Assembly: GCA_043228905.1 (NCBI GenBank)
Contig: JBHGNT010000011.1
Span: 1,798,001-1,862,000, forward strand
Origin: Azolla caroliniana
Taxonomy: Eukaryota; Plantae; Polypodiophyta
Reading direction: 5' to 3'
DNA: 64,000 bases
The position numbers and the translations under genes are program-made. Positions 1 through 64,000 of the stretch are shown one piece after another. The notes beneath the pieces are model-generated. The model worked only from the letters and a program-made list of their open reading frames with translations. It ran no database searches and had not been told where the DNA came from. Each line of letters starts with the position of its first letter. The first letter of the stretch is position 1.

Positions 1-1100
1 ATGTGGTTTTGAAGAGGCAATGCCGGCCGGGCTCTAAACATATTTTCTTGTCCTGATAGTGACAGGTTTTAATAAGGGGAAAGGAAAAAGTTGCACCCTT
101 TGCCCAATCATATAAACTTAGTGACCTCTTGGGGTTAACTTCTCTTTAAAATTCGGATGTCCGGACATAGGCAAGGTCTTGCCCGCGAAGATCCAACATG
201 TAACAAATTATGGGATGTACAAACTCCAACTTTAGGGCCAGTTCATGTCAACGCTATTTTCATTGATGAAAGGTTAGGAAATTCACACCCAAGCAAGCCG
301 CCTACCCAACTCGTATGCAGAAAGGGTAGAATGTGATTGGAGGCCTCCAAGTATGAATAATATGTGCCATACCTTTAAAGAAAGTAGTTCGTTTTGATTC
401 ATTACAAAAATTCAGGAGCCAATAAATATTTAACACTTATAATATAAAGATGACATTTGATCGCTAAGATTGAAACACGGGCTTTGGCTTCAAGATTGAA
501 ACATGGTCTTTGGTGTCCCCCGAATTATGGAGGTTGAAGACCCCTTCTTATTTCTATGCATTGGATAAAAATATGTCCAAGCTATTTCACCATGGAGCCA
601 AGGAATGTGTGCCAGACAACTTCTGGACCCTATGACAAAAATATGGAGCTTTAGTGTCAATCTTTTTATGTGTTCCCTATGACAAAAAAAATATGTACAA
701 TTTGTCTTATGAAGGCATTGATGGACATAGATGAGCCCCAGTTTGTACCCGACACATACCATTTTGTCTCGCCTTTTCTAGAGCCTATTCAAACATGCAA
801 TATATGCTAAAATCCAACATCCAATCCTTTGGGCTTACATGATCCCTAAGACTTTGGACGAATATTTTCAACCTCGGTTTTGTATAGGCAACGAAAGTAT
901 CCCACTTTTGTCTACCATTTTTTTCTTGGATGATGTATGGGCATTAACCCTACATGTCCTCTTGATTTTTCACAATTTTGTATATGCCTCATGGTTTGAA
1001 CAAACTTGACGAGTTGAAGGAACATTTAGGGAGGATGACAAGTTTAAAGTCTACAATAACCTATTAGGCCCTTCTTGCTAGGGCAATACACTAACTAAAC
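1..1100 (-). mobile_element. Highly degenerate LINE (L1-type) ORF2 C-terminal remnant
   Basis: Frameshifted minus-strand translation gives K-W-D-T..S-L-P-I-Q-N-x-G (about 870-905), resembling the LINE W..P...GGLG motif. It also gives V-W-H-I-L-F-I-L-G-G-L (about 340-375), resembling the zf-RVT region. There is no intact ORF and the boundaries are approximate. Confidence 0.35.
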
Positions 1101-2939
1101 CTTGGACTATGTACGTAGTTGAATCAAACCGACTAGGATTTAACATCGAGATGATATATTGTTCTTGGTATGAGGCAATACAATGGTGACATGGTGTACA
1201 TGTGTACATGCAATATGCAATGATATACATGCAATCTACATGTCTCAGACATCTTTAATGTGCTACAGTGACTACGAAGATAACAAAAATATCAAATTTA
1301 ATGTGTTTGCAAAACATAAATTTCATTATACACATTTCTGTGTGGACATGTTTTGTTATTCGTGAATGTATATGAACTTTAAAACTACCTAGTCAATGGA
1401 AATTGCTTACGTTTACCTTTGTAGATGACATTGTTTTTTGGCATGCCAGATGGAGCTCTAGAGCAAAATGTGATTGGTTATACGAGGATGGTTGATATAA
1501 AGCACCTATGTTTTCTATTAGCAAACAATTGTGGAAAAGATGACCAATCTTGGGATTGATAAGTGGTGCTTGATCATCGCATAAACATTGGTCCAAAGGC
1601 AGTCCCAACAACTTTTTTAAATTTTACTTTTCGTCCTCATATTATATTTGTTTTTTTTTGCAATTAATAACTTGCCATACATGATAGTCTTTGACTTGCT
1701 TTTTAACTTATTTTTGTTTTGTTGTCTTTGCACCCTATTCCTCGTGCTTGTTTACGATTGTTGTGACATCCACTTAAGTGTTGTTTATGATCTTCACAAC
1801 AACTAAGTAGGAGATTGTTGTGGAGATTAAAGTCATTTTGTACAAATTCTATTATTTTCTCTAAGCATTACACTACAATGTAACACTTACGTTTATGTGG
1901 TCTCCAATCTTGATATTACATTATGGGTAAGAGTTATGGGAGAAGGATAAAAATATGGCACAAAATTAGTGATAAACCCAAAATAGGCTAGAGAGGGTTT
2001 TAAGGAACCAACGCAAATGAGTTTGTTGAAGGCATGGACTAATGATTCATTGTGAAGCATTCTTTTGGTGGCTTTATTGTACCCATAGGAACAATATCTA
2101 TTATTTTGTTTTTTGTTGTTTTTTAGTTGCTCACTAAAATTCCTAAGAGAGACTTTTTGAGGTCCTCCATGTCCATATTGTTAAATTGTCTTCAGAGCAG
2201 TACATGCCAATTTTCTAGCACAATCCTCTACAAATCGAGGAAAAATTTATTATCGTTGAGATAGTGTAAGCTTGAGCAAAAGTTGTTTTTACACAAATAC
2301 TCTCAAAGGAGGAAGCGAGAGATCATTAGATTACGATGAAGACTTATCCACATGGCGTAAGAGCGTTTGCTCATACTCCACATGGGCAGTGTGGTGGTGT
2401 TAAAGACACTGACGTGTTTGTATGCAAGTCTCTAGTTGCCAGCTTTGCTTATGCCCAATGAATGTGCTCGTGGTGTTGCTTTGTGCAAACATATTCAACT
2501 TACTACAATTAAGACATCTATCAAGTTTTTAGTGCACTTCTTCATTAGAGTAACCCAATGGTGGTCAATGCATATTGAACCTACTTGATTACTAGAGAGG
2601 TTATTATCGTGATGGATTGTCTTCCAAATTTTGGAGTTGTTTCTGGGTGGTTGATGCCTTACACCATTTTAAGGTGAACCTCTGTGATAAAAAATCACTA
2701 GACCCAATCATTTGGCATATGTCTCGGAAGGACAATGCCATGGTGCATGTATTATTTAGAGCTAGATATAAGAGATAAAATGAAATGTTGTGGGAAGATG
2801 GAAAAATGGGTCTTGACTTTTTTACTTCTGCTTATGTGATTGCTTGAGAATGAGTTGCACAAAAACTTATTGCATTCAATGAGAATGAATACAACGGGAA
2901 ATAGCTACACAGGGAAATCGTGGACTCAAATATTGCAAT

Positions 2940-4250
2940 GAGGATAGGGGCACTATTAAGGGCATTGTGTAGGAGAGAAGAACAAAACATCTTATTATTG
3001 ATATTCCATGATAGCCCATGGGTAGGGTACAAAGGCACTTGGGTGATGTTTGTGAAACTTAAATATTGGTGGTTGGGAATGTACAAAGATGTGTCACAGT
3101 TAGTAGAGACATGTCAGACTTGCCAATTACACTCGAACGTAGAACACATGGATGGACTCCACCCAACTTGTTGATTGACAATGCACTATAGTTGGATGGC
3201 TATGTTAGTTATGCCAATGGGGATGGGATAGCTGAAGTACTTTATCTTGGCAAGAGAGGATATTTTCAACCAAGTGGAGGGGAGACTCTAAGAAAGAAGA
3301 AAGTGAAGCTTGTTTGCAAATTTTGGCTAGAAGATGTCACGTGCTAATATGGACATGTAGGAAGATTATCACAGATAGGGGGAGTTGGACACTAATGAAA
3401 TGAAGGAACTCTTCACGTGACTACGTGTCATACTTTTCCTCACTACAATCTACAATATAGAAGTAAATGGAAAGGTGGAGCAACAACGTTTGCCAATAGT
3501 TGAAGTTCTAGTTGTCAAAGGTGAGAGTTCAAAGAGGAGCCACAAAAGATTTCAAAGAAGGCTTACAAGCACTTCATGCAAGGAGAGTTTTTATGGAGGC
3601 AAAGGGAAACTAGGCGAGTAGTGACAATTGATGCTTTATACTTTGTGGGCTTATAGAACCACCCATAGCATAGCAATTGGGTTCATGTCAATCGAGCTTA
3701 TGTATGGGAATAATCCATTGAGCAAACAACTACTTCATGGATAATTGTGCCATGTGATGAAGAGATGGGGATCAAGGCAATTTGAAAGTTGGCTTGAGGG
3801 CATAGAGATAACGCTATATGTGTTAAAGAAGGCTAAATAAAGAAAAAAGTAACGATTTGATAGGAACCATCTCCTTTGACTGAGAAAAGTTAAGGAAGGG
3901 GATTGGGTGTTTGTTTATGGAGGTAGTCTCGACAACCAACACAACTCATTGAGGAATTTCACAATGATGGTTTGGTCCATATGTGGTCATTCAAATGGAT
4001 GATTATGCTACATACAACGTGGCCGAACTTGATTGGACAAGGTTGGCAATGCCTTTTGCAATAAAAAGAGTGAAAGTTTTCAAGAAGTAGCAAGGAGAGA
4101 CACTTGGAATTGAGGATATTGATGAAGACAAAGATGATGATGCAGAAGAGGGGTTGAGAGATGAGGTAAGAGATGGTTAAGTTCCCCCAATCTTGCTACC
4201 TCTTTTGATACATATCGAAGGATGCGTAGGTTTGGTGGGGGGTAAGCAAG
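2940..4250 (+). mobile_element. Old degenerate Ty3/gypsy integrase and 3' end, same lineage as the element at 42341-46564
   Basis: ORF 2920-3174 (IFHDSPWVGYKGTW..YWWLGMYKDVSQLVETCQTCQ..LHPT) aligns with ORF 44382 (EFHESDWAGHRGTW..YWWKNMYKDIAEFTESCEKCQ..LHPT). A broken integrase core, an acidic tail and a PPT-like GGTGGGGGG near 4235 follow. Confidence 0.75.
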
Positions 4251-7200
4251 ATTCAAATTCCCCTAATCTCGCCATCCTTTTTGGCACATTTTTAAGGATT
4301 CATAGGTTGTGATGTTGTGGGCAAAAGGGGAAAATGGCTAAAACGTCAAGGTTGAGATCTAGGTCAAAGTGAACACCAAAGGAATTTAACATAAAAGTAG
4401 AAGATAAAAAACAACATCAGAACATAGCTTAAATGATAAGAACTAAGCACTAGAACAAATGGGCTAAGGGTTTGATACCAAGAGGGATAGAGGAGGAAAG
4501 ACCATCTACAATGGTTAAGGCAATCCCTTTGAAATGGTTTTATCATGGGAACCCCCAACTAGAGAACTCATTAAATGTCTTGGTGGAGGATGTCTATGTA
4601 GCGGGCAATGTGGCTACTCATCAACCATCTTTGTGTTGGCCTCTCCATGATCGGTCAAAACTTGCAGACAACCTCATTGTAGAACCTCCCTTCTTGAACA
4701 TAGGCGCAACATTGAGCCTAGGGTTCACATTGCCTAAACCTCATCATCATTTCCCCATAATTCTACCCCCTACTTTAGTAATGTTTCAACAAACATATGC
4801 CTAAAGGGGGTGGGAGGAGATTTTATGATCTTGAAATACCCCAATCTTTCACCAAAAGTATGCGTACATATTGACACCCCTAAAGTGAATTCTTATTCTA
4901 AACTATAAACCAAACAACTACACATTAGCACAACATACACAAACACACATAAGCATATACACAAATAATTTCACGTGCACATAAGCTCACATTTGCAGAT
5001 AATCACATAGACAAGCGCACACATGCATGTAAAAAGTATTATCAATCACACACTAGCACATACTCAAATAGTTATAGGAAACTGAATCATTTACACGTAA
5101 ATACCCAAAAGGGACTACCATTCACAATCACCCATTTGCACCTAAATTCTCGAAGGAAACCCTAAGTGCTCCTCCACATATCAGGTGGGACATTAATTTG
5201 TGCACACATACGTCTAATCTTGAATGACCATCATCAACAAACTTCAAAAACATTATCCTTAACATTGTGTTCCTTGGTTCAAGACCCCAGTGGTTCTCCT
5301 TGATTTTCACATACACAAACGTATTTTTGCAATAGCATCGTAGGTTTGAGGCTGAAGTTTGTTAGGGGCCTTGAACTCGTGCAAAAAGGCCCACTTGATG
5401 ATGAATTCACATTCAATTTACACACGTAAATTTTAACGTCCGAAAGTAATGTCACTAGAGGAATTTCTATGGCTCCCTCCCTTTTGCTTCCTTTTTCCTC
5501 GGACATTCTTCATGCTTATAGACCATGACCACACTAGTTGTGTCTATCATGGAAGCAAATGATTATAGTAGGGTTTTCCGAGAATTGTGGTTATGTATTT
5601 CGCTTCGTGATGTTTTTTATTTTTTGATAAAATTCCTTCAAAATAGTTTTGTAACGGTCCATCATTTATCACTTGTTTTGTGAGCAAATAACAATGACAT
5701 TGGAGCATGAGAATTAAGTGGGAGAAGTTGAAAGCATGTCGTCTATTCTTCGTTATGATAGTAGAAACATGAGACAAGGGAGGTGGGAATTGCGGTGCAA
5801 AGAGTCAATTATACCCATTTATTTGAGCAGGTGTTTTTTATCATCATCATCATATCATCATTATTATTTTGAAGTTTCAACTTTTAGAGCTCTTTTTCTA
5901 GAGAAGCTGAATCATAAGTGTGCATGAACTATTATTAAATAACATTGGCATTCCCAAACACCACTTGGAAACGAACCGAAGGCATCATGATATATGTATA
6001 GGGTAAATATCACACGGTTGCTAATATAGAACCACAAAAAACTCATCAAGTTATTGTAATAAGAATTAATTTTATGAAAAAACGTAGCAAATTTATAATT
6101 ATAAACAAATGTCATTGCATGCATGAGCATTGAACATTGCATTTACATTTGTGGAACTAGAAATATATAACCAGACTTAAGGAATGAGATACTTACTATT
6201 AAAGCTCCTTTGCCTTTCAAAATATGCACCTAAATGAACTCGAGATCGAAAAGGTCATGAATGCAAATTCTTAATGTTCAAATAAATGCAATATTGTGTA
6301 CATGCTTTAAAACCAACAATCATAAATTGATCAAGCCACTAAGTTTGTCTTGATGATGAACAATTTCTATACATCGTTATAGGTGTGGGATGATTTCTAC
6401 ATGAACGAATGTGTTGATTGGATGATTGAAGCCTAGGTAAACTTAGTGCAACATATTGCGGAAGAGAGGAAAGTGAATCAAGGCTGATGCTTGGTGCTAC
6501 CAAGTCAAAACAACGTAACTTCTTCTAACACCCCTAGTAAAACCTTTGTATTGACCTTCATGAGAATCTTTTACATATCAATTGCCTCCGCTTTAGTTTA
6601 AATAAACTTCCCTTCTTTATCTCTCGTCACATGGGGGATCCAGAGCATCAAATTTTTTATAAATTAACAAGGTTAAGCTTTTCATATTTTAAATTGTAAA
6701 CATGAATCAAGGAAATTTTATGAAACTTCATCAACATAAGGTATGGAAGTAAACCAAAATTTAAGTGATTGATTGAGTGTGTTAAGAGTGCCAACAATCA
6801 TACGTAACTTTTTACAACCAAGAGACCCAAGAATAATATTGATAATTTGATAGCGTAATATACATTACTCCTAAGAATATTTACACAATACTAAATGAAG
6901 GGAGTTCAACTAAATATTTACAACTAAACTGAATTATATCTGGTCTCATAGCCCATTCCTATCATTTTGAAGCTCATTATCTCAAAGCATGAAATTAATA
7001 TGGGATCTGGTCTCAAAGTATGAGGAAGCGTTTAACTATCTTAGTTAATGGGATTTATGGTATACAATTGACAGATGAGTTATGAGTTCTTGTTTGATCG
7101 TCTCTATGAAGTACCATAACATCTAAGGTCCCTCCTATCACCATAGGAACAACATGATTTTCTTGTATCATCACTTTATTTGAATATGTACAGTACCTTT

Positions 7201-7498
7201 CCGGAAAAAAGAAAAGTAAAGCTCAATTAGTAATGTTTAGATTCCATGTGATGAAATTAAGTTTGGTTTTGACATATGCCATGAAATCATTGAAGTGAAG
7301 GAAATTGAATTTGTACATTGCATTGTGCCCATGAAAGAAGACAAGTCCTTAGCTGTACATTGTCAGCCAAACAATGAAAAGGAAACAAGCTTTTCGTGCA
7401 AGAGTATAAGAGCTCTTGCTAAGTCATCACAAAGTGTTTTACATAATAATAAACACAATAATCAACCAGGGTTTAACACGATCGAATTGTCAAATAGA

Positions 7499-10639
<3,141 letters not shown>

Positions 10640-12341
10640 TTCCTCTCCAACAAAAAAGCAGCTTGGTATTATGCGATCTCAATTGGTATACTTGGTCTTT
10701 TGGGAATGTTCTTTGCTGAAGCAACAGGGGGGGGGGGGAGCTTCCTTAAGCCATGGAAGCTATCCTGCCTTTCTCATCATTGTCTTCTGCATCAGGAAAT
10801 TCTCTTTCCTATGTATCCATGGCCCCACAAGAAGAGATTGCATTGCATACCACTCAAATCCTACCCTTTCTCCTAGGAGCAAAAGAGCTTTGTCAAGGAG
10901 TCTCTCTATAGTCAATAGTAAGGGAGCCATTTCTTTTCACCTAAGTAAAAATGTGAGAAAGAAAACCTCTTCGTCCACGCGAGTGCGCGCCAGCGTAAAC
11001 AAAGGTTATGTCCGTCCTTTTCTCCTTGCTTGTCCGCTTAAGAGTTTCCTTGTCCAAGGGTAAATGCACCAAGGGTTTGCGTAGGAGGGACCCCTTCTAA
11101 TAAGATAATAAGACTATTGCTCCTCGAGCTATCGCCTAGTGTGGAGCCTTTGCGTATAGTCTTGGGAGCATCACGTGTGCCAAGTCGGATTGGTTTTTCG
11201 CTCACGAGTAGTAAAACTAAGAGTGGCTCTATCTTCCTTTCATAAAGAATTTCAATACCACGAAAAGACAAAATTATTGGTTATGTACATAATCTAAGTA
11301 ACCTGCCTAAGTAAAGGTTTGAAGTCAGATGTCAAAGTTGTCTCCATTTTAAAATATATTCCTTATCGAAGAGTATTTAATGTTATGGATAATCCTATAC
11401 CAACTCATCAAGCTCCTCTCTATCTGATTTGTTTTGTGACTCATGCGAAAGCAAGAAACTCATTAGCAAATCTATCCATAAATCTTATAGGTTTTTCATT
11501 TTTCTATCTGTGTTATAGAGAAAGATTGCAAAGCAACTACGAAACTATGTACGCCCCATTTCTCTTGTGGCCAATGCATGTGTCCACTCATGTGATCTCA
11601 CCCCATCTCCTTTCCACTCCTTGTGCATGTACCACTTTTCCCATAGCTAATGATTTTGTCTTCAACAACACCATGAAGTCATGCATGCATTACATCAATG
11701 TGCAAGTCTAACCAGTAAACCTTTTCTCTTTTAGGCGAATGCCACTCTATCAATTGATGTGTTGAAAAAGACATGATATGCATATGCATGCGGCAAATGC
11801 ATTGCCTTAGATTTGTGAACACATTCAAAGGAAGCACGCATTCTCATTTATAGCTTCATGGAATCATGAGCTTTTTTGTGCTCTCAATGCAACAAGCATT
11901 CTTTGCCAAAAAGCGAAGAAATGGAAGCTTTACGAGGTCGTGCTATGTCAAACAAGACAATATGTGCCTAGCATAATGTCATGCATGACAAAAGATGGAA
12001 ATTCGAGTAAATCCTCAAAGTGTTACATAGAATAATTTATAGGCAAAAAAGTTGAATCTATAGATTGCCTAATCCTATGAATAAAACGAATAATAATCTA
12101 GACTAATTAAAGAGCTTAATGGTCTAATTGATATGTATATTTACACATCCACTAAGAGAATCAAAATCCGAATAAATCTTAAATGGTCATAAAACAATCA
12201 GTTTGAGACATGGACCTTACATCCTTCCAAATTGGAACATTGAAATGAGTAAGCATATTTCGTTCTTTTTATCGCAAGGAAAACATCACATGTGAAACTT
12301 GAGTTATTTTTAACATTTTTTCGTGTACTAAATCTTCGTAT

Positions 12342-13726
12342 TGTGGTGTGTATGTGTTCCTTTGTGCCACCCTTTTAGAACAACCTTTTTAGGATGCATG
12401 TACCTAAGTCGGCCCTAACAATCGGCAACGAACGGTTCGGTTCGGTTTGAGAGGGTCCAAACCGAACCGTTTAAAAATTTTGAAACTTGAACCGAACCGA
12501 ACCGCGAAACCGAACCGTTAAACCATTAAATCGTAAAAACCGCGATTTCGTGGTTCGGTTTCGGTTTTCAAAAATAAAAAACCGATAAACCATTTAAACC
12601 ACGGTTTTTTACTATTGAAACCGAACCGAACCATTTTTTAAAACCAAAACCTGAACCGAACCGAACCGTTGAAACCGTTAAACCGCGGTTTGGTTCGGTT
12701 CAAACCGAATTGTTGCCGATTGTTAGTCGGCTCACCCTTTTAGCGCACATTTTTAGCTAAGCCAACCCCAATGGGTACCTTTGTATGAACTATAAATTGA
12801 GCAGGAAGTAAGAAGATAAGTAAGCTGGTTTTGATCTCTTATGTGCATTTCAAATATTGGTGGAAATGCGGGGTACCGGTCCCCCATGTCCAAGCATCCA
12901 CCTCTTCCCCCTCACCTTAGGTTGCCCACTAACTTCTTGTCTTGGATGAGTTTCTCTAATCCCCGTCCTACACAATAGCCCTCCTGTCCCCCACCTCAGC
13001 CAAGTCCAGGTGGCCCTCAGCCCACAAGCGTGATTGATCTCTATCCACCAATTGTTAGCTCATTTTCCGTCACTACCCCCGTCCAACTATTATCTGATCA
13101 GGGCCGCCAGTTCCACGAGGATGTCCTCAACGTCGTTTCAGCTCAATTAGGTGTCCAATAGGTGTTTACGTCCCCATACCATCCTCAGACAAACTGGACT
13201 CATCAGACGCCTCAACAAGACCCTCAAGAAGGAGATTGCCACTTACATTGATCCATGCCACAAAACCTAGGATCAAATCTTGCCTTTCGTCACCCACGCC
13301 TACAATACATCCGTACAGGTGTCGACACGGATCAATCTTTTTCGAGCACTCTATGGACGTAACCCTCGCCTCCAACCAAAATCGTTCATTGATTTCCATT
13401 CGAAACCTGCTAACATGGATAGTGCTACTTGGGAGCTCTATCTCCAACAGATCCTCCCCCTCCTTTGACAAGCCATTGTTCCTATTCTTGTTCCTGTTCC
13501 TACTCCTCAGTCTCTTGTTTCTCTCAAGGGGGAAATGTGGTGTGCATGTGTTCCTTTGTGCTACCCTTTTAGAACACCCTTTTTAGGATGCATGTACCTA
13601 AGCCGACCCACCCTTTTAGCACACCCTTTTTAGTTAGGTCAACCAAAATGGGTACCTTAGTATGAGCTATAAATTGAGCAAGAAGTAAGAAGATAAGTAG
13701 GATGGTTTTGATATGTGCATTTCACA
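12342..13726 (+). mobile_element. Miniature, internally deleted Ty3/gypsy LTR element (about 190-bp LTRs, tRNA-Ala PBS, integrase remnant)
   Basis: The 5' LTR is 12342-12854 (interrupted by a MITE) and the 3' LTR is 13536-13726 (TG...CA). The PBS TGGTGGAAATGCGGGG at 12858 is complementary to the tRNA-Ala 3' end. An integrase remnant reads SPYHPQTN..LNKTL..LPFVTHAYNTSV..LYGRNPRL, and the PPT AAGGGGGAAA precedes the 3' LTR. Flanks are GTAT/ATAT. Confidence 0.85.
12416..12725. mobile_element. hAT-type MITE (310 bp)
   Basis: It has 14-bp TIRs (TAACAATCGGCAAC / GTTGCCGATTGTTA) and an 8-bp TSD (GTCGGCCC / GTCGGCTC). Internal AACCG/CGGTT subterminal repeats are present. The sequence is absent from the sister 3' LTR. 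Confidence 0.9.
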
Positions 13727-14886
13727 ATATCGTTTTTAAATAAAGAAATGTGCAACCAGGAATGTGGGCTTTACGTCTTTGATCGCATGTGAGTTGTTGG
13801 GTTCACAAAGCATGAAAATATAGAAAGCAGTCCAATTTGGACATGTCAAAAACCAATTAGTTGGAATCAATAAGGACATCAGATATATTTTGAAGGGTTG
13901 AAGCCAATATTGAAAACCTTCCGAGCATTATTTGACCTTGCAGTATGCCACAACCTCAATTATAATCTATAAAAATATTTGGGTAGCACAATCTTTGTGA
14001 TATCAAGATTTTACCAAGTAGCACAAACTTTGTCTTCATGGCCGGGATAAGAAAGTTCCTCACATTGGAACTCTAATCCCTGCAATTTACTTGTTTTCTT
14101 GTGTTCCATAAATATAATTGTGGTTTATGCATCCAAAGGTAACATTGATTCACCACAAAGATCATTTCATATGAATCATTAATAGTAAGTAGGTTGGGTA
14201 AACAAACATATGATGTGTGCTTGCTCCAGATTTAGAACATCTATTTAAAGAAACTCACCTTTTGTTTAAACTTTAATAATTCTTGGGAAACAGTTTTGTG
14301 CACAACTACAAAGGGAACTATGAAAAAAACACATCTTACATTTGTTGGCGACAATGCAAGGACTACAAGCAACATTGGAAACTATATGACGGTAGTGAAG
14401 TAAATATGATTACAGATAAAGTGGATATTATAATTAAAACCATGTAAGAAATTAGATGTCACTTGTCATAATAAAACAACATTCTTATATTGCAAGGATT
14501 AACATCAAACATTCTCTAACAATGTAAAAGATCTGCGTTAAATATATTCCAACAATCAAGAATAAATCAAGGTCTATGAATATAAGGATCATCACAAAAA
14601 GCTTGTTGCAATCAATGCTTATTTTCTCATGGAGATGCTATATTTGTAAACATAGATAAGATATAGACAAAGTTGGAGCAATGTCAAGAAATACAGCCCA
14701 CTTTGTATCATAAGTAGAACATATGCACGTGTGATGCATATTATATGAGCTTTTAAAAAGACAACTACCACTTTGTATATGCAAAATATGTAGACAAAAG
14801 GGATCTATGTGGTGCATTTAACTCAATGAGTGCACCTTGTGAGAACAAAAACCAAAAATTAAAAAGAGATTTGCACTAGTCCACAG

Positions 14887-14891
<5 letters not shown>

Positions 14892-14928
<37 letters not shown>
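14892..14928. repeat. (TA)n microsatellite
   Basis: Uninterrupted TA run. Confidence 0.95.
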
Positions 14929-14932
<4 letters not shown>

Positions 14933-16252
14933 AAGCCCAATACAAAACTCTCTGGAGGTATATTCATCAAGAAAGGACGCAGAAGAGATGAGGCTAATCA
15001 ATAGATAGAGAAGCTTTGGTGCTTAAAACCATAAATGCTCCACAAACAAGTTTAGAAATGACCACACAAATCATCTACCAAGTGTGACTCTGCTTTGTAC
15101 TATCCAATAAAACCAAACTAGTTTAATTTCACACAAGATGCTTCCCTCGGGGTGTTCAGAATAGAAAATAGCAAGAAAGGTGGCACATGCTAAACTCAAT
15201 TTCAGAGGTCAATAAAGGAAACCCTTGACGTTCAGGCGCAAAGCCATATTACAAGCTTTGACATGCTCCTTGTTTGAAAGAATTTGGCTTTGAGATACAG
15301 TTTATCCACACTCAAAACAATGCATCATCCACCTCTTGAAATATTGATGATCCATTTCCTTTGTACACTCCCATCTCTATCTTCAATCCATATAACAGAC
15401 ATCATAATCCAATTCATAAGGCATATCACTGAGACAACCAAAGCTGACCCAGAACATGATGATTCCAACAGTAGTTCGAACAATTTACCTTTCATCCATA
15501 GATGGGAGTACAAAGGTATGAAAGGTACCACACACTGATTGGCCAAAATTCAGAATCCTCGATCATCGGTGGTTTTTAGATACTTCACAAAGAACTGGAA
15601 TCACAAAGATTCCCAGACATAAACACGCAATAAGTTAGAAAATGAACCCAGAAGTGTACTCACCATTTCTCACCTGTTAAATTTATTCATCACCAAAAGG
15701 TAGACAAGTCAAGAGGGTTTACACCAAAAGTTAGTTGTGAAGGTTGTCATGTCCTCTTTATGCACATCAACATGCCTTTAAAAGTATAGTAGTGGAAATG
15801 ATTCTTCATTTAGAAGGTTTCCATATGTCTTTCAAGAAACATCACTATTGATACCTGGAATCTGATAACAGTGAACATATTAATAAATTATTAACCATCA
15901 ATATTATCTATCCATATATCATCTACTTTCATCAGTCATTCAGGAAATGAATTTGTAAATATAGTTAACGAAAATTTTGCATTCACTTTGATGCTCGCAG
16001 AACCTTTTTCAAATGCAGAAACAGTATTGATCCTCAAATTCTACTAACAAAAATTAACAAGCCTATGCAAAATGGAAACATCTTAGTGGTGGTAAATGTT
16101 TCCATAAATAAATTTCCACTGAATTACCATCATTTGTTAGTCAAATCACAACAAATTGTGGTATTGCTCCTAACTATATTACACGTACCTCCATGTAAAA
16201 AATGGTAACGTAAGCTGAGATATTAGCACATATTACAGTTCCTCTAAAAACA

Positions 16253-19200
16253 TCAAGAATTAAGTTCTGACTTCAGCCTCTTTTCTGGAGGTTCATGCAA
16301 ATCTTCATCATGTTTTCTCTTTGTTCCTGAGATAGTCCCATCATCCATCATGATGAGGTCATCATCATCATCCACTGTATCAATTTCAGTTCTGTCCAGT
16401 GTTGGTTCAACAATTTCTTCTGCCATCTGCTCTTTGACCATCACAGAAGGTAACTTTCCGGAAAGTACCATGTTGTCTGGTTCTTTTTCTTCATCGAATG
16501 ATTCCCTGAAAAACAGAACTCTCTCTCTCTCTCTGTGTCTCTCTCTCTATAAGCGCAGCCAAAAGCTTGTCTATATTTTATTTTGTGGGTCATGTCTTGT
16601 TCAAATTACAATCATCCGTTCATTAGCATTCTCAAATATTTTTTCTTTGCTAGTACCATAAGGACACAAAAAAAAGAGTTGTTTTCAGCCCGTTTTTAGT
16701 GAGGAATCATTCTGTTCTCTATCACAGTTTAGGTATTTCCAACAGACAGTGAAGCCAAAAGTTTGTCTGTATTTTATTTTGTGGGTCATTGTCTAGTTCA
16801 AATAATGTGAGCATCACTTTTCTGGAGAGGGGGAAGCAAGTGTTTGTCATTTGATAACACAATTAATTTAATATGCAGCTTGTGATTTAACATCACAATT
16901 CAAACTCATGTGCATCATGTAATAAGAAATAAATACAGACAAGAAAGAGAAGCTGTCATTTGTGAAAGGAATAAAGCCAAAATTTGTAAACCTGTGTCGT
17001 ATTTGGATGCTACAAGTGAACTCCTGTTGAAAATCTTCAATAGTCAGTATAGAATCATTTTTAATAGGTGTTGGAAATGAGTCTAGAGTCTGCAAAAACA
17101 AGAGGGGTTAATTTCCATAGATCCTTGTATAAAAATGTAAAGCACACCCACTAATCAGCAGTGAACATGACCTTCTCCAAGTTTAGATTGTACTGTGCGA
17201 CCATGTTCGGTTCCAAATCGTCCCCTGTTTCATAGATGAGGCAAGAGCCTTGCATGATTATTGGTGAATTAATAGAGAGTTTTCCTTTTACAATCTTCTC
17301 CACAATATCTCTCAAATTTGACTTTGATGTATTCACCTCTAGCCACAAAACTGTCTGGAAACAAGCCCATGCATTAGCCTTAAACACGTGCCGTTTTTAG
17401 TTCCCTTTTTACACTTGAACATTTTTACCTTTGAGCAAACGTAGCATGTTGGATTTGGTTCTGATAGCTCAGCAGGCATAAGTAGCATCTGGCGTCTAGG
17501 ATATTCTAGGCAGTACGTTGTCCTGCAGATCAAAGGATTTATATACAATATTTCAGTTTTAAAATGATGTAAAAAACATATACAGAAACTATTACTATAT
17601 TCTGGTGAGCATATGACTGTAAATTTGCATGACACAAAAGGAAGTTGATTGAGCCATAATAGCACCCAAAATTAAAACAGACCCATCATGCTAAAATGTG
17701 AAGTCTTAACATATAAACAACAATGTATGTTCGTGATATACAGTGCATTGAACAAGGCTTGACGATGAGCAGAAGTACAGTTGAAGAAAATCAAAATGCA
17801 AGAAGAATTTGAAGAGTAAAAAACAAGCAAGCATATATTCATGATTTTATCACCGGCACAGTTTGAAGAAGTGATTAGTTCAGGTGGAGTGAAAAAATTG
17901 GGCAGGTTTGCAACAGATTGCAAGCTGAAAGTTGCTGGACACGATAATTCAGTAACCATGTGAGCTGAGAGAGAGGAGAAATATGCAGCATTGCACAAAG
18001 GTAATGAATAGAGATGAGAAGGGTGCAAGTGGCTGAGAAATGTTAAGACAGATGAAGCAGATTTGACACTGCTCACTTCTGGAGAAAGGTAATAGAGCTG
18101 AAGGGTTGAAACTCTCAGGATATATTCTAAAAGGTTCTTTGCAGAAACAATATTGAAAAGTCATATAATCCTGAATAAACATACTGCCTACCAAACGGCA
18201 TACAAATATAGTCCCAATATCCTGTATAACCCAGCAATGCCTTGTTGCAGAATAAGCTCATTGCCTAAATAGTATAAACCTATACATAGGAAAAGGAGAC
18301 TAGATTTCCAGTGATATAAATCTGCCATATGCAGCTAATACCCTGGTGGGCACTGCATCCCACATGAAGTGTAATAGCCACAGCTGTAATCTAGCACAAA
18401 TTTATATAATTGAATAGAGCATAGATTTAGTCAGATTTCTGTAACTGTATGGGAGGATGTGATTATCTATTATAGTTCTTTGATACTTATTTTATTTACT
18501 TAACAGTCTGACGTTAAATCATATCATAATATTGGAGAACTTCACTATCTTTGACTTTACTGGGAATGTTCAATGTTTACATACATCAGATACATCAAAA
18601 TGGTAAAATTTGAACTGCACATACCTACAGTTTTCTAGGTTATCTGTCAGAAGTTTTAGTGCCTCGATGACAATCAGACCAGAAATTATTGCATTAGTGG
18701 TAGCTATAGCATGCACGATATTCCCTGCAATGCCTTTGGCATTAAATAAACTCTGCAATGGAATATTGAAACAATAGGAACGCAAGTTTGAAGCTGCTGT
18801 TACAAATTCCACTGCTAATTGATCATCTTTGTCAAAAATCAAGCTCCCAACATCCTGGAATGAAAATGACAAGACAAAACTATGTCATTCTCAAAAAGAG
18901 CCAATAACCTCAAAAAATCACGTGATTCTCTATATATATGCTAACCTTTTGCCGTTTCCCAAGGAATAGCACAATTGCTTGCAGAAAGACTCTAGCATTG
19001 TCAGTTAAGCTCCACACATCCTGGGAATTACTTAATCCCAATATTCTTGCTGCTGACACAACATGTTCACTACCTTCATCAGTTCCATTCTGAGAGTCGG
19101 ATGCACTTTCTTGACGAAGTTCTACGCCAGGGATATCAGCCAAGTACAGGGGACGAGGTCTTTTCCTTGTCTTCCACGTGCTTTCATTTTTCAAAGCAAC

Positions 19201-22200
19201 AACAATATTCAGACCAAAGACACCATCAAAGACTCTCTTAGCATACATTTCATGTGTTTCCCCATCCTTGAGATCAAAAAAGCCAGTATCCTCAGTATTA
19301 GAAGCTTCACTGTCATTCGTTGAATGTACAATAAGATCCCTGGCCTGGCTTTCATCGCCAAACAGTCTTCCTAAAAGAAGATCTTTGGCCCAAACAATGC
19401 AATGAACTGGCTGCAATATGATATAGGGTGCAGTTTGTAATGAATACAAGGGGAAGACTTGAGTTTTGAATATAATCTACTAACTTATACATCCACTTAC
19501 TTTTGAGGGTGTACTTGTTATTGTGCACACGGGATATGTCTTTGGCAATTCTTTAGTCTGGCATTCATAGCATTCAGTGCGGCCCTTCATATGTACTGTA
19601 ACCTGACATGAAAGATATTCTCAAACAGACCATATTACAAAGATAGTGAATCCCAGTACTATAAAGGCATTATCCATACATCGGATGTATCCTATGACCA
19701 GAGACATGAACATAAAATATAAAACTACAAGAAAGTTATGTAATACAGTAAAACAGGAACCTAAAATATCACATGCACATTAACAACGAAAAACCAAAAC
19801 CTGAAGACATTATAAAATATGTATAATGTATAGAAATAACAGAATTGAGCATAAATAATGATATGAAAATCAAAAACCAACAAAACCAGGAAATTCATTG
19901 CTTTCACTGTACAGCTTGATATGCCACATCATTACTTGAACTCCATTCCAAACAGACCATATTACAAAGATATTGAATCCCAGTACTATAAAGGCATTAT
20001 CCATACATCGGATGTATCCTATGACCAGAGACATGAACATAAAATATAAAGCTACAAGAAAGTTATGTAATACAGTAAAACAGGAACCTAAAATATCACA
20101 TGCACATTAACAACGAAAATCCAAAACCTGAAGACATTATAAAATATGTATAATGTATAGAAATAACAGAATTGAGCATAAATAATGATATGAAAATCAA
20201 CAACCAACAAAACCAGGAAATTCATTGCTTTCACTGTACAGCTTGATATGCCACATCATTACTTGAACTCCATTCCTTCTATTGCAAAGATCTTTCTGAA
20301 GACGGTTGTGGATCTCACTTAAGGCTCTCTAAAAAATTCAGCTAGAGTATATATCGTTCCACGGATGGTGGATTCTATCTTTCCATATGGGCAAGAAAAC
20401 TCTTGGGATCTTACATATTCTTCTCTAGAAAGACCTTTGTGGTGGAATAGATGGAATTCAAGGAAGCATGTAACATTTCAAACTGTAGAGTAAATGCAGG
20501 GAATTATCTAGATAATTCCTATGTTTCTTGGGAAAATTTATGCCACTTAAAGGGTTTCCAGAATTTGTAGTTATCACAGACAATGTCAACTATTGTGTGG
20601 GGAGGGGTTACTGTAGTTATGGGGACATTGGGGACTGACCTTGATAATGCATGCCCTAAGAATATAATAAGATGGACATTGAAATATAATCTGGTGTGAA
20701 TGGGTCAAGGGAGCTTTCTTAAAAGAAAGCACAGTGAAATTTCAAGTCTGAATGCTAGATTTCACAGTTACATCTATTTAAATATAGCACTTACAGCTGG
20801 ACTTGCAAATTATCAACATCTCTATAATTGGACTCCTCCCCTCCACAAGAGTAGGCATCCTCTATAGCTACAAGACCTTGCAAACTTCTTCACAACCTAC
20901 ATATGTAATGCTTAAATAGATGAAACCTACAAAATCTGGCATTTAGACTTGGGCATCATGCCCTGAGTTTTTTATGGATTGTGCTCTAATTTGAAGTAAA
21001 TAAAGTCATATGCTTAGTGCATGCATTATCAAGGCTGTTTCTCAACATTTCTGTAATTACACTCCTCTCCACAAGTGTTGGCATCCTCCGTAACTACAAA
21101 TTCTTGAAACTTGTTCCAGCATCATAAATCTACCTGTGCAAACTTCACAATCTTCAGATGTGATCATATTTTTACTCTTTATAAATATTTGTAGCTTATT
21201 TATTGAGCTCATGGAACATGCTTATGCAAGGAATTTTGGTGCCCCTTTTCATGCATGGCAATTAGTTTTCACATACCAAGAAACAAAGGTGTTTCACAGC
21301 AACCACTTCATTTTTGTGTATTCTATTACAATTATGCAACGGTAATGGATCCTCCTCATACTTTTTGGCACTGGATGGGATGATTGATGAATTAGAGGTA
21401 ATGGTCTAACCACAAACACCTATATGCATTGTGAACGAAAAATTAGGGGCATTCAGGGAAACAAAGAAAAAGTATGGTATTTTGAACTTCTTATTTAAAA
21501 ATAGCCCAGTAAGATTTCATAAAATACTCTCAAATTCCAGTGGCTATGGATTCTGAGCCAACGGAAATCACAACACCTCTAATAATGATATAGAAAGTAC
21601 ATGTCACAAATCTCGTCAACTTGTGAGAGAAATGTACCTGGCCAAGGTAGCCTGTGCTCCCACTCTCAATAAGTGGAACTCCAGCAGCTAGACACAGGCG
21701 ATTCACATGTCGCCGGGCATCAACATTATCAAGTCCATTCAGGACAACGTTGAATTGTTTAAAGAACTCAACATTGAACTCCGGATTCTTTACATTTGCA
21801 TGATGTGCAGTTATATTCATTTCAGGCTTGAACTTTAGCACTGCTTCACGTGCAACCTGATTGGAAAACAAGACACAAAAAGAACATGAATTCAGCACAT
21901 TGAATGCACATCATTGTGCCAGCCTAAGCAAGATCCTACACATCGGACTACTTCTGCTTACCTTGTGTTGATAATGCTCTAGGTAGAGGGAGAGGGAGAA
22001 ACAGAGAGTCTATTAGGGTCAGAATAAACTAAAACAAAAAAGAGAATGCATACGGAGAATATATAGGTGTATCCACAAGAGAGATGAGAATTTGTCTTAA
22101 ATTACCATATTGATAGAGGAGGCTACACATGATGTATATTGTCAAACCAAAAGCTTACAGATTGGTAGAGAGACAGTATATGGTAATTGCGAAAGAGACG

Positions 22201-25048
22201 TTTTAAATTATGGGAGAGACAGTATATGGTAATTTTCTTGTGGGAAATAAAATAATCTGCAAATGTAATACATATACAATGCCCTATGCCAGACACAATT
22301 CCAGGAAATTACATATTGGTAGAACCTGCTCTCACCTTGGCTTTGGACTGCCCAACATGTCGCTTCCGGAAGAGAAACTGTCTGTTTAGATTGCTGACCT
22401 CAATTGTATCCAGATCAATCTACAGAAAGACAAAAATTCATTTACTTTAGCAAAACAATACCTGAAGTAATTAATTTCAAACCTTGTCCAATCAACGGGT
22501 GTAACTTTTTCACTTCTAGGAATATCCAGCAGTTTTGCGAGCCATAATAAATGTTTCATAAACATCAAATCCATGATCACATGCCCCACCCAAAAATCTT
22601 GAAATAGAGTATAACTCTTTCAAATACTTCAAAACACTCTACATAATGGTTCTAAATGTCTAAAATCATAATATCTTCAAATATGCATTTGCTTTTTTTG
22701 TGGAAAATGTCTCCTACCTCACAACTTTTCTCTTATATCATTATTTCATGAATATAATAAGAGAAGATTTCTCAGAAAAAATTTGAGCCACGCCACTAAC
22801 ATGCAAGCATGGGGAAATTTTCCAACATTTAAAGTGTGAAACAAATGACCCATATTATGTAGGAGATTTTTGTCTCTATTTCAATCTTAGTGTGAAATAA
22901 ATAACCCATATTATGTTAAAGATTAATTGTGTCCATTTCAATCTTACTACTATGATGGCACCACTCGACTTAACAATAATTTAATACTAGTTTGATACAC
23001 TTTTTTTGGTTCACTTCTTTGTTTTCTCTCCCTCCTATCATCACTTTTTTCAAAAGGAGTGTAATTCCAATACGTGCTGGTGTTAAAAGCCCATTATGTT
23101 TCTTTAACTAAAGTTGAAAAACGTTTTTATATTATTTAATTTTTTTCTGATTGTTGTTGAAGTTGTACAGTCTCGTTTCAGAACTGTACCATAACTTCTA
23201 AAAGAATATTTGTGATTTGAACGGGATCCTTGGACACGATTCCAATCAGCATTAAATAGGTATTTATGAGGCCATGACTTAGCTGTCCCATCAGCATTTA
23301 AAGCTCTTCTTCTAAGAGCATATGCTATGTACCTTGGATAGCACATATATATAGTGCACTACTTACTACCTTGTATATTGTTTTAGTAAGTGGTAGGCTT
23401 TTGTTTTGCAGAACTGCTTCTACTTCTTTAATCCCTCCTATGTGTTAAACCCGATAATTGTTTTTAGTTTCTATATCTCAGCCTTTATATATTTCAGAAA
23501 CTGTCTATCTTCTACTTCCTTACAATACATGGTATTCTAGAATATTCACTCTAGCTTAAGACACAAGCATTCCAGAGGCTATGATCTATGAAAGTGGTCT
23601 TTTCTTGCAAACACACCTCTTCAAGACCATCAGGTTGAGAATCAGACATTTGTCATACACTTTAAACATCATCTTCTCTTCTAAGTTACATCGCATCTCC
23701 ACCATGATACGTACATGAAGACTGGTGATTGCAATTCGCTCAGTTATCTTAATCCTTGTTTTATTCAGTGGCAAATAACACTATATTGGCATCATTTTTT
23801 CTCTAGGCTTAATCTTTCAGGCATCCACTACAGCCCAAACTGATTGAAGAATGAGGTTATTTTGAGTTTTCACAATAAGATACCAAAGGAAAATAATTAG
23901 AAGTTTCTTGATATGTGGCAATATTAGTATATGGCAGCATTTCATGCAAGATCAAAGAATGAGGTTATTTTGAGTTTTCACAATAAGATACCAATGGAAA
24001 ATAATTAAAAGACTCTTGATATGTGGCAATATTAGTATATGGCAGCATTTCATGCAAGATCAAATTATGCATATGGCTTTTTGACTTCTGATATGACAAG
24101 GCATCCTTAAGTTGCTCTTTTGGTAGCCACTTTAAATATTAGCATGTTTATAAGTACTACTTAGGAGAGGATAAGCTCAAACCAAGCAATTATTTCTGGT
24201 ACTCATTGCTTTCTACATGAAGTAGACAAGCATAAAGAAAAAATTACGAAACCCTTGCAAGATTACCAAGTGAACTTTTGTGGTATGGAGCTAAAGAAAA
24301 CATTTCTTTCTTCATGAAACCTACCATTTACATTAAACGGGCAGAAAATGAAACTCAAGAGAAAATATGGAAACTGCACAAAAGGGAAATTAAGTGTGCT
24401 TCTTGTAGTACTGGGATAAAATAATTTTACATAAGCTTTTGAAAGACCTCTAACATAACAAATAGGCCGAAATTGAAAGAAAACATAAAGAGAAGACCAG
24501 GAATCCAAGAAATATCACTTCATCTCTATGCAAAAATACACCATGGAAAAACCAGAAAAGAAGGCAGGAAATTTTCTAAAAAACTTATGAGGATGAAAAA
24601 GCAGCTAAAAAGCAAAAATCTGACGCACAAGAAACAAAAAAAACAAAGAAGAAAGAAAGGAATTCGGAAAGTTTAGCCAAATCTGGACCGAGAAGAGGAT
24701 TGATTTTGCATGGTAAACATCATGAACAATTCCATGAGGTACGCAGAAAGAAAATTGAGGAAAAAGCAGTAAACTGGATGAAACTTCGGAGAATGACGTA
24801 AATTTTAGGATGAAAAGGAGAAGGGGAATACGTACCAAGTGAACATCCGTGAATCCAGTGAGAGCTAAAGTCTTCAAAAGCTCGCATCCAATGCCTCCTG
24901 CTCCCACCATCAGAACCTTCGCATTCTGCGGCAGATAAAGGAAGCATATTAACTTTTCTGCCTACAGGGATGAAGAGTGGGACGGGAATGGATGAAGTAT
25001 GAGAAAGGAAGCTACCTCGATCGCGGAGAGCTCTTCTGGGGAAGCCAT
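16253..25048 (-). CDS. SAE2: SUMO-activating enzyme subunit 2 (UBA2-type E1 large subunit), 11 exons, 616 aa
   Basis: Exons are 25048-25016, 24925-24836, 22419-22336, 21856-21638, 19602-19501, 19410-18946, 18854-18625, 17522-17429, 17354-17172, 17089-16992 and 16505-16253. All introns are GT-AG and the total is 1851 nt in frame. Motifs include [46 protein letters not shown], the CYEC and CYVC zinc ligands, and the catalytic PVCTI. The protein also has [20 protein letters not shown], a UFD domain and a C-terminal bipartite NLS (KRKH...KRLK). Confidence 0.96.
19622..20275. repeat. 327-bp direct tandem duplication in SAE2 intron 4
   Basis: Copies are 19622-19948 and 19949-20275, with about 4 substitutions seen by eye. 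Confidence 0.92.
23847..24062. repeat. 108-bp direct tandem duplication in SAE2 intron 2
   Basis: AAGAATGAGGTTATTTTGAG...CATGCAAGATCA occurs at 23847 and at 23955. Confidence 0.9.
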
Positions 25049-25182
25049 GGGAGGTGGGGGGCGCGACAGCGATGGCGATGGCGATGGCGAAGGCGGGAAG
25101 ACACAGACGCACAGAAAACACGGAGAGAGAGAGAGAGAGACCTTTCCACTAGAATAAGAAGCAGAAGAGGAAGAGACTCGAG

Positions 25183-25185
<3 letters not shown>

Positions 25186-25218
<33 letters not shown>

Positions 25219-25237
25219 TGTGTGTGTGTGTGTGTGT
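25186..25237. repeat. (GA)n(GT)n compound microsatellite in the SAE2 5' leader/promoter
   Basis: Directly visible. Further (GAA/GAG)n and (GT)n runs lie at about 25395-25487. Confidence 0.9.
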
Positions 25238-25406
25238 CACCGTCTGGCAACGGTTCGGTTTCAGTTTAACCGGTTTGGCCTTTGTCCAAACCAAACTGGT
25301 TTGGCTTAACCGGTTTGAGCCATCCCAAACCGAGCTCAAACCGGTTAAGGAAGCTCACTCACAACCCCATGACCAAATCAATGACAACGCCATAGAAGAA
25401 GAAGAA

Positions 25407-25438
<32 letters not shown>

Positions 25439-27058
25439 AGACACTGACACATGGTGTGTGTATGTGTGTGTGTGTGTGTGTGTGTGTCAATGGCTTCATT
25501 TCATCAATAACAAACGATAGTGTGGCAATCCAATATGGTTCAATCAAGAACCAATGATGATGTGGCAGCCTGATCTGGTTCGATTAGTAATCGACAACAA
25601 CGTCACTACGACAATCTAATTTGATTTGATCATTAAACTATGGCATCCCGCTCATCCCCACAACAGCTTCCACAACTCTTCATTCTTGTTGATTTAACTC
25701 GAAACACATTCGCATTCACAAGTGGAAGGCTCGCGCATTCCACGTGTAGATTCCTTTTGTAAATATCCAAATATACCCTCTCTACAAAAATTGGATGCAC
25801 TAGTATCACATGTTCCACAACTTGATTAGAATTTGCAAAATTAATAAAACATGATAGGTCTCCGAGTGGAGAACATGTGAAATTCACTTACCTTTGGATG
25901 TGTTGATATGTTAATACCATTATAATAAAGTTCAACAATGGCTCAATATCACACTTTTGTGCGACATGGCAAACACTCAAATGAAGACTTATATTTGTTT
26001 GGTAAGTTTTGCAAAAATATGAGGTGTAATTGTATCCATGCTAATAAAATGAGTTATAATTTATAGTTTGACCCATACTCGTATGTATATAATTGTGGAC
26101 AATGTAAGATAGTGAACCTTAGGATAATGTGATTGAAATAACAAACTTATTAAGGCTTTCAATACTTGTGTTTAAAGTTGATCTAATCTAATCCTTAGGT
26201 GATTCGCATGGGATCGAACTCCGAAGGATAACACTAGTGGGACTACAAGCGTGTGAAACATGTGGATATTGATGAGAGGTGTACTCCAAGGTCATGCAAC
26301 TAATGGGACAGTGTGGCATCGACCATTATCAACACACTACACAATGTAAGCAGCAATGGAAGACAAACAAACATAATAGTTTGATAATTAAGAACACACT
26401 ACACATTCTAAGTAGCAATAGAACACAAAGATCCATAATATATGGATTGTTATATATTAGACACAGTTTGACAGTCTCGACAACCGATCTCAATTAACAT
26501 GGACAGTCTTGATGACCATTCAACGGGGATAATATGTTTAGGTAAAGTTTGACCAAAATCAGCCTTAAGGTTAACTAATTCATGTTTCTCCATATTAGAG
26601 TCAGCAATAGATGCGATGAAACTAATGTCATAAGTCAACAAACCAAGTATATAGGAATATAATTGAAACATATAGAAGAATGTAAACAATGGAGTACACC
26701 AATGGAAGAACCCAATGTTACCTGTAGGAGTTGTACGAGGCGGTATAAGGGTAAAACACGTTATAGGGGTTGTTCTATTTGTGTAATGTAGGTGAGTGTG
26801 AATGAGAATAAATATTTGTGTAAACACATGCACAATTATGTGCATGTGTCAAGCATGTAATGGTCTTCTTTTTGTAACAGTCATATTATTAGCCATTACA
26901 TTATGTACTATATAAATCCCTCATGGGGTATGTAATGAGATAGTTTTTTCCCCTCTCATTTGGTGTCATTTCCTATTTGTCTCTCTCTTGCTCTCTCTCT
27001 AACTTAACCCCCTTGGGAGGGGGGTGAAACCAATCTAGGTTTCACCCCCCACCCATCA

Positions 27059-27419
27059 ACACTTTTGGCACGCCTAAATGGTCGACCTCCCTTGAGAGGA
27101 AGTCTATCCTCACTTTCCCTCTCTGTCACTAATCCCTCACTCTCCCTCTTTGCGTCTCTATGGTGTGTGTGTGTGTGTGTGTGTCTACCTCTGCAAGATA
27201 CTCTCTCCTCTCTTCTTCACTACTATGGTGTGATCTACACTTTTGGCACGCCTGAACGACCGACATCCCTTGAGAGGAATTCTATCCTCACTTTCCCTCT
27301 CTGTCACTAATCCCTCACTCTCCCTCTTTGCATCTTCTATGGTGTGTGTGTGTGTGTGTGTGTGTGTCTACCCCTGCAATATACTCTCTCCTCTCTTCTT
27401 CGCTACTATGGTGTGATCT
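27059..27419 (+). repeat. 178-bp tandem duplication containing the PBS
   Basis: ACACTTTTGGCACGCCT...GGTGTGATCT occurs at 27059 and at 27237. Confidence 0.9.
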
Positions 27420-28001
27420 AGAAGAAGAAGAAGAAGAAGAATTGTTAATATACACCATGGTTGCTTATGGCCTAATGCCACTCCTGTCTTCCTTTTGTTT
27501 TCTGCCCCCTATCTATCATATGCCACAACAGACATTAGCAGTAGCAACTGCTCTTAATGATCCACGGAAACATGGTGGAATGTATAAAGCATTATATGGT
27601 GATGAAGTTGAGGAGTGTAATGCAAAATCTTATTGAGTTTGTATGATGATGAAGAGGAGAAGCGATATCATGCTCCTGCAAGGCACCATGATGATGATGG
27701 TACAAGAAGCCATGGTAGATGACGTCGTTAGTCTAAGCATAGTTTTGTGATGGATATTGATGAGAGATTGTCTTCCATCCACAAGGTTGTCTTCAACACT
27801 GAGGCCATAGAAATGAATTTCCTTTTGCCAAGAAGAAAATGATGATGATGACATGGAGGCTTGAGAGTTGAATGGAAGCAGATTCAGACAAAGATAGCAA
27901 AGAAGAAGAAGAAGGTTGTCATAGAGTCGATATGTTTTCACTTCTTTTGAGTTGATGACTAGGCATTCACTTCATGAAGTGGATGTTGAGGTAAAGTTGC
28001 G

Positions 28002-28298
28002 ATGTATAACCATTTCTATGCAAGAATATCATCTTCATTGAGAAACTGTGTGGACATTGTTTTGGGTAAGCATGTACATGACTTCAGATTCATTGAGTTT
28101 GGTCTGGAACAAAGGAAATACCTCTACAACCTTCTTATACTCTATGGGAGCTATAGAGCTATGCACGACGCATTGTCATTGTTCATAAAGCTTCCCTGGA
28201 CACGACATGTTACACTATTCAACATCTTTCTTAGCCACTTTGCTAGAGAGAAGAACAACCAAGTTGCTATGGCAATTCTCAGGAAGGTATTATCCTAG
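28002..28298 (+). pseudogene. PLS-class pentatricopeptide repeat (PPR) gene fragment inside the non-autonomous LTR element
   Basis: SSLRNCVDIVLGKHVHD..IEFGLEQRKYLYNLLILYGSYRAMHDALSLFIKLP.RHVTLFNIFLSHFAR matches the consecutive PPR motif pattern LL+AC...GK.VH..I...GL....NxLxxMYxxCG..DA..F..MP.R.V..WN. It is degenerate and truncated. Confidence 0.6.
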
Positions 28299-29720
28299 AC
28301 AAGATGAGTTATACGAGTGTGTGTGTCGGTGTGTGCTAATCGAGAGGAATCTGGAAGAGAAGGTGAAGAGAGACTAGAAGAGCAATGATCGTCATGGAGA
28401 TATGATGATTAGGACAAAGAAGATAATGATGAAGGTTATCAGCGGATGAAGGTGAATTAGACGAAGGCGGACCACCAATGGGTGGCGGAAAAGACCGAGC
28501 AGCAGAGGAACAGACGACGATGACCATTACCAAATGAATGGTCGACGAATAGCCGAGAGTCGGCCGAACAAAGCCGGCTTGAAAGCCAGTGAACCAAGAG
28601 ATGTCTAAGCAACAACCTACTGACAAATAGAGCCGGATAACAAACAGACATGGCCGATGAACAATAACCAACGACTAGTGCCAACCACACAGAGACATCT
28701 GGCGGCGACAACGGTAGAGACAAGAGACGGTTGGCAGATGACGTCTGACAGCCGGCGGCCGACAAACCCGTGGACAGAGACAACCGGTGTCTGGCAACTA
28801 GCGGACAAAGCCAGCCAGATTGTTAGGCCGAGAATTGGCTGAGACATAAGCATCAGCCAAGAGCCCGCTGAGATACGTCGACATCCGATGAAGTGGACGA
28901 ACGAAGACCGACGGTGGCAAAGCCGAAAATATGGTTTGGAAGCTGTACAAAGACGGCCCCAAACAGAGCCGACCGTTGAGAGATGAAATTTCAAAAGCTC
29001 AAGGTCATGAGATGAAATTTCAAAAGCTCAAGGGCATGACATGAGATTTCAAAAATTGGAGGGTAGAATGCAAAATTTCGAAAACACAAAGGCCAAAAAT
29101 AAAATTTCAAAAAATTTGAGGGTAAAAATTTTAGAGACCAAGGGTAAAAATATACAAAGCTCAATTCACATGACAAACCCGAAAATACACATACATGTAA
29201 CACAATCATGAAAGACCCAAGCCGCAATGGATGAGCCAATTGGTGTGTGATCCAATTGAGTGACATGTTGACCAAACGAGAAGGTTCGAGTCAAGCAATG
29301 CTCCGATTGAAGTTATCGATCGTAGAGCTATGATTTGGTCGATGGACTTTCGACCGTTGAGACGACCGATGGAGTTTCGGTCGCTAATAACTGCCATGGC
29401 GAGTGGGTTCACCATGCGATGCACTGTCCCACAGGCGTGCCATGTGTTACCGATAGGAGTTGTACGGGGCGGTATAAGGGTAAAACACGTTATAGGGGTT
29501 GTTCTGTTTGTGTAATGTAGGAGAGTGTGAATGAGGATAAATATTTTTGTAAACACATGCACAATTATGTGCATGTAATGGTCTTCTTTTTGTAATGGTC
29601 ATATTATTAGCCGTTACATTATGTACTATATAAATCCCTCATGGGGTATGTAATGAGATATAGCTTTTTCCCTCTCATTTTGTGTTTGTCTCATTGTTTC
29701 TCTTTCCTTCTCTTTCCCTC

Positions 29721-32700
29721 TTGCCCCGGTCATACAATCACTGGATTGGACGCGAACGTTCCACGTGTTCGTGGATGCGTCAAACATTGCGATCGGTAGC
29801 ACGCTTATGTAACTGACCGAACCAAATTGGTATCAACAAGTTTATTACTCGAGCCGAAAACTTTCGGTCGCCGAACGTAATTACTCCTACCAAGTGAGAA
29901 GCCCTGGGTATGATATATAATATCAATAAATTTCATCACTACCTATTGGGTCGGAAATTCTTCTTCCACATGGATCATGTGGCCCTACTGTATCTGGTAT
30001 CGAAGTAGTCCCTCATAGATAAGCTGGCGCGATGGATGTTGTTACTACAAGAACTCAAATTTGAGATTTAGCATCGGCCAAGCGCTCAACACGCGGTCAT
30101 AGATTATCTAAGCTTCATCGAAAACGGAGAGAATGCTGTAGAGGATGATGATGACATCCCAGATTGCGGAATTCTATGAATTTCCGAAACAAAGAAGTCA
30201 TTACCGGAAGACAAATGGCTCGAGGGTCCTGATCACCGGCTTACTGCCCCCACAGATGCGAACGGATGAGAAGAAGCAGTTGGCGGTCCGTAGTATAAAT
30301 TTTTACCTATTAGAGGGAACGCTATATCACAAAGGGAGCGACGACATTTGGCGACGATGTGTTCAGCGTGATGAAAAAGAAGCCGTGTTACGCGAACCGC
30401 ATTGAGGGATAGCCGGGGGACATTACGCTGGCGACGCCACCGCAAGGAAAATATGGCAGGGTGGTCTTTGGTGGCCAACCTCACAAAAGGACGCCCATAC
30501 GTACTGCCGTCAGTGCGATTTATGTCAGTGGATGGAACAACCCACGGAACGAGCCCGTATGCCTCATCAACCCATTCTCCGATTGGAGCCAGTTCAAAAA
30601 TGGGGCCTCGGTTTCGTCGACCCGTTCACCCCAGCCATGACACACACAGGAAATAGATACATCTTGGTTGCAATGGATCATTGCACAAAGTGGGTCGAGG
30701 ACAAAGCTTTATGGGACAACACGACAACGTCCACCGTGAAATTCCTTTACGAGAACATCTGGTGCTGGTTTGGATGTCCCATCGAGCTCGTAAGCGATCA
30801 AGGCACCCATTTCCTAAATAAGGTTATACACGGGCTCACTGATCACTACGTCTAGTCCATAAGAAGAGCACCCTGTATTACCCTTAGGCAAACGGGTTTG
30901 CGGAATCAACGAACAAAACCCTACAGAACATTCTCAAGAAGATCGTCAACGAAGACCACACCGACTAGGATATGAAACGTCAAAGCGCCCTATGAGCATA
31001 TCAAACAAGCTTCAAAACCAACACCCAATCCACCTCATTCAGGTTAGCCTTTGACCTCGAAGCAGTAATGTCGGTCGAATTCCAGATCCCGAGTCTAAGG
31101 ATACAGATCTGTGAATGCCTTCCCGAAAAATAGTCAGAATAGTTACGGTTACAACAACTCCTTGAACTTGGTGAAGATAAGGTACTAAGCATGACGGTTT
31201 TGGAACAGGAACAACGCCGTCGCAAAGCGTTCATTGACCAACATTGGGGGGGGGGGGGGGGAGTAACGAGAAATCCTTCGAAATCAGAAAGGCCGTACTA
31301 GTGTTCTAGAAATGCATGGGAAAAATGCCGGGCAAACTATGATTCTAGTGGACGGGGCCGTATTGGATAGTCTGCGTTGAAAACGACACCTTCGAGCTCG
31401 GAGCGCTGAGGAAATTTTACGACGAAAGGTCAATGGCTTCTTACTCAAATCCTACTTGGGACCCACACCCCCAAATCCTTTCTGAAATGCCGCGGAGTTA
31501 ACGGGTGAAAACGTCGGCCCACTCCCATTAATTTGAACCTCACTGTAATGTAATATTAATGTAACATATTAACAACCATTACTATTAGGTATGAAATGAA
31601 AAGGAAAAACACGAAAAAGAAAAAGAAAAAGAAAAAGAAAAAGGCACTTGGAACAATATGGAGGCGCACAACCCAAGAAAGCAAGTACCCTCTCCAGTCA
31701 CATGCGTGGACAACATGGTTCGTAGAATCTTGAACAGTAGCGTTCCCACCTCACAAAAAGGTAATCTGAGCAATTTCTCTAACCTTGCACAACTTAGAAG
31801 CTCCCCTTGCTCTCCTCACTCTACCTACTCAGAAAGAGTTTCACATCTTCGCTACTCCTCATCTACACGCTCTCCTCGCTCTTCACACCACACAAACAAC
31901 CCTTCTACACAAATAGACGCCGAGACAGCCATGCCGATCGACATCTCATCTGCTCTACGATAGTGGCTCCATGACCACAGACTCGCCAGATACATAAGAG
32001 TAGTGGAAGCGCTGCCCCACCCCAACTCCCATGAAATGACGACGCAGATCAATGTGGACACGGTCACGAATGCCACAATCTGAAAAAAGTTGGGCCTGAG
32101 CTCCACAGGGGAACGCCACTTCAAGATCCCTCCCACAGAGGACCTCAAACGGTATTTTGACGAATACTCACTCTCTGTCAGGCGTATAGGACAAGGGATG
32201 CACTCGATCCTTTCTTCCGCAAGATCACCAAGTTTCTGTTGGAAGTGGGTTGCGTGCACTCCAATGCTTACGGAATGCCGAAACAGAAGGCCATAATCCT
32301 CATATCAACCTTCGAGGGCCACGCCGTCGACTGGGAGTCATCATAGGGCCATCCTTGCGTGAAGGCCTCCACACCTTCCAGGCCGGTAAGAAGCTCTGGC
32401 CCATCATCCAACAATATTTCACAATATTGTTCCCCCCACTGACCCTACAGCTCTGGGTTCATCCCCCCCAACGCCAGCTCCGCGTCAACAGAAGCGCACG
32501 GAATGGGAGGAGGAAGGAAACATCCGTGCACCGAAGTAAGTCGACACCTGGAATGGGCAACAATCGGCACACACCACGAACCAAGAAACAGACGAATGGC
32601 TGAGCAACTCCAAACCCAAACGTCGTCGGCTGGATTAGAAGGACGATTGGGGTTTTACAAAAGACGCGGCACCACAACCTAGCACTGACGTATTGGCCGA

Positions 32701-35700
32701 GGCGGACCCCATGCAGGTCTTCGAAGAAATTCCATGGTCCAAATCAACCCTAATGGAGAATACAGAAAGAGGCAAAGGCCTCCTCACGTCGAACAATGTC
32801 GTGATGGCCTGTTCGGAGATGTCATTCGTAGCCCATGAGTTCGCAACCTTGTTACAATTCGGCACATCATTCGAAATCATGGAGTTCTTGGCAACACAAC
32901 AAATAAAAGTCTCTCAATGCATGGACAAGGAACATATGGAAAGACAAATGATTGAGCGAGCCCTGGCAGGAATAGCAAAGAGAGAAGATGAATGCGCCTC
33001 GGGCAAAATTAGACATAATGAGGAACGCGAGCAAAGGCCATGTCGGAATCAAGGTTCCTCCATTGAATACCTCCTTAATCGAGGTCCACAGGGAGTTACC
33101 CAAGGATATGGTATGCAAAAACAAGACCGCAAAGAAGGCCAAAAAGTACACCAAGCAATAGCTTGAAGAGGCCTAGAAGACGATAGTTGGAGCATCGACC
33201 ACAGGAAGCAACAACCTCAACCAAAGCTTCCCCCACACCCAAAATACGAAGACTCAATGAGGAGGTCTAAGCCCAAACGATGATAGTAGCAAAAGCGAAA
33301 AGAGCGGCAGAACTCGCCGAGATGAAAATAGAGTGAGTCCTCTTTGAGCTCCGACAATCATCGGATCGGGAAACAGACGTCCAAGCAAAGGCAATGAAAG
33401 ACATAAAAACGATACAAGACAAGTTGGATGCCTAAATTTCGGCCTAAAAACAAACCATCGAAGCGCTCAACAAATAGACGGAAGTAGTAGGTCGAATCAA
33501 GGGTACCATCGAGGCATTGCGTGAGGCCGTGCAAAAGAAGCGCAAATGGTACGATGATTAGATCGAAATAGAGCGCTAGTTGACAAGAGAGGTCGAAGAA
33601 CACTTAAATAAGGAAATGGGCCGGCTCGAAGAATTGCACGAAAAAGAGTCGAAGCTCTAGTAGGAGGTAAAATCACAATATGAAACGTAGGCGGGGCCTC
33701 CAACACCAGCAAAATCGCAAATCTCAAGATGGCCATCCAAGAAATGTGGACGAAAACCGAGATGAACACTAAGAGAATCAAAGTCCTACTATTGACAAAC
33801 AAGGAGAGATTCAATTGCCAGCTCCAGGAAGCACTAGACCGGGGCTGGGCTGAATGGGCGAAGTAGGCAACGGAGCTCCATACCTACCGGCCTGACTAGA
33901 CGAATCGGTAGAAAGACGGTAAGGTCTTTTATAAACTAAACGAAGAAAGCATCACAATGGTCAGTGAGGACATTTTGCATGACTATCAAGCCATGGACGA
34001 CCACCACTTTGAAGAAATCATGCAGATGTTAGAGGAGTTCGGTGATAGTTAGATTGAGACCTCATTCGAACTCCAGGCGTACGAGAACAAACCGAAACAG
34101 ACGGAGCAAGGGAAAGGATCATACACCATTGTGTTTCCCGACAATGACTTCGGCGAGGATGCATCGAAAGGCCAAATTTCGGAAGTCACCACGACGCCGA
34201 ACCTACCATCGAAGATGCGTCTGGAACTCGCCAAGGCCACGCCAGAAGAAACACTGTGTGAGGAGCCACTTGATAGCCCTCCCTTGACCAGCCATGCAGA
34301 AGGAGGCCCAGAACTTGAGCAGATGACATCGATTGAACTAGAGTTGGGAAAGACAATCGAAACAACAATCGAACTAGAGCCGATAGAGCCAACCACACTA
34401 GAACCGATGACGCAGACCTCAATAACCCCCGAAACACCCACGATGGTTCCCACTTACACGGCTCGACTAGATCCTAGACATTTTTGACGACACATGAGAT
34501 TCCTCGTGGGTTCGACCGACCGTGCATGCACTGTCCCACATGCGTGCCATGTGTTGGCCACCTCGGACAACCAAGTGGGAAATGTCGAAAAAAGAAAAGA
34601 CAAAGGGGACGATTATGGTGAGTGAAGAAGAAGGGTGGGGCCAAAGCGTAGTTAAGAGGGCGTAACAACCAAAACATTCATGAGGGGTAATGGTTCACGC
34701 GCCAAGCGTAATCGCTCATGACCCTATATAAAGGGCATGGCGAACTTGTAAAAAATCTTAATCATAATCTTGTATACAGAATTGTGGAATATAGATCTAT
34801 TTTGCCTAACTTCCTGTGTTGAGTCGTGTACTCTGAATGTGTTAAGTGTGGAACGTTGTCGCGGTATTCCGCGAGCGCGTGTAGGATCCGAGGCGGGACC
34901 ACGGGGGCTTGGACTAGGGAGTAGAGGAGAAGGAATAAGACACAAAATGGAAGCTTAGCTCAAGAGGAGAAGAGGAAGAATAGCACATAAACATAAAATA
35001 GAATAGATGGAGGCAAGATACACCCCCAAGACAAGAAACATCAACATGCTATATTAAGAGTTCACAAAAAAAATTACAACCAAGGCTGCATAGGCCGCAC
35101 CCAAAACAACTACAAGAAAACCCTAACCGGATAACTAAGCAAAGAAGCATAGAAACGCTAAAAGAAACCCAAGAAGAAAACCCTAGAAGAAACCCTAAAA
35201 CCGAATAGAACCCCTCAACCTAAGTGGTATACCTATCTCACTCAAAATAGGCAACCCCTTCACAAGTGACCCCTCACTCCCTTTTATAGTAGTAAGGGGT
35301 GAGCACATTACAAGAGGGAGTCAAATCCCCTTTCCTTTAATGGGGAATATCTCCCTTGATCTTAAATCGGTGGGCCTTAACTCTCTCTCTCTCTCCTATC
35401 ACATTCACTCTCAATGCCCACTACTCATTCTACTCTACAAAGTGCATATCACATTTATGCCTCTACGAACCTCGTGGTGCACCTTTAGCACCTTAGATTA
35501 TTACCCTTCCCCTTTACATTTTGTTATCTTATTCTCATCATACAAATTTACAAGTGCATGTGTAATGTTGCACATCCCCATTTATTTGTCCCTCCCAGTT
35601 TTCTCACCGTAGCTGGAAATCTTCACGACAACGTGTCGGTTGTAACCATCATTGTAATCTCCACAATCTCCACGATCGAGATAACTATTACAATTCTAGT

Positions 35701-35817
35701 ATACAATCGTACCCGAGTTACTGGTACGACTTGAGCATCCTTCCATGACCATGATTCCCTTGAGACAAACACCAAAGGACCGAGGATTTGGCACCGTGTT
35801 ACCCTAAACCAAAAACA
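29721..35817 (+). mobile_element. 3' portion of a non-chromovirus Ty3/gypsy element: RNase H, integrase, long extra ORF region, 3' LTR
   Basis: RNase H begins FHVFVDASNIAIG at about 29760. The integrase has a zinc finger (GGHYAG..WWPT..CRQCDLCQ), a core (LVSDQGTHF, ANGFAESTNKTL) and WTGPYW. A degenerate plus-strand extra ORF runs about 31920-34487. The 3' LTR is 34552-35817 (TGTT..AACA, TATATAAA at about 34724) and is split by a solo LTR. Confidence 0.8.
34857..35630 (-). mobile_element. Solo LTR (TGTCG...CGACA) with 4-bp TSD ACGT
   Basis: Termini are inverted TGTCG/CGACA, and ACGT flanks both sides (34853-34856 and 35631-35634). A minus-strand TATAAAA lies at about 35285. The terminal segment resembles the LTR at 46854. 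Confidence 0.85.
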
Positions 35818-36730
35818 ACCGAATCAACTTCTTCTTGCTCGACCGCGTCCTCTTCCTCCATCCGAGTGTGAGTAGAGCATGTGGCCTTTGGAGGCGTTGT
35901 TCCTTGTTCGAACATGGTTTTCTTCAACCAACAACATTGATTGAAGATCGAAGAAAGAAGGAGGATTCTCCCTTTCTAGAATGGCGGTTCTCATTGCACC
36001 GAACCGTGGTGCAAGGCCACCGAGGTATATTTGCACCATCTTATCATCCTCCATGTTGATGCTTATTTAGTTGAGCGAGTCACAAAGCTCCTTGATCTTC
36101 AAGGTGTAGTTTGTGATGGAAATATCCCTTTGTTGGATGTTGTTCAACTCTTGGCGGAGTTGAAGCTATCGTGTCGTTGTATTGGCGATGAATATCTTAT
36201 TGTTCTCCCAAGCTTCTTTGGGCGTCTTGGCTTCTCGAATGTAGCCAAGTATGTGGTCATGGACACATGTCGCCAAGAAATATATTACTCGGCTTCCGGC
36301 TTGCTCCCATGTTGAGTATTCGGGAGTCCTTGGGTCGGGTTGATTTTCTTGTAGTCCTTTGATGTAGCTCCAATAGCCTTGGTCGACAAGGTATTGGTGC
36401 ATCTTGTACTCCCAAGATGCAAAGTTGTTTCCGTCCAACTTCTCACTAGGGAGAGCTCTCCCCATTTGAGTATTCATTATGTCGATGTAGTTTTCCTTCT
36501 CTCTTGAACGTGAACGATGTAGTTGCACTACGATAGCGATGAGCTAGTTCTTCTTGAACGTTGGCGTAGAACACAACACACGTGAATGGGCTACATCGAG
36601 CTACCAAATCGCTCTGATACCATGTAAAGAATCGGATATGATTCTATGCAGCGGAAGAGATGTGTGTTATGTGTGTGTGAGAGAGAAGATGAATGAAGAG
36701 GAGAGAAACACAAGATAGATAATATGAGAG
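35818..36730 (-). mobile_element. Ty1/copia 5' fragment (U5, iMet PBS, degenerate gag)
   Basis: The PBS TGGTATCAGAGC is on the minus strand at 36611-36622 and partial LTR occupies 36623-36730. Gag reads LPSEKLDGNNFASWEYKMHQYL...AKTPKEAWEN. Confidence 0.85.
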
Positions 36731-39159
36731 TGTTGAGAATCAAGCTCAGCTAGACTAGTGTGTGAACACACCGTCAAGAATCTATGAGCACTCAAAGGTC
36801 AAAAGTCACCACTACTCTCTACACATTAACAATGTGTCATAAAATCATATTATATGACACATAACTAATGAGTTTCCACATTCCCCATGACCAATGAGCT
36901 TCGGTAGTTAATGAAGAAAGAGGGTGAGTATATAAAGCACCCTCCTCCTACTTTGTAATGTGTTGGTTAATCTCCTTTGTAATATACATCTTCTTGAGTA
37001 TTCTATTTTCCATTCTATCCATCTTGTGTCTCTCTCCTCTCCTCTTCTCAAACACACACACACACACACACACAACACACATCTCTAACCTATTCTGCTG
37101 CACAAAATAACCACGATTCTTTACATGGTATCAGAGCGCTTTGGTAGCTCGATCTAGCCCATCCGCGTGTGTCATGTCCTACGCCGACGTTCAAGAAGAA
37201 CCAACTCATCCCTAACATAGTGCGCCACATAGCTCATATTCAAGAGAGAAGAAGAAGGAAAGATATCTACATCTCTCTCCCTAGTGAGAAGTTGGACAGA
37301 AACAACTTTGCATCTTGGAAGTACAAGATGCACCAATACCTTGTCAGCCAAGGCTATTGGAGCTACATCAAAGGAGCATAAGAACATCAACCCGACCCAA
37401 CGTCTCCTGAATACTCAACATTGGCGCAAGCCGCAAGCTGAGGGATGTATTGCTTGGCGACATGTGTCCATGACCACATGCTCGACTACATTCGTGAAGC
37501 CAAGACGCCGAAGGAAGCGTGGGAGAATCTTAGGAAGATTTTCAGGGCGAACACAACCGCAAGAAAGCTTCAACTTCGCTAAGAGTTGAATAATATCCAA
37601 CAAAGGGATATGTTCATCACAAGCTACACCTTGAAGATCAAGGAGCTTTGTGATTCACTCGGTTCAATAAGTGTCAATGTGGATGATGGTGCAAATATGC
37701 CTAGGTGGCCTCACATTACTGTTCGGCACGATGAGAATCGCTGTCCTAGCAAGGGAGAATCCTCATTCTTTCTTTGATTTTCAATCCATGTTGTTGGTTG
37801 AACAAAACCATGTTCAAACAAGGAGCAACGCCTCGGGGCGAAATGTTCATGATGAGACATAGAGCAAATTCTATGTCGGCTTCTACTTCGACTAGTGCCT
37901 CCAATCCGGAAAACGTATGGTTCGTCGACTCCGGTTCCTCAAACCATATGACGTCTCACCAAGAATGGTTCCAAGACTTACGAGGGAAGGATTGACCCAA
38001 CTATGTTGAAACCGGAGATGACACTACTCATTCGATTCGGCATATCGACAATGTCCCATTCAGGAAAGACAATAAACAAACTTGCATCAAAAATATCTTG
38101 CATGTACCAACCATAATGAAGAATTTGGTCTCGGTTGAGCAAATTGTTGAGCAAGGCATGCAAGTTAGATACAACCAAGGTGGTTTCTTCATCGAGAAGG
38201 AAGGTTGACTAATCGCTCATGGACGAAGGGAAGGCCAAATGTTTATCCTTGAATCGAACGAGGTAAAATCGGCCATGTTTGCAAAGGGCCTCAAAGCCGA
38301 CATTGACATATAGTTGTGGCACAAAAGAATCAACCATATCAATGTCAACAAACTCAAGGGCATGCAATCAAAAGGAGTTTTCATTGGACTTCTGATGTTC
38401 AAAGAGAAAGAGATTGAATGAGTATGTGGAGCTTGCCAATTCGACAAGCAACATCAGCACCCATTTCCAAAGGAACGAAAATGTGAGCAAAGGCCTCCTA
38501 GATGTGATCCACTCGTATGTGTGGGGACAGACACAAATGACCACATTTGGAGGATGTCAGTATTATCTTACCTTTATCGACAACTTCTCTAGGCATACAT
38601 GGATCTTTCCCATGAGGCAGAAGAGCGAAGTGTTTAGACACTGCCAAAAATTCAAAAGCGAAGTTGAAAAGACAACTGGCCGCCATGTACGATGTCCACT
38701 CGAGAGAAGAATCTGGTTAGCCAATTCAGCTACAATGACTATATGGCATACCACTATGCTTTTATGATGAAGGTGGCAACAGATCGTGAACTGGAGAGCT
38801 TTGTCGAAGTTGCTAAAAATTCACGATGGGTCGAAGTGATGAACGAGGAGATGCAAGCTCTCAACAAGAACGAGATATGGGATCTCGTCCCTCACTCACC
38901 TCACAGGAAGGCAATCGGCTGCAGATGGATTTACAAGCTGAAGTACAATCTCGACGGCTCAGTCAATCACCACAAAGCCCAACTTGTAGTGAAAGGGTAC
39001 ATACAAACACACGGTGGTGACTATGAAGAGACCTTTGCCCCGGTGGCAAAGATAATGATTGTGCGGATTGTGATTGCACTTGTAGTAGTGAAAGGGGGGC
39101 ACCTCCACCAGATGGATGTCAAGAACGCCTTTCTCCAAGGAGAATTAGAAGAGGAGGTG
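36731..39159 (+). mobile_element. Ty1/copia element of the same family inserted in opposite orientation; degenerate gag-PR-IN-RT, interrupted in RT
   Basis: The LTR is 36731-37125 (TG..CA) and the PBS TGGTATCAGAGC is at 37126. Protease reads WFVDSGSSNHMT, and the integrase has an internal deletion at about 38695. RT reads AIGCRWIYKLK...HQMDVKNAFLQGELEEEV. Confidence 0.88.
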
Positions 39160-41196
39160 TGTAGAGAATAGCATGGAATATTGCTCGGCCACAACCAAGT
39201 CTTGAACACTTCACTTGGAATGAAACACAGAAATGGGAAATGGAGAGAGTACACAGAAATGACACAAGATGTTTACGTGGAAAACCCTAATAGGGAAAAA
39301 CCACGGGAGGCCACAGACTCCAACTATCACTATATGAGAGTAAAATGCAAAGTGGAGGCACAGAGGCAGCGACCTCGTGCTCGCGATCTTCGTTAGATGG
39401 CGGTTACTACAGAGAGTGCTCGTAGTTACTCTCTCGCTCTCTATACAGTAGTTATATACATACAACAATATGACAACAACATACATTTAAAGTGATTGCC
39501 CTAAGTCATATTTATACTTATATGAACTTAGGGCTATTTACAAATATAGCCTCAATAGGCGTGCTCAAGACATATTTACGAATATGTCTCTCTTCCTGTT
39601 CTCACCGGGTCTCCTCCGGTTTCCAGATCTCTTCTGGTTCTCACTAGGTCCTCTTCATTCATCACCAAGTCCCATGCGGAGAGACCGATTTCCCAACAAT
39701 CTCCCCCTTCACTCTGGCATGGGATGTCTCGTCAACCCGATCCGCTTTCGACACGCGTCTAGCTTGTCGGTTGTCAACACCATGGTCAGCATATCCGACC
39801 CGTTCTCCTTCGTATGGATCTTTGTCAGCACGAACTCTTGATCTTCTACTCTCTCCCGGATCCAGTGGTACCTCCGTTGGATATGTTTCGTCCGGGAATG
39901 GTAGGCCGCGTTCTTTGCAAGGTGGATGACACTTTGACTGTCGCAGTAGAGTCAGTATTCCTCTTGTTGGATTCCTAGCTCTCCGATGAAGTCCTTCATC
40001 CAAATTATCTCCTTGCCGGCTTCTACATCTGCCATGTACTCTGCCTCCGTGGTTGACAATGCAACCGTCTTCTATAGCCTCGACTGCCACGAAACAACTC
40101 CCCCTGCATAAGTCATGACATATCCGGATGTAGACCGACTGGTATCCGCATCAGCCGACATATCCGTCAAGTTGCGGATTACCAGAGCCAAATTGGAGGC
40201 ACATACTCGTGGTGCCTTTCAAATACCGGAGTATCCACTTGACCGCGTTCAAGTGCTCTCTTCCGGGATTGCTCATGAACCGGCTCACCACTCCGACTGC
40301 ATATCCAATATCCGGCTGAGTACATACCATCGCGTACATCAAGCTTCCGATGACAGAGGCATATGGTATCTTCATCATATCCGTCTTCTCCACCTTTGTC
40401 CTCAGACTTTGTTTTCCGGAGAGCTTGCAATTTGCCGGATGTGTCGATCTGACCGGCTTCGCGTCCGACATGTTGAACCATTGAAGCACCTTTGTCACGT
40501 ACTTCTTCTGTGACAACCACAACATCTTCTTCGAGCGGTCCCGGATGATGTGCATTCCCAATATCTATCTTGCCCGCCCCAAGTCTTTCATTGAGAAGGT
40601 CCGGGTCAGAGCCTTCTTCAAGATCCGAATCTTTCCTTGGTCTCGTCCGACGATCAACATATCATCCACATATAGGAGTATCAAGAAATCTCCGCCATCA
40701 AATTTCTTCACAAACACGTAGTGATCGGCTTGCGTCTTGTGGTACCCTTGGTCGGTCATGAAGGAGTCGAACTTCCGGTACCATTGCCGGCGAGCTGGCT
40801 TCAGTCCGTATAGGCTCTTCATCAACCAACACACCAGGTGCTCTTTCCCTTTCTTCTCAAATCCTTCCTGTTCATGCATGTAAATCTCTTCTTTGAGGTC
40901 ACCATGGAGGAATGTCATCTTCACGTCTAGTTGCTCTACCTCGAGGTCCATGCTTGCCGCTATGCCAATACCATTCGGATGGATGTCATCTTTATTACCG
41001 GGGCAAAGATCTCATCGAAGTCCACTCCTTTCTTCTGCTCGAATCCCTTCACCACGATCCAGGCTTTGTACCTTGGTGGATTTCCGGCGTCTCCCGATTT
41101 CAACTTGTGTACTGAACCCACTTGCTCCAGGGTGCTCTCTTCCCTTTCGCAAACTCCGTAAGTTCGTATGTGTGGTTCTCATGCAGGGAATCCATC
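39160..41196 (-). mobile_element. Ty1/copia 3' part (RT, RNase H, PPT, 3' LTR)
   Basis: The 3' LTR is 39160-39698 and the PPT AAGGGGGAGAT is on the minus strand at 39699-39709. RT reads QLDVKMTFLHGDL..YVDDML and YAMVCTQPDI. Confidence 0.88.
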
Positions 41197-41342
41197 TGTC
41201 ATGATATGGCAAGACTCGAACCCATGACCTTATGCTACATGGGTCGAGCTCTTGACCATTAGACCATACATTGTAATACATAGAATATTATTTTCATTTA
41301 TGTTTTACTACAGAAAATTGATGTATATTCCAGATTTCTCTG

Positions 41343-41360
41343 GAACATTCTAGAAACTTC
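41343..41360 (+). promoter_or_regulatory. Perfect 4-unit heat-shock element upstream of the LTR TATA box
   Basis: GAAcaTTCtaGAAacTTC lies 20 bp upstream of TATAAA (41381). Confidence 0.6.
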
Positions 41361-41499
41361 AGGAGTACTCCTGAGAACACTATAAAAGGGGGCACAAGGC
41401 ATTATTTCGAACCAAATCGGTTCAACGCCAGTCTTAAGCCTCTTAGCTACTATTGTATACTCTCTTCACATAATATATCTTTTATCATCATTCTCTCAC

Positions 41500-41535
<36 letters not shown>

Positions 41536-42340
41536 ACTCTTTCCTTCTCTCGAGAGTTCTACACCTCTCTTAGTACTAATACTCATCTTTTAGTGCTAAT
41601 TCCTTCTCTGTCTTAGTACTGATCCTGACAATTTGAACCGATTTCCCGTCCTCCTTCCATCTCCTCCTTTCCTGCTCTTCCTTTGATCTTCTTACATATC
41701 CCCTTTTTTCGGTCTTCTTTTCGGTTTCCCTCATCTTCTTACCCCTTTCTTCCTTTCATACTAATTCTCTTATCCTCCCTAGTAAAATGGAAACTGTTAG
41801 TGCTCAGGAATACCAATCTGTTTTCTCGGAGCTCCAATACTTAAAGGATAAATTTGTAGCACTAGAACAAGAAAATCACCGTTTGTTGGGGGATCTTCAA
41901 CAAATAGCGTTGGGAAAACAACAACACGGGGAGCTAACATTACATGTGCAACAACTCGAAGCAACCATCGTAGCGAATCAACAACAAGGACCTGGAACAC
42001 AAGGGATTCATAAAGAACCCAAGATCGGCCTTCCCATGAAATTCGATGGAACACGATTGCATTTTAGAGGGTTCCTTAATCAGGTACGACTAGTTATTCA
42101 AATGCATCCTTCTTGATATCCCACCGACGCATGACGAGTGGGTTTAGTAGGCACGTTGTTAAGTGACTCAACATTGGCATGGTTTGCTTCGCTGTTAGAA
42201 AAAGAATCTCCATTACTAAACACTTTTGAAGAATTTTTAAGTGAGTTTAAAGCCTGTTTTGGAGATACTGACAGCATAAGGACAACAATCAACAAAATCC
42301 GACGACTAGGTCAAGGCGATTGTCCAGCCTCCGCATACGC

Positions 42341-45300
42341 TGTCCTAGTGTGAATCACACACTACGTGAAATATGTAAAATACTATATCTGATTTAAAGT
42401 ACATATAATAAATAAAATAAAATATTAAAAATATTTATTACGTGCATAGGGCAAGATTCAAACCCTATACCTCCACATAGACAAACCCCAACCTTATCAT
42501 TGTACTAACTTATCCTAAGTGTTAATATAGATTTAATACGCATAAGACCTTTATTTACGCCTACCTTTATTAAAAGGTAAGTCATGCATTTTTTAGAATG
42601 CGTGAATACTTTATTTATAAGAAAAATGTACACCAATAAAAAATGACTCGTGCACATCTAGCGAGCATGAGCACCATATTTAGGAAATAAAAGCATGTAC
42701 ACCAATATTTAGGAAGTCTCGGGGGATCTGACACTTCGGAAGTCCATGGATATCAGACATGCCTTCATGGATGAGACTCGGAAGAAACTTCGGATCGGTG
42801 GAGGTGGGTTCCTATTAAAGAATGAAGAAGAACGATTCAGTGGGATGCTAGAGCGACATGGGAGAGCATTTGCATTTACATCGAAAGAAATAGGATGCGC
42901 TGACCCGAAAGATAGTGGAGCCGATGGTGATCTTCATGATTGACCATGTGTCGTGGAACCTGAAGCCGATTCTGGTGCCACGGGCGCATATTCCGAAAAT
43001 CATCGACTTGCTCAAGGAGAAGGTGGCGATGGGGATTTTAGAGCCATCAAACGCTCCGTACTCAAATCGATGGTTTACGGTTCCGATGAAGAATGGGTCA
43101 CTCCGATTTATCCAAGACTTGCAACCGGTGAACAAGGTCACGATCCGGAACTCCGGAGTCGGTCCAATAGTGAACGAATTTGCGGAAGCATTTTCCGGTC
43201 GTGCGATATACTCCATCGGAGACCTATACTCAGGGTATGACCAATTCTAACTAGCCGTGGAGAGCCGAGACATCACTACCATGCGGACACCGATAGGATT
43301 AGTCCGGATGTGTACGCTACCACAAGGTGCGACGAACTCGGTCACACATATGATGAATGCAATGAACAAGGTGCTTCGAGACTGCATTCCGGAGATAACG
43401 ATGTCGTTCCTAGATGACATTCCAATGAAAGGATGCGTGGTAGAAGAAAAAGATGAAACTATGGATGATCGGGGATGTCGAAAGTTCGTAGTCGACCATA
43501 TTCATGATTGCGAGAAAGTGCTTCGAAAATTAGAAGATGTGCACCTAACACTTTCCGGTGAGAAATCGGCATTCGGGCAAGAAGAAATATTGGTAGTCGG
43601 ACATCTATGTGGGCCCTACGGCCGAAGACTGTCACCAACCAAGATCGACGCGATTCAAGCTATGAGAGAAGTATGCGAGTCACAATCCGAAGTCCAAAGG
43701 TTTCTTGGAGCATGTGCATTCTACCACATATGGATTCCGCACTATGCACATATTGCGGACCCACTCTATCACTTGTTGCGGAAGGGTAAGAAGTTTGAAT
43801 GGAAACCGGAGCATACCAAAGCCGTGAAGAAGCTCAAGAAATCACTACGAAGGGCAAAAGCACTAAAGAAGCCGAACTATGACTGACTGATCATAGTAAC
43901 GGTTGACACAAGTCCAACTGGAATCGGATGGGTCATCAATCAAGCCGATCCGGATGGTTCGCGATATCCGATCCGATTCGGAGCAAAGGTTCTCAACGAA
44001 AGGCAACGCAGATATGCACAAGTCAAAAGAGAATTATGGGGAGTCATGTCGGCAATCAAATCGGATCAAGATTATTTGATCGGAGTTGAAGAAGTGATCG
44101 AAACGGATTGTCTTCCGATACTCGGGATGATGCAGTGTTGCACGATACCGGATGTGGCTATGCTAAGATGGATTGCATATGTTAAGTTGCTTAATCCGGA
44201 GGTACGACACATCTCCGGAAAAGACAACGCGGTAGCGGATATGCTATCAAGGGCACGGTTCGGAGATGACATAACCGAATCCGATAATGAAGAAGTTTCC
44301 GAAGACTACTTTGCTTCGGAGCACATATGCCAGGTGAACGTAATCCGAGAATTCCGGGAAGAATAATACGAGGGAGAAAGCTTGCTGATCGGGAAAGTGC
44401 TACAAGAAATCGAGGAATCATCGGACAATAAAGAGAAGAGAACCGAGATCCGAAGTAAGAAGCGGCAAGTTCGAAAGTTCTTCTTGAAAAATGGATTAAT
44501 ATGGAGGGAGCCGAAAAGACCGGATGGCATACCACTTCGGGTAGTCGGGACGAAAGAGCAACGAAACCGGATAATGTCCGAATTTCACGAATCCGATTGG
44601 GCTGGACATCGAGGAACGTGGACAACTTTTGTGAAAATCAAACAAAAATATTGGTGGAAGAACATGTATAAAGATATAGCGGAGTTCACGGAAAGCTGCG
44701 AGAAGTGTCAAATCTACTCCGGAGTTCGACACCGACATGAGTTACATCCGACATTCTCACCGACAATCAACTTCAAATGGATGGTCGATATTGTAGCCAT
44801 GCCAACCAGGATCGGACAAAAGAAGTACTTGGTGTTAGCTCAAGAAGATCTCACAAACCAAGTAGAAGGTCGGGCGTTACGAAAGAAAACGTGTTTTGCA
44901 GTGTGCCAATTTCTTTTGGAGGAGGTGTTTTGCAGGTATAGGTGCGTAGGACAAGTGATTGCGGATCGGGGAGAACTCGACTTTGATAAAGCTAAGGAAT
45001 TCTTCACCAAACATGGATTTCGGTTAACACTGACAACGACATACAATCCGGAAGCCAATGGGAAGATCGAATGAGGACATAGTCCGATTGTCAAAGCACT
45101 TGCGAAGGCATGCAATGGAAGGGTGAAGGATTGGCCGCAGATGCTTCCGTATGCACTATGGGCAGATCGGACGACGCATAGCTCCGTAACTGGTTACATG
45201 CTGGTAGAGCTCATGACCGGACAAGCACCGGTAATGCCAACGGAAACCGCGATCGCGACATGGACAGTGCTACCATGGAAGGAAGAGATGAGCCAGGAAG

Positions 45301-46564
45301 AACTACTAGCGGTCCGGATACGACAACTAGAGGGAAGACCGGAAGACATAGCGGAAGCAATACGCCGACAACAAGAAGCGCGATTCCGGAATAAAAGCCG
45401 GTTCGACACAAAACACTGACTACGACCGCGGAAGATTGAAGAAGGAGATTGGGTGATTGTCTATGACACGACAGTAGTTTGGATCATCAACATACAACGA
45501 TGCGGAAGTTCGCGAAAAGGTGGTTCGGGCCATACGAGGTTCGGAAAGTTTTCGACAATGGAACATACCAACTATGCGAGTTGGATGGAACGATGCTATG
45601 AGTGCCTATAGCCGGGAAACGGGTGAAGATTTTCAAGAAGCGGACTGATGAAGAACCCTATGTGATCCTAGATAAGACCGACAAGGAGGAGCAATCGGAC
45701 GAAGAACGCGGTGATGCGGAAAGCGAAGAAAGTGGATTACAACTCATAGTCGACTTAAGGGGAGAATCAGAGGAAGCTTCGGATGAAGGTGAATAGCAAG
45801 CATCGGGGACTTCGGCACATACCGGAGCATGTGCGGGTTCGGAGGGGGCGAGTGTCGTAGTGTGAATCACACACTACGTGAAATATGTAAAATACTATAT
45901 CCGATTTAAAGTACGTATAATAAATAAAATAAAATATTAAAAATATTTATTACATGCATAGGGCAAGATTCAAACCCTATACCTCCATGTAAACAAACCC
46001 CAACCTTACCATTGTACTAACTTATCCTAAGTGTTTTAAATATAGATTTAATACACATAAGACCTTTATTTAAGTCATGCATTTTTTAGAATGCGTGAAT
46101 ACTTTATTTATAAGAAAAATGTACACCAATAAAAAATGACTCGTGCACATCTAGCGAGCATGAGCACTATATTTAGGAAATAAAAGCATAGTGTAAAAAG
46201 GCAAGTCATGCACATTTAGTGTGCATGAACACTTTAGAAAAAGCATGAAGCTATGCTTAGCCTCTTCCATCCTTATATAAGGAGGAGAAAAAGATGTATG
46301 GGGGGGTTGTTCATTATTTTACAAGGGTTGATTAATATAATATAATTGTGGGATTCACGAATTTGCTAACTATTTTTCTCTCTTAATCGGAGTACTCACT
46401 AATACACTATATTCGTGGGATTCACGAGTTTTTCATATCTTTCTTTCTTACAACATATTTCATATTCTTCATTGCCTTAGAATTTTCTTTTCTCCTAGTC
46501 CAAAACCTTAGTGGTTCCCACCCGACTCACGCAAACGATCCGGCGCCGAAAGGCACGACACAAG
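42341..46564 (+). mobile_element. Ty3/gypsy element with gag deletion (partial 5' LTR, RT-RH-IN, full 3' LTR)
   Basis: A 5' LTR fragment (42341 to about 42715) is fused to pol. RT reads LPQGATNSV..FLDDIPMKG, RNase H reads VDTSPTGIGW, and the integrase reads GHRG..WW..C..CQ and YNPEANGKIE. The PPT is GGAGGGGG and the 3' LTR is 45853-46560, followed by CAAG(T). Confidence 0.9.
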
Positions 46565-46853
46565 TGCAGATTTTCCTCTACTCGCCTCCGATATCCCTTG
46601 GGATGATCAAGCGTTAATGGAGCAATTTCGTTATGGTCCACGTAACGATGTCAAAGATTTACTCTTGACCTTTCCCGAAGAACCAAAGTCACTAACAGAA
46701 GCAATCAATCGCGTAGTGAGATTCGACAATTGCCTCTTCGAACGGCGTTCGGAACGTAAGTTCCAGATGCCAAGGGCAAGATCTGAGCCTACCTACGCCT
46801 CAGTGGTAGCGAAACCTTTTCCGAGGGAGTCATATAATGTGCCTCCAGTACGT

Positions 46854-49800
46854 TGTCGTGCCTTTCGGCTCCGGATCGTTTGCGTGAGTCGGGTGGGAAC
46901 CACTGGGGTTTTGGACTAGGAGAAAGAAGAATATGAGATGAGGCTAGTAATGAATAGATTATTAGAAGCTTGTGAATCCCACAAGTATTACGTTAATCAA
47001 TATTTATGTAAGAATATGTATTTAGATTGAAAGAGATAGATTATCTTAAACTTCGTGAATCCCACGAGTATATTTTATTGATTGTTGGTGTTTTAGGAAA
47101 TATATCCAATTTCCCAAACATTTCACACACCTATTACATTGTGCTCCCCATCCTTATGTAGTGATGAGGGAGTCCATGCTTTTTTTTTTCTAACTATAGA
47201 CTCCATGCTTTTCCTATAGATAGACTATATGCTTTATCTAAAGTGATCATGCTTTTTCTAACTTGTGCGTTTTTTTTATCAACTATAGCGTTCATGCACG
47301 CTAGATGTGCATGTGTAGCTTTTTCTTTTAGCATGCGTTTTCTTTTAACTAAAGTTTATCCTAGGTGAACTAAGCTTTCTATGTGGAACATCTATTTTTA
47401 AACACAAATGAAATGCTAGTGTAATGGTAAGACATTACATTATTAACATGGAGGTGCAAGGTTCGAATCTTGCCCTATGCATGTTCCATTTATTTTGCTA
47501 TTTTCTTCTATTTCTTCATTTTTTTATTGAATCTAATACTATATACGTTTTTCACGTAGTGTACAAAATACACTACGACACTCACCCCCTCCAAACCCGC
47601 ACATCCTCCGGTATGTGCCGAAGTTGTTGGTGTTTGTTAGTCTCCTCCGTCCGGTCTCTACCCGATTGGTTTCGTTGCCGGCTCGTAGTACCCTCGACTT
47701 CTCTTGTTATGTTGACTTTGTCTCTCCATTTGGAGCACATCCATTCTTTCCACCCGAACCATTGTCGCCATCCGATCCACCATAGTCTTCGTTCGCTTTT
47801 TGCATGGCCCGCTTGGTCCTTGTCATCCGCGGTAGTATCTTTTCTTGCCCTCTTTCTTTTCTTCATCAATCTCGACTTCTTTTCGGATTTTCGGTTTAGT
47901 CGGATTAGCTTACTTCCGATTCGGTCTCGTCGGATCGTCTTTCGTTTAGTTCGGCTTCCTTTCCGATTTGTATTCGGTCGATCCGGACTCGGTTGATCGG
48001 TTTTTACCGATTCAGTGCTCTTTCGGGTCAGTTTCTTTTCTTTTCTTTTCGTCCGGATTTGCTTTCTTTTCTTCGTTTTCACCTGCCTTGTCCGGTTCGA
48101 CTTTCGGCACTTCTTTCCGTTGTTCGCCACGTAGGTCCTCCGATATGTGCTCGTTGTTCGGTCCTCGTGTGGTTGTAATGCATGCTTCTTTTCTCGCCGT
48201 AGCGCGTGCTTCTTTATTCGCCATAACACGCGTTTCTTTATTCGCCGTAGAGCGTGCTCTGTATTACGCGCTTCTCTCGTCGTAGACCCGACCTCCGCAT
48301 TGTCGCACTTTCTTTTAGATTGGAATTTCGGATGGATCATTTTCCATCCGAACCGACTTCCGACTTTACCTTCCTCGTCGCCATCTCCCGTCTCTCCGGT
48401 CTCACGTTGGTTCTCGGACACAACCGCCGAAGTCTCTAGATATTGTTGGCATGAATCCTCGGTATTACCTTCTTTCGTAGTTTCACCCTTAGCATTCTTC
48501 TCGGCTATCTCTTCATCGTATTCGTCGGCTTCGACATTCGTTTTCTCTCCGCCACCTTCCGTCTCTTCGGTCTCACGTTGCCTTTCGATCGCAACCGCCG
48601 GAGTCTCTGGAATCAGTGGTGGGGAAGTCTCGATATGGCAATCCGCCATTGATTTGTCCATAGCCACCTCCGATTCGATTTCGTCTTTTGTGGCTACCTC
48701 CTTAATCACATCCGCTTCACACTCTTTATCTGCAACAATTATGCAAACATCTATTATGCTTACCCCTTTTTGACCCGATGTCTCGGGCACTTGTATCCCG
48801 AAATTTCCTTCTACACTTGAATTATCGGCCTTATCCTTCGCCATCGTTCTTTCACAAGACAAGAGGGTGGTAGCTTGTTTTACACCCTCTTCCGTCGCAC
48901 CATCATGTTGTATTTCGGCCTTCATATCGGCTCCATCGTTTGTCTTCAATCGACCATCCTTCATCGGCCATGTCGTTGACAAGATTCTCATCTTCCTCTC
49001 ATCATGTCTCCGGCATACCCTTTGGACTTCGGCCCAATCCTCGGTAAGACCGTTCGCACCGTCATCATCTTCGAGTTCGATCCCAATGTCCATCCTTTCT
49101 TTCCGATCGATCGATCTTACGAACATTAAGACTTTATCTCCTCCCACCAATCTTCGTTCCCGCTCCGAGAGTCGAGCAAAACAATGCTCGAACTCTAGGA
49201 ACGCTTGCGTTGCACTTCGGTGAGTCTTCTCCGACGCCACCCATTCGTCGAATTCTCGTCGATCTCGTCCCGTCCATCTCTCATAGTCATATGCCTCCCG
49301 TAAAGCTTCTTCAAAGGACTCCCATGTCGAGTTTTGTTGTTGTATCTTGTGGATTCTCTCTTGTAGTTCGTCCGAGGCTACCCGACTAAAGGATATCACT
49401 TGCAATCCTTCCGGTATCCGATATTGCATCATCTCCGCCTTATATTCACGTAGGTAGCGTGACACACCCTTACCGTTGAATTCCCCGTTTCGTCGGAGAA
49501 GCCGCTCTACTACCGCCTTCATCTCCGACATCACTCGTTGTTCTTGTAGCATCCGCTCGAACATCATCATCATCATGTTCATCGCCTCTTGTTGATTCTC
49601 CATCTCCTTGCCACCCGCCTTCACGTCGGGTTCACCAACTTGTGTCGTGCCTTTCGGCTCCGGATCGTTTGCGTGAGTCGGGTGGGAACCACTGGGGTTT
49701 TGGACTAGGAGAAAGAAGAATATGAGATGAGGCTAGTAATGAATAGATTATTAGAAGCTTGTGAATCCCACAAGTATTACGTTAATCAATATTTATGTAA

Positions 49801-50369
49801 GAATATGTATTTAGATTGAAAGAGATAGATTATCTTAAACTTCGTGAATCCCACGAGTATATTTTATTGATTGTTGGTGTTTTAGGAAATATATCCAATT
49901 TCCCAAACATTTCACACACCTATTACATTGTGCTCCCCATCCTTATGTAGTGATGAGGGAGTCCATGCTTTTTTTTTTCTAACTATAGACTCCATGCTTT
50001 TCCTATAGATAGACTATATGCTTTATCTAAAGTGATCATGCTTTTTCTAACTTGTGCGTTTTTTTTATCAACTATAGCGTTCATGCACGCTAGATGTGCA
50101 TGTGTAGCTTTTTCTTTTAGCATGCGTTTTCTTTTAACTAAAGTTTATCCTAGGTGAACTAAGCTTTCTATGTGGAACATCTATTTTTAAACACAAATGA
50201 AATGCTAGTGTAATGGTAAGACATTACATTATTAACATGGAGGTGCAAGGTTCGAATCTTGCCCTATGCATGTTCCATTTATTTTGCTATTTTCTTCTAT
50301 TTCTTCATTTTTTTATTGAATCTAATACTATATACGTTTTTCACGTAGTGTACAAAATACACTACGACA
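46854..50369 (-). mobile_element. Young gag-only non-autonomous LTR retrotransposon (TR-GAG-like architecture)
   Basis: Two 727-bp LTRs (46854-47580 and 49643-50369) show no difference by eye, and the TSD is ACGT/ACGT. An 18-nt tRNA-Trp PBS (TGGTGAACCCGACGTGAA) lies at 49620-49637 on the minus strand. The PPT is GGAGGGGGTGAG, and a single ORF fills the interior. Confidence 0.92.
47582..49603 (-). CDS. Gag-like protein (673 aa): capsid-like N-terminus, acidic disordered middle, very basic C-terminus
   Basis: The ORF is uninterrupted from the first ATG just after the PBS to a stop one base before the 3' LTR. The N-terminal FNGKGVSRYLREY...TWESFEEALREAY is retrotransposon-gag-like. No protease, RT or integrase motifs and no CCHC knuckle are present. 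Confidence 0.75.
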   Translation of the reverse strand: MENQQEAMNMMMMMFERMLQEQRVMSEMKAVVERLLRRNGEFNGKGVSRYLREYKAEMMQYRIPEGLQVISFSRVASDELQERIHKIQQQNSTWESFEEALREAYDYERWTGRDRREFDEWVASEKTHRSATQAFLEFEHCFARLSERERRLVGGDKVLMFVRSIDRKERMDIGIELEDDDGANGLTEDWAEVQRVCRRHDERKMRILSTTWPMKDGRLKTNDGADMKAEIQHDGATEEGVKQATTLLSCERTMAKDKADNSSVEGNFGIQVPETSGQKGVSIIDVCIIVADKECEADVIKEVATKDEIESEVAMDKSMADCHIETSPPLIPETPAVAIERQRETEETEGGGEKTNVEADEYDEEIAEKNAKGETTKEGNTEDSCQQYLETSAVVSENQRETGETGDGDEEGKVGSRFGWKMIHPKFQSKRKCDNAEVGSTTREARNTEHALRRIKKRVLWRIKKHALRREKKHALQPHEDRTTSTYRRTYVANNGKKCRKSNRTRQVKTKKRKQIRTKRKEKKLTRKSTESVKTDQPSPDRPNTNRKGSRTKRKTIRRDRIGSKLIRLNRKSEKKSRLMKKRKRARKDTTADDKDQAGHAKSERRLWWIGWRQWFGWKEWMCSKWRDKVNITREVEGTTSRQRNQSGRDRTEETNKHQQLRHIPEDVRVWRG

Positions 50370-53300
50370 ACGTACTCCAATTCCGATGGAAATTGACACC
50401 ACACGTCGTCGTAGACCGCTATCAGAAGAAGAAAAGCAATGATGCTGAGCAAACTGACTATGTCTTTATTGTGGTGGACCAGGGCATATCGCGGTAAACG
50501 GTCCCCATAGGCCAAGAAGGCAGGTAAACCAAATAGTTACTAGTTCTGATTGTACTAAACCTGAGTCTATTTTAGTAGGGATATCTGATAGTCCTAATAG
50601 TACTAATAGCCCAAATCTAGCGAACAAATTTGATGTCCTTAGTCAGTTAAAAGAAGAGGTAAACGACTAAGTACATCCAAAATAGGAGCCGTTTGGTTGG
50701 ACAACCCTAGATCTGTGCAGCCCATTAGTGGTTCCATTCCCTCTAAGCAAGTTAGCAATGTGTTCGTAGCCCAAGTAACAGTTAGTACTAAAAGTACCCC
50801 TCCAGTACACGTCTTAGCACTTCTAGATTCCTGAGCTAATTCTTGCTTCATGGATAGGAACTTTGCCCAAGCTCATCAGATATCACTCAGAAAACTCCAG
50901 TGTCTAGCCTCTGTAGTAGTCATTGATGGTTGTCCCATTGCTTCCGAAAATATCATAGAAGAGTCAAAGCCTGCTTATATTGTCCTAGATAACCTAGCAT
51001 GTGTAGTATCATTTAATATAATTAGCATCCTAGAACACCCCGTTGTTTTAGGATTACCATGGTTCGAATTACATAACTCAGACATAGATTGGAGAACAAG
51101 AGAAATCCGGTATCGAAAAGCTTGAGGGTCTACTCATGAGATTGCAACCATTGTGCTACATCAGTTGCAGGAAGAAGGGCGAAAGGAAGAAATGTTTCTC
51201 TTCGCAATATCAGTAAAGCCCTCAGATACCATTAAAGAGGAGTCCACTGTTCAACTTCGAAAGAAGTATCATCATTATGCCGATGTGTTCGATAAAGTAC
51301 AAGCCAATACGCTTCCTCACCATCGACCATATGATTGCCCTATCGATTTACAACCGGGGAAAGAGCCAACATGGGTACCGATCTACAATTTGTCACCAAC
51401 CAAGCTAGAAGTCCTGCGAGCCTATATAGAGGAGAATTTGGAAAATGTCTTCATTCGGCATTCGAAATCTCCAGCCGGCGCACCCATTTTCTTCGTCAAG
51501 AAAAAGGATGGATCACTTCGTATCGTTGTAGATTATCGTGGCTTGAATAAGGTTACAATTAGAAATATGTATGCACTTCCCCTTATCTCAAGTCTTTTAG
51601 AACGAATCAATGGTGCTAGGTTCTTCACGAAGATCGACTTACGGGGAGCCTATAACTTCGTACGGATCCGACTAGGAGATGAATGGAAGACCGCGTTTCG
51701 CACCAGATATGGGCACTTCGAGTATACGGTCATGCCGCTCGGCCTCACTAATGAGCCAACAGTCTTCTAGCACATGGCAAATGATATATTCTGAGATCTC
51801 TTGGATGTTTGTTTGATCATCTATTTGGATGATCTATTGTTTTATTCGAAGACCCAAGAAGAGCAAGATTCTCATGTATTGTTAGTACTAAAACGACTTC
51901 GAGAATATGGTCTTTATGCAAAGCTGGGAAAATGTAGTTTTGGGTGCAACCAGGTGGAATTTCTGGGCTATGTCATTTCCTCGGAATGCATCTCCATGGA
52001 CCCAGCTAAGGTCAAAACTATGCTAGAGTGGCAGACTCCGCGTTCGGTGCGAGATATGTAATGATTTTTAGGCTTTGTCAATTTTTACTGGAAGTTCATA
52101 CAAGATTACTCAAAGCTCGTTCTGCCTCTCACATAGCTTACCAAGAAGAGACAATCGTTCGTTTGGTCTGAAGAAACGGACATGGCTTTCGAGAGTCTTA
52201 AAAAGGCATTTACATCGGCTCGAATTCTAGCTCATGTTGATCTAGAAAAACCATTCATTATCGAAGCAGACACATCAGATTTCACATTGGAGAGCATTCT
52301 GTCACAACGGGGTAATGATGAGAAGCTACATCCTGTGGCTTTTCACTCACGCAAGTTTGACGCCACCGAAATCAACTAGGAAATTCATGATAAGGAGCTA
52401 TTGGAAATAGTGGACTCTTTTACGTAATGGAGGCATTTTCTAGAGGGATCCTCTCATCAAGTCACCGTATTTAGTGACCACAAAAACCTTGCCTACTTTC
52501 AGGACGCTCGTGTGTTAAATTGATGTCAAGCTTGGTGGGCCCACTTCCTCACGCGTTTCAACTTCAAAATTACATATCATTCAGGGAAGCACCAAGGGAA
52601 GACAAATGCATTATCACGGCATTCGTACCTAGCACCGCGTCCCGACGAGCCAGCTTTTGATAACCAAAAGCAAGTAATCTTGGGACCGACACAACTGCAA
52701 GCAACACAGGTCTTTGGCATGCCCATGGATTCCCACGTTATTGATACTATACGTGAGGAATTGAAGACCGATGCTTTCGCCCAAGCCATTCTAGCACAAA
52801 TTGATCCCTCTCGAGCATCTTGTTCACAGTCGGAACCACCAGGTACAGACTATCAGCAATTCAAATACCATGATGGATTACTATTCTTTAATGAACTCTT
52901 GTATGTTCTAATGGTTCTTGCCGCCTTCGAGTAGTCCAAAACTGTCATGACACATATACAACTGAGCATTTTGGTAGTATTAAAACATTAGATTTAGTAC
53001 AACGATCATTTTGGTGGCCCCGTATGTGACAATTTGTCGAAGATTTTATTCGGACTTGTGATACATGCTACAGAGCGAAAATGCCAAGGCATCATCCATA
53101 TGGTTTATTAGAACCATTACCAATTCCAAGCAAGCCGTGGCAATCCATTACTCTAGACATCATCACAGATCTTCTCGTCTCTAAGGGGTTCAATGCGATT
53201 CTAACAGTCATAGATCGATATACGAAGATGGCTCATTTCTTGCCATGTACTAAGGAAATCTCCAGTGAAGAAACCACCGAAATTGTCATGCGTGAATTAT

Positions 53301-53816
53301 GTCGGCATCATGGCCTTCTTGATAGTATCATCAGTGACCGTGGACCCTAGTTTGTATCGAAATTCTAGAAGCACCTTTTTAAAATGCTCAAGGTCACTTG
53401 TAACCTCTCCTTCGGCTACCACCCACAAACTGATGGCCAAGTAGAACGAACAAATCAAACGCTGGAGCAATATCTTCCGTGCTTTCTAAGCTATCATCAG
53501 GATAACTGGGCAGATATTCTCCACTTCGCCGAATTTGCCTATAATAACTCTATCCACGCATCAACTAAAGTTACGCCATTTTATGCTTATACGGGTTGTC
53601 ACCCCTGGTGGTGTGTATTTGAAACCCCAAAGTTGTCCACAAATCCTCGCATAGAGGATCGTTTAAAACGGTTATGCAAGGTACAAGCCGATTTATCTAC
53701 TCATTTCCAACAAGCTCAACAAACACACAAGGTTTACGCGGATCGTCATCGACTTCCATCCAGTTTTAACATTGGAGATCGGGTATGGCTACTATGACGA
53801 CACATCAAGACTACTC

Positions 53817-54083
53817 TGACGGGAACTGCACGCTCCCTATACGCAATGCTTGGCCACAACCGAGCTTAGAGTCATACACAGAAAACGGGAAATAATGAAC
53901 GACACGAAGAAGGGACGAGTACGCAGGATGTTTACGTGGAAAACCCAAACTAAGGGAAAACCACGGCAGCCCACGGGCTGCAAACTATCACTATGTTAGA
54001 ATGTACAACAGTGAGTTCACGGAGGCAACGACCTCGTGCTCACGATCCTCGCCACAGGCGGCGGTTACAACAGAGGCAACGAC

Positions 54084-54124
<41 letters not shown>

Positions 54125-55377
54125 CACTGTGACGCGCTCTCTCTCTCCTTGCACCAACAAGAATGACAACCACAACTAAAAGATTGCCCTAAGTCATATT
54201 TATACTAATATGACTTTTCGGCTATTTACAAGTATAGCCATGATGGACTCTCAGAAACATATTTACGAATATGTCTCTTCATCCGGTGAGCACTCCTCAC
54301 CGGGTCTGCACCATTCGGATCTCTGTAGCCGGGTACTCCTCATCCGGTTCTCACCGGGTCTGTGCACCATCCGGCTCTCCGTAGCCGGGTACTCGTCATA
54401 CGGTTTCGACACTGCTCTTCTCCCTTCCCATCCGGAGGGACCTGTCTCCCAACAAACTCCCCCTTCACTCTGGCATGGGGTGTCTTACTAGTCCGATCCT
54501 CTTCCGGCATGCATCCAGCTTGTCGGGTATCAGCACTTTGGTCAGCATATCTGACCCGTTCTCGGCCGTGTGGATCTTTGTTAGTGCGAACTCCTGGTCA
54601 TCTACTCTTTCCCGGATCCAGTGATATCTTCGTTGGATATGCTTCGTCCGGGAATGGTAGGCCGCATTCTTAGCAAGATGGATGGCACTTTGACTGTTGC
54701 AATAGAGTCGGTATTCATCTTGCCGGATACCGAGCTCTCCGTTGAAGTCCTTCATCCATAATATTTCCTTGCCGGCTTCCACAACTGCCATATTTGAAGT
54801 GCCCTTCAAATACCGGAGTATCCATTTGACTGCATTCCAGTGCTCCTTGCCGGGATTGCTCATAAACCGGCTCACCACTCCGACTGCGTATCCTATGTCC
54901 GGTCGGGTACACACCATTGCGTACATCAAGCTCCCGACGGCAGAGGCATATGGAATCTTCATCATATCCGCCTTCTCTGCTTTCGTCTTCGGGCTTTGCT
55001 TACCGAATAGCCTGCAGTTTGCCGGAAGTGTCGATCCGACCGATTTCGCATCTGACATGTTGAACCGCTGAAGCACCTTTGTCACGTACTTCTCCTGTGA
55101 CAGCCATAATTGCTTCATTGACCAGTTCCGAATAATATGCATCCCCAACATCTGTCTTGCCGGACCCAAGTCTTTCATTGAGAAGGTCCGGTTGAGAGCC
55201 TTCTTCAGCATCCATATTTTGGCTTGGTCCCGTCCGACGATCAACATGTCGTCCACGTACAGAAGGAGTATCAGGAAGTCGCCTCCTCCGAACTTCTTCA
55301 CAAACACGCAGTGATCGGCTTGCATCTTGTGGTACCCTTGATCAGTCATGAAGGAATCGAACTTCCGGTACCATTGC
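53817..55377 (-). mobile_element. Ty1/copia 3' part (RT/RNase H with internal deletion, PPT, 3' LTR), related to 39160-41196
   Basis: The LTR is 53817-54454 and the PPT is 54455-54465. ORF 54465-55349 reads LLLYVDDML..YAMVCTRPDI..YHSRTKHI, and KGTSN is fused directly to MAVVEA, so the RNase H N-terminus is lost. Confidence 0.88.
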
Positions 55378-55585
55378 TGTTGTCGGTTTTAGGGTTAACA
55401 TTTATGATGATTGGTGATAAGCATTCAGAGATTGATGATGACATTGATAGTGATGAAGATGGAAATGGTGATGGCGATAAGAATCATTGTGGGTGATAGC
55501 ATGATGCGCATTGAGAAGCATTGCGGGGTGGGGGGTGGTGCCTAGAATGGCTCCACCCCCCTCCCAAGGGGGTTCAACGTTGAGG

Positions 55586-55622
<37 letters not shown>

Positions 55623-57242
55623 AAAGAGAGATAGAGAGAAATGTTCCTTCATGTTTCATTCATTCTCCATAAGGGGGTTAAATAGTACAAGAGGGGGTAG
55701 ATACAAAGGGGTGAAAGCCCCCTAGAGCATTCATATTGGACACTCACTCACACCTCATCGTATCCCTCCACATGCACACACGTGTGCATGTGTTCACATA
55801 CATATCGACTCACAATTACATTTATGTTCCCTACACATATACAACATCATCATGATACTATTCGACCCTCGCTCATCACACTTGACTCTCCGTACAGCTC
55901 GTACGGGGTAACACAATATGGCACGGCCGTGGGAAAGTGCCTTGCACGTCGATCCCACATGCCTTGATGATGATATCTCTTCGACCGAAACTTCCATCGG
56001 TCCTTTCAACGATCGACTCCCTCGATCGGAGTGCTTGACTCGAACATCTTTGTCGGTCAGCAAATCTTTCCGCGACACGAACAGTCTCATTCTGTCGGCT
56101 TACGAACTTTTTCATGGGTCTAAAATCATGTCGTGTATATGTATGTTATTCCTTTGTTTTGAGTGTGTGTGAGTAGTATTGGGGATTTTCAAAATTTTGG
56201 TGGTGCCCTCTTGTTTTTTTAAAATTTTTGATATGTACCCTCAAACTTTGAAAATTTCATTCAGTATCCCCAAGTTTCTGAAATTTTAGGCTGCTACCCT
56301 CAACAGTTTAAAATTTCTTCGCATGCCCCTTTCTTCTCTTTTTCCCTCTCATTTATTTTTTCTGTTTGCTTCTTACATTTTCTCCCGCGTGTTGTCTACA
56401 TCTTCTTCCTCCTTCTTGGTGTTAACCGTTGCTTCTTCTCCTATTCCTGTCTTTCTTTTCCTTCTTCTCTGTTTGTGCTACCCTGTCCTTTCTTCTCCTT
56501 CATTCTTTTTTTCTTCCTTCTGCTCTATTTCTCCTCTTATTTTCTGATTTTCTTCTTCTTTCTTTTCTAATTCTGCCTTCGGTGGTTGTCGGCTTTGTCC
56601 ATGGTCTCTGTCTCTCTGCTCAGCCATTGGTTGTTTGGCCACTCTGACCATTTCAGTTCCTCCTGCCACTCCATCTCTGTCTCCGGCACCATTGCCGTCG
56701 TGGTCTCCGTTCTGGCGTCGTTCAGCCACTCTGACCGCTCTCCGGCCGGCGCTTTTCCGGCCTCTCGTCAGTCTCTATCGTTGTCGCTATTCTGGGCATC
56801 GATCCGGCCTGTTCCGGTCGTCTCCATGTTTGTCATTGTCCGGTCCATCGTCCCGGGGGCCTGTCTGCTTCCCCAGCCTTGTCCGGCTGCTCCAGCCACT
56901 GTCCGGCTATTTCGACCGGTTTCCGGCCCTTCTGGCCGCTCTTTCCATTGTCTGGCTCTGTTGGCCATGTCTGTCCGGTCCATCTCCAGATGTCTAGCTC
57001 GCCGGCCTTGTCGGCCCTGCTGTCTTTTGGTCACGTGTCCGGTCCGTCCGTTTGTGTGGTCGCCTATTCGGCCCATTTGTCCCATCCTACTGTGTATTGT
57101 GTCTTTTTGGTCGCCTTTGTCTAGTGCATCCGTCTGTATCTTTCCGGCGTTGCTGGTTGATTTCTGGTTTGCGTCTGCATCTCCATCTCCGTCTTCTTTG
57201 ACCCTTCGGTGTTAACCAACTTGGGTTCTGGTTCTGATTTCG
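55378..57242 (-). mobile_element. 3' part of a second non-autonomous element related to 26716-29720
   Basis: LTR 55378-55913 shares the CCCCCTTGGGAGGGGG..CTAGG..ACCCCC segment and the TGTTACC start (minus strand) with the 26716 LTR. The same tRNA-Arg-like end lies at 55919-55958. The non-coding interior is similar in composition to 28330-29440. Confidence 0.75.
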
Positions 57243-60200
57243 TGTTACGGGCATGACCATATAATATCCCGTGGTAAGAATTTACCGTAGTATTCTATAC
57301 ACGTGGATAAGTGTGAGGGTTAAATGAGAGTGTAAAGAAGGGGAGGATTACTTTTAATCCTCGGGATTGAGACAACCCATTAGGTCAAGTGTGAACTTGC
57401 CTGGGGGCCTTGGGTTTCGCTATAAATAAGAGGCCTAGCTACCCTCATTTGATCATCTTTTGACTACATCGAGACTCTGCTCGTGTGGTGGGTCAACTCT
57501 TGTAGCGAGCGCGCCAGCACCAGGTACGACTCGACGCCACAGCGGTGGTATGGGACGCCGATCGAGGCTTGAGTCCGTCTCGATCCCTTCGCTCGGGGGT
57601 GGTCGGGTGGATCGGCACCCTTCTTTCTCTTTCTCCTTTCTATCTATCTTTTCATTATCCTTATCTTAAGCTTACGTTAGTACCAAGATCTATAATATTT
57701 GGTATCAGATTTTTGTACTAATGTTTCTTTGTTTTTCATTTGTCTTTTGATTGATGCTGATCGATCGTTGTGCGGTTGGCCTTGATCCAGACAACGATCA
57801 ACAAAGAACTTCGGTAACTCTTTCCATATTTTTTTTTCTATTCTCTTTTCTCCCATCTAATCATGTGTTTAGTTTATATGTAATTTTTTTTCATTAAGTC
57901 AATGATGTTGTAGTGGTCTTTAATTGATTATCTAAAACGTTTACATATGTGCACGGGGTCAATACCTCGTTTGACATGTTAATAATATGTGATGAGTGTC
58001 GTATGCGTACGAGGTTAATACCTCAATTACGTATTACGTTCACGAACATATGTTCCGTTTGCGTATGAGTTTAATACCTTGATTTGTTGTAAACGATATG
58101 CGTTTGGTCTCGTATGCGTAAGAGGTCAATACCTCCATTGCGTATTACGATGATGTCTTATTTGTGGATGTTTCGTGTGCGTAGAGGTATATACCTCGAT
58201 TACGTATCTCGATCACATCATTTGTGGCTATTTAATATAACGATATGTTTAATATAGGCATATGTGGTCACATATATACGTATTTGATCGTATATATGTG
58301 ATAAGTAAACATATGTGTATATTCGTTATTACGTGATTATATCGAAAGTTGTCCTTGTCGGGAAAAGGATGTTGGTGGCCGTCCTCACATTTTTGTGAGA
58401 ATGGCGTTGTCACCATCCCTTTTTCAACATTTTTTTATTGTTGATAACCCCATTGACGACCTCGATTTCGTTACGTAAATAGCCAAAATGATGTTGAGTA
58501 CGTAGGGCTTGACCCACTTCAAGTGAGGTCGCTCCAATGACGCACGTATCCAACATCCCTCCCTCGTTACATGGATACGATGCCACCATGAGCTCGTTCT
58601 TACGAGAGGCATTCGTAATGACGTGACCATGTGATGGCCCACGTGAGCCTACTACGAAACGAGGGCTCATTTGGCTTCACCATTAGGTTGCACTTTGGCG
58701 TATGCCATCGTAATTACGAGACTTGAGGTTAGGTAACGTACCAACATAGTTTTGGTAAATGAGGGCGAAATAAGGACCTTGACATATATGTTCTTTTAAA
58801 AAAACGTATATGATCAATTGCCTCGCATATCTCTTATACGCATCAAACATTAAACATTCGAGAAGAGCAATTTACTTGGTTGGCTCAAGTGTTTAATGTA
58901 TTTGTTCTCGAGGTCTCGAGTTCAAATATGACCAAGACCATACAACATCCTTGATACATATGACTATAACACATGTTTAGACTTAAGGTCTAAGTGCACC
59001 TCGGGGTCCTCGTAATAGGACTTAAAGAGCCGAAACCACTTATGTGGGCACCGAAACATAGTTTATTGTTAACATTTTTTTTCGTGTATAAACTATTCAT
59101 GACGCGAACATACATGGTTGAGCCTCGGGGAGCCACCATGAAAAAATCGATATAGAGATCAGGGAAAGACATTTATTTGTCACCCCCATGGTTTTTAAAA
59201 CACCTTTGTGTTACCATAGTAACCTGATCTTGAACCTCATCTCATACGTCTAGAGGGGTATTGACGTGAGATAATGATATCGATTAATGCTCGCCCATGA
59301 TATGTTTACATCACGACATGATGTTATGACTATATCTCTGACCTTATCCTATTTCTTTTCCAGAAATAATCTTTAATGGCTCAAATTAACGACCCGATGT
59401 CATCCGCTCAAGCGGAAGGAACTCAAGGGAATCCTCTTGGACAAATGTCCACTGAGATGTATTTGGCACAAATAACCCAATTCCTTAGTTTCACCGCTCA
59501 ACAGATGACCGAACTTCGGCAATCTCAGAGTGCTCTTGAGGCACGTGTCATTAGTCTACAACGTGAGACTAATAGACCTGATGAGCGACAAGGTGAACCA
59601 TCATTTGTCGTTAAGCCATTTACGGGAGACAAAAAGGAAAGAACCGAAGAAGCAATCTGCACATGGCTGGGACGATGGGAGTCTCATTTTGAGCTCTATC
59701 CCACGCCAGATAGTACGAAGATTGCATATGTTGGCCGAGAACTCGGGGGTAAGGCCGCCGCCTGGTGGCGTGGCCTCCGTACTATGGGGAAATTGCCCGA
59801 TACCTGGACAGATTTTGTCACGGTTTTTAAGGGCCAATTTCTGCAACCTCCCTCTCGAACCGAGGCAGCACAAGCTTTAATGAACCTCTCTAGCAGGAAA
59901 TTTTCCTCGCTAGAAGACTATGTTCACCATGCTAGAACCCAAATCCAAAAATCGGGTCTAGAAGGGGACAATTGGTTGATAGCTTGTTTTGTCAATGGCA
60001 TCCCCAATTCGGACTATCACTGGATAGTGCACGATAAGGATCCAAAATCCTTCGAAGAGGCCGTTGAAATAGTTCTTCGCTATCAACGCACTTCGAAGAA
60101 GGACCATAACAAACCCAACGAAGCGCCCGGGACTAAGCAGTCGCAATTTGTTGGGAAACGCAAGACACCCAACGAATTCCTGGATCGCGATTGTAAGCGA

Positions 60201-63200
60201 CAACATCCTTTTTGTGTATTCTGCAAAAAGAAGGGTCATACAAAAGATCAATGTCGAAAGCTCCAACGTAAAGAGCACGACAACAAAGCTAAAGCTGCAG
60301 ACCATAAAGGTCAGATTCCTAATGTCCTTCAGGTCTATACACACCATTTAAGTAATTGTCAATGTTCTTTTCCTCACTATGTATTGGGTCCCAATGATTT
60401 ACTACGTGCAAACGGGTATATCAATGGATCTCCCGTACAATTTTTATTTGATTCGGGAAGCTCACACAATTTTGTGAATGATCGTTTGGTTCAGATATGG
60501 GGAATCCAACCCACCGTAAGTGATCACACCTACACGGTGCACTTGGCTGATGGAAGAGTACAATACATCAACGGGGCGATTCATTCATTAGGAATTTCTA
60601 TTGATACTTATATAGAGGAAGTAGACTTCCATGTAATGAATCTTTGTACCACCGATGTAATACTGGGTTATCCCTAGTTTTATAATAAAAACTCTTCTTT
60701 ATTTATTGATTGGGTTCGTCATTCCATTTCTTTTGTACTGAACGATTGTACGCATTTTATTCAATGTGTAAAAAAACAATCCCTCTCGATTGTTTCCTCG
60801 TGTCCATCAATATCCGAGTTGTCTTGTTCTACGTTATTTTATTGTGTACTTGATCCGGACATTCACGTTTACAATATCGATAATGTCCCGATTCAATTAA
60901 CATATTTTGAACAACAACAACTTGATGAAATCTTAAATGATTTTCATGATGTGTTTCCAAGTGAACTACCTGATGGGTTACCTCCTAAACGTAATATAGA
61001 CCATCGTATAGATATTGTACCTGGTGTTGCACCAATAAGTATACCTCCGTATCGCTTAAGTCGATCCGAAGAAGATGAGGTATCTAAGCAACTCAAGGAC
61101 TATTTACGAATGGGTTATATACGTTATAGTAAATCTCCATGGGGTGCACCAGTTCTCTTGGTTAAAAAGAAAGAGGGCACATGGCGTATGTGTATTAATT
61201 ACCGACGCTTGAATAAAGTGACGATCAAGAATTCGTATCCATTGCCCCGGGCTGACGATCTAATTGACCGTCTCCAGGGAGCTCGGTATTTTACGAAACT
61301 TGATCTCCGTACTGGCTACCATCAAATACGAATAAGTGAGGACGATGTTCCTAAAACGGCATTTCGTACGCGCTATGGCCATTACGAGTTTTTGGTTATG
61401 CCTTTTGGTTTGACCAATGCTCCGGCTACTTTTCAACAAGAAATGAATGACATTTTCCGAGAACAACTTGGAAAATTTGTCGTTATTTTCTTGGATGATA
61501 TTTTAGTTTATAGCCGTACATTACAAGAACATGCTAGACATGTCCGCTTTGTTTTACAAACATTGCGTGACAAACAGTTTTATGCGAAGATCTCAAAATG
61601 TGAGTTCTTCAAGAAATCAATTACTTATCTAGGACATCTCATAACCGAACGAGGAGTTGAAATTGATCCTTCTCGCATTGAGAAAATCAAGCTTTGGCCC
61701 ACTCTTCGGAATATTCGAGAAGTTCGATCATTCCTTGGTTTTGTGGGGTTTTTGCGAAAGTCTCTTCGTAATTACTCCCAATTGACGATGCCGTTTACTG
61801 ATCTTTTAAAAGGTCAAACGCGTAAGTCTACAAAACCTATTGTGTGGAATGCTACACTAGACCTTGCATTTAAGGAACTCAAGGACCTAGTTTGCAAGGC
61901 TCCTTCACTTCTTTTACCTGATCCTTCAAAACCTTTTGAGGTTGAAACCGATGCAAGCGATTATGCTATAGGTGCTGTCTTGTATCAAGATGGTAAACCA
62001 ATAGCATTCGAGAGTAAGAAACTTGATTCTGCTCAATGTCGGTATACCGTTCAAGGAAAGGAATTATTTGCAGTTATACATGCGCTCAAAACATGGCGCC
62101 ATTATCTTTATGGAAATCACTTTGTGGTAACTACGGACCACGAGTCCTTGAAATATTTTTGTGACCAACAAGACTTGAAAGGTCGTAAGGCACGATGGGC
62201 TGATCTCATCCAGGACTTTGATTTTTCCATACGATATCGTAAAGGTTCCATGAACACTGTCGCTGATGCACTAAGTCGCATCCGTGAAGTTAACACGCTT
62301 AGCTTCACTGAAATATCATCAGATCTTTATGATCACCTTTGAGGAAAGTATCCTGATGACAGTTATTTCGCAAAATACTGGGCTAGAGTTGAGTCTGGAA
62401 CAGACACCACCACATCCTCGAAGGAATACTTCCACATTGCTAACGGTTTGCTCTACCGTAATGGGAAGGTTTGTGTTCCAGATTTACCCGAGGTCAAAAA
62501 GAGGATTCTTTTTGAATGCCATGATGCACCCTCAGCAGGGCACCCTGGAATACATCGTACACTCGTTCTCATCTCCACTCAATTTTATTGGCTTAAGATG
62601 CGTCCTGACATACATAGCTATGTGACTAAATGTCACCAGTGTCAGGTTAACAAAGCCGAGCGACTTAAAGCCGCAGGACTTTTACATCCCTTGGACATTC
62701 CCAATAATAAGTGGGAAAGTATATCCATGGATTTTATTGTTAGCCTTCCTCGCACCCAAAAAGGTCATGATGCCATCTGGGTTGTCATTGATCGACTAAC
62801 TAAAATGGCCAGATTTATTGCTACTAAAACCACGGTAACAGCTCCTGAATTGGCTTACCAATTCGTTGACGAATTGTTTCGTTTTTATGGGTTACCGATG
62901 GATATCGTGAGTGATCGAGATCCAAAGTTTACTAGTGACTTCTGGACACAAGTCTTTAAGCAGTTAGAAACTACGTTGAGCATGAGCTCCACGGATCATC
63001 CTCAATCCGATGGACAGACAGAACGAGTAAATCAAATTATTGAGGACATGCTTCGAGCATACGTTGGTGCAAAACCAACAAAAGGGGAACGTTATCTCCC
63101 AATTTTGGAGTTTGCTTATAACAGCTCCAAGCATACGTCGACGGGATATAGTCCTTTTATGTTGATGTATGGTTTTCAGCCACGAGCCCCGATTGATGTT

Positions 63201-64000
63201 ACTATACATCATGATGAGTTGCGAAGTACGCAAAACTTTCTTCGGGATATGCAAGATATGTTGCATATTGCACGAGATAATATAAAAACAGCTCAAGATA
63301 GAGCGCGTTTTTATGCCGATCATCATAGGCAACCTCGTGTATTCAACCCTGGACAGAAGGTATTTTTACGTGTACCTCACAATTCTAAGACATTGTCTAC
63401 GGGTAAGTGCGCTAAGTTAGCCCCACGGTTTTGTGGACCTTTTACAGTCCTCAAACGCATTGGGTCATCAGCCTATCGTCTCGCTCTTCCCGATGGTGTC
63501 GGAATTCATCCAGTCTTTCATGTGAGTCGTCTAAAAGAACTTCTAGGTTCTGGCGACAATACAGTTACGACTGAAACTCTGGTTACTTCTGAAGCATTAT
63601 CTTCTAAACCACATGTACCAGAAAGAATTCTCGATGTTAAAACAAAAAAATTACGTACTAAAGAAATCCGAGAATTCAAAATAAAATGGATGGATAAATC
63701 AATAAAAGATGCCACATGGGAACGCGAAAATACTCTTAGAACTAACTTCCCTAACTTTCCATTGCAAGAGTGCAATGTTTTAAAGAGGGGGAGTATGTTA
63801 CGGGCATGACCATATAATATCCCGTGGTAAGAATTTACCGTAGTATTCTATACACGTGGATAAGTGTGAGGGTTAAATGAGAGTGTAAAGAAGGGGAGGA
63901 TTACATTTAATCCTCGGGATTGAGACAACCCATTAGGTCAAGTGTGAACTTGCCTGGGGGCCTTGGGTTTCGCTATAAATAAGAGGCCTAGCTACCCTCA
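57243..64000 (+). mobile_element. Near-intact chromovirus (Ty3/gypsy with chromodomain); 3' LTR runs off the window
   Basis: The 5' LTR is 57243-57697, the iMet PBS TGGTATCAGA is at 57700, and the PPT AAAGAGGGGGAG is at 63782-63793. The 3' LTR starts at 63796, with 1 difference from the 5' LTR seen over 205 bp. Confidence 0.93.
59376..63809 (+). pseudogene. Single-frame gag-pol (Gag-CCHC, PR, RT, RH, IN, chromodomain) with two premature stops
   Basis: ORFs 59376, 60819 and 62448 share one frame, with stops only at 60675-60677 (TAG, likely from TGG) and 62340-62342 (TGA, likely from CGA). Motifs include CVFCKKKGHTKDQC, FDSGS, FLDD, ETDAS, HPQSDGQTER and PERILD..KW...DATWE. Confidence 0.9.

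Follow-up and report, generated by a model that had tools for sequence, protein, structure and literature searches.

The synthesis of plus-strand DNA by LTR retrotransposons and retroviruses is, as a textbook rule, primed from a polypurine tract (PPT). In the window analyzed here (the whole stretch of 64,000 nucleotides), the place where this tract belongs is occupied by a split copy of the 3' arm of a tRNA, as its position, orientation, conservation and covariation show. One may therefore ask whether such a sequence is a priming signal and, if so, what it pairs with.

The motif starts with GTGGGTTCGA at 34506 on the plus strand and ends in CCA at 34549, followed by a 2-nt spacer (TG, 34550..34551), whose length is fixed in relatives, and by the LTR, which begins with TGTTGG at 34552. 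Its parts, under the tRNA position numbering that we take to apply, are a copy of the 5' strand of the T-stem and of the T-loop (positions 49-58; 34506..34515), recognized by a ten-mer match in relatives; an inserted 4-bp hairpin, GTGC-AT-GCAC, between positions 58 and 59 (34522..34531), whose inner pairs covary; and a copy of the tRNA 3' end through CCA (34533..34549), one C shorter than the tRNA end that can be read from the primer-binding site (PBS) of relatives. The tRNA is presumably a tRNA-Arg, a label that we likewise assume for the PBS types. The initial annotation had described a T-arm and acceptor copy interrupted by a hairpin, which the T-arm 10-mer kept in relatives supports; the stem, given there as GTGCA/TGCAC, is actually GTGC/GCAC with a 2-nt loop. 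It had also placed the motif immediately before a 3' LTR, with no purine tract and with RNase H, integrase and an extra ORF upstream on the plus strand; these coordinates are confirmed, and the plus-strand TATA announced near 34724 is TATATAAA at 34725. The 17-mer pattern is not a chance occurrence, being found twice in the window and in 0 of 100 first-order resamples. A covariance model of the motif (R1), which the initial annotation had proposed, was built and detects a third, decayed copy before another LTR (55911..55965, minus strand, 41 bits), as well as the site of a distant element described below. A tRNA gene or a tRNA-derived SINE was considered and rejected, as there is no full cloverleaf and there are no A/B boxes: ARAGORN reported 0 tRNA genes in the window and 0 in the distant element, and Rfam gave no tRNA match to 26000-36000 at E up to 10.

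Upstream of the motif, on the plus strand, lie an RNase H remnant with stops and a frameshift (29711..30173; PF17917/PF17919), an integrase remnant with stops and frameshifts and without a chromodomain (30313..31480; PF17921, PF00665), 70-72% identical to the intact polyproteins P0002 and P0006, and a decayed extra ORF (31880..34485), homologous to a sense ORF in relatives, which stops about 20 nt short of the motif. This ORF matched no Pfam family and contained no second RNase H (best Atlas score 0.81), and a profile built from the C-terminal extensions of six distant relatives gave no match to it above shuffles. The 3' LTR spans 34552-35817, with TG..CA ends, in two plus-strand parts: the left (34552..34856, with the TATA) is colinear with locus L037 (67%) and 12 other loci, and the right, with the CA end (35635..35817), matches L037 at 69%, both being colinear with the single post-motif LTR of that locus. 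Its end resembles the LTR ends of L014, L028 and L037, contigs of other copies end at 35818, and beyond 35817 there is flank and no PBS. Between the two parts lies an unrelated solo LTR on the minus strand (34857..35630), bordered by ACGT at 34853-34856 and 35631-35634. No RT, gag or 5' LTR is found upstream of the RNase H in the window copy; its pol starts at the RNase H, which borders directly on a short non-coding element at that element's truncated 3' LTR. The window copy is thus a dead element, with stops, frameshifts, a missing RT and 5' LTR, and an interrupted 3' LTR, and because of the stops and frameshifts it is not autonomous.

The short non-coding LTR element (26716..29713, plus strand) has a 5' LTR at 26716-27061, a PBS at 27066 and again at 27244, a motif at 29403-29442 and the truncated 3' LTR from 29445; its PBS region is tandemly duplicated at 27055-27420 with a 178-bp period, giving the two PBS copies. 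The solo LTR belongs to a very abundant family that shows an NCGN duplication and, in other copies, a PBS side of what we take to be the Trp type; judging from the NCGN duplication, it is Phygy-like, and these traits occur here in a probable fern, Phygy having been described from Physcomitrella. Elsewhere in the window, two copia 5' ends that are 80% alike and oppositely oriented face away from a shared 500-bp LTR-like stretch (35891-37834; PBS at about 36611, minus, and about 37126, plus), and an element at 46854-50369 has direct repeats of 727 bp that are 100% identical and, in antisense, an ORF of 716 codons with no Pfam match. A nearly intact chromovirus (57243-64000), with gag-PR, RT-RH and INT-chromodomain in three long frames, has LTR starts that are 99.5% identical, indicating a recent insertion. 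Host genes for a papain-family protease and SUMO-activating enzyme subunit 2 occupy 8400-10700 and 16400-24950 (minus strand). Three fern proteins share 67-69% identity with the SUMO E1 protein and two seed-plant proteins share 62%, and no moss protein appears among the matches listed, at least 120 in number; the host is a land plant, probably a fern.

Whether the LTR at 34552 is truly the 3' LTR of this element was assessed with relatives. A pattern scan of metagenome contigs yielded 106 loci, 92 of them related and 14 lacking context, the latter serving as chance controls; the 92 come from one assembly series and may represent one or a few related hosts, so that they are not independent in this respect. 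Viral contigs gave 0 pattern matches and 0 related loci. Read on the minus strand, the junction does resemble an LTR end, 2 nt and a PBS, as it would if an independent minus-strand element were inserted with the motif as its ordinary PBS; the initial annotation had named such an insertion as the finding that would undo its reading. This alternative is rejected as extremely improbable. Antisense gag was found upstream of the motif in 0 of the 59 loci with at least 450 nt upstream, the extra ORF lies there in sense in 28 of the 59, and the TATA is on the plus strand. In loci L029 and L072, the order along the motif strand is extra ORF, motif, LTR, PBS and gag, the gag being 37-43% identical to P0002/P0006; in both, the assembly may have collapsed 3' and 5' ends into one, without consequence for the strand evidence. 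Furthermore, related LTRs carry the PBS past their right end (motif, LTR, 4-5 nt, PBS in eight loci), and the complete distant element shows the same arrangement. In contigs of four DNA runs, joints connect diverged extra-ORF stretches with the motif, and the summed depth rises from the preceding bin to the motif from 33 to 22,276, 28 to 9,056, 27 to 10,522 and 0.3 to 94, a jump that shows very many contigs sharing the motif and gives no copy number. The LTR at 34552 is the 3' LTR of the window element and the motif is no ordinary PBS, as had been proposed from pol orientation.

The distance between motif and LTR is strongly conserved: TGTT lies exactly 2 nt past CCA in 83 of the 92 related loci, versus 0 of the 14 controls, the spacer being TG in 59, AG in 13, GG in 10 and other in 10 of the 92. 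Clustering by LTR start distributed 81 loci into 27 clusters, 18 of them single loci. The search pattern did not include the T-arm 10-mer, yet at least 7 of its 10 positions match in 84 of 88 related loci; among the 14 chance loci, 3 reach 7 and none reaches 8. Its loop bases are kept (T54 in 80 and C56 in 79 of 84 loci), A58 is the most variable T-arm base (39/84), and a large family has G53A and A58G in this block. Among distinct 10-mers, G-to-A changes (26/160) are not clearly more frequent than C-to-T changes (4/32). Position 34541 is T in the window copy and G in 70 of the 92 related loci. The search pattern fixed the 3' block, one-base deletion included, and these loci are therefore not informative on the conservation of that block, on the deletion or on compensation in the outer stem; among the matches listed from the contigs of the four DNA runs, none has a one-base insertion at the deletion site. 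As a separate observation, two motif-bearing families (L022, L050) run past CCA into one shared unrelated sequence that is not their LTR, which could reflect recombination at the motif, an insertion there, or a chimeric assembly.

The inner hairpin covaries. Parsed without use of pairing in 68 of 88 loci, its inner two pairs are complementary in 61 of the 68, with 11 distinct types, six of them Watson-Crick (permutation p 0.003). In an alignment of 46 rows, comprising 2 copies from the window and 44 loci chosen by hand for diversity from the 81, with some rows out of register, 20 cells changed on both sides versus 5.4 ± 1.8 in shuffled data, a kind of count that kinship inflates. A PPT before the 3' LTR is absent from the 87 loci evaluated: the longest purine run within 80 nt is at most 8, and the mean purine fraction of the last 15 nt before the LTR is 0.54.

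A distant complete element, L107, the only match in genome contigs (integrase 56%), has LTRs 93% identical (3416-5057 and 15522-17176), and its pol plus extension forms one 2,444-codon frame. Ahead of its 3' LTR stand a 7-bp hairpin, a tRNA-like CCA end, AG and then TGTT, and R1, built without L107, detects this site (18.4 bits, E 3e-5, a rough value). Its T-arm match is weak and one base differs in the last 10; it retains the C that is missing from the other motifs. The flanks, AATA and ATAT, give no exact match as a target-site duplication. Its contig, from a bacterial bin, joins a plant-type retrotransposon (3400-21419) to bacterial ABC-transporter genes (1-2900) and is probably a chimera or contamination. 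In L107 (7151-14482), as in P0016, P0019 and P0121, an in-frame fusion joins the extra ORF, which has no Pfam family, to the integrase, the L107 extension adding about 1,000 residues after the integrase. The initial annotation had proposed to look, with the integrase as query, for complete copies with an Arg-type 5' PBS and the 3' motif; L107 has the motif, but its PBS sequence is different from the motif type. The same is true of L077 and L078, in which motif end and PBS end are linked by contiguity only. A literature search for the PBS 9-mer gave no match.

These three elements bear on a further alternative, minus-strand self-priming, in which RNA cut after the CCA of the motif would prime at the element's own PBS. 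The 10-nt PBS found in the short elements is indeed the reverse complement of the last 10 nt of the motif. Since L107, L077 and L078 keep the motif with an unrelated PBS, however, the motif is no mirror of the element's own PBS, and self-priming, together with PBS-motif pairing, is therefore rejected as a general explanation, L107 largely refuting it; moreover, the 14-nt PBS of L014, L028, L029, L070 and L072 contains the base missing from the motif, and the plus strand would be left without a primer. We regard this reading as very improbable. Because it holds the missing base, the 14-nt PBS matches the host tRNA better than the motif does, and the different PBS of L107, L077 and L078 together with the C kept in L107 indicate that what the match follows is a host tRNA and not the PBS of the element itself.

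The schemes for Ty3 and HIV-1, as given in the available parts of PMC5371799 and PMC13191261, imply that the primer's 3' end sets the end of U3; with CCA at a fixed 2 nt and no PPT, priming would therefore take place there. This consideration speaks against a cis signal of another kind (for packaging, for dimerisation, for recruiting tRNA, or as a decoy in silencing by tRNA fragments), with the plus strand started from a non-purine or distant primer, which we consider improbable. There is a precedent in the split tRNA-binding sites of Ty1 and Ty3, which serve minus-strand initiation and which, in the portion of PMC5371799 consulted, likewise involve acceptor stem and T arm in two segments with looped-out sequence between them. 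Those sites are complementary to the tRNA and lie on genomic RNA, whereas our motif is identical to the tRNA on genomic RNA and is proposed to act on minus-strand DNA; pairing with the own PBS is, in addition, impossible in L107.

On balance we lean, with moderate confidence, towards a mechanism in which a second host tRNA would anneal to the complement of the motif in minus-strand DNA and prime the plus strand. The minus strand is likely primed in the ordinary way, by a host tRNA at the 5' PBS. RNase H would first clear the RNA from the minus-strand DNA; the last 10 bases of the tRNA, the 7-base block behind a one-base bulge and the T-arm strand would then pair with the DNA, the hairpin looping out at position 58/59. 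Extension from CCA would leave a 2-base overhang, to be trimmed by integrase. We infer the partner to be a host tRNA from the 14-nt PBS sequences. In favor of such priming stand the 2-nt CCA spacing, held in 83 of 92 loci across the 27 clusters and in the distant L107, and the lack of a purine tract, whereas other copies of the solo-LTR family have a G-rich run on their PPT side. Priming in trans would also explain why the loop bases are kept while position 58 varies freely, why the hairpin sits at 58/59 and why the motif alone lacks a strong fold, base 58 of primer tRNAs being methylated and unable to pair according to the accessible text of PMC13191261. Against it, the one-base deletion weakens an otherwise perfect tRNA match, the large family carries G53A and A58G, L107 has its weak T-arm and the mismatch in the last 10, the substitution counts show no clear strand polarity, and the DNA strand of the motif folds no better than shuffles.

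The same position and 2-nt spacing would also fit priming in cis, in which the element's own tRNA-mimicking RNA would replace the PPT: once the minus strand is made, the RNA would refold into T-stem plus hairpin, the last 10 bases would stay bound, and RNase H, by its tRNA-removing activity, would cut after CCA. The missing C would be tolerated, the outer stem pairs in 86% of the cells of the 46-row alignment, some copies (L029, L009 and L105) are predicted to fold into T-stem plus hairpin, and some variant hairpins have G-U pairs on the plus strand. However, six sequences of the motif alone, folded as RNA, did not do better than shuffles (z -0.35 to +1.41), the window copy has a predicted fold other than T-stem plus hairpin, G53A and G49A break outer-stem pairs (any compensation being invisible with the 3' side fixed by the pattern), and the conservation of T54 and C56 is left unexplained. 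We regard priming in cis as the main rival, of rather low probability; under priming by a host tRNA, no fold above shuffles is expected, because the motif would need a partner.

Regarding the lineage, integrase homologues are 63-75% identical to the window integrase. P0002 and P0006 are intact gag-PR-RT-RH-INT polyproteins without a chromodomain or an added RNase H; the same order is found in L107, and RH precedes INT in the window. Ty3/gypsy features are thus present (RT-RH-INT order, TG..CA LTRs and, in relatives, a tRNA PBS following the 5' LTR). The acidic motifs of RT and RNase H are ordinary, with no lineage-specific change in the catalytic motifs of the seven proteins compared. In a quick, midpoint-rooted tree of 57 RT-RH rows, which contained no REXdb or Tat references and left out one short window row and two rows without a hit, the RT of the relatives groups apart from chromoviruses (SH-aLRT 100); P0002 and P0006 join L107 (99), within a group that includes two Riccia rows (97). 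The lineage is sister to, and not inside, an angiosperm group (97-100 SH-aLRT) whose rows we take to be Athila-like and to which RT-RH identity is 40-44%. A PPT is missing from the 87 loci and from L107; as the available text of PMC6317226 ascribes it to 'most' elements, its loss marks a variant and not an exclusion from Ty3/gypsy.

Canonical Ty3/gypsy elements and retroviruses, as represented by Ty3 and HIV-1 in the parts of PMC5371799 and PMC13191261 at hand, share with this lineage the gag-PR-RT-RH-INT order, TG..CA LTRs, a 5' PBS, a conserved signal directly before the 3' LTR and the RNase H acidic residues; there, an element-encoded purine tract primes the plus strand, whereas here a sense tRNA 3'-arm copy with a covarying hairpin stands in its place. 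Athila, a non-chromovirus of the OTA group, as far as covered by the accessible text of PMC6317226 and 10.64898/2026.03.20.713144, is alike in lacking a chromodomain and an added RNase H, in having an extra ORF after pol and in a PBS 3-6 nt past the LTR, and differs in a PBS mostly of the Asp/Asn/Ala type, an antisense extra ORF and, in Brassicaceae Athila, a PPT; the combination of such a PBS with a PPT is not found in our lineage. A tRNA-Arg PBS is common in the Tat subclades Ogre, Retand and TatIII (PMC6317226, available part), and the zero branches of Tat in non-seed plants also lack the added RNase H according to the portion of PMC13468544 available, where 'PBS', 'PPT' and 'tRNA' have 0 occurrences regarding these branches. 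No Tat-type added archaeal RNase H was found in P0002, P0006, the L107 extension or the pieces as which the extra ORF of close relatives is seen. Phygy of Physcomitrella is likewise a non-chromovirus of a non-seed plant, which according to the text of PMC6317226 consulted lacks an extra ORF, has a PBS of the Trp/Thr type and makes NCGN duplications; here the PBS is different, the extra ORF is long, and in the few relatives whose flank beyond the 3' LTR is visible, it does not read NCGN. The window element is a decayed non-chromovirus Ty3/gypsy element that lacks tested features of Athila, Tat and Phygy.

The initial annotation had seen in this element a likely autonomous partner lineage. The window copy is too broken for that role, with its stops and frameshifts; the lineage, with the intact polyproteins P0002 and P0006, is the likely enzyme source, because in other copies the motif goes together with this gag-pol lineage. 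From the shared ends we infer that the motif may serve these enzymes as a priming signal, and that they may mobilise the short non-coding element. From sequence comparisons, we find it somewhat probable that this is a long-established and successful clade of Ty3/gypsy elements in non-seed plants that would have dropped the PPT and would prime both strands with host tRNAs, the plus-strand tRNA being fixed and acting through a three-way RNA-DNA junction and the minus-strand tRNA variable among families, with short elements parasitic on both signals.

In the literature searched, mostly outside the subscription literature and including the available parts of PMC6317226, PMC13468544, PMC5371799, PMC13191261, PMC554778 and 10.64898/2026.03.20.713144, neither a tRNA copy at the PPT position nor a tRNA-primed plus strand is described. 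Cer7 of C. elegans reportedly encodes its own tRNA-like primer, a case on which we do not build. For annotation, tools that seek a PPT may overlook such elements, and tools that seek a PBS may assign the wrong strand. The plus-strand primer requirements of RT and RNase H become directly testable in this system, and, whether the primer is a host tRNA or the element's own RNA, a high-copy clade with a tRNA-shaped signal would constitute a natural exception to the PPT rule.
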